Positions 1-64,000 of a stretch of 64,000 bases of DNA are shown here, piece by piece. How positions within the stretch are numbered: the stretch's first letter is position 1; every line of letters begins with the position of its first letter. The stretch is from positions 16,554,001-16,618,000 of the forward strand of contig OZ038378.1 in assembly GCA_964036045.1 (NCBI GenBank). The letters run 5' to 3'. The stretch comes from Eutreptiella sp. 'Long Island Sound 2002'. Lineage: Eukaryota > Protista > Euglenida. The notes under the pieces are model-generated. The model saw only the letters and a list, made by a program, of their open reading frames with translations, was not told the origin of the DNA and ran no database searches. A program made the translations under genes and the position numbers.

Positions 1-1299
1 CTTCGCTTCTCTACATATATGTCTGTGGTTTGTGACAAGGGGAAGGAAAGGCCTTTGGGCGAACTCAAGGCAACATTCAATACTGCTTTGAAAGTGCTGC
101 AGAGCAGCAAAACAATCACCATTCACAGCGCATCTTGTTAGCTTTGTGTGTTTGCGCGCTTGGACGGGGCCTACCGGAAAAGGTGCTGGGTTTGGGTCAA
201 CGAAGGGGGGGGGTGCCCCCCCCCCCCCCTACAGCCCCCCAAACTGTCGAACACCCCTCGGGGTCACACATTGGCTGGCGGTCGCCCCCGTGCTACAAAC
301 ATCTTCAGATATTGGTAACATGCCTTGTCCTGTGCTGCAGTCACTGAACCCAGTCCATGAACCTTTTCCTTTTCCTTTTCCTTTTTGGCCTCCTCTTCTA
401 GAAGGTGAGTACCAACCATCGCCTTTTCCATAGGACGACTGCCATCAGTCTCCATAGCTGCAATGGCTCTTATGCCAAGTTTTCATGTCAAGATAATCTC
501 TACTCCACTTAACAAGGTAAAGATAAGTTCAGCTAATTATTTTGATGCACTTGCAGTGCACGATTTCTTCAAGTGATTGTAAGTGGTCTGGAAGCGTACT
601 AATGGGGTTGAAATATGGTACAAAACTATGGTACATGCAAATGTTACAAGTCAATGTGTTTCATGTTTTTCATTCCTTGGCACTGTGATGTAGTGATTTT
701 TCTTTTGATAAGTCACTCATACAGAATCATCCAAGACCTCCCAAAAATGCGAACGCTAAAAAGGGAGCGGGTAACACAAGGAAAGTCAATGAAAAAATAG
801 AAAATAGGAGGAAGACAAGACTATATGATAAAACCATTCGTAACCATTAGAAAACAAGTCTTAGGATACCATGACGGTGTGCCGAGATGGAGTGGAGGAG
901 AGGAGAGAAAAGAAAGAATCCCTCCATGCCAACCTCACACTCCGTTAGAGTGGAGCACATATGGAAGGGTGGTGAAAACCACCGAAAGCCATAGCCAATA
1001 GATTGGACTTGCAATGGCCAATTCCATGCAACACTTCGTTCTTCTCATAAACACCAGTAGGTCAGCCCAAAAGTATGCCCGAAAGATGCGATGAATCAGT
1101 CAAGAGTTGTGGGTTGTAGTCGTTTGGACCAGACCCACACAAGTCTACACCATACTCAAAAAGGAAAGTGCATTCTCGGGTAAATTAGATCAAGGTCCAA
1201 AAATAAATATGTTTAAACATCTTATCTCACATATAAGTCAGGTTTCGGATAAATGGAAATGAAAGCCCAAAGTGTGTGTACCCGCCCACACATGAATGC

Positions 1300-1534
1300 A
1301 CACACACGCTTGTTTGTACACACACACAAATCACACAACATACACACACACACACACACACACATCACATGCCTACACGTGACAGGAAGTGAGCAAAAAT
1401 GGCACAAGCCACGAAGGCCCGCGCCGCACCATGGTGGGCGCAAAGAACGAGAAAACCCAAGAACGACAAGGAAGGTGGAACCAAAGCAGCAACCAGACAG
1501 CTAGGAACGGCCACCAGAGAGATCCAAGGCCGAC

Positions 1535-1581
<47 letters not shown>

Positions 1582-1960
1582 ACACACGCCCACACACCGC
1601 GGAAAGGGACGGGGAACAACACGGGTCACCAAGGCCGGCGCCCCAACAAGGCGGGCGCAAAGAACGAAACAGCCAAGAGCGCCAAGTAACGTGGAACCAA
1701 AGCACCGGGAACGGGGGCATTGGACAACCGGGAACAGCCACCCGAGAGAACAAGAGCCGGTTCCAAGCTCCCATTCAAAACCACGGGAGGCAAACACCAC
1801 AAAGGGCGGGAAGGCGAGGAATGGCCACCCCCAAGAACCAGGACCGGCCCATACCATTGGGTAGGAACGATGCGCGTGGCACAAGCCGGGAACGACAAGC
1901 CCAAAGAAAGGCCCACCGCCAACCCCACGAGAGAGCCACACACGCCGCACACAACACACA
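1300..1960. repeat. (CA)n tracts interleaved with 2-3 diverged purine-rich modules (SINE/minisatellite-like)
   Basis: CA runs at ~1320-1370 and ~1535-1575. The module core GGGCGCAAAGAACGA...GTGGAACCAAAGCA recurs at ~1436-1490 and ~1653-1704. Confidence 0.7.
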
Positions 1961-1989
1961 AGCATCACACCGGATTCCCAGGCACAGTA

Positions 1990-3950
1990 TCGAATTCGGA
2001 GGCGCTCATCAGTAACATACGAGTACAACCGCTGCCGGATCTCCGTTTCAATGTCGGACGATAACCCACTGACGAGGAGGCGCCTATTCATTGTGGTAGG
2101 AGAGATTTGGACAAACAGGTCTTCAACGTCGCTGGGTGTGACGGCCCAGGTGTGCCTGTCTTTCTTGGACCTGAGTCGACTGAGCATCACTTCACCAAAT
2201 TCCTCACCATAGCACAGTCCGGGCAGGGCCCCGTTGAACGCCTGCCAATGCAGTAAGGCGACACCGATTGTCCTGGCATACACAAGTGGATCAGCTGCAC
2301 CTCTGCTGAGCTCTGTCAACAACACAAACACCAGTCGCAACACATGGTGGGCGTCGATGGCGGATCCTGGGTGTTGTCCAGCCCAATTGCACTGCCTGAC
2401 GAGAAACCCACAGTAGAGGACCAGTGGACACCAGTTCTGCAGAAGGTTGACCATAGCGTTGCATACCACTCTCTGTGTCTGGGGCTGCCTGGCCCATGAT
2501 GTGAGTGGTACATATGCTCGCGCTTGTCGCGTGGCGCCAAAGTAGACGTGGGCCTCTGGTGAGGCTCAGGCAGGTTAGAAATACATCAAGCTGGGTGTGT
2601 GAGAAGGCAGCAGGTGGGTAGCATGTACCTCAGGCACTGGCACTGTCACTGTCACTGTAGCCGTCACTGACATTGCTACTTCTGTCCGCCCCCCGTCACC
2701 CGGCAAAACCACACTCTTCGGTCGATCCATCGCTGTCCCACCATGATCGGAAACATCCTGTAACCTGTTCGACTTCCGGCGCAACTGCCGCAAAAAATGT
2801 GGCACACACTTCAAGACGCCGGCAATAGTTCTCTCCATGACTCTCATCTTAGGGTACGACCCTACTGTTTTTCCAACTCCTAAGCGGCCAAAGCGGAAGT
2901 ACACAAATAGGGTATGAAAGCGCCGCCACACGTTTGTCACAAGGGATTTATAGGGATGCCAACAGCCGTACAAAATGGGATTTCTCTTGGGTTTTTCGTG
3001 CCAATTCCAGCACTGCATTTTGTCACACTACAACAAATTCAGGCATCTTTTGTGTATGTTGTCATCAACGAGGATGGGCACAATCGGGTGCGTGTGGTTC
3101 GACAGCGATGCAATGTAGTCCAACAACTCAATGGAGCCCTTGTACGAGGATACCTGCTGTGTAGTCAACAGCAGTGCTCTCCAGCCAGGATTCGGTACTG
3201 GATCTCGCACAATGTCAAGCGGCGCCCTGATGCTTGGTATCGGTGATGGTCTGTCCGCAAACAAGCCTAGATCCCCCACGATCCCACGGAACCTCCGCTT
3301 CATTCTGACAAGCGCTGCAGCCACATTGCCGATGCTGCCGATGAGCACATCTATGGCTGTCCTCTGAAGTACGGCAACCTACAAGGAATCTCAACAGCGC
3401 AAAGCGCTGTGCAATTTTGGGACGGATCCTGGATCGTTGGATGCGTTCCATACTACTTAATGTAGCAATTGTCTATCCAGACGCATACCTGCCGTTTCTC
3501 CATCCAAACCCATGTTTCAAGCATCTTTGCGGCGGACCCTTGTTTCATACCTTCCTCTTTAAGCCGAATTAGTCCTGTCCTGCGCAACCGGCGCCTCTTC
3601 TGGCGCCCGATAGAAGCAAACGAGGGGCGTCTTCGTCCTGGTTCTAGGGTCTGCACCGCAAGCGCATGATCTTGTACACGTTGAAGAACTCCTCCTTGAA
3701 GTGCATTGTGGCTTGACTCTCTGGTGTGGCTTTCAGTCTCCGCAGCGAATTCCGTGAGTTGCGGTTCACTCTCAATAAGCGCGCAAAATCAAAAAAGAAG
3801 ACAGCTCCGCACTTGTTCTTTTCAATAGCAGTCCATAGGTGTTCGGCAGTGGTATATCCATGTTCCGTTGCACAGAAAGCTCGCAAGTGCCTCATAGTCC
3901 CGGTCAACTCCCTCTGCGCTCGAGGCGCAGTGTTGCGTGGCATCAACAAT
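1990..3950 (-). pseudogene. Decayed putative DDE-type transposase of unassigned family (DUF6589-like motif order), copy 1
   Basis: Minus ORFs 3644-3949, 3453-3656, 3028-3348, 2575-3018 and 1501-2469 join through stops and frameshifts into one protein with VWIDNCYIK, PILVDDNIHKR, LYGCWHPYK and CYGEEFGEVMLS. It is homologous to 12120-12700. Confidence 0.6.
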
Positions 3951-4756
3951 CATCTCAAAAATTAAAAAGTATGTTTTAGTTGAAGATTCGTTGAAAACTG
4001 TACAAAAAATGCATTCAAAACGCTACAAAGGTAATTAAAATTTCTTGCCAGCACAGCGATGCACACGCGACACGCGCATATTGATTTTTGTGCGAACTTT
4101 GGTCGCGCATCCACAAAAACTGCCGTCCATTGTCGCGTGCGCAGCGATATACTATTACCTATGTAAGTCAGACAAGTATGCCTCCCCCATACTGGCACTT
4201 TTATTGTTTCTTATTGCCAGCCACCCCTCCCAACGCCAACACAAACACATGCGTTGGTACCTCCTTAATTCATTCATTCACTCATTTATTGTGTGGCAGC
4301 TTGTACCCCGCTTGGACAATTCCGCGTGTGTTCGAGGAACAGGAGAAGGTTGCTTGGGTGCAAGCTGTAACTTTAACATAGGAGTTGAGTAGTTGACGGT
4401 ATGCGGAGTGAGCACGTTTACAGTTGAGGTTGATAAGGAAAAAGATACGAATTGAGAAATGTCGGAATAAAAGGATGTAGATTTGCAAGGGCGAAGCCTG
4501 CGGCTGCATGAAGGTGCATGAGGTCTGCCAAAATGTAGCATATTCTGCACTAGTGCAAAAACAGCGAAGCACTATGACAACAGAATAAGGGGAGTAATGC
4601 TTGTCAAGGTCCCGCAGGGCTAGACTAACAAGGGGCAATGGTTTTCGGCAGCGCAAGTTTCCACCGGGCAAAGCCCCGTGAGTGCAAAATGCCTTGTGTG
4701 CGACTGATTCGTGCCATGTGTTTATATATATATGTATATGTATGTATATATGTTAT

Positions 4757-4795
<39 letters not shown>
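4757..4795. repeat. (CA)n microsatellite preceded by (TA/TG)-rich tract
   Basis: Direct reading of the sequence. Confidence 0.95.
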
Positions 4796-4797
<2 letters not shown>

Positions 4798-5215
4798 AAC
4801 ATATATATATTTCCTCGGCATATCTTTACTAATGTATCTACCAGGGTGCAGGGTCACCAAGGGGGCTTGGGGTGGGGTGTAGGGACCCCCCCCCCCTATT
4901 TGGGGGTTGGGAAACACAAAAAAACATGTTGTTGTACCTATGTTTGGTGCTCTGGTTAGGATCCTACCAGCAGTGATGTCATACCCTAATTTTAGCCATT
5001 TTCGCCCTTTACAAGGGGAAAATACCCATTAATAACCACCCAATTTACTTAACCCCGATTACTAGCACCAAATACCCCCAATAATAGTTTGAGGGACATG
5101 AGAATGGACAAGGGTATGTTAAAAAAGCTGAATTACTATGTCATCGGGTGTCTATAGGGGTGGTGTGGGTTATTTTTAGGATTTAGTGGTTTAGTGATTT
5201 AGTGCACCACATCCC

Positions 5216-5812
5216 ATGGACGTACCTGAGTGCCCCATACGCTCCAACATTGGCAGAGTCAACATTGGTAGCATCAACATTGGCAAGTTCAACATTGGCA
5301 CCGTCAACAATTGCAGCAGCCTTGCCTGTTTGCATTGTCTTGAAGGGGAACTTCCCAAAAGCGTGGACACATTTGTGCCAAGCCGTGATGAGCATTGGAG
5401 CTATGGGGATTGGAGCTATGGGGATTGGAGCTATGGGCAAGACACTCAATCCGAGTATGAGGATTGGAGCCATCAGCAAGATTGGGGTCCGGAATGGACG
5501 GAATACCCGTCAGGACAGGATAACACGACTTCCAATTCAGCGGGATATGGCGCCCAGGAGACACGTTCTAGGACCAAACGACCCGACGACCAGCGCGCCA
5601 ATATTGGAACGTCTTCATGGGGTGGTAACAAGGGAAGGGGGTACAGCCATATTGCCTACGGGAAGGGTCACGGGGCTTCGAAGGGTGGGAAGGCAAGAAC
5701 CTCGGGGAGGGAGCAGGGGCAAGACAATGGACCCCAAGCCAATTGGGAGCAAGAAAGTAGGGGTTGGGGTATGACAACGTATGGAGGCACAAGCATGGGG
5801 TCCAGGTGGTAG
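5216..5812 (+). CDS. Low-complexity ORF with 15-bp tandem repeats (NIGxx x4, WSYGD x3) and a G/K-rich tail, likely retroelement-derived
   Basis: 198-aa open frame with AACATTGGNNNNNTC x4 at ~5236-5295 and TTGGAGCTATGGGGA x3 at ~5394-5438. Confidence 0.35.
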   Translation: MDVPECPIRSNIGRVNIGSINIGKFNIGTVNNCSSLACLHCLEGELPKSVDTFVPSRDEHWSYGDWSYGDWSYGQDTQSEYEDWSHQQDWGPEWTEYPSGQDNTTSNSAGYGAQETRSRTKRPDDQRANIGTSSWGGNKGRGYSHIAYGKGHGASKGGKARTSGREQGQDNGPQANWEQESRGWGMTTYGGTSMGSRW

Positions 5813-5905
5813 AGCTGATAACACCGCGGGTAGTGGAGTGGTGCTTTGGACGTTTGCTTCGCGCATTGACAGTCGCCCAAGGCTGATGGAAACCCCAACC
5901 TTGGG

Positions 5906-6005
5906 GTTCTCACTTTCCGCTTTGTGTTGGACTCTTTGATTTTGTCCACCTAACTGGTCTCACTTTCCGCTTTGTATTGGACTCTTTGTATTGTCCACCT
6001 AAGTG
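5906..6005. repeat. Tandem duplication, 2 x ~50 bp
   Basis: TCTCACTTTCCGCTTTGT(G/A)TTGGACTCTTTG...TTGTCCACCTAA occurs twice, adjacent. Confidence 0.9.
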
Positions 6006-6368
6006 GCAAACATGGCAGACAACATGATTATGGCACATCGATGCCATCGGTGAGAATTCCGGAATAACATTTCAAGAACAACATCAAATTTATCAATTGC
6101 ATTGTTCTTTGCACTTGAACCTCCGTCATTGTAACTACGAAGCCAAGAGACATTCGCCAACTTGCTTCGGAATGCAGCCAAATCATGGTGGGTGTCTATT
6201 AGGTTGTTACACTGGCTACCTAGGGATTTTTTCCTCCTTTTTGGTGTAAATGGAAACTTTTTACCCTGAAAAACCCCGGGTTTCATGCCCCTTTCGTGCT
6301 GAAAACACGTTCACGGTAAAAAAGTCCCAAAGTTGGGTTCCCGGGCCTTGGCTCGCCCAAATTCACAA

Positions 6369-6425
6369 GTTGGCGCGCCAAGTCGCAAGTTGGCGTGCGC
6401 CAACTCCGGAGTTGGCGCGCCAAGT
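6369..6425. repeat. Palindromic GTTGGCGCGCCAAC-type array (3 units) at the 3' side of the CMC-like transposase
   Basis: gttggcgcgccaag / gttggcgtgcgccaac / gttggcgcgccaag at ~21-bp spacing. Confidence 0.85.
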
Positions 6426-6959
6426 GTCCCCCCACCGATCCAACCATTGCTTTGCACACTATTGTTGTCACTGGAAATTCCGTTCCTCACCTGCCCTTGC
6501 ACACATGGCAGGAAGAAAGCATTGTTCCATCTTTTTTTGTGGAATGTGCAAAAGAATGTGTAAAACAATGTGCAAGAGATGTGCTTCCCGATGATGAAAG
6601 TAGTATACATTGTGGAGCCGTAGCTCAAAATTGCCTTGCTGGGGGCCATGGAGGCATAGCAATCATATATAGAGGTCAGATGCCTTGCTGTGGTCCCACG
6701 GTCATCTAGCGGGTGGGTTGCCGGGAGAATGCCGGGCGGCACTGAATGCATCATTAGGTTAGGACCCCTGTTCGGCCTGGACGAAGACCCCCTTATTCTC
6801 TATGTACCCCCTTTGCTTCGTCCACGACGACTCCCAAACAGAAAAATTTTTATTATACAACCCCCACTCCAGATTATCTGAGCGGATCACTTCCCCCCAC
6901 CCCTTCCGCATGCGATCCCCCTTGCCCCCCTTCACCCGCACTCTGGCCCCCCGCAGTCT

Positions 6960-8600
6960 GGACACCCGGCCGCCTTTACTTCCACCTCTAAAGCTGCTCT
7001 TGGAAATTTCACATTTCAGGGCTTTGTGGCGCCCCTCTCCTTTGAAGGCGGCAAAAATACCAATGTGCCCCCACCTGCGGGCCCATCCCAACAGGTGGTC
7101 AATCCACAGAGGGGCCCTCAGGGTGACGTTCATTTCACAGGCCTTATGGGCCTCCCCCATTTTTTTCAATTCTGTTCGCAGAATTTTCATGTCGGGCAAC
7201 TACAATGGTCCCGATTTCCAGACGACATCGCTTGTTGCCAACAGCGATTTTCCCCATTGCCGCAAGGCGTCCGTCCAGGACACCTGGACCCCCCCCATGT
7301 CAACGACATGCTGCAGGAGGCCCTCCCCCTCCAGATGGTCACACATGGTGTCCCATCCCTCACTCTTCACCCACTCTGCAGCCGCCGTCTGCTCGATTTT
7401 CAGGGGCACCCCTTCTTATCCTTCCTCTCGTCTTCCAACGCCACACCGGTGGCGGTCCGTGCCTGGATCCGAATGGGATCCAAGAACCATTGCACCCACC
7501 TCACGGCCTTTCCCTTCTTCCACCGATGCACCGTGTGGAGGCTGTTCACGAGGGCTGAAAGCCCATTCTGCACTTGCCGGTGCGCGCCATGCAGCCCATA
7601 ATCGGGGGGCCGCTGCGGGGGGCGCACGATCGGGCATATCATCCCTCCCTACAGCCACTCCTCGACAATCACCCCCATCCCGCAACCAAATTCGTGCACG
7701 ATGGATGCCCGATTTTTCACACACAGCCAACAAACAGTGGCTGTGGGGTTTTTTGGCTGTGACCGAGGAGCAACCCCCCAAAATGACCTGCGCTTTGGTG
7801 TCTGCTATAAAAAAAGGAATCACACTACGCAGGTAGCCCCCTTTATCGGGGATTTGCTGCTGCGCCACCTCAATGAGGTCCGCGTTCAGGTCATAGACCT
7901 CGGCCAATTGGGAAATGATGGCCTTCTTCTCCGATCCGCGCAGCAAGATCCAAGAGCCCAAGGGCATTTGACTCCCCAGGTCTCCAATGGCAAAATGCAC
8001 GAAGGAGGCCTGCCAGAGCTTTGTCCCGTCGAAGGAGATGCCCACCCACACGTTGTCCGTCAGGAACGTGGGGCCGTCACGGTGCCACATCACCTGTGCC
8101 AGAAAACAGGGCGTGTGTAACGGGTCACCGTGAACGGTCGCCAGGAAACACTTTGGTGCAGGGTGGAAATACCTGCAGTTTCTGCCACAGATTGCATGCG
8201 GCCCCAAAAATGTCATTGTCCTCGTCCGTCTGAAAATGGACCTCCGTGACGCGGGGGGCGGACAATGCCTTTCGCATCTGCATCAGGGTTCCCCATGGGC
8301 ACTTCCATTGGCTGTGGGCCCGGCTGTACTGCAGTTTGCGGAAGTTGTCGCCATTTTTGCGGCTCTCCCACAGAATGGCTGCGGCCAACAGCTCCAAATC
8401 GGCGGTGGGGGGTTTGCGCTCCCCGCAAACGAGGTGGATGCGGCGGCGGCCGGGTTTGACGTGTACTTGCCAATGTGGCCACAGGATCTCCCCCACGGCT
8501 TCGCGAAGGCGCGCCAGCCGCGCGCGCCTGTCGCGGTAGTTCGATGGCGCCAGCTGCTCAAAGGCCCGCTGCATGGTGCACAAACAAAGACCTGCGGCAC
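6960..8600 (-). pseudogene. CMC/EnSpm (CACTA)-like DDE transposase, frameshifted
   Basis: Minus ORFs 8125-8583, 7416-8216, 7200-7409 and 6759-7199 carry VGISFDG (first D), FFIADTKAQ..LGGC.S....PH..C (second D plus Cys/His insert) and HLLGWARRWGHIGIFAAFKGEGRHKALK. The last matches the CACTA H..H.....GP.....F.FE....LK pattern around the catalytic E. Confidence 0.7.
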
Positions 8601-8639
8601 GTGAGGACGTGGCAGGCGGGTTGGATCATACAAGGGAAG

Positions 8640-8850
8640 GTTGGCGCACGTTGGCACACAGTTGGCACACAGTTGGCATGCAGTTGGCGCGCGCCAACTC
8701 AGGATTTGGCGCGCGCCAACTCGTCAGTTGGCGCGCGCCAAGTCCTGAGTTGGAGCGCGCCAGCTCGTCAGTTGGCGCGCGCCAAGTCCTGAGTTGGAGC
8801 GCGCCAGCTCGTCAGTTGGCGCGCGCCAAGTCCTGAGTTGGCGCGCCAAC
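8640..8850. repeat. Array of 8 GTTGGCGCGCGCCAAC-type palindromes, ~22-bp period with a 44-bp higher-order repeat
   Basis: Units start near 8683, 8705, 8727, 8750, 8771, 8794, 8815 and 8837, preceded by GTTGGCAC half-sites. Confidence 0.92.
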
Positions 8851-9200
8851 TTCTTCGCAGGAGTGCTCACAAGTCTCCATAAAAAATCGGAGAACTTGTC
8901 AGAACAAACCTTTGAAAATCTCCAATGCGACAAAGCCGACGACAGCTGCAAGCAATTGGTTACTTCAAATGCTTTTAAAGAACCATCGATTTGATGCGAT
9001 TATGGATTTTTTGAAGCCAATTAACGGCAATCAAAACACCGACCTAAAAGGTTGCAAGAGAAATGGTACAAAAGCCTTTTTGAACCTTATAAATTGATAT
9101 AAAAACATTTGTAAATCATGCAAAAGCTCATTTTATATCAATGTCATAGATTAGGAACATCCCATGCTGAAATGGATTTGTCGCTTTTAGGAAATTGCAT

Positions 9201-9274
9201 GGATGGCCTCCGGGAATCGAACCTAGGATTTTGCAATGCAAATCCCATGTTCCGCCAATTATGATAACACATCC
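9201..9274 (-). pseudogene. Degenerate tRNA-like sequence (isotype uncertain, possibly Cys-GCA with a 5-bp duplication)
   Basis: Minus strand GGATGTG...TAATTGG...GGGAT-TTGCA-TTGCAAA-ATCC...GGTTCGATTCCCGG...CATCC has a B-box and 5 of 7 acceptor-stem pairs. Confidence 0.5.
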
Positions 9275-10084
9275 GGCTGATAAATTTTCATCTCAATTAA
9301 TTATAGATCAACAGACAATATCGTCTGAATCCAGAAAACAGTAGGGATTGCAAGAATGTACGAAGTTGCTCATGCAATGGAGGGGTTTGTCGCATCTTGT
9401 CCGTCTTTTATCGCCGTTTGGGGTAGAATTTGTGGTGGCTTGCCGGTACAGCCTTGGTCACCATTATGGACTTGCCTTTTGTAGCCTTATGGATGTGAAT
9501 AGCTTTGCCGTTTGTAGCCTTTTGGGTGCACAATTTCGTACTTTTGCCAATATGGCCTTGCCCTTTCTTGCGGAGTTTCTCACTTGTAGTATGGGGTTTT
9601 GCCTTTTATTGAATGCGAACATGTTTGCCTTTTATAGCTCTTTGGACTTTGTTTTAAGACTCTTGTTGTTGATTCCTTTCGATCCTATGTGTGTTTGATG
9701 TCCATGTTCTCAACTCAAACCAGAGGCACAAGATCTTTGGTAATGCTCCCAATGATTGTTTGATTGGAAATCCACTCGGTTTTATGATAACGCGATCACG
9801 ATGAAAGTTGCAGAGCAAGGGCTGTTATGGTTTTCTGTTTCTTTGTTTTATCAAAATCCAAATCAAATTCCTCTACGGTATTCCCACTTCACGCGAGCAT
9901 CGGAAATCATAATCCACTCAGAATTCCAAAATGTAATTTCATCTTGTGCTCTGTAGATACAACAATGATAATAAAATTTAGAATACCTACAAAACACCAT
10001 TCTGTGGCCTATTTCTATCTGCACACTGATCTGTTCTACATCTGCGCACGCGCTACTATCCTAATCCCATTACACTCCCTTCCC

Positions 10085-10142
10085 AAGCTATTTGCTGGGG
10101 GTTACCCAGCAAATGGCTGCTTAACCAAAATAGACACTCAGA
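10085..10142 (-). ncRNA. Euglenoid spliced-leader-like sequence followed by a GT and a 13-bp hairpin (SL RNA relic or retroposed SL)
   Basis: Minus strand TCTGAGTGTCTATTTT (10127-10142) is 16 consecutive nt of the Euglena SL ACTTTCTGAGTGTCTATTTTTTTTCG. It is followed by G|GTTAAG and the hairpin GCTATTTGCTGGG/CCCAGCAAATGGC. Confidence 0.4.
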
Positions 10143-12119
10143 TATTTACAACGGGGGGGGGGGGGGTTGAGCCATTATACACAACCCAGCACAGGGCGTC
10201 AAACCAAAAAGTCAAACACACGCCCTACAAAATTTTACTGTGGTGTGCTGTAGTGCAGCAATGCACTGCAGCCCTGCATGCTAGTTAGGGTGGGAGTGGG
10301 GGTAGTTCTGCAGTGGTGAGGGGTGTAAACAAACAGAACACCCGAGTGCAGCAGCGGCCAAAACTGCCAAAAACCGTGAGATAGAGGGGGGGGGGCTGTC
10401 AAAAAATCTGTACTCGCCTGCCTGAAAAGGTTAGAATATTGTACAAAAATGCATCCCTGCCCTCCCTGCAGCATACACAGCAAGTGGAGTGTTTTGTTTC
10501 TTTCCTGTCATTCCGCAGTCTAGCACGACACCTGTATACTCTACAAATTCCATTAATCTGCACCTGATTAAAATTCCTCTTCAGCTCATGTCAAATTCGC
10601 TTTTCTCCACTTGCTGAGCCTGCAGAGGCAAAACAGAAACACTACATGCATATCATATAAAATAAAACGACGGCGTGTCCGATCGTCAACCATACCTGCC
10701 GCCTCCTCCAAACAAAGCTCCTGCATCCCAGTTCCGACCTCGTGTACTGCTGACTGCCTAAAAAGCAAGCACAGAGGTTACAAACTACACGCTATAAAAA
10801 CGCCACGACAACTATGCTAATGCACACGACGTGAAAAAACGCAAGCGGAAGCCTACTGAAACGCATCCTGAAATATTTTTATCATTGTATCCTGTTGTCA
10901 AACGCGTAACTGTATTTGTAAAATCTATAATAAAAACTAATCAAGCTGGACTGAGCAAACCTACGCCAACGCTTTGCCACACCTGGCGCACGCACAAATG
11001 CACACACGTACTTGCAAGAAAAAGCGAAAGACCAACACAGACAAAATGTTTTGAAATGTAAAAGAATTAAAGTAAGAAGTAAAAGTATACCGAAACACAA
11101 ACAACAAAGAAAACTCACAACTCACGGAGGGCTATGCAAGATGTGAGTCAGGCGCGGGCGCTCATCTCCTGCCTGCCAACCCAAAGCAAACATTACCTTA
11201 AGACCAAGCCCTGTGCATCCCACACCATGGCCAGGGGGCGGGGCGAAACAGTTAATTGGCTAAATTGATTCCGAACAGTATACCTAAAGCATGTTGGTCA
11301 AGCAAAAAGCTGTTGTAAGGGCAGTGCTTTTTGCAACAGTTGCCATGTTTAATGAAGAGCAGCATTCTTCTTCAACATGCCCCCTTTAATACGTGTTTAT
11401 CTTTTTCACGGTAGTTGCCTCCAAAGCCTTCGCACCTCTAGACGCTTGGACCTACACTCACTTTCTCCGGTGCTTCCAAAATACATGTGATAGCGGCCTT
11501 TTTGTCTTTCACGCTTATCACATGCACTTTGGTCTATTTGTCATTCAATTGTGGTTGCAACGAGAGCAAAAAGGTTTTCACTGCATGCATCTCTGAGATA
11601 GCAGAATGAATGTGGTTGGGGTACCGTTAGACCTCAACAGTGATCCGCTGCACACTGTGCAAATTAGTCAGTTTAAACTATTGACACCTATTCTCGCCAT
11701 GTAGCTGCGCAACCTCACAGCCAAGTTATAGGTGAACTCAACGAAACCGTAATTTTGACTTCTCTTATAGTGTTTTCGGAATGCATCTCTGCTAGTTTGA
11801 TGCCCACAATATGTTGGTTGTACATGATGCACATGAGCCTCTGTCCAACCTCCATGCCCCAAGCCAACCAAGGGATCATGGACCCACAACACCACGAACA
11901 CCACCACGCCACAAACCACCCCCACCAGGTCCTCCTCCACCACCACCACCCACCCTCTCACCCTACGCAACCCCAACTAACCGCCCCGTACCCCGAGGCG
12001 CCCATGCAGTACCAACGCCAAGGGGGGCTACAACAGCAGCCCTGCCGCAGTGCCTCTTCAAGAATACCACCAGCCCCCTCTCTGCAACCCGCCCCAGCGG
12101 GCTCCATTTTGACCATGCC

Positions 12120-12700
12120 AGTAGCGTAGTGCCTCATGTGCTGTTGTGTTAAGGGACTTCTGGTTCTTGTCGGGGTTTGTTGTAAGCTGCTTGTCATACC
12201 AGTTGTCGATCCACAAGACAACCCATTGCTGGTATATTTTGTCCCACGTTGTTTGCAACCTGGTTGTAGCCCTCTCTTTCACCCATGGCGTGTTGTATCG
12301 CGCGAAACCTGACGTGGCTAAAATGCGTCCTTGCGCCCTGCTCCTTTCGATAGCCACTACAGATTTGGGCTTCCATTGAGACGGAACTGCCCGATAGTGC
12401 ATCAACAAATAAAGGTACCAAGTCTCTTCCTGCAAAACGTCCACCCATCTCCTTCCCTCTAACACGATTGCATTTTGGACGCTGCAACGCTTTCATTCAT
12501 TTTTGCGTAGCCGCAGGAAAAAAGTAAACAGCAATCGCGCGCCCTCATCCCCTTGTTTTAGGCCTTCCCATAACTCTTCTGACGTGTGATACGGTGGTTT
12601 CACTGAGCACACATCGCGGAATATTCCAGATGCCGCTGCCACTGCTTTCTCGAGGTCCGACACCTTGCGTAGGGGCATTGTCACTGTAAGGAAAATTTGC
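12120..12700 (-). pseudogene. Truncated second copy of the unassigned DDE-like transposase
   Basis: YHTSEELWEGLKQGDEGARLLFTFFLRLR aligns with YTTAEHLWTAIEKNKCGAVFFFDFARLLR of copy 1. VLWIDNWYDKQLTTNPDKNQKSLNTTA...YWHGQ aligns with CVWIDNCYIK*YGTHPTIQDPSQNCTA...YFRGQ. Confidence 0.65.
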
Positions 12701-13029
12701 GCAGATGTACCTCCCTACATATTGCAATTATGAAAAATATTCTAGGAGTAATCATCTACCTGTCACACAATTCTCGCGCGACCACGTTTTGACGATTGGT
12801 TGGTCGCGTGCACCATTTTTTGTTCGCAGTAATTGTCACGCACTCCCACAGTGTGCTGGTAAATGCTACCTGCTTGTATCCAGTTGCGACGCGCTACCGA
12901 CGGTGTTGGGCACTAAAGTCAGCACCTTTAGGGCGGGCCATACAGCAGCGCCCCATCAAAGGGAATGTACATGCTGTTTAGTTGATGGATATGCTCATTT
13001 TTATTTATTCGCACGTTTGGAACCTTCAT

Positions 13030-13338
13030 TGCGCGAGGCCTCGCGCATTGGAGCTGGATAATTTATGGTTTGCGACACGCCATTCTATGCGCGAGGCCTC
13101 GCGCATCGAATGGCGGTTTCTTCAGTAACAACTATACATTTACAGATTACCTAGTGGAGTAAAATGAAAATATATGTATTGTTATATCCATTTCTACCAG
13201 TCCATTCTGATAAGGCTACACATCGTTACGTGTATGCCGACGGCATGTTTCTCCTTTCCCAGAACTTGAGTAATGTATCGTGTTGTAATACATTATTGTG
13301 ATACATGTTGTCCTATGCGCGAGGCCTGGCGCATAGGA
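13030..13338. repeat. Three copies of the palindrome (A)TGCGCGAGGCCTCGCGCA(T)
   Basis: 18-bp perfect palindrome at 13030-13047, a 38-bp near-perfect one at 13078-13115 and a ~27-bp one with one mismatch at 13312-13338. Confidence 0.9.
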
Positions 13339-14220
13339 TTGTCATAAAACAATAGTTTTTGAGAGAACGCTTGGTGTATCTGTCGCGTCAGTGAAATAAT
13401 TTATTTCTTGAGAATCATTTACGAGGTGGTACACCAATCTCTCAAAAGAATTATTATTTCCTTCCTTTCCGACCCTTTCCATTTTCAACATTTTCAGGTG
13501 TTTTGGACCCATGCAACTTGAGCCGCCTAAGAAGTTTGGTTCAAATACTAGTACAAAGCTCCACACCTCCGACGGATCATTGATTGAGGTGAAGCTATTG
13601 CTTTTTGTTCCGGGACACTGAAGGGTTTGACGCCTACGATTTTACACGGCAGGCAAAGGGTTGTGTCGCGTGGCAATTTCCGATCAATTATTTGCCATTT
13701 TGCGAACTATCTCGCGACCTCTTAGGTGTGAAAAAGTTGACATTTGGACAAGGGGTACGCCGATGAGATCATCAGGTCATAGGTAACTCTAAGTACATTG
13801 TAGGGTGGGTGGTGCAAGCACAATTTTTTGCTTTGTTCACTGAAGAGTATGGATAGATCTGCAATCATTAGTGGCACTTGGTTTTTTTTCCCGTTCCCGA
13901 TTTTGGCTGCCGTTAGATCTAGAGTTTTCAAGACTTTCACAAATGTGTTCTGTGTGTGCCATGCTTTGTGAAAGATGCTCAATCAATGACGGTTACAACG
14001 GGTACCACGAGGTACAAATTGTTTCAAGTCATTTTGAACAATAATATGCGCCATTATATTGAACACATTCCAATGTAGAATTGCATCCGGAGAAGACACC
14101 CTCTAGGGTGAGTTTTGTACCAAAATACAAACATTTTGTTAATGGTAAGATTTATGAAATATTGATCCAGCAGTGCACCTATTCTTAGAATGCCAAATGT
14201 GAATGAATGAATGTACGTTA

Positions 14221-14300
14221 GGAGCGCGCGCCAACTCCCCTGTTGGCGCACGCCAAATCAGGAGTTGGCGCGCCAACTTACCACTTGGCGCGTGCCAAAG
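14221..14300. repeat. GGCGCGCC palindromic array (4 units), same family as 6369 and 8640
   Basis: gcgcgcgccaac / gttggcgcacgccaaa / gttggcgcgccaac / cttggcgcgtgccaaa at ~21-22-bp spacing. Confidence 0.85.
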
Positions 14301-14323
14301 CCATGTCGACGCGTAGTGCCTGC

Positions 14324-15560
14324 TCATTTCCTCGACCGCTTGCTGCCCTGACTCCCCTCGCCCTCTTCCGCCCGCCTCCGCTTGGGGTCCAGCAGGTGCG
14401 CAACCGGGTGCTCGTCCAGCAGGCCCTTCAGCTCCGTGAGGGTGGTGTCTTTGACCCCCATGTTGAGGGCCACACGTCGTTGGGCGCTGAGTGCAGAGTG
14501 CAACTCAACCGCCGCGGCCTGCAGGTACAGCACATGGTCGGGGTCGGCGCCACCCTCTGCCCCCCCCCCAACTGCACGCACCTGCGCCGTGGCGGACAGC
14601 TGCTGCTGCAACTCCGCCCTCCGCTTTTCCCACCCCTTCTCCCGCCGCTTCCACGCGGCGCGCTCGCCGGTGAGCGCCTCCTGCGCCGTCTTGCGGGCGG
14701 CCTCCGCCGCCTTCAGCTGCTCGCGCAGCAGCTTGTTCTCCGCCTCCAGGCGGAGAATCTCCGCCTTCTCCCGTGCCCCCCCCCCCCCCCCGTCTCGCGC
14801 TGCTTGCGCTGACTGTGCTGCCTCCTGGGGGGTGGTCGTGGGGCGAGGGCGCCTAGAGCCCCTGGCCTGCTGCTCCGTGCGGCCCTTGCTCTGCAGGGAC
14901 GGGTCCCCAGACGCGTCGGATCCGGCCTTGCCCCCCTTCTCCCCCTTCGGCCCTTTCCCCAGGAGCTGCTTCTGGAAGCGGAGGAGAAACGCCTGCGCTG
15001 CCTCCTTCAAGTGGGGGGCAGGGGCAATGGCCCGCACGTCGCTCCACTCGCATTGCTTCCACCTCTGCAGCTGTCCCAGAGCGTCAATGCTGCAGAGGAG
15101 GAGCCGGTTGTGCGTGGAGGGGGGGTGCACCTGCACAACTGGCACAACTGAGGCAACCCATGGTTGCACCCCCGCCTTCCCCTGCACCACTGCCCAGAAC
15201 GGGCACTCCACCACCTTATTCGGTCCGGACCCCCGCCGAATCATCTGCGCCTGGAACAGGCGGCTGATCCTCGTCCCCCCCACATCGATGACGTCCACCG
15301 CCGTCGCCTCGGCGGACGTCACCTTCACGAACTTATCGGGGCCGGGCAAGTCGTCCCCGAAGTCTGCCGGTTCCGGGACCTCCGGAACTTCCCAATCCAC
15401 CTCCACCTCCACATCCACCTCCAACCCCTCCTGCTGCTCTTGCCGCTGCTCTTGCCGCTGCTCCTGCCGCTGCTCCTCCTGCCGCTCCGTTGCGGCCGGC
15501 ACGGGCACTGGACGCGGGTCCACTTCCAGTTGAAAATTGGCGTAGTGGATTGGGACCTGC
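14324..15560 (-). CDS. GC-rich hypothetical protein (~400 aa) with acidic QEQR repeats and a C-terminal coiled coil; start uncertain
   Basis: 441-aa open frame 14324-15649 with strong GC3 bias from ~15550 down and the coiled coil AEILRLEAENKLLREQLKAAEAARKTAQEAL. Confidence 0.65.
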
Positions 15561-16762
15561 AAATACACAACATCACAATGAACAAGCATTGAACAATGCA
15601 CACAACGACACCAATGCGACAACCAAGACAACACAAAAACCAGCCACACAGCAAGCTTTCCGATAAAACCAAACCAAGCGCCAAAACTGGACTTACCTGT
15701 CTATTTCTCCTTCTCATTTGCGGTGAAAATAGTCTATACAAATTTTTTGAACGGTTGTAACCACTCAGGCGAATCATGTACAGCCTACAGATTGGCCCAT
15801 TGCGAAAAAGCACAAATTGAGGCAGCACACCTAGAAACGATTGTTCGGGACCGCGTTTTCAACACGCCGTGGAGGTGTAAACCAGATGCTTCAAATCACC
15901 GTTGTGTGCCGATAATGCAATAACAATTGCTAGGTATGAAATCGGTCAAAACCAAGCGAGATTGCATTGGTTGTTCATTACAATAACACACTTTCCGGGT
16001 TGATTTAGCCCATATTGCAGGCAACGGGTAGCACAAGGAGTGTGGGACACAAGGCATCACAAAATCGGTATTTTCACAACAATCAAACGTTACCAATTTC
16101 CGGGCTGGGCGCCCATTGGTACGAAATGTGGAGCGTCTTTGTTTTTTATAGGCACGTGAACAACGAGTTTGGGAATGTTCATTCTCCTTGAAAACATGAT
16201 CTTTTCCTTGACGATGGCTCTTTTGTCGGACACCCAAAAGATGATGCAACTACCCACTTGGGCCCCTCTTGGCTGTTTCCTTGTTCTTACTGAGGTTTGT
16301 GTGCCATTGATGTAGTACCCATGGGATGGGACATCTAACAATGGGACAGATTACAAACTATGATTTGGGGTGGACCAACAATATTTCATGTCACCAACAC
16401 AATTGCTTCTCACCCCATGCATTCAAACGCAAACATCCAATAGTGAGCATTGTGAATGGTCCCACACAAAGGGTGCTTAAAGCATGTAGATTCGCCAATT
16501 GTTGCTATAATACATGTTGTAAAATACATAGCAATTGAAGACAGGTGTTCCTTAGAGAACACTGCGCGGAATCAAGCACTAAGCAACAGATCGTCATTGT
16601 AGACACGGAAATCGTTAATTTGCAATATATACACAAAACGCCCATGGTGTGTTGTGGCTTGCGACAGAAACAGTATTACATAAAGACGACCAGCGAGTTT
16701 TCCCTAAACAATCAGTATGTGATGATGTTGCGTAAAGCAACCAATCATTGCAAAACGAAACT

Positions 16763-17491
16763 TCACTTCCGACCAAAAAATTGGTCTAGAGTGCGTTGTT
16801 TGCAATCTGAGTCGCGTGATTGTTCGGGCATTCGTAAAGGTTGGTTGCAATTTTTTTTAGAATGCCACTGCGGGGTGCCGCCTTTGCTGATGTGTCTTTC
16901 TTTTCGTTGAGATTTGTGACTCTTCATGGCACGTTGTAGGCTCGTATGAGGCACCGCTTTTCGGGCTGCAAATGCAAAAATAGGAGCAATTTGCCGAGAC
17001 TGTTGGGACAAAGTGTCGTTGGCCTTGGGCGCGGAAGAGGACGAAGATGTTGCTTGGACGCTCGTTGATGCAGCTGAAACAGACAACCCATCAGCCAACA
17101 TATCTTCCCTTAAACGGGCCCAAGCACGCTCGTCGTCCTCATTCCAAGAATAGAAATTTCGGCTGGCATCCTCATATGCAGTCACCACGGGGGCGTACTC
17201 TGGGTGACTTTGCGCAAACATGTGTACTTTCTCAAGATCAAGCATAGACAACACGGGCAACATGGTGCAGACTCTACCATAAAACAAGGCGGAGAAGCCT
17301 GACATGACCTGACAAAGGACTATGGTCATATTCTGCCAATCTTTCACAAGTGGCACGGCATACAACACCATGGAAAACACCCTGGTTCCTACACGTAAGT
17401 GCACGAGGTTTTTCTTTCTGTGTGGTGATACGTTGCACCAGCACCGCCAAACTGCGTGGACGTAAAAAATCCCGGTGCAACTAACCAGCAT
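16763..17491 (-). CDS. Hypothetical protein ending in a canonical PIP box (QRTLDQFF)
   Basis: 242-aa ORF whose last residues are KQRTLDQFFGRK*, matching Qxx[LIM]xx[FY][FY]. An in-frame upstream segment lies past one TAG at 17507. Confidence 0.55.
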   Translation of the reverse strand: MLVSCTGIFYVHAVWRCWCNVSPHRKKNLVHLRVGTRVFSMVLYAVPLVKDWQNMTIVLCQVMSGFSALFYGRVCTMLPVLSMLDLEKVHMFAQSHPEYAPVVTAYEDASRNFYSWNEDDERAWARLREDMLADGLSVSAASTSVQATSSSSSAPKANDTLSQQSRQIAPIFAFAARKAVPHTSLQRAMKSHKSQRKERHISKGGTPQWHSKKNCNQPLRMPEQSRDSDCKQRTLDQFFGRK

Positions 17492-17666
17492 TTGCCTAAA
17501 TGAGTCCTAGCTGCTCCAATAGATTAGGCCACACAACAACAACATGCCCTTCGAGGGTGCACTGCGGGGTGCAACACGGCAATGTCGCTCACATTGCAAT
17601 GGCAAGGGTGCAGCGAAGTCCAATTCAGACCCCTTTGCCGGTTGGCAACCTTTAGTATGGTTTCTA

Positions 17667-18254
17667 TCATGGTGTATTGCCCACAACCTGACAGCCACGC
17701 AACACATCGATGTATGTTGCCCCATCGTGAAAGTACAACCATGTGGCGTCGCCTACGTACATGATTTTGCCAACACCCTTCAAAATGGGCTGCAAATCTT
17801 GCGGTGTAAGGACCACAGGGAAAATCATGGGTTTCAGCGGTGCGGCCGCCTTGGCATTAGGAACTTTGGCAATAGCGTCCAGTGTGTCCAATGGATTTTC
17901 GAACATGACCTTGGCCCCCGCTTGGGCGTCTACGGCCATGTAGTACGGTTTTAGGTCGGTGCCAATGACTGTTGCGAGCTCAATGTACGACTTCACGGTT
18001 GCCACCAAGATCTCCGGGGCAGGAAGGTTGACAACCATGTATGAAGTGGAAGGACTTGGCTTTTCTTCCAAGGAGGCCAAAAAAGCCTCACAATCGCCAT
18101 CAGACACATCATCGTCGATCTTATGCTCCGTTGCCGACTTGTAATAGAAGCGGCGTGCAACTTTAATGCGGTCTTCAGGCTTGGCTTGATTAAGCAACTC
18201 TTTCAAACCCACCCGTAACTTGTCTGTCACCTTGTTATCCAGTACGGCCGCCAT
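17667..18254 (-). CDS. Hypothetical globular protein (~195 aa), unknown function
   Basis: Open frame of 213 aa (likely start MAAVLDNK) with protein-like composition and marked GC3 codon bias. Confidence 0.65.
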   Translation of the reverse strand: MAAVLDNKVTDKLRVGLKELLNQAKPEDRIKVARRFYYKSATEHKIDDDVSDGDCEAFLASLEEKPSPSTSYMVVNLPAPEILVATVKSYIELATVIGTDLKPYYMAVDAQAGAKVMFENPLDTLDAIAKVPNAKAAAPLKPMIFPVVLTPQDLQPILKGVGKIMYVGDATWLYFHDGATYIDVLRGCQVVGNTP

Positions 18255-18374
18255 CTTCGCAGTGCAGAACGCCTTTTCAACATTGATGGGTGTTGGCTGG
18301 CCTTGCACGGTGTATGTCCATTTGCTCGTTTCTGCCCGTTGCCTTTTATCCGAATCCTCTTGGACTGTGGCAGG

Positions 18375-18806
18375 CTAACTTTCTGCGCTTTTGCCCGAAC
18401 TTTTCTCAACGGCATCTGGTACTTTTCTTTTCAGAGACCCAGAGCGAGTTTTCAACGGGGTCAATGTCATGTTGGGATCTACCCAAAGAAAGAAGTCGCA
18501 CGCTTTGCACGAGTCGAATGAACGACCAGCATTCTTCGTGTTTGTGCACGAGTGTACTTCTGGCACCTCTCCGCAGTCACACCGTGGCTGACCATTTGCC
18601 CCTTTGCCACTTGGGTGAATGATTGCCCAAGATTTGAAGCACTTGTCTTGTTTTTCCGGACATGAGCGCGTCAAACACCCGTAGTTTGCTTTGCTTGAGC
18701 AATATCGCACCTCAAATTTGTTGCCACACTTGCAGGTTTGCTTGATCCAGTATGCTTTGGCAGCGGCTGCACTATCGAATTCGATCTCAATATTGGAAGC
18801 CGACAT
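18375..18806 (-). CDS. Tandem GRF-type zinc-finger protein
   Basis: PRCDCGEVPEVHSCTNTKNAGRSFDSCKACDFFLWVD fits the GRF consensus CxC...N.GR.F..C...C.FF.W. An upstream degenerate finger reads CKCG...NYG..TRSCP....CFKSW. Confidence 0.75.
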   Translation of the reverse strand: MSASNIEIEFDSAAAAKAYWIKQTCKCGNKFEVRYCSSKANYGCLTRSCPEKQDKCFKSWAIIHPSGKGANGQPRCDCGEVPEVHSCTNTKNAGRSFDSCKACDFFLWVDPNMTLTPLKTRSGSLKRKVPDAVEKSSGKSAES

Positions 18807-19035
18807 GTCAACAGCAACAATGATTCGACGTTTAGCAGACGTGGTGCAACCTGGTTAGTTCATTGCAACATCAATCATGCAGCACACGTGATTCTTAGGA
18901 TGTCTCGTGAGCAGTGGTGTCAACCAACATATAGTATTGGGGCAAAACAATTGGAAAGTTGTTGCTCTGCCTTTTCATGTCAATGCCACCCGCACATCCA
19001 ATGGGCACTTTTTCTGGCTACCAAACCTTTGACGC

Positions 19036-19428
19036 CTAGAGTTCATCATTTTGTGCTTTTTGTTTTTGCTTTACGGGAAATCTGAAGTTTAAACAAACCT
19101 TTTTTGGCTTATCTTGGACCCAACACATAACGCGTGTAACCCAACCGTAAAACGTACGTTGTACGTACTCAACACCACATTGCAATGCCAAAACGGGGCG
19201 TTGAATGGTGATGATCACTTTGTTGGGGCCGGTAACGTAGTCCAATGAATTTCCTTTTTTCGGCATAAGGCTGCGCAATGTTGTGGATTGCTTTTGTGCT
19301 ATTGCAGGCGATTTTTGCTTTACATGCTTGTTGCGTGTCATGCCCGTCTTATAGGAGGTTTCCATCTCGCGTTCACCCCTACCACCAGAAGGCGGAGGTA
19401 ACTTCCACGAGATTTCCCAACCCCCCAA
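19036..19428 (-). CDS. Small basic hypothetical protein
   Basis: 130-aa ORF co-oriented with its neighbours; no recognised motif. Confidence 0.35.
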   Translation of the reverse strand: MGGWEISWKLPPPSGGRGEREMETSYKTGMTRNKHVKQKSPAIAQKQSTTLRSLMPKKGNSLDYVTGPNKVIITIQRPVLALQCGVEYVQRTFYGWVTRVMCWVQDKPKKVCLNFRFPVKQKQKAQNDEL

Positions 19429-19777
19429 GCGGTTTGGCTCTTACCCACGAAGGGCAACCCCGGTCAAAGGGCACATGACAACCCACCTTGGCGGAAGGAT
19501 CACCAATTTCCAGGCTGGGCCGCCCATGGAAATCGGAGCTGGGCCAAAGCCACACTCGACCATCCAAGGCCGCACTGTGCTGCATTTGATACTATTGCAC
19601 CCCCTTCACATTTGTGCTTTTCCATGTGATGTGAGCAATACTTTGGGTCCCAGAAAAATGCCAACAAAGGCCCATGGTGTTGTGAAGTAGACACATTATC
19701 CAAATAAAGTAGACAAACCGGCATTGCAACCAAAGATGCACGCAAAATGGGCCGATAGTGACACGATGGGGTGTCAA

Positions 19778-20419
19778 TTACAAATGCATGTTGTAATTCG
19801 TTGTATATAAGATTGCACGCAGCTGCTCGAATAGGCAAGAGTCCGAGTCTTTGAAGACACTCATTGGCAAAATGTACACAATGCGACAGCTACGACAACC
19901 ACGGTCAAATGCTTCAAGTGGTAAACGGGATACGGCATTGTCGCAGGACGTGTGCTTTGTCACCACAACAACGATATCATCCTCAGGGTAAAACATGCCC
20001 TCTACTGATGCACGACTACAAATATAAAACGTGTTATGGAATAAGTTTATGCGGCGCAACCAACGGGGTTTCATTTCTATCGTACAATAAATAGGAACCA
20101 CCAATTTTTTGCATCGACACATGGGTTCACTAAGTGCCATGGACACCACCAATCCCAGAAACATGGATGGCGGAAATTGCATACTCGAGTATTCGCGGGT
20201 ATGATAAAACTCCAAAAATTGCACTGGAAACAACATTCGTCGAGACAAACAATTGAAGATATTTATTGTGAACCTATGGTAGCAATGGACACGCAAATTT
20301 GCATTGGAAAAGAAACGATGCCAAAAACACAGCATTAGTGCCTCTAGAGGTGAAAGAAAACACAGTATTATTTCAATTGTGTCATAGCAAATGCTGCTTA
20401 ATGAGCGACACGTTGACAT
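19778..20419 (-). CDS. F-box-like protein (~213 aa)
   Basis: N-terminal LSSICYDTIEIILCFLSPLEALMLCFWHRFF resembles the F-box pattern L..LP.E....I..+L....L..+....R.+. The reading frame is uninterrupted. Confidence 0.55.
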   Translation of the reverse strand: MSTCRSLSSICYDTIEIILCFLSPLEALMLCFWHRFFSNANLRVHCYHRFTINIFNCLSRRMLFPVQFLEFYHTREYSSMQFPPSMFLGLVVSMALSEPMCRCKKLVVPIYCTIEMKPRWLRRINLFHNTFYICSRASVEGMFYPEDDIVVVVTKHTSCDNAVSRLPLEAFDRGCRSCRIVYILPMSVFKDSDSCLFEQLRAILYTTNYNMHL

Positions 20420-21445
20420 TGTTTGAAGAGACACTAAACCGAATAGACGAAAGCACGGTACAATGGTGCAACACCATGGCACGGGAATCAATTCAGGTTG
20501 CTATGATGAGGGCCTATATTGCTGGTCAATGTGCTGCAATTCTTTTCTTTTGATCAGGAATGACTTATTGAGGTGTAGATCTGTGGGGCATATATTTCAA
20601 CCCGTGACAAACAAATAAAGGCGGTTGTTGCATGAAACTGTTATGCATCCGTCACATGGAAATCGTTTTCAGGCTTGAGGCATTCCAACAACAGTTGTAA
20701 AATGAATAAATAATCCCCGTATGCCGGATGATCTTGATAGGCATTCGGATCACACCAGTTCGGAAGGCCGGATAATCGGGCAGCCGATGCACTCACCGCC
20801 GAAATCTACAACACAATTGATGTGGGGGGATAGTACGTAGGATCACATATTGCATGGAACAAATGTGCTATGTTTACGCGCGGTTATATCCGTGGTTTTT
20901 CATGGTGTTGGTCGGACCTACTTAGGTGTGTTTTTAGGAACGTGTCGTCACAAAAAAACTTTGCGTTAACGTACCGAGTAATGACATCACCTCATACCTC
21001 ATAGGTCCCTTGAAGTTTTTGTGCCCTCAATGCATTGGCTTCGGCCACGACGACATCAGCAAAAACCAAAAAGAGAAAGAACATTTTTCCAAGTTACTGC
21101 AGAAAAAAAGCAAAAAATTGTGCGACAAAATTCCGCTTGCGAAATCTCATAGGTTCAACCTGTCAAGGTGAATGTCGACACCGAAGGCTTGTCATTGCTG
21201 ATTGTAGAGTGGCTTTCCTTTTTACAGGCATGTGAACAAAGAGTGCTGGAATGTTCGCTTTATTTGAAAACAATGTACTATAGTTTTTGGCGACTCAGAT
21301 GGGCTTCTCCTGACTATTTCCTGGTTCCTAGAAAGGTCTATGCCCCATCAATAAAATACCCAATGGGATTGGACATTTAAGAACGGGATGAATGGTACGC
21401 AAAAGAAAAAACCCTCCGACACGGCAAAAGACACACGTACCCATA

Positions 21446-21830
21446 TGATCGCTCCGTTGTACTCAAAATGTACTGCAAGGTAACCAACCTCCATTTTGCA
21501 ATCCTCAACCCACCCGCGGCTCAGTGTCCTCTTCAAGGAGCCGCATGCCACTGGCTATAGTGGTTGGTGATCTGGAACGTTGGCCTTGTGTCATATGTTG
21601 GGTCCACTTCAAGTTGATGATTTAGAATCTTTCATCACCCTTTCCTCTCACCAAGTGATTTGCAATTTATCGTCGAGCAATTAGGCACGGGAAAAGCTCT
21701 CTTCCGAACACAATGCGATGTTGAAGAGGCAAGTGTGAAACGTAGAGTATGGGAGAGGGGTGTAGGTTGAGGATTGCAAAATGGAGGTTGGTTACCGTGC
21801 AGTACATTCTGAGTACAACATAGCAATCAC
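21446..21830. mobile_element. MITE-like element with ~55-65-bp terminal inverted repeats
   Basis: GTTGTACTCAAAATGTACTGCAAGGTAACCAACCTCCATTTTGCAATCCTCAACC (21456-21510) is the near-perfect reverse complement of 21766-21820. Confidence 0.65.
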
Positions 21831-21911
21831 GTGGCTATCATCATCAGACTCATCATATCCATCGTCCTCTCTCAGCTGTTTCATCTGCCTGCTCAGCTTT
21901 TTGACAGCTGC

Positions 21912-22955
21912 CTAGCTGGATCTATTGGTTGTTGACGGCTCCTCACTTTTGTCCCGCTGCTGTCCCGCCACGGGCTGCTCCGGCACGTTGGACTGTACCA
22001 ATGGTCCAGCCGTTGTTGCCTTCGTCGTTACCGGGATGGAGGCCCGCGCTACACGTATTTGCCTCACTAGCCTTGTGATCCCCTTTTCAATGTCATCCAT
22101 AGGCTGCATGGAGCTCTGGTGCTGTAGAAGATCTTCACAGGCTTGTAAGGCTTTGTCGTGCTCCGAGGCTAGCAATTGCAGCAGTGGATACGGCCAGTCC
22201 CCAGGGCTGACCGCTTCCCACAGGTCCATGACAGCGACATGAGTGATGGCGTATTCCGCGTTCGTCAGCGGGTGCAAGGCAAGGAGGACACTCAACAGCG
22301 TGTTAGATCTCTTTTGCACAGCCACGGGGCGGGTATGTGTCACCACTGCCGATGATCCCACAGGGCTATCCGTCTGTTCTCCTGGGCGTTCACGCGACTG
22401 GTCTCGCGAGGATCCTCAGTCCGTCGCTTGCACTCCACAGCTGGACAGCACCCGCAGCACATGGGGTTGCCACCCTCCCATTGCGTAGGCCCTGGAGTCA
22501 AATTCCTTGTCAACTTGCTGCCCGACGATATGCTTGCTTCCCTGCTCTGCCGCTTTGACGACCTTGAACATGATCTCCAGCATGGTGGCCGCGGGCAAGC
22601 CTTGCACTGCACGGAGGTCACGGCGGGATTTGACTGCATAGGATTGGAGGGCTGCTTCAATGGCTGCGTCAGAACACGCATCCACAGCGGTGGCATAGGA
22701 CCTTACTGTGGCATGTGGGAGATGTACTGCCACTGTTGCCCTCACGGCCTCAGGCGTCAGGTCACCACTCAGCATGTATAGGGCCAGTAGTCTAGCTGGC
22801 ACGCTTCCCCCGTCGCACAGCATGGCGAGCTCAGCAGAAGCTCCCACACCATGGGCGTCTTTCCACTCGATCATCACCTTCCCCTCGCGTTCAGAGACCG
22901 CCTCCCAGGAAGCAAACGCCGCCAGTGTTGGCAGCTTAGTTGCGGTTGCGGGCAT
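21912..22955 (-). pseudogene. Decayed gag/ORF1-like hypothetical protein (~340 aa, one in-frame stop)
   Basis: ORFs 22416-22955 and 21912-22361 are in the same frame, separated by a single TGA. The protein is Ala-rich and helical with an acidic tail. No diagnostic domain was seen. Confidence 0.4.
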
Positions 22956-23164
22956 GGTGATCTGGGGGAATATGGGGGCAAGCCACTAAGAAGGGGTGCA
23001 TCCTCAGGTTTGAGGGAATTATACCCCGTGGGGCATCCTTCAGTTGGAGGGAATTATTCCTAGCGCGATCCGTGCGGGCGCACTAGACCTGTATATGCAT
23101 CCACAGTCCCACTGCTCAGAGCACCCAGCATCTTTATTCACACATGCTCATATACGGCAAACCC

Positions 23165-23664
23165 CCACTGGCATCACAGGCTGCAGCAACAAGTTGGTCC
23201 CCGAGGGTCTGTTAGTGTCCATCGGGTGCCGCACGTTCACACAGCGCAGGTTTGGCTGACATGTGTGTACACCTGCTGAAGTCCGCGGGTCATGCAGGCT
23301 TGGCTGCCATGTGTGCACACCTGCTGAGTCCCATGTGCCACGTGGGCAAGTTAGTCCCCCGACGTTTAACCAACTGCCCCCGGGTGCCGCTTAGCTGATC
23401 ACCGTAGGTGCATGCAGTTCTACTCAGCTAATGTAACCACTGGCATCACAGGCTCCAGCGACAAGTTGGTCCCCCGAGGGCCTGTCAGTGTCCACCGGGT
23501 GCCGCGCGTTCAAGCGGGGCAGGTTTGGCTGCCATGTGTGCACACCTGCCTAATCCCAGCGGCCACGTGGGCAAGTTAGTCCCCCAATGGTCAACGGACT
23601 GCCCCCGGGTGCTGCCGAGCTGATCGCCGTGGGTGCTTGCAGTTCTATTTAGCTAAGGTAACCA
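23165..23664. repeat. Diverged tandem duplication (~270 bp + ~228 bp)
   Basis: CCACTGGCATCACAGGCT...AAGTTGGTCCCCCGAGGG...GCAAGTTAGTCCCCC...CAGTTCTA..TAGCTAA.GTAACC starts at 23165 and again at 23437. Confidence 0.9.
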
Positions 23665-24241
23665 TTTTTATAGGGCCGCAGACACACACTGGTACGCCCA
23701 AACACGCTCTGGGATGATTGGCAGAGACTGGCAAGATCTCACCTCCTTCATTGGGCAAGCGATGGCGCACAGGGCACCAAAGCCCAGCTGGAGGGGACCT
23801 CCGCCCCGCCCTAGGCTCGTTCATTTCACCTAGTCAAGGATGTTTGTAAGAGATTCTCCTTCTTACCTCGGGCTGATTGCAAGCTCTGCAGAGCTAGGAC
23901 TGACGAAACCGCGCCATACCACAGGTCCACACGCCGCAGGGCCATTTAACAGATCAAGCCTCTGCTCCCAGGGCAGCGGTGGCCCGTGGAAACACCCAAG
24001 GCACACCCTACAACAGGCTGCAGCTCAATAGACACCAAGTCCAGAGCCGCCGCCCGTCGTATTGAGATGCGAGGGGGTTCACACACGTACCACCGAGCAG
24101 CCATCAGCCCTGCCAGCGCGAGACTCTGTTTGTGTTTCTTTCTGTTTCTGTTTTTTTTGTTGATTGGGTTGATCGGATTTCACCTGTAGTGAGGGGGTGC
24201 ACCAGATGCTGGCAGATGGGGCACGGGTATCTGACGGAGGA

Positions 24242-24538
24242 GTGGTAGTGGTAGCGGTAGTGGTGGTGCTAGTGGTAGTGCTAGTGGTAGCGGTAGTGTA
24301 GTAGTGGTAGTGTAGTAGTGGTAGTGGTAGCAGTGGTAGTAGTGGTGGTAGTGGTAGTAGTGGTAGTGGTGGTAGTGGTGGTAGTAGTGGTAGTAGTGGT
24401 AGTAGTGGTAGTAGTGGTAGTAGTAGTAGTAGTGGTAGTAGTGTTAGTAGTGGTAGCAGTGGTAGTAATGGTAGTAGTGGTAGTAGTGGTAGTAGTGGTA
24501 GTAGTGATAGTAGTGGTAGTAGTGGTAGTAGTGGTAGA
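24242..24538. repeat. (GTA/GTG)n compound trinucleotide microsatellite
   Basis: Direct reading; it gives spurious poly-Val/poly-Thr ORFs. Confidence 0.95.
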
Positions 24539-26089
24539 GGTGAGACAGAGGTCAGAGGTAACGTGACGAATTCACGGCGTCACCCCACCCGCCCCCTACA
24601 CTGTTGACTCCACTGTTTTGTGTGCCACATGTTCACTTTGATTTTCTTCATCTTCTTGTGCTTGCCCCCACCCGAGATGGTGGCCCTAACAGCAAGCATG
24701 GTGCCGGGCGCCTGGGTGTACTTGTGCATGTCAGCCTCAACAAACCAACCCCCACCTTGGTCCGAGGGTGGCTGCAGAAAAAGCTGTGGGACATGTCCCG
24801 CACTGTGACCGCCACTTGGCCCCACGGAGCTTGCTCTGACTCAAGCCGTGTTACCGGCAACACCGCACCCAGCGGTGGCCCATATCTGGCGTAGGGTGTC
24901 GAACTCCCACTCATCCAACGACATGTAGCCACGGGGATCACTCGACACACCCACACGTAGCACGTTCCATTTTGACAACTCCCCTTCACTTAGACATTTT
25001 GTCTACCAACGATAGGAGCGGACACCATCCTTGTCTTCTTGCCGGTGCTTCTTCATCCAAATGCAGCATGCCCGCCGGAAGACGTATTTCAGCAACTGCC
25101 ACTCAGGTGTGTCCGGTGCCAAAGTGGTGGTTGGGTTGCAGATGTCGTGGGCAACCACTTCCTCCTTCAACGGGAACTCTTTGCCAAGGTGTTGAGCGGG
25201 AGGCGATGCTTGCGGTGCTGACGCGTCCGGTGGACTAGCGGCTCGTCCGGTCCCCAGTGCCCTTAGGCAGTCCTGCACGGCCTTCCCCTAAGAGTCCTTG
25301 TCCATGATACACAGGGACCTGTGCGAGTCAGGGGTGAAACCCTGAGGAAGGCGGGTAAACCACAAGGATGAAATGCCTGAACCGCGGTTGGAACACAGTT
25401 GAACTACACACCTCCTAATTGTCCACTTCCAATTGAGCGTGCACTACCTCCTCATCTTCGCATCGCCGCCGGCCGTGCCATCAAGGGATCTCTTTGTAGA
25501 GGAAGGTGCGCTCGTGTGCGTGTTGCAGCATCGCCTCATCCTTTTCTCCTTCGTAGCCCGACGACCACCCCCACGGGAACTTGTGGTGAGACACAGTTAA
25601 GTGACTCAACAATGTCACCACAGAACATGGCCTTGCCCCATGGCTGCAAGTTCCCCAAAACAGTGGGCGCTTCCGTCCGGAGCCAAAGCTGGTAGGCTGT
25701 TCACATTATCGATGGTTTGAGTGTCACCCTCACTATGGGGAATCCGCACTTGGTAGACAGAATCCAAATGGACTTCACCCTCGGAGGAACATGAGACTTT
25801 TGGGGGTGGCTTGCTTCATATCCCACCAGCATTTCTTGCCATCTAAATTGGCGTTGTAGGGTCACATCTTTTTGTTGATGCAAGACATGGAATGTTACAA
25901 TTGCACGTCGCATTTTTGTGGCACAATTCATTTTTTTTGCCATAAATGTCGAAACCGCTTGATAGCGCCACTAGGGATTTGGAGTTATGCGTACAACCCG
26001 TCCATGTCACAACGCGTACTTGTGCACAATGTTGTTTTTCAACACAAGAAAAGAAGATGTCTTGCACCTTTGGTACGTTGTTGTCCAAG

Positions 26090-27050
26090 CTTGTGTAAGA
26101 TGGCAGCGAGTGATCTTGCGCAGCTAGTGGTCAAAGGGTCCCAATGGGCCGTGGTGTTGAGCAGTGGCAAGTTCCAGATGTCGCCCATAGCTCACCATGT
26201 GGCAAGGAAATTTATGTGTGATGAATATTGTGAAGCCGAATTCACTTTGCCAAGTTTAATCGCCGTTTTCAATATTTGCATGGTTGCTTTCCTTCGTCAT
26301 CATCGCATTTGAACTTTAGTATGCTCTTGCACCGCAGGGTCCTATGTTACAATGACCATGCGATGTTTGACACGATGCTTCACTCAATGGTGCAATTTTG
26401 CTTGGGAATATGTGGTGTCCCCAGTCATGTGTACATAGTGGTGTTTTCAAGCTCGAGGAGGAGGTGGAGATATGCTCTCTTGGAGGAAACAGCCGTGTTG
26501 CGTTGGTCACAGCTTCAGTAATCTACACCCGGGCAGCCAATCCTCGGCCCTCCGTGTGGAGGAGCGTCCATGTGAGGCGCTATGTTGGACCAACAGCTGG
26601 TAGGGTGGGAAGGGAAGATGGAGGGGGAGCACCGGCGCTTATGGCTCTCATCACTCCCTCACTCCTCCCCTTGCATGATACCCTCTGGTTCCACGCGGAT
26701 TTCCCCGGAGCACATGCGTTGCGCAAAAATGTTGCTCTTGTCTCGGTGATGGGGTAAGAGGCCACTTGGGCCACATCCAGCCTGGCCGTGGGAGGGGCTT
26801 GCGGCTAGTGGTAGAGGATTTGTTGTGTTAGGCCGTCCAATTTAGGCCACCCCGGGATGATCTTGCCCAAAGGCGCACATTGAACCCGCACGCCGCTTTG
26901 CAGAAGGTCAGCTGCAATGTCCACCTTCGCCGGCACGTGCACATGCAGTCGGTGCAGTTGGTGTGCCACCTCGCGCTATTGTGCATGTGTTATCGTATTC
27001 ATATGCACAAGCATGGCTTGGAGCGCTTGTCGCACGCCCCCCCCCCCCCC
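26090..27050 (+). mobile_element. Possible highly decayed MULE/Mutator-like transposase
   Basis: Fragments include HADFPGAHALRKNV (FP.A.H..C..H-like) and the SWIM-like GTCTCSRCSWCATSRYCAC, with many stops. Confidence 0.3.
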
Positions 27051-27329
27051 CCGGTGTTCACAGGCAATGTGCTCGCCACGATGTAGCTACCCCGGACCTA
27101 GTCCCTCTCGCATATGGGGCCCCCACTCATGGCAATACCTAGGTGACCGGCCACTGCGGCCCGCTGGTTCTCCTCCGGTGGCCGAGTTGAGCCCGTCAAG
27201 TGGCCCCCCATCCAAAAAAAAACCTGCAAAGTCCTCAAATGGCCAAATGAATTTAGCTTTCGAAAAATATGTAGGAGTGGACATTAATCTTTCCTTTTGC
27301 GCATGAATGTTTTGAACCATAAAGCTTTG

Positions 27330-28350
27330 GTATCACCCCGGCAGGGTTTTTCTATCAACGTCAATGACATAGAGCGTACGAGGTGAAATGAGGTCATAAG
27401 TATCCCGAAGGCTTCCCGCGGCCCGGTTTAGTAACACCACCTTCCAACTACATCATAGATGAGCATTGCATCTAGATGGGTGGTTGATCTCAACCTCAAC
27501 AGGGTGGTCGATCTCAACCTCAGAAACTCAAGCTAACAAAGATTGAGAGCAGCACAAGGACAACTAGCACTAAGCCAATCAAAAACCAGGATTCCAATCA
27601 GGACATAATATGAGGTATGCAAACAGGGGCGGGCATTTAATGCAAAGACACATCTGATAGGGACCGAAGGATGATAGAGGCATGCCGACAGGCTGACATG
27701 GGCTCGCAGGTCACCTCAGACAGCCCGTAGCCATCCCACAGGGTAAGGAATTCCGCGCCCTGTTTATACTCGTGGCGTGCAATACCTGCAACTACGTGGT
27801 AGCCATGGACTGCCATCTCATGGGCAGTCATCTCCTCGAGTTCGTCTGCCTCCTCGGGGGTGGCAGCATTCTCCAGGTCGATACGCTCGACCTCTTTGTC
27901 AGTGAGGCGCCACTCATCCCAGGATAGGTTGTCAGGAGAGTGGTAGTGTCTCAACCGTTTGGGGGCACACAGCAGCTCTCCACCTAGGCGGGGGCTGCAC
28001 CTCACATGGATCCTAGATCCATTTATCTTCATAATACGATAGGGCCCAAAGAAAGGGTCCTACAAACAGTTGCAGGGCCATGAGGGCAACCGCGAGTGGG
28101 TCACCAGCTCTAGGTCTCCTACCTTGAAACTGGCAGGACGCCTCAAGCGGTTACGCTTATTCAACCCACGTTCACGAACGTGTTTCAGGTTAGCTCTGGC
28201 TATGTTGGCCAGGTAGTGCTTGTGTTCCAGCCAATCCCCTACGGGCCTGTTGTAGTCCTCAGGAAAGGGGGTTTTCAAAAACCACGCAAGACGCCCCCCA
28301 TGGAACAGGCCGTGGGGGGTATATCCGTGGCATGCTCATAGCTGAGATGC
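27330..28350 (-). mobile_element. Ty3/gypsy chromovirus relic: integrase C-terminus, chromodomain, PPT and start of 3' LTR
   Basis: GYTPHGLFHGG..., FKVGDLELV...FFGPYRI (GPY/F motif) and the chromodomain YHVVAGIARH...FLTLWDGYGLSEVTCEP. On the minus strand a purine tract GTTGGAAGGTGG (27437-27448) is followed by TGTTAC. Confidence 0.8.
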
Positions 28351-29720
28351 AGGTGGCTACACAAATTTACCACTGATTGTGTAAACAATGTCAGCTACTT
28401 TGCACTTGGCTCACACCGCCTTGCACTCCCTTCTTCCCTTCTCTGCCGTGGTGCTTGCCAAAGGGTATGGCTAATTGCTCGTATTTCTAAGGAGCTCTCG
28501 TACCAAAACTGCTTCCCCTATCCCATGACGATCCCATGATTTTTCACAAAAGACACACTTTCACCCACGATACTGTCCCCGATACATGTCTCCCTAGTGC
28601 TAGGTGTGTTCTACTTGCTTTCTGTTGTCGGCCTGTGGTCCACACCCTTCGCCTTCTTCAAATTATAGGTATTCCGAGGGAAAATAGGTCTAACCGGCAT
28701 GCCCCTTTCTCTAAACTCTAATGTTATCTGCGCTCCTGCAAGATTTCACTGTTCTGCCCGACTACATACTCTGGCATACACACCATGACGACCCTTTGCA
28801 CCCAAGAACCTTTAATGGAGATGACAAAATGTTTGGTTCCCTTTTTTGTTTTTGCCGAACCACCAACCGTGCCCTAAACTAGAACATCAATGTGGGCAAG
28901 CGTGGCGGCGCGGCTAACCTTTGGGGTGCTAGAAGGAAAGAGTTACATGCGGCGTGCTGTGGTTAGACAAGCGCACTCACAACAACCCGGGTTTTATGCA
29001 AAATGGAATGAATCTTATTCGATTCATGGCGTTTTCCATAGCTTTCTGATGGTTTGTGTTGTTGCCGGTGGTTAGTATACAACAATTCACGACATACACC
29101 ATCTAGGACCATGCAACCTTCAAGTTGTGCCCCATGGACCACAATGTTTCCTTTGCCTCTTTTCTTGCCCCGTGTTGTGCTCCAAGGTACCACGATGAAT
29201 TGGCACATACCAACAACTGCTTCTCTTGTCCCTTGCACACAATGTCTAACGCCGGGCCCGACGGTACCACACGCCTGCAAGAGCTGCAACATGAATGCAG
29301 GGCCCCCGGATGTGCGGAGCCTCCGGAATGGTAGAGCACCCGTCCGGTTGTGCGCGGACCATGTTCCACTCGGGGGGGGGGGGTCCAACCGTTTGTCCTT
29401 GTTATTGTGCCGACACATGCATGGCCCAGCAACTAGTTGGTAAGTAAGCTATGCCCCATGCACATGCTTCTCTCAGGAGGACAAGGCCGAAAGGCATTTT
29501 TAATCTGTCGCAAAAGTTGCCTTTTCTTCCTCTTTGCCCCCCCCCTCCCCCCCCTAAGTGCTGCGGCTCGGCAATGAGCAATGCGTCCCTATCCCCCCTG
29601 AGTGGTTGTTGGAGTGGGAGGTCCCCGAGCTACAGGCCGTGGGGGATGCCCCTCCCTCCCTTGAGATAGCAACGCGGAGAAACCCCTATACCAGTTCTTC
29701 ATCTTGCAACCACACATCTA

Positions 29721-29955
29721 TGGCCTTGGGTGGCCTAGATAGCAGTGTTTGACAGCCTTGGAAGCACCGCATTCCACGAGGCAATGAATTTGCCATTGAA
29801 AGTACGGGTTTCTATGGCCTCTGGGGCCTAGATAAAAGTGTTTCAGCCTTGGAAGCACCACATTCCACACGGCAGTGAATTGGTGACTGAAATTACGGTT
29901 TTTACTAGCCTTGGGGGACCTAGATAGCAGTGTTTGATAGCCTGGGAAGCACCCC
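29721..29955. repeat. Tandem repeat, ~2.5 x ~95 bp
   Basis: GGCC..GG..CCTAGATA.CAGTGTTT.A.AGCCT.GGAAGCACC is seen three times. Confidence 0.85.
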
Positions 29956-30299
29956 AATGCATATCTTTTCATTTCTTGTGCTCTTCGTCACCCCTTGTAG
30001 CCTACTGACTGGCTCATCCCTACTTTGTTTCTTCTTGCTGTTCCATACCCTGCTCATTCCTTGTTCCTGCTTCCTCGCACCGCACTTGCACGTGATTTGC
30101 TACCATTTTTGTTTTTGAGGCAGCTGTTAGCTTTGACCGATGAGCGATGGAGTTGCGACCACTTGTGCCGTGCGCATGCGTCAGGTGGGGCATCCTGTTG
30201 TTGTTCCTGTGAACTGTCTCGCATGGAAGATGCGCAATCTCTGCGCAATCTCTGCTCTGTCTGTCTTGCCTGGCTAATATAGCGTGGGCACTTCGTCGG

Positions 30300-31620
30300 A
30301 GTCACTGCCTCGCCCCGTTGCTGTGTTGACTGCCTGATGTGGAAGATGTTGAGTCGCCAACCTGTGTCGCTCTCTTCCGGTACATTTCATGTCCTTCTAT
30401 ACCGCGGGGCACTGCGCGGTCCGCACGCACATGCGGCCCAGCTCAGCACTGGGAACCCCCCACGACCTGCAGCACTGCCAAACGCTTGGTTTGCCCCCCC
30501 ATGGGCACGTATGGGGCGGCGGTGTGAGTGTGGTCCTCATTGTCTCGCACACGACGGATGGCGGCTGCAAGCAACTGGACGGCCCCTGGCATGTCCCCCT
30601 CGCCCTTCTTCGGCCACTTCTGCTGGTCCTGGCCGCTCTCTTCCCATTGCACTCCCTTCTCCTTCTCACGCAGCTTTTGCACGTCGTCCCGCAGCCGATG
30701 ACCATTGGTGCGCACCTGCCCGCTGAGTTGGTCGGCTCCTCGGCCTCGCTCACCTTCCCGGCGTATGTCCTCCACCTGATGCGCTTCTCCGTTTCGGCGT
30801 GGGTCTTCCACCGGGCTGCGGCGGTCTCCTCGCTGCTGCTCTTCTCCTCGATGCTCGTGTCGTCGCAGCTCTGCCCGCGCCGGCTTGTCCCGTGCTGCTC
30901 GCGTCTTCTGGACGTCCAACACACTCAACAGTAGCGCCTCTTGCACGAGCTCTTTCTTGTCATCCGCCACTTCATCGATTAGCTGCTACATCGCTTTGCG
31001 CTTGTCGGTGGCTGCGGACAACTTCCAGACGGCCGTCGCCATGCCGTAGCCCATGAGTTTGCGACCTAGAATTCCCGCCATGGCATCCTCAAAACTTCCA
31101 GCACCTCCCTGGTGTAGGATCTCCTCCACGGCTGTCGGCTGTGGTCCGCTTACCCATTTGGTGGCATCGTCACTTCGTAAAGCCCGACGTGGCGGCAACT
31201 GGGCCCGCGGCACCAAGACCCCCTTCATTAGCCGCTCCGCATGTGCCCTCCGGCGCGACCCACACTGCAGTGTGTGCACTTATAGCTGCAGACATGGGCG
31301 CCACCAGGCGCCACATGTCACCCACCGCCGCTTTGGCCACAACCACAACGACTCCCACTTGATCCCGTAGCGCTAAGTCCACCCGCGTCTGGAGCACCGT
31401 CACGTCCCGCAGCCCAGTTGCTGGACCACGCGGTCCTTCTGCGCGGACAACAGCTACGCCAGGGATTTTCTGCGGTGGCTACGTGATAGTTGATGTCCAT
31501 CTCAGCTAGTGCTGCCCGGGACTGCGCGTGCATCGCCTCCTCCGAGAGCTGGGAGATGGTTAGGAGACGGGCCGCCGGCTCCTGCTCCATGAAGGCTGCC
31601 AAGTCCGCGGCATGAACTTC
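30300..31620 (-). pseudogene. Decayed gag/ORF1-like charged protein of a retroelement
   Basis: Overlapping GC-rich minus ORFs (31318-31602, 30986-31279, 30443-30970) link in frame across stops: ...ATDKRKAM*QLIDEVADDKKELVQEALL.... Confidence 0.4.
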
Positions 31621-31929
31621 TCTTCCTTGATCTCTCTAGCGTAGATCTTTCCCGCAGATGTCGACCAAGGCTCTGCACGCCTGCAGCCCCCACTTGCGGG
31701 GTGCATTGGGTCCACCGTGTCCCTTCTGTACACGCACCAAGGCCAGGGGACCCATCTTGTTGTAGAGCCCCGTGCTGTATTCATTCACATATGCTTGTAT
31801 CATACGTCCTGGATCCTATCTCACACGACACGCACCAAAGCACGGGCAGCAGCCTACAACATTGCCACACTTATGCCCGTGTCTCATTTTACCCCCACGC
31901 GGCGTGCTCTTGTGCAAGATAACTGTCGA

Positions 31930-32610
31930 GGATGCATCTTGTGGCAGAGCCTCCCGCCTTCGCACACACTCTGCAAGCTGGGGTATTGCATGTTCTGGCA
32001 GAGCCCCTAGCCCTTGTCACTGTCACTCAGGCCCGGGGCTGCATCTTGTGGCAATTCCCCACTGGCTCCGGCACCACCTCCTTCACTGCCTGTCTCCCCG
32101 TCTCCTTTCACGGGACTCGCACTAATAGCCGGGGATGCATCTTTTGGCAGGGCCCCCACTACCACGTTTCCCACGAAGAGTGCACAGCAGCTGTGGAGGA
32201 TGCATCTTGTGGCAGAGACTCACTCCTTCGCACACATTCTGATTGGGGTATTGCATCTTATGGCAGAGCCCTTAGCCTCTCAAACCCGTGTCACTGTCAC
32301 TCGGGACCAGAGCTGCATCTGGTGGCAGTGCCCCACTGGTACCTACACCACCTCCTTTGGCGCGTCTCCTAGTTTCCCAGTTTCCTTTCACGTGACCCGC
32401 ACCAATAGCTGGGGATGCATCTTGTGGCAAAGCCCCCACTATCACCTTTCCCGCAGGAGCGTAGCACAACTTGGAGGGTGCATCTTATGGCAGAGCCTCA
32501 CACCTCCATACACGCCACGCTGGCAGGGGAATTGCATCTTATGGGCGAGCCCCCGCCACCGAATCCCGCCACCGGTCACCTGTATTGCACCTTATGGTAG
32601 AGCCTTGCAT
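31930..32610. repeat. Minisatellite with conserved core TGCATCTT(G/A)TGGCAGAGCC x11 and a 4-monomer higher-order period (~270 bp)
   Basis: Cores near 31933, 31987, 32040, 32136, 32201, 32252, 32314, 32416, 32479, 32533 and 32586. Spacers n and n+4 are homologous. Confidence 0.9.
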
Positions 32611-33322
32611 ACCACTTCCTGCCTCCCTTAACCCCGGCTGGCTGCCTGAGTATCTTGGCCACATCCGGCGGCTTCAGTGGAGGGGCCGCTCACGTGGCTG
32701 CTGTGCTCCAAGGCTTGCAGCCGCAGCTGGCAATGGCTGTGGGAGTTTTACTGGCCGGCACTCCTGCTGGCTCAGAAGCGGCGTCCACTTCCTTGCTTAA
32801 GCAACCCGTTAGGGCCACCCACTGCGAAGTCGCGCGACGACGACTCCACAGGAGCCACACACCATCGCACTGCTCGTGGCCGGGTGGTCACAGTGGCCAG
32901 GGGGTACAGAAGGTCTAGCTGGCCGGTAATATGGCCGGCTCAGAGATCTCTTACTTTCCCACGCCTGCTCACTGTGAAGCCATGTGACGCTGGCTCCAAC
33001 GCACCACCTAGCATTGCACTGCTCGCGGTTGGGTGGGCAGCATGTCACCTCGCCACCATGTCACTATGTCACCATGTCACCATGACTCCATGTCGCCATG
33101 TCACCATGTCACCACGGCAGCCACTTGCACTTTCCAGGTGGCTGTCAATGAAATAGCGCTCTGTCCACGTACAACGCCACTTCCTCCGTTCGTTTGCGCT
33201 GCTTGCACTACCTTGTGAAGTGGAACAGTAGAAAGAAATGCAAAGGCACTTGGTCCCTGACTTGTCATAGTTTACGTGCCAAATACAATACAAGGACAAT
33301 GGACGCAGTGGGTCGGGGCTGG

Positions 33323-33505
33323 GTGGTAGTAGTGGTACTAGTGGTAGTAGTGGTAGTAGTACTAGTCCTGGTAGTAGTGGCTATAGCGGAAGTAGTGGTG
33401 GTAGTGGTAGTAGTGGTAGTAGTGGTAGTAGTGGTAGCAGTGGTAGTAGTGGTAGTAGTGGTAGTAGTGGTAGTAGTTGTAGTAGTGGTAGTAGTCGTGG
33501 TAGCG
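33323..33505. repeat. (GTA/GTG)n microsatellite
   Basis: Direct reading. Confidence 0.95.
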
Positions 33506-33759
33506 GAGCAGTGGAGTAGCGGAGGGGATCCCTTGTAACGTTGGGTGTGAACTGTTCCGCCCCAGAGATACACAGATTCGTCATGCGGGCCCCTATCCCG
33601 ACCCCCTGTCTTTCCTTCTTCCCGTGTTTTTCTCAGACAGGTTTGCTTCGCTACTCTCGGTGCTCCGTTGCTCTCCCTTGACCATCAACGCGCAATGCAC
33701 CACCTGTGCTCTGGATTGTTGAACACATTGTCGAAGACAAGTGTAGCATCTCGACATGC

Positions 33760-33995
33760 TGTGGCACCCGCTGGGCATGCCTGCCATTTGTGGGCACCTA
33801 CAGCTACACTCGGGCACCTGCTGACCATGCCTGCCATGTGTGGGCACCTGCAGCACCACTCCGGTTGGATACATGCACCCGCCATGTGTGGGCACCTGGA
33901 GCTCCACTCAGGCACCTGCAGCCCATGCCCGCCATGTGTGGGCACCTCCACCACCACTCAGGCACCTGGAGACATGCGCCCGCCATGTGTGGACA
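33760..33995. repeat. Minisatellite, ~5 x 48 bp, core GCCATGTGTGGGCACCT
   Basis: The core recurs near 33782, 33833, 33881, 33931 and 33982. Confidence 0.9.
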
Positions 33996-34338
33996 CTCGT
34001 TGCACGTGAGACGGAAAGGGCAGTGCCGGACTTTTAATCTGTCGTTATCAACCAGAAATTGACGAACACTGCACGAAATCGCAGGCCTGTGGAGGCCTCT
34101 GGAGACCACAGGCAGCATCTCACAGGAGGCAACGGCTCGACAAACAAACGTCGAGAGCGTTGCCACGCCGCAATCTGCAGCCCGGGCACGACAGCGCAAG
34201 AAAAGCATGGCCATGGACAGTGACTACTTTCACTTCAGGCATATATAGAAGCGCGTGGACACGGCAAGCATGGACACTGTACGCGTCAATGGGGGTGGGG
34301 GTGCTTGCATTAAGGGAACATCTATTTCTGAGATCCTG

Positions 34339-34949
34339 TCAGAGAGGATCCTTGACATCTAGACTAATCCCCTTTTTCTTGAGATAGTCCAGCCACACCG
34401 TGGTATACCTCGGCACAAAACTGCTCGGAGGCTCCCACGAGTCTCGCCAAGCGGCAAATCCTTTCCAACGAACCTTGTACAGCCTCCCCCCCGGCGTGGT
34501 GGGGTCCGGCTTGTCCGTTAGGATGCGCTCCGCGGTGTAGTCATCCTCCTCACCGTCATCGTCGGAGTCCACAGTCCCGTCTCATCACCATGGTCTCAGC
34601 GGCGGTGTCTGGTGTTGGCCGGCCATCCTTTATCTGCACCTTTGCGGCCTCCCTTGCCCTGCTGAAAGCCGCGTTGGGGCTCTCTATATCCTTTTCTAGT
34701 CCCTGTCAAACACACGACTCCGGCACCTTCTGAACGACAGCCAACCATTCTGGACCTTGCAGCCGAGAATCTTTTTCCGATCTGTGTATGACAGCCCATT
34801 ATTGGTTCCTACACACATACACAATGCACGACTCATATTTAGCACCAGGGGCGTGGCTGAGTGCCTCGTAAGGGGCAACACCAGCACCAAATTCTCTGTG
34901 CTTGCCAGTGCACAAGAATGTCGACGTGAAGCCTCCAACCCATCCCCAC
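34339..34949 (-). mobile_element. Second chromovirus relic: integrase tail plus well-preserved chromodomain
   Basis: YTAERILTDKPDPTTPGGRLYKVRWKGFAAWRDSWEP is a canonical chromodomain. Upstream lies a decayed WAVIHRSEKDSRLQGPEWLAVVQK (GPY/F-like) segment. Confidence 0.8.
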
Positions 34950-35908
34950 TGAAGCAGATTCCAAAGGGGGGGGGTGTCCTCTCTAGGTTTCAGTTTTACT
35001 CACCCTAAAAAAGGTTTTCAAACCTACACCCTTCCAAGTCCACACCCCTTGTCCCACCCTTGGTCATGCAAGCGCAAAAGAATGCAATTACATGTGTTAC
35101 AAATAAATCTAAGAGGTTACCCACCTCTCAGTCAGTCCTGAAATCAGAGATAAACAATAATAAATAATGAGTTAAGGGTCAAGGAGCAGTAGTAAGTCGC
35201 AAACCTACTCCATGGTTAGGGTAAGGCTCAAGTAGGCAAAAAAATCGCATAAAAATCAGTCAAAGCGACGACGTCACGTTGCCGTAGTCCAGAAAAGCGA
35301 CGCCGTTCGACGCGTCGGGTGCAGCTCAGGACTGTCGTCAGGGTAGGGGGGCAGTCCTGAGGGTCAGGGCACTGAAAAACAGTGCAATAGAGCCATTTTG
35401 GCCCAAAAAACAACTTTTTCGCGTTGCTCCCCCCTCGACGCGTCGATGCCGTTACACGTCCCCTTGAGGCGCAACTACAGTATGTGTGCACACACTGAGT
35501 GTTGCACTACAATATGTGTTTATGACTTATTCCTAAAAGCGATCTAGCGATTTTATACAAAATCGACAACTAGCCCTCTAACGCAAAATTTGACCCGCAC
35601 GGATCCGCGCCGGCTTGATGCCGTACGATGCGGATATTCTTAAAATTAATATTCCTACAAGTAAAACTATTAAACTCTGAAAAAATCGAGAAATAAATTG
35701 TTAAGTTTTCTCAGAAACACAGGCGACGGCAACAGTCGTCGCTCGCGCACACGCACAGAAAACAGGGTTTTCAGGGTTAGAAACCGGCATTTTTGGGCCA
35801 AAAAATTCAGTGGGATATAGTTCTGGCCTTGCCCTGGGTTCTTCTAGCCTATTGGCCAACCAAAACCTGAAATTCTGACCCTAGTATGAGGGGTAGGGAC
35901 CCCCATAC
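34950..35908. repeat. Long direct repeat copy 1 (~960 bp)
   Basis: TGAAGCAGATTCCAAAGGGGGGGG...GGGGTAGGGACCCCCATAC is near-identical to 37206-38164, with about ten differences seen by eye. Confidence 0.95.
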
Positions 35909-36528
35909 GCATCACCACCCTCCCTAAGAGGTTGCTGCAGCTCCAAGAAAGCAACCTCTGACCATCAGGAAGGGGCAGGAAGTAGTCTGGTACAGAAAAA
36001 TGGTTAACAGTGTAACCAGGAAATTATCCTGAGGTGAAAAACAGTAAACAATGACATCAGAAAAAAATTCTGGCGTAAAATCTGAGGGATTTCGGAGGCT
36101 AGGCACTAGCTGCAGCAGGAAACAGGGCGCCACGCATGGGCTATTGAACTGGCCGATGAAGGCCTGCCCTGAAGCTGCAAATGCCTGCCCCACTTAGGGG
36201 TGGAGGGCTGAAAATTGGCTCTCTTTCACAGAAAAAAATCAGTAAAAACTGTAAAAAAACCGAGAGAGTAAAGTACAGAGAGTCCTGCCAACGGGTGCCT
36301 AATGAGGGCACAGAGGACCGTCCCTGCGGACAGGTGCCAGAGGCACACAGGGAGCTGAAACAATAGAAAAAAACAGCAATATCAGGGTAAAATTTTCCGA
36401 AAAAATTCAGGAAAAAATCTGTAGCGCGAAGCATATCTATTTACAGCGCAAAGCATGTAAAGAAAAAAATCTGCAGCGCGAAGCATGCAAAATCTGCAGC
36501 GCAGAGCATGCAGAAAATTCAGGAACAA

Positions 36529-37116
36529 CTATTTATTTAAACAATTATGCCGAACTAGAGAGCGTAACCAATCCCAGGGCCACTTTGGCCTCAAACCAGG
36601 CATCCAAGGATGTCTCCTCCGCTCTTGGTCGTCGTCTAGACTTCCTGAAGGACTGTAAGCGACGGCGTCGCAGGCCTTTGTCTTGTGGGGGTCGCTGGAT
36701 TCGTCATCGCTGCTGCTGGAGGCGGCGGGGGCGCAGCTCCGGGTCTGGGCTTCCACAGCTCTGAACATCCGGGGTGTTCGCGGACTCCTTCTCCTTGGTG
36801 GGGCTTTGCCGGCCTGGCTGTCGCAGAGGTCGTCGCTGGTGTCGCTGGCGTCATCTCTGCGGCTTGCTCCAGGCTCTGGGCTCTCTCCTCGGTGGTATGC
36901 CGCGCGCTGCTCCACCCAGTTTTCGTACCGCTCGTTGGAGGAGCGGCTGGACCGGGGCGACTGCAGCGCCTCAGCGGAGTCTTCGATCCACGGCGGCGTA
37001 GAGGGTGATCGGCGGCGGCTGGCAGTCCCAGGCTCAGGGTCGCTGTTGCTGGCGCTGTCGCTGCTGCAACTTGGCCCTGCGACGCATCCCACGTAAGCCT
37101 CCTCGTCGGTAGACAT
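36529..37116 (-). CDS. Intact 195-aa Ser/Asp/Arg-rich disordered protein between the long direct repeats
   Basis: ATG-to-stop GC-rich ORF (MSTDEEAYVGC...) in AT-rich flanks; SDxx and SP/RRRSP motifs. Confidence 0.55.
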   Translation of the reverse strand: MSTDEEAYVGCVAGPSCSSDSASNSDPEPGTASRRRSPSTPPWIEDSAEALQSPRSSRSSNERYENWVEQRAAYHRGESPEPGASRRDDASDTSDDLCDSQAGKAPPRRRSPRTPRMFRAVEAQTRSCAPAASSSSDDESSDPHKTKACDAVAYSPSGSLDDDQERRRHPWMPGLRPKWPWDWLRSLVRHNCLNK

Positions 37117-37205
37117 GAAGAGGCGGGCTGCTGGAGAGGTGGGCCTTACTCATGGACACCCCAATAGATTCGTGTCCATGAGCAAGATGGGTTTTAGATT
37201 TATTT

Positions 37206-38164
37206 TGAAGCAGATTCCAAAGGGGGGGGGTGTCCTCTCTAGGTTTCAGTTTTACTCACCCTAAAAAGAGTTTTCAAACCTACAGCCCTCCAAGTCCACA
37301 CCCCTTGTCCCACCCTTGGTCATGCAAGCGCAAAAGAATGCAATTACATGTGTTACAAATAAATCTAAGAGGTTACCCACCTCTCAGTCAGTCCTGAAAT
37401 CAGAGATAAACAATAATAAATAATGAGGTAAGGGTCAAGGAGCAGTAGTAAGTCGCAAACCTACTCCATGGTTAGGGTAAGGCTCAAGTAGGCAAAAAAA
37501 TCGCATAAAAATCAGTCAAAGCGACGACGTCACGTTGCCGTAGTCCAGAAAAGCGACGCCGTTCGACGCGTCGGGTGCAGCTCAGGACTGTCGTCAGGGT
37601 AGGGGGGCAGTCCTGAGGGTCAGGGCACTGAAAAACAGTGCAATAGAGCCATTTTGGCCCAAAAAACAACTTTTTCGCGTTGCTCCCCTCTCGACGCGTC
37701 GATGCCGTTACACGTCCCCTTGAGGCGCAACTACAATATGTGTGCACACACTGAGTGTTGCACTACAATATGTGTTTATGACTTATTCCTAAAAGCGATC
37801 TAGCGATTTTATACAAAATCGACAACTAGCCCTCTAACGCAAAATTTGACCCGCACGGATCCGCGCCGGCTTGATGCCGTACGATGCGGATATTCTTAAA
37901 ATTCATATTCCTACAAGTAAAACTATTAAACTCTGAAAAAATCGAGTAATAAATTGTTAAGTTTTCTCAGAAACACAGGCGACGGCAACAGTCGTCGCTC
38001 GCGCACACGCACAGAAAACAGGGTTTTCAGGGTTAGAAACCGGCTTTTTTGGGCCAAAAAATTCAGTGGGATATAGTTCTGGCCTTGCCCTGGGTTCTTC
38101 TAGCCTATTGGCCAACCAAAACCTGAAATTCTGACCCTAGTATGAGGGGTAGGGACCCCCATAC
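37206..38164. repeat. Long direct repeat copy 2 (~960 bp)
   Basis: See copy 1 at 34950-35908. Confidence 0.95.
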
Positions 38165-38169
38165 ACATA

Positions 38170-41100
38170 ACCACCACCCAAGCGCTGAATCCCACATGCC
38201 AACAACAACTTCAGCCTGGCCAGATCGCCCTGTGGCAACGGGAACCCTAATGGGGTAGGGCCAAAAATCAATGCAGGCACAGACGGCCCAAAGCAGCCTA
38301 GCTGGAATGCTCCAGTACGGGCTTGGGGCAACCATTGTTATGCGCGGTTCCGGGGCAAGACTGTGCTCCTCATATGCAGATGCTGGGACCCAAGCATACA
38401 GTGTTGCCAACGCGGCGCGCTGGCTCTCATTTCCACTCGGCTCCACTGTACAGACCGTTTTGATCACATGGACGCAGAAAACGGGCACTGGCACAGTGAG
38501 AAGGTGCCCCAACCGCGCGATGCATTCCTTGTCAGGGCAGACACCCCATACGGGCCACCAACCAAAACTGGAGGCTCCCATTTCCACAGCGTGCGCGAAC
38601 TGCTGCACATCGCACCATTGAATCACAACATCACCTTTCCACCCCGGCAGCTCTACCCCCCTTGATACCTTGTTGAGAGTCACACCGTGCTTGGCATACA
38701 ACCACCCGCCAATTTGCAGTTCCGCACATTGCATTGTAGGGCGGTTCCGCATGTTGTACTCCTGGGTTGCGCCAGTGTGCCAGCCACAGCCCTCACATAC
38801 ACCTTCACCCTCTGGTCTAACATACAGATCTTTGGTGCAGTCAAATTTTGAAGAGAGGAGAGCATGGGCGAGCTGGGACGGGTGTAGGGAGGCCTATTTC
38901 CACAAGCTTGCCAGGTCCTTGCTTGTGGACCACACCAGCCAGAAGGGCATGGGCGACTTTCGTTCATTGGTGGTGCTACGTGGCACATGTTCCCATACGT
39001 ACGCCTTTCGCACCGCTTGTTTGACGTCCACAACTCCTTTGCCTTGCATTCTAAGGACCACTGTGTGCCCATCAATCCACGACTCCGGGAGATCCCATGG
39101 TTCATTTGAGATTAGGACGTGACGTTTGGCAGCGGAGTCAGCTTGCCTGTTCAACTTTAACAAAAACGTGTTTGCCAGTGTGTCGTGTTGTGCTAGGCAC
39201 CAGCCAAGCATGACGCAGAATTCAAGTGTCAATAGGGTCGCTTTGGCCCACAGTGTGGCCTCGTACGTGCACCTGTCAGGTTCAGTGTGACCTGCGAGCA
39301 TGAGGGCAACCTGTAGGTTGTCACATCAGCCCCACACCCTGAGCTGTCTCCGTGTACCAGCCAATGCAGAGTAGACAGCCTGGACTCCTTGAAGGACTGC
39401 TGTCGCTTCAATTAGGGTGGTGGATGCAGCACAAGCTCGGCATTGTGCGCCCATGCACGCTAACTGCTGCCTGTCACATGTGGCAAAAACAAACCCTAAG
39501 CTCCACATGCTTTGTGACTCGTTGGCGCTTGTGTCCGCAATGAGAAATGGAAATGTAGTGGTAGCAGTGGTAGTAGTGGTAGTAGTGGTAGTAGTGGTAG
39601 TAGTGGTAGTAGTGGTAGTAGTGGTAGTAGTGGTAGTAGTGGTAGTCGTGGTAGTGGTAGTAGTAGTCGTAGTGTTAGGGATCGGATCGGATCGGATGTC
39701 GGAACACTGACTGCCCTAGACCCCTGGTGTTTGTGCCCTGCTAGTCGGCGTTCCCCTCCCTTGTCCGTCGCGGCCCGTGGTGCTGCTACTTGGATTCTAA
39801 TCATCCTTTGGGCTATGCCGTGCCTTCTGGTAGCGCCATGATATTACGCGATGGGGTTGCCTTTGCTGTTTTCTCAAACTCATGAACACCTGCATCCATA
39901 CCTCACGTCATCCCAAGAGAGAGGCATGGGCAGGCATAGGTGCTCATCGAATGCATCCTATCCGATATTCTCTTGTGACTGCATGAGACACAACGCGCCC
40001 ATAAGCACAATGTGCACCCCTGAGCTGCCACTGATTGGTGGAGTCTTTCATGTGAAACAGGTTCTCCGCACGGTGGACACACATTGAGGAAGGCCGACGG
40101 AACATCACTGCCTACGAGCAGGAAATATGGAGGGAAGGAGGCCGGCCACACTAACTTATTCGACCAACAACCGGCATCACGACTCGAGAGCCATTGCTCA
40201 GTGGCGCACCTCCTTGGAACTTGCACTCACCGGGGAGTGATGATATAGGCACTCCGTGCATGCATGCTTAGGCAAGAATTCTCTGACTGCCTGTCTGACT
40301 ATAGTGTTCCCTTAATGTGTGGATTGCAAGCATCACCATTGCCATCCTTTGCCACCCCTCCAGTCTTGATCTTGGGGCCCATGGTATCTTCCCTTGTAAC
40401 GGGGGCGGTCACGTTCCTGCCCCCTGTCCTGGTTGTGATCTCCACCTTTACCACCCCATCCACGACCTGCAAGAGGTTTAACCCACAGTACTCAGCGCAC
40501 AGAGCAGCGTGGACCACCACTGTTCTGCCAGTGGTGCCCTGGCAGCCATGACTACCTCAATCCCAGCACTCATAGGCGCGCGCCGCTGCAAGACACCCCC
40601 CCCCCCTTTGGGTGAGACCACTGTGGGGCAGGGGGAGAATGCCCTCAGCGGACCAGTATGCTGCAGAACACTGGGCACACAATTTGCACGGCACGGCCCG
40701 AGCTAGTGAGGCAGGACACATATGGAGGAGCTGCACCGAGGACATAGGGCTGGCTACACGTGGGTACAACACACACTAGCTTCGGTTGGGCCCCATCTTG
40801 CTGATGCGCTAAACCCAACTTCGGACTAGGGCACACAGTCATTAGTGCCCACACCACTGACGCACGCATCTCCATTCCGTGGTAGTCACTAGGGCAGGGG
40901 GCAGTTGCACAGGGTATGCTGCACATCCACTTGGCAACGTTCTCCCATGCAAGTAAGCCTCCGAAGGGCGGGGCTTCTGGCCAGCATTGGGGTGGCAACA
41001 TGAGGTGGCCACAACACTGCAGGATCAGGCTCGGTGCCCCCAACCCAGACATGGACAGGAGAGAATCTAGCCGAGAAACAATGTGCGATGGGGGCACGCA

Positions 41101-44100
41101 AGCAAGGTATAGGGGCAAAGTGGGGGGGCTCACCGACATGTAATGAACATGCGCATGCTCTGGGGTTGGCCACGTGATTAATAGCTCGGGACATGCAGCC
41201 TTGGGCAGCAGGAGACCCGCCAGGCACGTCTCGACCAACACCCCCGGCAGGGCCCTGCGGGTCAGCAGGTCCGCAATGACTACTATGAGGTCCAGAACCT
41301 TGATGAGCATTGCAGGACATTCCACATACCGGTGGCGGAGACTGCAGCTAAAAGCACCCAGACATCGCTGGCAGACCCCGTCCCCCTCTTACCCCAAGTA
41401 TTCAGGCTGCAAGTTGCGGTAAAATGCCACCAGCAGGGTGGCCGCTTTTTAGGCTAGGTGCAGCATCTTTGCGGCTCTCCACCACCCGGCCACGGCCTAA
41501 ATGGTATCGTTTGACTATTTTGGCTGCATCACGGCCCCGGAACACGGAGATACGAGCACAGATCAATGAATCGGGCCCACTATCTGGTGCCAACATCGTC
41601 CTTTTGCTACTTTGGTTGCGTTACCAAATGAGGTCTATAAAACCTCGGATCCTGTCAGCCAAGACCTCAACACTCATATTGTCAATGGCAAGGGCTCAAG
41701 TGTTTTTGACACAACCAAGAGTGCCCACCGTGGCATCGCCCACTAGCTCGGACACGGGAATCCCGAGACGTGAACGAACTACTGCTAGATGAACCAGGTT
41801 GATGGCCATGGTGTAGAGCAGCGGATCCAAACCACCACCTTGCACAACTCCTCCTAGCTACTTTTACCCATCAGGCAAACCGTGGGCAGTCACAAGGAAG
41901 GTCAAGAAATTGGGTATTGACTCACCAACTGAGACAATGCTGTGGACAATTCTTGCTTCACACTCTGCAACTGCCGCTAGCACCAAATGTGAGATTTCGT
42001 CATAAGCACCCCCAAGAACGAGAAACAAGACTTGGACCGAGCCATACCGTGCTGGAGACTGCATGAGACACATATGGACTAGCCGACGAAGCGCATGCGC
42101 AGAAGCGCCCTTCTACCCTGCAAATTGACGCCCTTGAGACTTGTGTAGCGGGGCCACGGCTTGCTGCAGAAACAGGGCGTAGATTTTGGCCAGGATGTGG
42201 TACCGGGCAGACATCAGTTTGATCGGGCGGGTGTTGGGATTAATGTTGGGCCCTGGGGACTTGTACAACGTAAGGTGCAGTATATGCTAGGTCTTTGGCG
42301 GCCAAAGCCGGTAGGGCAGGCAAAAAAGACGAAGGGGACGGTGAGGCCCTTCACGCCCAATTGCTTCATCAGACTCCAGACAAAGCAATCCATTCCTCCG
42401 GTGGGGATGTAGCAAATGTAAAATGTGGAGAAATGAAAGAAGACTCCCCATAGAAACGAGACCACAACCTCCATACTTTTCTTTCCGAGACCAGCAATGC
42501 ACTCTTAATCGGATCATACCCCCACTGAGCTGGCATTGCGGCATTCCGCACAACACACTTGGTGACGGAAGAACCAACCCTGTCCACACAGCATGAGATC
42601 CAACATCCGATGTTGGGTTGGGCTATCCATGAGGGAATCCGTGCTCTGGACCTTCGCTCTGTGAGCCACCACCAAGCACTCCTCGTACATTTGCAACCAC
42701 ATGGCCGGCTTTGTGACACCGACTGCAAAATGCCTTGAATACATATGAAAATATTTGGCACCGATCAGCAGACATGCACGTCACCTCAACAGGACGCTTC
42801 ACTAAGCTGCACAACCGTCTAGCCAACGAGTTACTTCCTTGGACCACAACAAATGGATGATCACCGATAGGTTGAACCCAAGATCCCACTCGGTCAACTC
42901 CAATTTGCAGCACCACGTAGAAGTTCTTTGACCGACTGACAGACCCTTGCATGGCTACCACTCTAACCTCATGACGGTCTAGCAGTACTAGCGTGCCATG
43001 GTGCAACCGAACATCTCGATACCAATCTTCGCCCACTGCTAACCAGGCCCCTAATGAGCTCTTAATACACTGAAGAGTTTGAATGAGTTGGGACATGTAT
43101 TTGTCTGCTCCACACCGTTGCACCATGTGAGTGAACCCGACTATCTAGGTGATCCAGTTAGCTTGAAAATCTTCAAGCACAAATCGCTCGTCGTGGTGCC
43201 TCGAACGTTCACGATCCTTATCTCCACCACGTACCTTGGTGTAGAGAATGGGGGACGTGCGCGTAGTTCCGTTGCAAGTGGCTGCGGTGGCGGATTGTGC
43301 ATAGTTTACCACAAGGGCCCACCAAACCGCCACTCTTTCATGTAGACGTACTACCCTAAGGGGTAGCCTATGTGGGAACCAGTGCACTTGCCTTGGCATC
43401 TGGCTTGGAGGGGTCACCGGCCTACAAGGCAAGTGGCCCAGGGGGCCCTACGAGATAACGGGCCACGCTAGTCTAAAGTAGATGCGATGAATCCTTGCAG
43501 GGTGTAGACCCTCCAAGGATTCATCGCATGGGCTGTACACTAGTCCGGAGTGGTACCCAAAGGAGACCTAACCATCACAAGCAGGGCGTACACTTTGTCA
43601 AAGACAGCCACTATTCTGGAGGCCCACTAAACAACACCACATTTCGAGCCCTTGTCCTTTGGAGCTGCAGCTGGACTTAACATACTAGATTCCTTTAAGA
43701 TACCGAACTTTTGATTTTGTCGGAGCACCAAATGTCTCTTGAAGCGTCAGAAGGTCAACGCCACTTCATGCTTGCAACGACAAGACATCCTCCCACTTGG
43801 TGATTGACGTCTCAACTGTGCGGCTCAACCCTTGCATATTCACGGATATTAGGCAGAACGAAAGTGACTCAACACTCAGATTCTTTAGAATTTTGATACT
43901 CTTCCAAGCGCATACTTCGAGGAACTACGTTCTCCACAAAGGGCATGTCCCGTTCAGAAAGACAGAGATACTACTGCCCAACTCACAGTTTCTCCACTGA
44001 CATTTGACATATTGGACGGGCATAGCAAACTGAGCTGGGTCCCACTTGGTGATGTGGCATACCTCCTGCCACAAAGCACCCCAGTCTGTGGAGATCGTGT

Positions 44101-46900
44101 GTCTCTTCTTGGCCGCTTTGACCCCGTTCACCACGAGCACCTGATTCGCTTGTCCTTCGTGGAGTCCCCTGAGACCCCACCACAGGTGCAATACATGCTC
44201 TGACTCAGGAACAACCGGTAAACCTCTCACGTGAACCAGGCCCAAGACAGCGAGGGTAGAGCTGTCCACTTGGAAGTTGAAGCAATGTTGTAAACACTAG
44301 AGCACAGTGAATCGTGCCAGACGTTGTTGAGCACACTGCTGACTAGCACCAGATCCCCCTTTGCTTGCTGCAGGCACCATTTAGGTCCTAGCACCCGGCA
44401 CATTGGCTGCTTCACACCTAAACACCTCACTGTAGTCTCTTGGTATGGCGATGGCGAGAGGACATCCAAGAGGACATTACCACCGGCGGAAAGCTTGCCC
44501 CAGCCCACAGGCAAACCTTGCAACACTACACGTATAGGCACGTAGTCCCCGGTTTGGAGATGCCGGAGCTTCTGGTCGACTTTCTTCGAGGCACTTGGTT
44601 CTGAACATGCCATCAGCGACCCGCTAGGGCAAATCTTGTTCCCCCTGACTCTGCCATATACTCAATGGGACTTGTTGCTAGGCAACCTTCCAATGTACAT
44701 CCTCCTCAACTTCAGCATTAGGGACGGAGCAACCACCAGAGCTGGCAAAGACTTTGGATAAACCCCACATGGCATGATCTCGTGTAACTTCCGCTATGTG
44801 GGTATTGATATGTGACACTTCCGAGAGAATTGGACCCCCGATTTCCTGTTGATACCCAAACCGCCAGAGAGAAACGAACGCTGACGCGGGAGAGAACGGC
44901 GGTACTGCAACAAACACAAACGACTCCGTTTGTGGGGGTTGAAAGATACTTGTGGCTCTGATGGTGGATTATTCGTGCTTGGAAGAGGGCACCTTTGGGG
45001 ATGAGGGCTCCAACTTTCTGCAAGCCTTCAAGGATCGGTAGTTCCCAAATATCCACTAGATCGGAATGACCATTCGGATCCCTCGTCGACAATACCCTGA
45101 TGTTCTTCTTATACTTGCCTCCAAGCAGTGTATCTCACTGATCTCTGGCCACGAAGAACACCAGCTCACTGAACTACTGCATCATGTCGCGAATGGCCTT
45201 GTAGTCCAAACTAATGATGCCAAACAGCTCCTGCACTATAGTATAAGCATCCAGCGGATCGGCATATTCAAAGCCTTGATTATGTACGCACCGAAGGTGA
45301 TCAGCAACTTTCGCAAAATTTTCGACCGTCATAGCTCATTTGCGAGAGCTAGCCTGCCACTTCTTCAATGTGAGCGAGGCCTATTTCTGGGAAATTGATA
45401 CTGAATTCTGCTGCCTGTGAGCGCCGGATGTGACCGGACCGCCTGCCTCGACATCAACGTCGATGGCAACACTAATACCTCTGCCGGAATCTGCAGGGAA
45501 CAACTCTTGTGATGCCGCAGCAGCTGCGAGTTTGGCGTGTTTGTTGTCTTTCTTGTTGACAGGGGACAGATCGCGTGATGGCAATTCCCTATTCCGCTTG
45601 TCCGCTTCACGACGGCCGCCTGCACGACGATCCAGTGACTATTGCATACAGCTCTTGCAAGACCGCTGCATGAAATCCACGAGGACTTTGACCCACTAGG
45701 CAGCCTCCTGTGCAAAGGGAGTATCCAACCTCTTTTGAAGTGATTCTTGAATCCCGCTAGCTGGCATGAGAAGAAGATGGGCAAGCAGCAATTCTACATA
45801 TTTAATTGCCACTAGATGCTGAAGATAGTCTTCTTCATTGAGAGGGAGTGACTAGCAGGCCGCAAGGAGCTTCTTGGCCTGAAGCTCGACTGGCAAGGGC
45901 ACAGGAGCACTGGGGGCGCTGCTAGGACGATCATCTCCAACATCTGAGGTGACCTATGGAGTATCAAAGTAGAGAGGGCAAAAAGACGACCACAATTTGC
46001 GCTGAACCTCTTTCTTATGAAGGAGCGTCACCGTCCCATCGAACACCATAGTCTGTGTGCCCACCGCCCGGATGACGGCTACCATGCTTTCGATCAAATG
46101 GTATTTACTGGGCAGCTCCTTGAAGCTCTCTTGATTCTTGCGCTTGGCTTGCGAAACTACTGCTTGGATTATCGACTTCTCTTGCGTAGGGGTGAGCTTG
46201 AGCACAATGTCAGACCACTTCATGGTGAGAGCGTGTGGCTTGAGTTTGTGTACAACACTAACCACCTCGGAGTCAACCCGATCAGCCTGGAGGGCAAGGG
46301 ACATGATCGGAGCACGTAGGCTGTGTGGCCGTAGCCAAAGGGCCAACAACTCCTGAACTCCATAGCCTCCTTTTGGGTCCCAACGGACGTACTCTGGTGA
46401 ATCGGGAACATTGCCGAGAGTCCCGCAACCAACCGGAATAGATGCCATGCCGCTCTGTATGACCAAGAAGGCACAAAAGCAACATCATCAAAGGGACACG
46501 TACTGTCAGCACATTGCTGCACAGACGAGATGCATTTACAGCTTGAAGCACGGCAGCAACAGGACTCTCTCCCTGACTTGCTCCTGCACTAGGTTCACAG
46601 CTTGCAATCTGAACTCTAGTTGGCGAGACTCTCTCTTTGACCCAATACAGACCGTTCGTGGGACACATAACAAGGCCCTCACTAATTATAGGCCGTTGCA
46701 CGGTCAGCTTACTGCCAACTACATCAAGGGCACTGCACAAAGACATGCGACCATTGCCCTCAGCACCATGCACCCTGGTTGTTGCACCGCATAGTGTGTT
46801 GACCCGCTCCTGCGATGGTTTGCTTGTCGGGGAGTGCACTAGGCACACACCACAGCTCCAGTCGCACCAGTAGCAGTAGTAGCCATCTGCCTGTAGCAAC
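38170..46900 (-). mobile_element. Decayed non-LTR retrotransposon: ORF1-like region, APE endonuclease, RT, RNase H
   Basis: RT motifs RPIKLMSARYHILAKI (~42200), LFLVLGGAYDEISH (~42000), GVVQGGGLDPLLY (~41830) and TLGCVKNT (decayed YxDD, ~41710). RNase H motifs TLIEATAVLQGV, VWG*CDN and LNRQADSAAK (~39130-39420). APE-like LLGGKY...DLVDIW (~45050-45150). Confidence 0.75.
39555..39673. repeat. (GTA/GTG)n microsatellite, part of a short insertion inside the non-LTR relic
   Basis: Direct reading; adjoins (GATCG)3 and lies between the RT and RNase H motifs. Confidence 0.9.
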
Positions 46901-47149
46901 TAGCCAACCGAGCCGGGCCCAGAGCCCGCGGTGCACCCACGGCACCTCCCCAGGTGAAGAGCATAGAGATACTCCCTTTGAGCCACCATCCAAGCCCCAA
47001 GCCGTGCCCAGGAGGCCCCATTGGAGTGGTGCAGTGCAGAGAGTGCACGTGCTAGGGTAGGGTCACTGGTTCACCTGTGGGTCCAAAAGTGGTCAACAAT
47101 GAGTTTGTCCAAAGTTGTTCCTAGGCCAATTGGGGAGCTCAAACAAGTG

Positions 47150-47420
47150 GATTACAGCTATTTTGAGCCATCTTGGACCCCCATGAGCCCATGCAAGCTC
47201 CAAAAAAAGCCTTGAAAGGGGCATTTTTGGGACTGACAGTGTAGCACAGGGGGTCCGCGAGAAATGCGCGTGGAGGCGTGATAGGTGAGGGATGCGCGGG
47301 AAGTGCTACGGGGCATGTTTCCTCAGAGCACAGAGCCATTTTGCACCCATATGAGCACAGACAAGCTCCGAAAAAGCCTTGAAATGGGCAACTTTGGGAA
47401 TGACATTGCAGCAAAGCGTG
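47150..47420. repeat. Diverged direct repeat pair (~95 bp)
   Basis: GAGCCAT.TTG.ACCC..ATGAGC...CAAGCTCC.AAAAAGCCTTGAAA.GGGCA..TTTGGGA.TGACA occurs at ~47165 and ~47333. Confidence 0.8.
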
Positions 47421-49972
47421 GTCAAGGGTCAAGGGGGAATACGTGGGCAGGGGTGAAAGCAGAGGGGTACGGGAGGAGTGTTGGGAGGCATGTCTCTCGA
47501 GCGAGCAAACGGGACCGAGGAAGGGTTTCAGCGGACCCACTCTTGGAGAGTGGCTACGTGCCATGAGTGAAGGGGATGGCCTACACCCAGGTCTCCTCGG
47601 TCCTGGGGTGCCCACAGAGCCTCAGTATGGCCATGGCGGGAATTGCTTGTGGTTTGCCTGCCACAGTTGACCATCAGCGCATCGATGGTCATTGTGGGGC
47701 ATTATGCGCTCGCCACAGAAAGGTTGGTGGGGATCTTGGCAGCAAGGACTATGGAAGCTGCGTCTGGGGAGACACATTGCGGATGCATTTGCCCCCATTG
47801 TCACCCTGATGGTGAAGAGGTCACGGGGAGCTGAGGGCCTACCCCAGAGGTAGACGTCGGTGCCCATGTACCTCAGTAGCCCTGCTGGGTATGTCTGCTG
47901 CCCCCACCAGCACTGCCCATTGCTGGTCCGGGGTGGCCCAGGACTGGCCTATGCGGCCATTTATTGCCTGGGGTCGGGGACAGCGGCTGGGGGTCCGCTG
48001 TGGACCCATGCTGGATCTTCCTGTCCGGTACCTCTGCCTGGTGGATTCTGTGGAAGTAGGTCCTATGGACGATTAGGACCCTTTGGATGAGCCTCTGTAG
48101 CCCATGCTGTGTGTGTGCCTGTGTGTGTGTGTGTGTTTGTGTGCTGGTGTGTGTTTGTGTGTGTGTTTAAGTGTCTGTGCGTGTGCGTTGGCCTGTGCAT
48201 GTGCAGCATTCATAGTTGTTGAGGGACAAAATGCCGAGGGTGCAGCACAGGTCGAAGCACGCAGTGCGGTGGATCTAGGCTCCCCAGCTCAAAAATGTAC
48301 GCTTCTTACGACCCCAAAACACCGGCCCACAACCATCCGTCCAACAGCGCTGGTTTCAATGGCCTGTGAAATAGCACTAATGCAGTAGGTCTAGTCAGGC
48401 TGGTGCTGCATGGAGTGGATTGTCTGGTCTGTTTGGGGCTGTGATGGGGCCGCCGCGAAATCCCGGCTGCACAAAATAATCAAACATCTCCGGCCCATGC
48501 CGAATGACCCGCATCTGCAACCCAAAAGCCAATGATACTGTGGTGAAAAGCGTTCCAAAACGCATCCTTGTTCACTGTCCTTGAAATGGACCTTGTTTCA
48601 AGTGTTCAGCCGGCATACACCCGCCCCTCAGAGGGCTGCAGGCACCCACAGTGTTAATTCTGCATTCCCAAACACACTGTCGAGGCTGCATATGCCTGCA
48701 GTAATTTAATGATGATTTGACAGGCTCCCAGCACAAAAACGTGCTTGGTGAAGCAAGGTTTCTAGTTTGGTTGCTTTTACGTTATTAGCTTTACTTTCCG
48801 AACGAATGTGTTCATTTTTGTACATGGCAGAACACACCCAGTGTGACACCGTGGTACGCCCAGACTCACCATGAGGGGGGTGCAGAACAACCCCCGGGGC
48901 TCTTCTGCACAGTATGCTGGCACCACCGGGGCTTGTGCCAGTTGGCATCCCAGACAGACATGATGCTGCTTGTTTTTGGAGTTGTGTTCTGTTTTTATGG
49001 CAATAGTCTCTTTCTTACAAATTGATTCACTATTGGTGTTTCAGTGATTCCAATCACTGGATTTTGGCACAAACAACACAAGAACATGCAGAATGAGCTT
49101 TTTCGAAATGTAGAGTTTGCCACAAAAACGTTGAAGAAAGAAGCAACCAGGGGCCCCAAATCAGCCGAGCAACCAAAGCCATGCACCCGATGGATCAAAG
49201 AACAGTGTGCAATCATCCACCACCATTCACAGCTGCTGCTTTGAGCACACTGTCAATTTTTTTGGGAAATTCCACAAGCGTTAGCCAATTTTGCCGGTTC
49301 TGGGGTTTATTTTGCAGGTTTTCCCTAGTTCCGGCCTCTTCTGATCCATCTCGGTTGCCAGGGTCTTCCTCAGGCCTGTTGTGCAAACAAGGGCCTTTGG
49401 TGATGGTATGTCAATTCTGTTGGTATCCGTGCTGCCACATCACGTCCCATACGGACAATGCGTCCCGCATTGCTTTCAGGCCACGGTGGGGCAGCAGAGC
49501 CTGGTCCTCGTATGCGCCCCCCCCCCCTGCGGGGTTTGAAAGATAGCGCTCCCGGCAGCGTGATGGGCAGGACCATAGAACATCTTACTTGGGCCGCAAA
49601 GGGGCCCGGGAAATTTGTTTGTTCTTCAACGGTGTGGGCGTAGGACCAACAAGAATTTAAAGTTGTTCCCCCCCCGGTAGCCCCCTGACCCCCCCCTGCC
49701 CCGGAATTTTTTACAGATCGCTGGGGGTGGTCCGCAGCGAGACCGGTTCCACCCCCCCCCCCCCCCCGGTTCAGGCCTCCTGGCGGGCGTTCACGGACCC
49801 CCAATCCCCTTCTCCTTCTCTTGTCTCCATCCCCCCCCTGCTCTGCCCTCCCCATTCGCGGCTTCTCTTCATTGCGCTCCTCCTCCCCCTTGTACCCAAT
49901 GCCGCACATGGCGGATGCAGCCGACGGTGGGGGGGATGGGGTGGGCCGTTGCACATGGCCCTTCTCCTGCAG

Positions 49973-50604
49973 GACCTCGTGCGTGCAATTCAAGAGATGG
50001 AGCAAGAGATCGCACATCTGACGAGGCCCGAGGTGCGGACCACAGCTGCTGTTGTATTATCTGATGTCTGGGCTCAGGCCAAGGCCCGGGCCCAGGCACA
50101 GACACGGGGCCAGGCACATGCACATGCACATGCATTCGCACAGGCTAGACCTGCATGGGCACGGGCAAAGGCACGGTTGTAGGCACACGCACATATGCAT
50201 TTGGGGCGCATACACGACTCACGGTCACGATTCACGGTCACACGCGGGCACGGGCACAGGCAAGGGAATTGGTGGAAACGCATTGACATGACGATCAAGT
50301 AGTAGCAACACGTGATGCGACGGGATACATGCATCTGCCATTGCCCATGTGCCAAATTGAAGCCCCAGTCATCTTAGGCCGACTTTTCTGCTACACTTTG
50401 TCTGCCTCGATTGTTCCAAGGCTGCAGATTTGGGCATTGCCCTGTCCAGACAAAGCACAACAGTCGCCAATTGTTTAATGTGGCCGTTGGTTTATTGCCT
50501 GGGTGGGCGGGTGCTGGCCAGGCGACGACAGTTGGGGGCTAACCGACTGCAGTCGATGTGCAATCGACGGTGGTTCCTGATTCATTAGCAGCGTTGTTGG
50601 TTGC

Positions 50605-50648
<44 letters not shown>

Positions 50649-53600
50649 CTGTGGCGTGTCAGAAGCCACATACGGGACACCCATCGTGCATTGTGTGCAT
50701 GTAGGGGCTGCCCATGTTCAATGGATACACCAATCCATCCTGGCATGGCATTGACTGTTGCCGCTAGTGCGTCCACCCCCGCCGAGTGGGCTTGATACCC
50801 GTCAGTGGGTGTTCTTCTCTTACGGACCAATGAGGGTCTCTCACAAGGCTATGAGGGTCCCTCAGTTGTCGCTGAGCGTCTTTGAGGGGGTCCCTCACAG
50901 GGCGTGGAGGGTCTCTCAGGGCCAAAATCCACATACCAGGCGCGTCGCATACCCAGTACGCGTATGCCACGTGTGCTCCATGTGACGGCATTTGTGTCCT
51001 GCAACCCCTGCCCCCACCCCCAAAGCCGCACCCTTCCCTCCTCCATGGAGCCAACAGCGTTGGTGCGGGCGTCGAACTATGGATTGCGTCTGAGTGGCCC
51101 CCGACGTGCGTATGTGCAGGTGCATGACCCGCTGGGCTGGTGTGGGTCTGAGGTCGTGTGACCACGTGGCCAACTTGGGCTCTCTGCACCAACTGCTGCG
51201 GCACCGCTACCCTCTCGCCACATTGTGCCCCTCTTTTTACTTCTTCAGGCCGACTGTTCCTCTCTTACCGCGCTTCATGGACGTTTGCATATGAATGCTG
51301 CGCATCCCGACACCGCTGCGGACCGCGGGCCCCTGGCAAAGTCTGGTGTGGGGCTGAGGATGCGTGCGGCGGTGGGTGGGCATACAAATCAACGGTGGTG
51401 AAGGATGACAGTGGATGCATGGGCACCCCGTAAAGTGGCATCCACTATGTAGGAGGAGGGGAGGTTCGTCGGTGGGCTGTTTCTTGGGTTTTGGTGGCTC
51501 AATTAAAGTGGCCACTTGTGATTTCCCCCACCCCTCGGTAGTGCGTGCATGTGAGCCAAAAGAAGGCCATCGCAAGAATGTTGTGGAATTCCCTCGAAAG
51601 ATGTGAGAGACCGGGGCCAATCCGGCTTAAAGTTTTTATGTACATATTTGTTGCACATGGACGTGGGCCCACCGAAACAGGCGCTGGCTTTCGCCACACA
51701 CAATGTCATATCGCACAACTATCTGGGATGGGATAGGTTTCCCATTTGAGGCCTGCATGCACACATAGTAGCCCAAATATCCTCATGCTAATTCAAGACC
51801 ATGGTGTATTGGCCTATGGAGCGTCAAGCAGATATACCGCCGGCACACCCGAGGCATGATATCTGGTGTGTGGTCACAGTACGCTGCACGTGTCGATGCT
51901 TTTCTGAATCTTTGGCGATTAACACTCAGCAGTCGTGATGAAGTGAACAGGGTGCTTCACGGCATGGCTGGGAGCTCTTGTGTGCGTGGCTGAGGTCAGG
52001 GCTGTGGTGGTAATGTGCATTTTTGGCATTTGTCTGGTGCTGGACTTGTCATCGGGAAGGGCGACGTCAACTGCAACGTCCTGAGATACTTCTCTGCTTT
52101 CGCTTTTGGGCGGCCCAAAGCCAGTGCCGTGAGAGTCACATGCAAGTGTTCTCTGACTCATGCATTCATGCCTTTTCTGTGTGCGCGCCCAGAAGGGTCG
52201 TCGGGTTTTCAGCCGCCTGTGGCCCCGCATTGTCGAAGTACAGACCCAAAAGGGTCGTCCGGCGTGTCGCGCACCCACGGGCATTCACGACCCACAACAG
52301 CGACAAGTGTTCAGCAATTATCAACACATATACGAATCTGCAAAACGCTGTTGCGTCAGCGATGCCACTGAGTCATCCACGCCGCGTGTTCCGTGTCGTG
52401 TACGGAGGTGGTGGCAGTTGTAGAGCAGGGCTCTGCATTGCTCTTTCCTCACCCCCGCCGCCTCCCACTGCCCCACCAGCACACTCCACCCTACCGCAGA
52501 TCCTACGGACCAGCGCCCCAAGACACGCACCCCGTCCACGGAGCCGCAGGTCCCGGGCACACCTGCCCGTCCCACGCGGCTGACCGGCGCACTGGACCCG
52601 GAGGCCTATCCCCTGCATCCGGGGATCACCGCGTCCCCTTCGCGACCCTCCGAGAGCCCGCAGTACCCCCTGCACGCCTGCACCGACGCCCTGTCCGCCC
52701 TGGCCCTGCCCTCGCCCTGGAGCTCCGGCAGCAGCCCCCAAGTGGACCCGCGCGGGCCCGCACAGGCCCAGGCCCCACCGCCGCCGCCCCCGACGTCTGC
52801 AGGGGCCCCTTCGGCGGTGGGGCACGCACAAGTGCTCAGGACGTACGCGCCCCGGGGAGCGGGGGAAGACCGGGTGCGTCGGCCTCTGTGCGTACGTTGC
52901 AGTGCACACCATCGCGGGGGGAGGGGGGGGCAGCACCGACCGTGCACCAACGAATGGGGGTGCCTGCAACGAGCGGAGGCCGCGGCGACGTTCTGTGTCT
53001 TTCCCCCCGGAGGAAAGTGTGTGTGGCGGGCGCGGGGACTGGGAGCACACGGGGCATGGCCCTGGACATTGGTGGTCCCAGGTACCCGCCCGCTGTTGTG
53101 GAACACCCGCTCACCCCCGGGGGCACAAAGGGCCCTTGTGCTGATTGTCGCCCGCAGGGCATTGCTTAGTGACAAACCAAAGAAAAAAATTGGTGTCCCT
53201 AAATTCGGCCCCCAATTTCGGGCCCCTCTTATAAATCACCTCGAAGAGAGGTTGTTAGATCAAGCGCAGGCGCGGGCGTCATATACCCCCCTTTTTTGGG
53301 GTCATTCGCGTAGCATACCCCAAGGCATGATATTGGATGTCCAACCCCTTGTAAAATCATTATTTTGCCCAATAACAGCATCCCCCAATGGATTTTTTGA
53401 TTTTGAGGCCTCTACCCCCTAAAACTGGATATCACTTTTTTGAGGGGGGGGGTGGGGGGGGGGTTCAAAAGTTTTTGCTTAATAGTCTACAAGCAGTGGG
53501 GACGCAGAGTGCTCCAACACGGCCAGCGGTCCAGTGGTAACGCAGCCCACGTTAGATAACCTCCGACGTGAAGGTGCACGTTCGAACCCTGCCGTACCTA

Positions 53601-56600
53601 CTTTTAGCGCGGCCGCCGGCGGCGGCGCCAAAGTGGGCAAACTGGGGTTCGAACCGACGCTCACACGGATGCCGCTCGGCCACTACGTAAGGCTTCCCTG
53701 CTGCTTGGGGATCTGCCACTGACAAAAAACCCAAACTGTGTGTATCTGTCTGACTGCCTGCTTGCTGGCTCAGGGACTGATTGGCTGACTGTCAACCTCT
53801 CTTCGAGGTGCACTGCCGAAGGCAATAGAATTTCATTTTGTTCCTCAGGAAAGTTTTTCTGATGTGGGTCGGTCGACTGGGGATCGGTCAGGCCCCCAAA
53901 TGCCCCCCCCCCCCCCCCCATTCGGGTTCGTCTGCAATGGCCTCCTTGCCTCCCCCCCCCCCCTCCCCGGGAACTGTCAGCGGAAGCTTGCCCTGCCTGG
54001 CAGTGCCCTGTCGCCTGAGAGATGGCACGTCAGCCTCAGGGGCTCCTCAGCGGAAGGGGTGTGCAAACGCAAGCACCGCCGTGATGGCCCAAGGCGTGTC
54101 CGTGCAGCGCTCCGACGATGCCTCCGCACTTCTCACGCCAGTCGGCATTACTCCGGCGGCGAGAAGTGTCGTTGCACCGGCCACCCGGCGGTCTCTCGGC
54201 ACTCCGCCAGTCTGGTCCCCCGCTCGCGGCCAGTCAGACTGCCCTGCCGGCGCCCCGTCACTCCATACGTCAGTCGACACTCCGGCGGTCAGGAGCGTTG
54301 CCCGTCGGGCCGGTATGTCAGTCGGCACTCCGGCGATACGGTCCTCCCTCACCGCCTGCCACGTGCGTCTGCATGTGTGCACATCCCACTGACCCCTCAG
54401 GCCTCATGACCACTGGAGGAGTGGCCCACAACAGAGAGACCCGTCTGTGTCGCCTCGCCCTGTCTCAGCGCTGCTGTCGTGAGGCAGGCCGGCTGGCCCA
54501 TGCATCAGCACGAACGTCCCGCGCAGGAAGGCCTGTACCCCGGGCGGAAATCCCGACGGGGCGCCGGTTGAGCCGGGTGCGCCCACCTCCCCAAGAGAGG
54601 CGAATCCGGTGGTCCATAAGACCTGATCAGGCAGGGAGGAGTGGCCCAAGGCCCAAAGCCCTCTCCCCAGGAATGGGTCGATAAGGTAAGCCGTGGTCAA
54701 GGGTTTCCTGGGGAGGTCCCCACGACACTGTGTTGGGAACAATAAGAGGCCTGAGTCAATGTGTCGAAGGGTTTGCGATCGTTGCCGAGTCAGAGCCGAG
54801 TCCTGCAGCCCTGGCCCTCATCCCACACCGTCGCCATGTGCAGCAAAGCGACGCAAGACCCGGATAGGGGACAGCCGCCGTTCCGACTGGACACTTCCCC
54901 CTCTTCCCCCTGCAGAGCCCCAACCAACCGCCTCAGCCCCGACACCCACTGCGACCCCCTCGGCCTGCGGTTGTGCTCCGATTATGTGTTTTTGAAATGC
55001 TCAGAACGATTGGAGAATACGATTTTTTTGCCCCCTCCCCCGATCCAAACCCACAAAACCTCATCCTTGGGACGATGACGATGGTCCGAGGCCCCGGCAG
55101 GTGCCTGCAGAGCGGAAAGTCCACACGCTCCGTTGTGGAAGACTTCCACGAGATCAATCAATCGCATCAAATTGCATCTGTGCCCGGCAATTTCCTTCTT
55201 CGCCCGTTGTGGTTCGGCCCTTGCCCCCTCCAGTACACCCTTGGAGCCGCTGTCGCCTCCCCCCAACAGTTTGCATCGGCACCTCGATGTGGATTGGTCG
55301 AATCTGAGCCGTGGCTGGAACGCACACCAAGTCAGTCATCTGCAACCTTGAGCAGACTGCACAGCTGAGGGCGTGCCTGCCTTGCGCGCGGGCAACAGGC
55401 ATTGTGAAAACTCGGGCAAAGCAGAGGATTCCTGGGCCCCAAAGGGCGCATTCTTGCTTCAAATTCGCGAATCTGAGGTGCACAAATCACATCGCCAGAC
55501 CGTTCCCCCACCCCTGACACTGAGGATTACACCCGCCATCGCCTGCGCACAGGGCGCGCGCAGGGCAAGCACATCTCCCAAGGCCAAGGGCGTGTGGAGG
55601 GCTCAAACCCAGTGCCCCCCTCGACCCCAGCACTGCTTTGCACGGCCAATCTTATCGTTTCAGTCCTCGCAGCAGCAGCCCAGTGACCTCCGGTCGCACG
55701 ACCCTGCGGTTAATGCGGCGGTGCAACACGGTTCCCCCAACTCCAGCGTCAACAAGTCCTTCTCCTCCAGCCAACGCCCTTACGCGAGCAGCACCAGCCA
55801 CTTCCCCAGCGCTGACCACAGCCCGAACCGCAGTCTTATGCTCAGCGACGTCCCAAGCCCCACCCCTTACCCCGTGCCTGACCTCCCACATGGCTCCGGC
55901 GGCCAGCCCTCCACTGCATTCACGGACCTCTCTACGCTCGCCTTCGCCCCGTACCGTCCCTACGCCGCCTCACATCCGCCCCCGCCGCCCCCGGGGCATT
56001 CCCAGCCCCACACCCCCGGCCCCCCCTGCCACAGTGCCCCAGGTCATCCCCCCTCAAGCCCCTCGGCCCAGCACCTGGGCCCCTCCGCCACTGTCCCAAC
56101 CCTCGACCGCGTGACCCTCGGCACGTGGGCCTCGCCCACGATGCGGCAGCCGTCCCCAAAGCCCCACGGCCCGGCCGCGTCGCAGCCCGCGCCTCTGCCC
56201 GCCCTCCCGGCGCAGCCCGGCCGCGCCAGTCCCCCGCGGGAGCCCCGGGCCCCGCATGACGCACTGCAGCGCGTCGCGGGGCATGGGCCACGGTCCGAGC
56301 ACCTGCCCAGGCCACAGGTCAACGTGCTACCGGAGGCAGGCGTCGGTTACCCGCCCAGCGCACGGGACACAACAGGCATGTCCCTCTGCCCCAGCGCGGC
56401 GCCTACAAAGCGCATCCAGTGCCCTCCGAGGGGTTGACAGGGCCCGCCAATACGGAAGTGGGTTGGGGGTTACAAAGGCGGTTGGTGATGGCTGCAACAG
56501 CGGGCGCTGATGGCTACAAAGTGGCCCAGGGAGGTACTCATTGGATGCGTTGGATTTCAGCATTGTTTTCTCTACCCAGCGAAGCACGTGACGGAGACAT

Positions 56601-57888
56601 GTGACATTGTGTTGTGGACATCCACAGAAGTGCCAATGGGCATGCATGTGATCAGCAGCCTCCTCATCAGGCCATATGAGGCCCAGCCAATCACTCTTAC
56701 AATCACACGTCGCATGCTCATTCGTACCACAGTGTAGGCACCACAGCCAACGTGCCGATGGTCGTGCAGTCAGGAAATGCTTGGTCCCCTCACCACCCCT
56801 TTCTTGCGGGCCCTTTGGTATATGCGCCCGGCTGTCATATTTGCGGCAGGCTTTGATCCCATGATCCAGAGACCCACAAAAGACACACTGGCATGACGTT
56901 TGTCTCGCGCCACAGAGCAGTCGTGTGATCACTGCATGGCATGTGGGGAGAGCCCTTGCACGATGAGCAGGATTCTGCTGGCGGGGACCCATGGGAGCCG
57001 CTGTGTGAAGGTTGCGGGCAGCGGTATGCACGATGCCCAGCTTTGTGCAGTGGAAGCCTATGTCCGTTTGCCACGGTACATCACCATCTCCCACCGCACC
57101 GCACGTGACAAGGACGGTGATGAATGTGACGCCAATAAAGACACGTTGCCAAGGAGGGGGAACACATGGTCACGAAACGGGCTAACGGGAGATTGGGATC
57201 AGAATGAAGACGTAATTGTCTCAAGTGCCCAACGACAGACTGGGCTGTCCAGGGCAGTGCACACACAGACGCAGTCGACAGACGCGATAACAAACAAGCA
57301 CCGGTGAGAGCAGCCTGAGTGTTCCATTTCCTCCAAGTCACCCAAAGAGCCAGAAACCGACCGTATGGCAACGAGGCGCCTTTCTGCAAGGGGGACACGG
57401 GAATGCTGGCAGCAGCGCCAGCCCCTCAGGGCTGAGCCCTTCGCGCGCGGTCACGGAGAGGGCAATGCAGTTGGATTGACAGTTCAGCGCATTCAGGGGG
57501 CTCTGCAAATGGAAGAAGATGTTGCATCACCTCGCAAGTGGAGGTGCATTGCAATCCTGTGCCTGAGACCTGAAAACTGTGTGTTCATTCGGTGTTGCAT
57601 GCTGAGATAGGAGACCCTTTGCTTACATCATATTCTCAGCATATTTCATGTTGGCACTTCACCCGGCCGCCTTTGTAACCGCCCCCAACCGCTTTTCTAA
57701 CCGATGCCAGCCGCTGCTCATTTATGACGTCCTTCTTTGTCTGTCCTCAGAGTCCCCCCTCGGCAGTCTCAGTGCACAGCAGGCGAGCCTGCAGCAGCAG
57801 CTGCAGCAAATCATGCGACAGCAGGAGCTTTTGAACCAGCGCAGCGCAGCGCTGGAGCGGCAGCAGGCGGAAAAGTTGCAGTCGAAAC
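49973..57888 (+). CDS. Multi-exon host gene, Ser/Thr/Pro-rich disordered protein with short coiled coils (partial model)
   Basis: Candidate AG/GT-bounded exons: 49973-50032 (DLVRAIQEMEQEIAHLTRPE), 52500-52873, ~53981-54362, 54794-54969, 55664-56317 and 57751-57888 (SLSAQQASLQQQLQQIMRQQELL). Phases do not all join, so exons are missing or some introns are non-canonical. Confidence 0.55.
53521..53690. ncRNA. Two convergent tRNA-like (Pol III A-box/B-box) units, SINE-like
   Basis: Plus strand: GGTCCAGTGGTAA ... GTTCGAACCC then TTTT at 53602. Minus strand: TGGCCGAGCGG (53672-53682) ... GGTTCGAACCCC (53644-53655). Confidence 0.5.
56440..57094 (-). pseudogene. Multi-CCHC zinc-knuckle fragment (gag-like or CNBP/AIR-like), frameshifted
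   Basis: CVFCGSLDHGIKAC, CLHCGTNEHATCDC and HFCGCPQHNVTC lie in one frame. FHC-KAGHRAYRCP and CSSCKGSPH lie across a frameshift. Confidence 0.6.
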
Positions 57889-58949
57889 GTGAGGCTAGTG
57901 ATACCCGTCATTTGAACACATGCCAATTATCATATTCCAACCCCTAGCCCTGCAGCCTGGGCCCCCAGGCCCTGTCCAGGCATAAGGCGTAGAAAGGGGT
58001 GTGACTTTGCATTGAAGGAGCGTTCGTCACCACATTTGAACAATAGACATATCTTTTTTTGTATGATTAGAGGGGCATGTCACCTTTGCCCGCTACGCGC
58101 CAAGAGAAATGAGTCATGCGGGCTGTACATTGGGAAACTGCGCACCGTGTGCACACGGTGCACGCGGTGCACGACGCGGTGCGGCATGCGGTGCATGGTG
58201 CTTGGGTTGGTTTTGCCTGTGGAGATCAACACCCAAAGATTCTTTCTTCTTTCCTCTGTTGCAGTCATCTTTGCTGCAATACTACGCTCAGGGTGTGGAG
58301 TTGTAAGTGAACATCCCTGTTCCTGTGTTCAATCGTCTGCACTGCAGACCTGAACTTTCTTTGATTTTGTTCTTGCAACGTCCAGTCCCAGATCCATGCC
58401 GCGCAAAAAGAACATTGGGAGCGTCCGCACGAGATTACAATTACCTTACGGCCCTTCCCTGGCAGAGGGTGTGGGCGGCAACAACAGCCATCGGTGCGGA
58501 GGTAGATTCGAGGCCTCCGTTGTTGTATGTTGACCCCTGAGGTCACCGCGTCCCTGCCATTGTGAAAGGTTGGCAATTTCTCCAAAAACAGTGGTCAAAT
58601 GCTTGCACGCGTTGCGCACACGTGGTGCACACGGTGCGCATGCTTTTCTTATTGGCAGAAGGAGTATCGGGCCCTGATGCTGCCATCTACTGCGGCCTGG
58701 TGACAACCTGCTGTTTGCTGATCTCTGCCTGGTTGGTGTTACCTGCCACGTCTGCTGCCTACCGAAAGCCTGAGACGTCTCAGTGCTTACTGTTTTTATG
58801 ATATGTCGTCTAAACTCGAGGTTGTCCAAAGTAGAGCAGAGAATTCTGCAGAATCAGTGAGTGCGTGTGTGTGGGCATGGGGGGCACTCTGTTAAGTAGA
58901 AGCCCTGCAGTGATAAGATAACCGCCGTTAAGAATAGACTTGGGGTCAT

Positions 58950-61900
58950 CATTCACAAGTATTTTTTGGGATACTTCGCTGGCTGGCTTTTACGCACCAG
59001 TGGTCTCCATCGTGCTTTTGTGAAAACCCCCAAATTCTTATCAATTGCGAACACAAAATCAAACAGGTTTCCTCGAAAATGGTTCTGTGGTGAAACCCTT
59101 ACAAAAACTCAGACCTCTGTGACCTCGTCCCTTTGAATGTGCACCGTACGGCAATGTCCATTCACTGCAAAAAGCCGACAGCTTCTCGCCCACCCTTCAA
59201 CTAACTTTGGTACTGCTCCTCAACAACAGTTCTGACCATCCTGCTCAACAACCGCCATCGGGTTCTAACCCTACAGCTCCTGAAACTTTGATGCAAACAA
59301 ACGATTTGTTTTACGGACTGCTCAACGAATGGTCACATTCGTACACTTGACCTCCAGAGGTGTGTGTCATTGCAGTCATCAACCGTCTAAAAACGGCTGA
59401 ACGCTGCCCATCTGCCCATCGTCATTCCAGTCGGGGAAGAGTGTCGAAATGCTGACAGTGGTGTTGCTAGGGGGACCCGCTTGACAGAGGCTTGGCTGCG
59501 GCCAAGGCAGCAAATTGGGGCTGCCCAACGTGCATTCAACCCCCCTGCAGTGTTTTTTTTTTCTGACCACCCTCCCTGACCAGGCGTGTCGGAGATCGTG
59601 CGACCTTTTCGGCTATGATCCGTAAAGGCCAAGCAGTCGCCAATTTGGCCTTTTGGCCACCCACGTAACCCCTGGGCTGCCCCACCTTCTTGGTACCTGA
59701 CCCATGGCATGGGGTCATGCATCTTCACCTGCCCCACAGTTACACATGTATACCCTCGTGTGCTCGCGATTTTTTTTTCTGAGACCTGCCGATCACCATC
59801 CCTCCGATCCTCCCTTCGGTGTATTGTCCAGGCCCTCTTCAAGTACAGCATTTCCCCCCCGCCCGGCTGCCATCCTGGTGCATACCGGCCTCCAAAAGAT
59901 CTGAATGGTGCACACCAGGGGGTATTTGGATACACCCTAAAGAGGGCTTTGCAGAACAGCACTGGGAAAATTTAATTTTGATGGCGCATGCATTGGGGCT
60001 CAATGCATTGGAGTTTTGATGCCAGGGATCAGTGGGGTCCTGGGACATGACACTGTGCACCACACCATTTTCTGTATGAATTGTTGCAAAAGTGCATCGT
60101 CTGAGGATGTTGAACGAGCACTTGGCAGTGAGGTTCCGCATTCGATTTTGCACTGGCGTGGTACATGATGAAGGGCTGGGTGAACGCTTACAAAAGAATG
60201 TGGTGTGCCAGGGGACCCTGTTGGAAAATTGGCATTTCCTTACCATGAGCAAGCTGTGCTGTCTTTCTTCACAAGGAAAGAAGCAAGATTGTTTGCATTT
60301 GGTTGCATTTCTTCCCAGCCTTGGTGTCTCTTGCCACCGGACACCAGCCGTACTACACGGTAACCTGCCAGCCTCCATGGAAGCAGCCCCCTTGCCAAGG
60401 CCACGCCACTGGAGCATAGTGGCGGGGCCACACCTGACCTTGGAGGCCCAGGCCATGCCTCATTCCAAGCAACGCTACCTGCACTCATGGTGTGCGTTAC
60501 GCGCTCTTGCCTTGTGCACGTTTGTGTGTGTGCCACGCGTCCCGATTCGCGGGGCAAGGATGACAATGGCAGTCGCCTATTCAATCGATACTACTCAAAC
60601 AAAGCAAAAGAAGTGTCTACAATTTCTGTTGCCGGGATGCCGGGCTGTGTCAATCCGTCCCGATCACGCCGGCCAATCCGGCTTTCCATTACTCACCTGT
60701 GGTACACCCTCAGCTGCCACTTACAAGCCCTTTAACTAGGCTACAGCCGTCACTTTGGCCATGTTCCTGCGGGGTTGTGGGGAAACTGTCGCTGGGAGGG
60801 AGGGTAGGTTGGTGCCATCACTTGTTGCACCACGCACCGCGGTGGTGTCGCGTGTTTTGATCAGATGGTGTTTGCCGTGCGTGATACCCTGACATTGGGA
60901 TCCATATCGCCCCTTGTACACAACGCTGACCAGTCCGTCCCCTGAGGGGGCACACCTGATGCCCGGCGCATGCGGCGCCGCTATTTGGCAACGTCCATGG
61001 GAAAGATGTTGCGTTGTCGTTTGGATTTGTCCTCTCACGCCGGCACCTCCGTGGATGTACTTACGTGAGACCACAAAGGGCCACAATGGGCCAAGAGAGA
61101 TTATGAAGTGGGTGCCAATTTTAATGTGCTTGTGATTGTGCAACGTTTGTGGGAACAAGGGGTAAACAATTTTTGTGGTCAAAGTGTTTGCTCTCCTGAG
61201 GGGCCCTTTTGAGATGGGGTAAAAACCAGGATTTTCTGGGTGCACTTGCCGCAAAAGTAGCACGAGGCGTGTGCGTGGCATGCGTGCGGCACAAGTCCTT
61301 GCCCCTGGGGTGGGGTGTGGTGGGGGTGGGGGGTGACAGTCATCCAGGCATGTGCAGTCGCCTGTGTTCTGGCGGCGTGTTTGTTGTGGAACAGTGCTAC
61401 CTCCAAAAGTTGATTGCATTGGGGACGCTGGTGGAGTGGTGGGGTGCCAGCAGTTTGATTGGGAGCTTTGGAGCAAGTTGGTGGTGGGTGACCGAATCCA
61501 TGCGTTTGGTCGGCCACAGTGTGAAATGTGTGGAGTGCTGGACAAAAAGCCACATGTGCTGTCGGCATGCGAGTGCATTTGTTTGCGGCAGACACAGTGG
61601 TAAAGGCATTGGGGCCTGTGAGAGAGCCCGAGGGGGGGAGGGGAGGGGAGGGGAGGGGAGGGGAGGGGAGGGGTCAGGAGTCTGAATTTAAGATGGTGCA
61701 TTGTTGTTTGAATTCTACGTAAAGATTGCTTGGCAGCTGAAATAATACCGCCGTGAACTTTGCAGGGTTGAGGAATCTTAGTCATAGTACCTGCAGTGCC
61801 AATGAGACAAGACATGGTGTTGACATGACGCTGTGTTCTCTGTAGGTGCGCAACTGATTCGATTGTCACTGCAGAGCCGAAAGGCGCCTATGGTACCACT
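58950..61900 (-). mobile_element. Second, more decayed non-LTR retrotransposon (RT relic; APE and C-terminal nuclease uncertain)
   Basis: In the frame of ORF 59387-59962, FPVLFCKALFRV, APGWQPG, GAAQG and CLAFTDH occur in the order of the RT motifs RPIxL/QxGFxPG/GxxQG/YADD. Confidence 0.45.
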
Positions 61901-63159
61901 GACGAGGATTTTCTTGTGCTGACGTGTGCTTGTTCTCTGTGACCTGCACACCACACGTCTCCGTACCGGGGGGGGGGGGGGGTTGCTCCACAACATCCAA
62001 TCATCATGTATCTGCTCCTCTTGTTAACCACCACACAGGGGCGAACCTCTGGGTGCTGGCGTGGGCATCCTAAACCCGCTTTTGTAGTGAAAAAACGATG
62101 TCAACAATGGTTGAAGTGGCTTGCAACCCCAGAATACGTTGAAGAACCTCCCCTAACAGGCCCAACTCAACAACAAGAACAACAAAACAGGAAGATGTAA
62201 CGAAAGTAGTGAACGCGTAGCAACTTTTGGGGGGCTGTCTTGAGTAGTCTAGCCAAAGTTAGGGAGGGCGACGGATGGGTCCACACAAAGCAGCGCTTAG
62301 AACCTGCCCAGAGCCATCCTGCACAAGCCAAATTATCGAAAGGATGAAGATCAAGAAGGAAGTGGTGACATTCAAGAGCCCTAGCAGAGAGAGCGAAGTT
62401 AATGCTCAATAGAAAGATGTGCAAACGCAGTAACGCAGTCTGCTAGCTCTTGTTTTTGGTTGAGCTGTGGCAGTGTTTAAGCATAATCCTCATCCTAAAA
62501 TTCTGCAATTCCTCGGCCCATTCTTGCCAAATGCCCAATCTCATTTGCATGATATGATGGAGAGGTCCACATTGGACCGCGTAACCGAGTGAATGGCTTG
62601 TGGCATGAGCGTGTTGTGCTTTGACCTTTGCCATGCATTGTGTCTCTTCCTAACTGTCCACGAAGGGTGGTTGGTTGTGGTCGTAATCACTTTTGTTGTG
62701 GCTGAGCACCTAAGGTTGTGCCTCTGACTTGTGGCTTAGCATTGGAAATGAAACTCTTGTGTGCCAGCCTGTTTGGTTGTTGCTGCTACCCGTGTTGCCA
62801 GTTTGCAAGGTTTCAAGGCACTGTTCCACGCTATGCACAAATATGCCTCTTGAAGCAAAAGCCCACTCTTGCAAAAAGAACACATAAGAACCGAATTGGC
62901 TTAGTGTTGCTGGTGCCACAGCTATCCCAAAAAGCCACGCACCTTCGTTGGATGAGCATTGCTGAATTGTCATTGTTGTTGCCTGGGTTGGATCACGACT
63001 GGAGGCAAGATGTCTTGCAGTGTGTTTCATTCAGTGTTGCAAGGAGTCTGTAACCGACAGTAAATTTCTGTAACTGACCTGAAAAAGAACCACCTTTACA
63101 ATTGCTGTTTTTGCGAAGCCGGCCGAATTTCGGGCCATGGTACACTTCCACACCGGTAC

Positions 63160-63432
63160 ATGGCCACAGACTCTATCACAATGTCAGACAACCGGTTTGA
63201 TGATTCTTCGGCCCTCAAAGAGTTTCTCCTATCAAGAGGGGTTGACGAACAGCATGCTGCACAAGCTGCAACTGCCCTTTTTGCAGCAGACTTCAAAACT
63301 AAGAACACCTTGTACAACATCACAGCTGCTGACCTCCGCCCACCTCTGTCTGTTCCACTCAGCAACGCAATTGTGAGCGCATGCCACCAGCAACAAGGTG
63401 CACAACCTTCCCCGTGGCCGGTAGTCGGGTGA
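63160..63432 (+). CDS. Short ORF or first exon encoding a SAM-like helical domain
   Basis: FDDSSALKEFLLSRGVDEQHAAQAATALFAADFKTKNTLYNITAADLRPPLSVPLSNAI resembles the SAM pattern (L...G+......L....+.....L..+T..DL). Possible donor CCG|GTAGTC near 63420. Confidence 0.45.
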   Translation: MATDSITMSDNRFDDSSALKEFLLSRGVDEQHAAQAATALFAADFKTKNTLYNITAADLRPPLSVPLSNAIVSACHQQQGAQPSPWPVVG

Positions 63433-64000
63433 TGAGGTACTGTTTGTGAAGCAAACACCCACTGCAGGTGCGCACGCCACTTTGAGCTGCGCATGGACAC
63501 GTGGGCTTGGGTGTCCATATGGGGTGTACTGCACAAAACAGCAAGATGTCCTTGCTGTATTTGCAGGTGACAGTGTGTTGGCCGAATTTTCGGCCAAGCC
63601 ACAAAATTTGGACTTTTAATAGCCCATATTTTTAGCAAGGGCCACACTTCTGATTGCTTTGTAGAGATTTTATGCAGTTCTTTGTCCAACATCGCGTTGG
63701 AGAGGAACAATGGTCTCTGGCGACCGGGTGGTGGTCACTGTAAAGCACATCGGATCTGCCTGATCTTCTCGTGCCCGTAAAGTGGGTACAGTACGCAGCA
63801 TCAACGTGAGTCAACCAGAGCGATCCGACTGCATGCTACATAGGCGCCTAAGAGCCGCACGTACACCCACATGCCTGCGCCGGCGCTGCAAGCGGCAGGC
63901 ACTCATTAGGCCACGTTGATGCTCTGGCTACGACACATCCTGCCACATAGATACATGCAATGCCCTCTACATAACCCAAAAAACCGCAGAGGGGAGGGCG

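What the first reader, a model, noticed from the sequence alone, without database searches (positions are those of the whole stretch)
13340..20500. Compact co-oriented intron-free gene cassette: possible giant-transposon cargo or endogenous virus
Seen: at least six minus-strand ORFs (F-box-like, small basic, GRF x2, unknown, PIP-box, coiled-coil, plus decayed ORFs at 13.3-14.1 and 15.9-16.3 kb) packed with short spacers. There are no microsatellites and no evident introns, unlike the host gene at 50-58 kb. The cassette ends in the same GGCGCGCC array that flanks the CMC transposase and sits directly upstream of a WIDN transposase. Knowledge: F-box, GRF-finger and PCNA-binding proteins are typical accessory genes of large DNA viruses and cargo-carrying transposons. 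Inference: a large mobile unit carrying host-manipulation functions (ubiquitin ligase adaptor, replication-clamp binder, nucleic-acid binder). No capsid, polB or packaging ATPase gene was recognised. This is the best candidate for an undescribed system in the window.
Basis: partly seen in the sequence, partly recalled or inferred. Interest (0 to 1): 0.8.

Follow-up and report, generated by a model that had tools for sequence, protein, structure and literature searches.

The report
Truncated Helitron with accessory genes
The "gene cassette" is the front half of a dead copy of a rolling-circle transposon (a Helitron) joined to pieces of other repeats, not a virus; the family carries a zinc-finger accessory gene that I found described nowhere, which is of modest interest.

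Summary
The ORFs exist, but the cassette as drawn (13340-20500) joins three unrelated pieces.

- **Helitron fragment:** window 15695-21741 (minus strand) is 6.05 kb of a roughly 12.7 kb Helitron. It is 92-97% identical to copies on other contigs of the same assembly. In those copies the same genes are followed by a 1,670-1,830 aa RepHel protein (Helraiser, E=7.5e-271) and by a hairpin+CTAG 3' end.
- **State of the window copy:** it is cut off about 250 bp before RepHel and has no 3' end.
- **Other ORFs:** the "PIP-box" ORF (242 aa) and the "F-box-like" ORF (237 aa) are intact. No F-box is detectable. The "small basic" ORF is probably not a gene.
- **Coiled-coil ORF and GGCGCGCC array:** both belong to another high-copy repeat, which is itself split by a 5.4 kb insert holding the 13.3-14.1 kb "decayed ORFs".
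- **No viral signal:** no virus hallmark and no viral relative was found.
- **What is new:** the GRF-finger gene keeps its place upstream of RepHel in a second, ~50% diverged subfamily, and has no relative outside this assembly.

Verdict: a new variant of a known kind, of modest interest.

The parts
15695..21741 (-). 5' half (6,047 bp, GC 46%) of a Helitron copy. It lacks RepHel and the 3' end.
   Evidence: It is 96.9% identical over its whole length to L001:7066-13111 and 92-95% identical to L002, L004, L005 and L006. All five stop matching the window at 15695-15697 and then run on into RepHel. tblastn of RepHel against the whole window finds only a weak paralogous hit in ORF242. No 3'-end signal occurs in the window.
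21435..21741 (-). 5' terminal segment of the element. The outer boundary is at 21741.
   Evidence: The same boundary, with unrelated flanks, is found in the window, L001:7066 and L001:4400. L001:~3315 has it too, two bases shorter. L001:3315-3638, L002, L006 and L012 join this segment directly to the sequence at window 19574.
19575..21434 (-). Optional 1.86 kb module that carries ORF237.
   Evidence: It is present in the window, the main L001 copy and part of L002. It is absent from four other copies, which join 21435-type sequence to 19574-type sequence.
19778..20491 (-). Function unknown.
   Evidence: It is uninterrupted in the window, L001 and L002, with dN/dS 0.35-0.48. Its 90% cluster has 7 members. 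There is no Pfam, PDB or PHROGs hit.
19036..19428 (-). Probably not a gene.
   Evidence: It is a singleton at 90% identity. It is interrupted in L001 and only partly present in the other copies.
17667..18806 (-). GRF379 gene: two GRF-type zinc ribbons plus a family-specific C-terminal domain of about 200 aa. In the window it is broken by one premature stop and no frameshift.
   Evidence: Both window ORFs sit in one 27-member cluster whose intact members are 379 aa. The window stretch has the same length as L001's gene, no indel and one in-frame stop. Pfam Zn_ribbon_GRF scores 23.5 bits. dN/dS is 0.35-0.63. A diverged copy lies upstream of a diverged RepHel in L009.
16763..17491 (-). ORF242, intact, ending in a PIP-box-like motif. 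Its middle part is paralogous to residues 99-163 of RepHel.
   Evidence: It is uninterrupted in the window, L001, L002 and L006. It is broken in L004 (3 stops) and L005 (1 stop). The paralogy has E=6e-6. dN/dS is 0.46-1.19.
15695..16762 (-). Spacer that in sister copies leads to the RepHel start.
   Evidence: It is shared with all sister copies. Only a 55-aa ORF is called here, with 2 cluster members.
14224..15694 (-). Truncated piece of an unrelated high-copy repeat ('repeat B', GC 66%). It holds the 441-aa coiled-coil ORF (14324-15649) and part of the palindromic 22-bp array (14224-14302).
   Evidence: It is 92% identical to L007:9885-11370 and 88% to L008:10204-11666. There are 37 related protein clusters, all from the same assembly. 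The join to the Helitron at 15694|15695 is clean.
8853..14223 (.).
   Evidence: Window 14224-15694 and 7170-8762 are contiguous in L008. The ORFs inside the insert are singletons. The arrays lie on both sides.
6130..8852 (-).
   Evidence: It is collinear with L007 and L008. The 149-aa ORF at 8125-8574 has 97 cluster members. There are no Pfam hits.
21753..21837 (+). Inverted copy of an inner part of the 5' segment (21438-21522), lying just outside the element.
   Evidence: The 85-nt arms are 85% complementary. The same piece occurs in L001:3556-3635.

Best explanation
**What it is.** Window 15695-21741 (minus strand) is the 5' half of one copy of a canonical (Helraiser-like, HLE1) Helitron family. 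The family is present in dozens of copies in this unidentified eukaryote.

**Order in fuller sister copies:**
1. 5' segment
2. optional ORF237 module
3. GRF379
4. ORF242
5. RepHel (HUH nuclease plus PIF1 helicase)
6. about 0.9 kb of spacer
7. GC-rich hairpin plus CTAG 3' end
8. a tandem array of 3'-end units

**State of the window copy.** It is cut about 250 bp before the RepHel start. It is joined cleanly to a truncated copy of an unrelated repeat, which supplies the 441-aa ORF and the GGCGCGCC array. With no RepHel and no 3' end, and with GRF379 stopped once, this copy is an immobile remnant.

**How the family works.** The rolling-circle mechanism is established for Helraiser and is not shown here: RepHel nicks the 5' end, unwinds one strand and ends at the hairpin/CTAG signal.

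**Inferred roles of the accessory genes:**
- GRF379 handles the single-stranded intermediate. GRF fingers bind ssDNA. This would be the role proposed for the RPA-like genes of plant Helitrons.
- ORF242 tethers the complex to the host sliding clamp through its PIP-like tail.
- The role of ORF237 is unknown.
For: **Copies and limits**
- The window is 92-97% identical to five loci on other contigs, all ending at window 15695-15697.
- The 5' boundary at 21741 is shared by four copies with unrelated flanks.

**Helitron identity of sister copies**
- Pfam gives Helitron_like_N at 1e-53 and PIF1 at 7e-63.
- The PDB entry for Helraiser, 7lcc, matches at E=7.5e-271 over residues 33-1494 of 1496.
- The HUH motif is kept in 10-11 of 12 aligned relatives, the tyrosine pair four residues apart is invariant, and the GKT loop is kept in 11 of 12.
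- A 9-10 bp hairpin (-13.4 kcal/mol, z=-4.3), then 7-8 nt, then CTAG, then T occurs in L002, L006, L011 and L012.
- There are at least 66 RepHel members in two clusters.

**GRF379 as a resident gene**
- It is an intact 379-codon ORF in five copies, with all 13 pairwise dN/dS values between 0.35 and 0.63.
- In L009, a version at 41-58% amino-acid identity lies in the same order and strand upstream of a RepHel at 42-66% identity.
- All eight relatives found among 1.84 billion representatives come from this genome. The three traced to contigs lie in this assembly and the other five match only proteins of its clusters.

**Function leads**
- Zf-GRF binds ssDNA but not dsDNA, and also binds PCNA (PMC5861430).
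- The PIP consensus and PIP boxes in pogo, Tigger and LINE-1 ORF2p are described in PMC5371812.
- The tail of ORF242 fits that consensus and is conserved.

**Other units**
- Repeat B and its insert are shown.
Against: - The window copy has neither RepHel nor a 3' end. Its assignment rests on DNA identity to copies that have them.
- The canonical 5'-TC start and the A|T target could not be shown at the 5' boundary.
- The GRF score is below Pfam's cut-off.
- Structure models are poor (pLDDT 34 and 56), and the fold search gave nothing significant.
- ORF242 and ORF237 were not found in the older subfamily.
- dN/dS of ORF242 reaches 0.92-1.19 in two pairs.
- There are no expression data, and the host is unidentified.
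Confidence: 0.87

Rival explanations
1. The accessory ORFs (GRF379, ORF242, ORF237) are passively captured host gene fragments with no role for the element, as in many gene-capturing Helitrons.
For: - Helitrons capture genes repeatedly (PMC11417382).
- The ORF237 module is optional.
- ORF242 has dN/dS near 1 in two pairs and is absent from the older subfamily.
- RepHel copies without GRF379 exist, for example L012.
Against: - GRF379 keeps its place upstream of RepHel, and 41-58% amino-acid identity, in a subfamily whose RepHel has diverged to 42-66%. A neutral passenger would no longer be alignable at that distance.
- Every GRF379 pair has dN/dS below 1.
- No relative turned up outside this assembly among 1.84 billion representatives. 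One diverged locus, L010, has no RepHel within 10 kb, so a donor gene in this genome is not excluded.
- ORF242 derives in part from RepHel itself.
Confidence: 0.2
2. The Helitron 5' half and the repeat B piece form a new composite mobile unit, for example one made by end bypass or template switching, so that the 441-aa ORF really is cargo.
For: - The join at 15694|15695 is clean.
- All ORFs lie on the same strand.
- Helitrons are known to pick up downstream DNA (PMC11417382).
Against: - None of the 11 other loci shows this junction.
- No hairpin/CTAG end occurs anywhere in the window.
- Both partners are truncated, and repeat B continues with a 5.4 kb insert and its own remainder.
Confidence: 0.05
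3. The region is an endogenous large DNA virus, a Polinton or giant-transposon cargo.
For: It has compact, co-oriented ORFs without recognisable relatives.
Against: - Sister copies carry a Helitron RepHel and a Helitron 3' end.
- No capsid, polB, packaging ATPase or integrase domain was found in any ORF tested.
- There is no relative in IMG/VR or PHROGs.
- The whole element is about 12.7 kb.
Confidence: 0.02
4. The ORFs are exons of ordinary single-copy host genes.
For: A GT...AG-like stretch lies next to the 441-aa ORF at the junction.
Against: - GRF379 has 27+1 cluster members on many contigs. ORF237 has 7. The 441-aa ORF has 37 related clusters.
- The intron-like stretch spans the join of two unrelated repeats.
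Confidence: 0.02

Closest known systems
Helraiser / Helibat and other canonical Helitrons (HLE1)
   Same: - RepHel of the sister copies aligns over nearly the whole of Helraiser (E=7.5e-271), with the HUH motif, the tyrosine pair and the PIF1 helicase.
- The 3' end has a GC-rich hairpin, a short spacer, CTAG and then T.
- The family is multi-copy with many truncated derivatives.
   Different: - The nearest outside RepHel proteins are only 38-43% identical.
- RepHel has a long N-terminal extension with 17-aa repeats.
- Three extra genes lie upstream of RepHel.
- No clean 5'-TC was found.
- Long tandem arrays of 3'-end units follow the element.
- The window copy lacks RepHel and the 3' end.
Plant Helitrons with an RPA-like single-strand-binding gene (e.g. 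the Mothra family, PMC4683698) and the 20 accessory domains listed by HELIANO (PMC11417382)
   Same: They carry a separate ORF, next to RepHel, that is predicted to bind single-stranded DNA and holds a fixed position in the family.
   Different: - The domain here is a pair of GRF zinc ribbons plus an unknown C-terminal domain, not OB folds.
- GRF is not among the domains named in the HELIANO text.
- No paper in the library holds both 'Helitron' and 'zf-GRF', 'GRF zinc finger' or 'GRF-type'.
- RPA lies downstream of RepHel in HLE1, whereas GRF379 lies upstream.
APE2 (AP endonuclease 2): PIP box plus Zf-GRF
   Same: It combines a PIP box with a GRF finger that binds ssDNA and PCNA (PMC5861430).
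   Different: - Here the two features sit on two neighbouring genes.
- There is no nuclease domain.
- There is no detectable sequence relationship beyond the finger pattern. A PDB search with GRF379 returned no GRF structure.
PIP boxes of pogo/Tigger transposases and LINE-1 ORF2p (PMC5371812)
   Same: These are mobile-element proteins with a motif that fits the PCNA-interacting consensus.
   Different: Here the motif closes a small separate protein rather than the transposase. Binding is untested.

Membership tests
Helitron (canonical, HLE1) | RepHel protein with an HUH Rep nuclease and a PIF1-type helicase: family level (sister copies) | tested here: met
   L002:13109-18601 gives Helitron_like_N at 1e-53 and PIF1 at 7e-63, and Helraiser 7lcc at E=7.5e-271. 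The HUH motif, the invariant tyrosine pair and the GKT loop are present.
Helitron (canonical, HLE1) | RepHel present in the copy in the window | tested here: not met
   tblastn of RepHel against all 64 kb finds only a weak paralogous hit in ORF242. The window copy is a remnant without RepHel, not an autonomous element.
Helitron (canonical, HLE1) | 3' end with a hairpin about 10 nt before CTRR | tested here: met
   This is met in sister copies only. A 9-10 bp GC hairpin, 7-8 nt and CTAG occur in L002, L006, L011 and L012. The signal is absent from the window.
Helitron (canonical, HLE1) | 5' end starting with TC | tested here: inconclusive
   Four copies share the boundary at window 21741, but the shared sequence does not start with TC. 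A TC lies three bases inside.
Helitron (canonical, HLE1) | Insertion between A and T without target-site duplication | tested here: inconclusive
   CTAG is followed by T in 20 of the 25 matches listed, but inside tandem arrays. The 5' flanks end in A in three of four copies. No empty site was available.
GRF zinc finger (Pfam PF06839 / PF23549) | Profile match above the curated cut-off; four-cysteine ribbon with the GR.F and FF.W signatures | tested here: inconclusive
   The score is 23.5 bits against a cut-off of 25.9. Both signatures are present in finger 2, and the cysteines are kept in 4-5 of 5 diverged pieces at most positions.
PIP-box (PCNA-interacting) proteins | Motif Qxx[ILM]xxF[FY]; binding to PCNA | tested here: met
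   The motif is met at the C-terminus of ORF242 and is conserved. Binding to PCNA is not testable with these tools.
F-box proteins | F-box domain profile match | tested here: not met
   ORF237 has no Pfam family at E<=1 and no PDB hit.
Endogenous large DNA virus / Polinton | Capsid, polB or protein-primed polymerase, packaging ATPase, integrase | tested here: not met
   None was found in any ORF tested. GRF379 has no relative in IMG/VR, and PHROGs gave no hit.
CMC (CACTA/Mirage/Chapaev) transposon, for repeat B | DDE transposase domain; terminal inverted repeats with subterminal repeat arrays | tested here: inconclusive
   No Pfam domain was found in any ORF of the window copy or of the fuller copies L007 and L008. 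Palindromic 22-bp arrays exist, but the ends were not defined.

The most novel reading that the evidence does not exclude
GRF379 and ORF242 together form a self-encoded module of this Helitron lineage that handles single-stranded DNA and tethers it to PCNA. It would be a split counterpart of the Zf-GRF plus PIP-box pair of APE2. It would take the place of the RPA-like gene of plant Helitrons and link rolling-circle transposition directly to the host sliding clamp.
Probability: 0.25. Interest if true: 0.55.

Novelty: new variant of a known kind. Interest (0 to 1): 0.3.

Why it matters
For the scan, a candidate 'undescribed system' turns out to be a truncated Helitron stuck to other repeats. It needs no further virus hunt.

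For transposon biology, the family adds a new kind of accessory gene to Helitrons: a double GRF-finger protein with an unknown conserved domain. It has been kept next to RepHel across two deeply diverged subfamilies. Next to it lies a small protein ending in a PIP-box-like motif.

If these proteins do bind single-stranded DNA and PCNA, they would show how a rolling-circle transposon recruits host replication. That part of the Helitron mechanism is still poorly known.

Tried and rejected
**Searches that gave nothing**
- Pfam on all cassette ORFs gave only a sub-threshold GRF hit.
- PHROGs gave nothing.
- PDB sequence searches with ORF237 and ORF242 gave nothing. With GRF379 they gave only chance matches of the cysteine-rich stretch to small three-finger toxins at E>=0.01, which I disregard.
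- Rfam found nothing in the window.
- The word-based protein search with GRF379 returned only its own family.
- IMG/VR returned nothing.

**Structure**
- AlphaFold2 gave pLDDT 34 for GRF379 alone. For the C-terminal domain with 8 sequences it gave pLDDT 56.
- Foldseek against the PDB gave no match at E<=0.001. It showed only weak RRM-like and LINE-1 ORF1p-like resemblances, with TM about 0.2 on the query, which I treat as a lead only.

**Ends of the element**
- The tandem arrays run off every locus, so the outer 3' limit was not found. The 5'-TC was not found either.
- I tested whether the repeat at window 5855-6129, which lies next to Helitron 5' ends in L001, is the Helitron's 3' part. It is not present after RepHel in any locus.

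**Host**
- Twenty-nine further window ORFs have no significant Pfam domain, and the assembly accession appears in no paper. The organism stays unknown.

**Reading rejected**
- An intron-like GT...AG stretch next to the 441-aa ORF spans the join of two unrelated repeats.

Full report
**1. What is in the window**

- 237 aa (19778-20491)
- 130 aa (19036-19428)
- a GRF-finger ORF and the next 'unknown' ORF (together 17667-18806)
- 242 aa (16763-17491)
- 441 aa (14324-15649)

Pfam recognises only a sub-threshold GRF zinc ribbon. Simple repeats in this stretch are limited to coding low-complexity runs inside the 441-aa ORF. An array of palindromic 22-bp units around GGCGCGCC lies at 14224-14302. It recurs at 8659-8868 and 6343-6420.

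Nothing suggests a human contig.

**2. Copies elsewhere and the true limits**

An exact look-up put the GRF ORF and the 'unknown' ORF into one 27-member protein cluster. Its intact members are 379 aa. All members come from one ENA assembly (ERZ25074135) of long eukaryotic contigs. The window matches contig ctg10866_36x_l of that assembly apart from one 1-nt gap.

I fetched eleven other loci. The comparison showed the following:
- Window 15695-21741 is 96.9% identical over its whole 6.05 kb to L001.
- It is 92-95% identical to L002, L004, L005 and L006.
- All five stop matching the window at 15695-15697.
- The other boundary, 21741, is shared with unrelated flanks by four copies.

**3. The family is a Helitron**

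In L002 the 242-aa gene is followed by an uninterrupted 1,830-aa protein. The evidence for RepHel is:
- Pfam gives Helitron_like_N (1e-53) and PIF1 (7e-63).
- It aligns with nearly all of the solved Helraiser transposase (7lcc, E=7.5e-271).
- Against eleven relatives, the HUH motif is kept in 10-11 of 12, a tyrosine pair four residues apart is invariant, and the GKT loop is kept in 11 of 12.

About 0.9 kb after the stop codon comes the canonical 3' signal: a 9-10 bp GC-rich hairpin (-13.4 kcal/mol, z=-4.3), then 7-8 nt, CTAG and a T. It is found in L002, L006, L011 and L012.

This unit is then repeated in tandem many times, with 14 matches in L011. The arrays run off the loci.

Two RepHel clusters of 36 and 30 members exist in this assembly. 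The nearest outside relatives, from plants, animals and fungi, are 38-43% identical.

From the 5' boundary to the first 3' signal, a full element measures about 12.7 kb.

The window has no RepHel and no 3' signal. It holds the 5' 48% only.

**4. The genes of the fragment**

*GRF379*
- It is one gene of 379 codons. In the window it has the full length, no indel and one premature stop.
- It is intact in five sister copies, with dN/dS 0.35-0.63 in all 13 pairs.
- Its N-terminal 135 residues hold two GRF-type ribbons. Their cysteines are kept in diverged copies.
- Its C-terminal ~200 residues are a domain with no known relative.
- A full HMMER search of 1.84 billion representatives found eight proteins. 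The three I traced to contigs lie in this assembly. The other five match only proteins of its clusters. The set includes a subfamily at about 45% identity.
- In L009, a GRF379 at 41-58% identity lies on the same strand upstream of a RepHel at 42-66% identity. This co-divergence in conserved order is the best evidence that GRF379 is a resident gene of the element and not a recent passenger.

*ORF242*
- It is intact in the window and in three sister copies. It is broken in two others, by three stops and by one stop.
- It ends in a motif that fits the PIP-box consensus of PMC5371812. By shuffling, the motif is expected in 0.46% of cases anywhere in the protein and in 0.012% within the last 15 residues.
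- Its middle part is paralogous to residues 99-163 of RepHel.
- Its dN/dS is 0.46-1.19, and it was not found in the old subfamily.

*ORF237*
- It is intact in all three copies that have it, with dN/dS 0.35-0.48.
- It lies on an optional 1.86 kb module that four other copies lack.
- It shows no F-box.

*ORF130*
- It is a singleton, interrupted in L001 and only partly present in the other copies. It is probably not a gene.

**5. The rest of the 'cassette'**
- The 441-aa ORF has 37 related clusters in the same assembly.
- Window 14224-15694 and window 6130-8852 are collinear with L007 and L008. In L008 the two parts adjoin across the palindromic array.
- So one copy of a second repeat ('repeat B') is split in its array by a 5.4 kb low-copy insert (8853-14223). 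That insert holds the 13.3-14.1 kb 'decayed ORFs'.
- Repeat B has no recognisable domain, so 'CMC transposase' is unconfirmed.
- The ORFs upstream of the Helitron (21.9-23.0 kb) are singletons without domains, so 'WIDN transposase' is unconfirmed.
- At 15694|15695, the Helitron, cut about 250 bp before RepHel, meets repeat B, cut in the last unit of its array, without filler.
- Both partners are truncated, and no other locus shows this join. I read it as a rearrangement, not a mobile composite.

**6. How it most likely works**

Shown here:
- the anatomy of the family;
- the catalytic motifs of RepHel;
- the 3' signal;
- the conservation of GRF379.

Established elsewhere, for Helraiser: RepHel nicks, unwinds and transfers one strand, and ends at the hairpin/CTRR signal.

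Inferred:
- GRF379 binds the single-stranded intermediate. Zf-GRF of APE2 binds ssDNA, not dsDNA, and also binds PCNA (PMC5861430).
- ORF242 brings in the sliding clamp through its PIP-like tail.
- Together they would do what RPA-like genes are thought to do in plant Helitrons (PMC4683698, PMC11417382).

The window copy itself can do none of this.

**7. Comparison and novelty**

By RepHel and the 3' end, the family is a canonical Helitron. The 5'-TC and the A|T target remain unshown.

Accessory genes are known in Helitrons. HELIANO lists 20 such domains. GRF is not named there, and no paper in the library links Helitrons with GRF fingers. The supplementary table of that paper was not available.

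I therefore rate this as a new variant of a known kind. The remnant in the window is ordinary.

**8. Limits and slips**
- The host is unidentified.
- There are no expression data.
- The structure models are poor.
- Second possible slip: a script printed 20-residue tails of ORF242 copies, one of which showed a stop mark.

Noticed in passing
L011:15900-25040, L012:16639-21155, L002:19462-21347: Long tandem arrays follow RepHel. Their units each end in the Helitron 3' signal (hairpin + CTAG). The basic units are 180-204 bp, with higher-order periods of about 650-1,530 bp. This looks like a satellite built from Helitron ends.
   Followed up: partly
L002:~8200-8275: A run of TTAGGG-type telomere-like repeats lies inside a contig, at a junction between Helitron pieces.
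   Followed up: no
window 6343-6420, 8659-8868, 14224-14302; L007 and L008: Repeat B carries several arrays of a 22-bp unit built around a palindrome containing GGCGCGCC. The family is high-copy: 97 cluster members for its 149-aa ORF. No ORF has a known domain.
   Followed up: partly
window 13027-13339: Three copies of a palindrome of about 20 nt lie inside the 5.4 kb low-copy insert.
   Followed up: no
L010:9442-14483: Five GRF379-like pieces lie within about 5 kb. Four are GRF-finger pieces at 34-49% identity to GRF379, three of them forward at about 1.3-1.6 kb spacing and one reversed. The fifth is a piece of the C-terminal domain (31%). No RepHel lies within 10 kb. This may be an old decayed cluster or a donor-like gene.
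   Followed up: no
window 5855-6129; L001:3007-3281 and 4153-4241: A 275-bp repeat abuts repeat B in the window. In L001 it lies 33 bp and about 160 bp upstream of two Helitron 5' ends, each time followed by a small hairpin. Its relation to the Helitron is unclear.
   Followed up: partly
L002:13904-14349 and the same region of L001, L005 and L006: A 51-bp (17-aa) tandem repeat lies in the N-terminal part of RepHel. Its copy number differs among copies, which probably accounts for part of the differences in RepHel length (1,671-1,830 aa).
   Followed up: no
window 24243-24615 and 33251-33500: Two arrays of the same 9-bp tandem repeat lie 8.8 kb apart.
   Followed up: no
window 34950-35249 and 37206-37505: A pair of 300-nt direct repeats, 98% identical, lies 2.26 kb apart. 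They could be the ends of a small LTR-type element.
   Followed up: no
window 7667-28307 versus L003: The stored contig and the window differ by a single 1-nt gap over 20.6 kb, so the window comes from a slightly different version of the same contig.
   Followed up: yes
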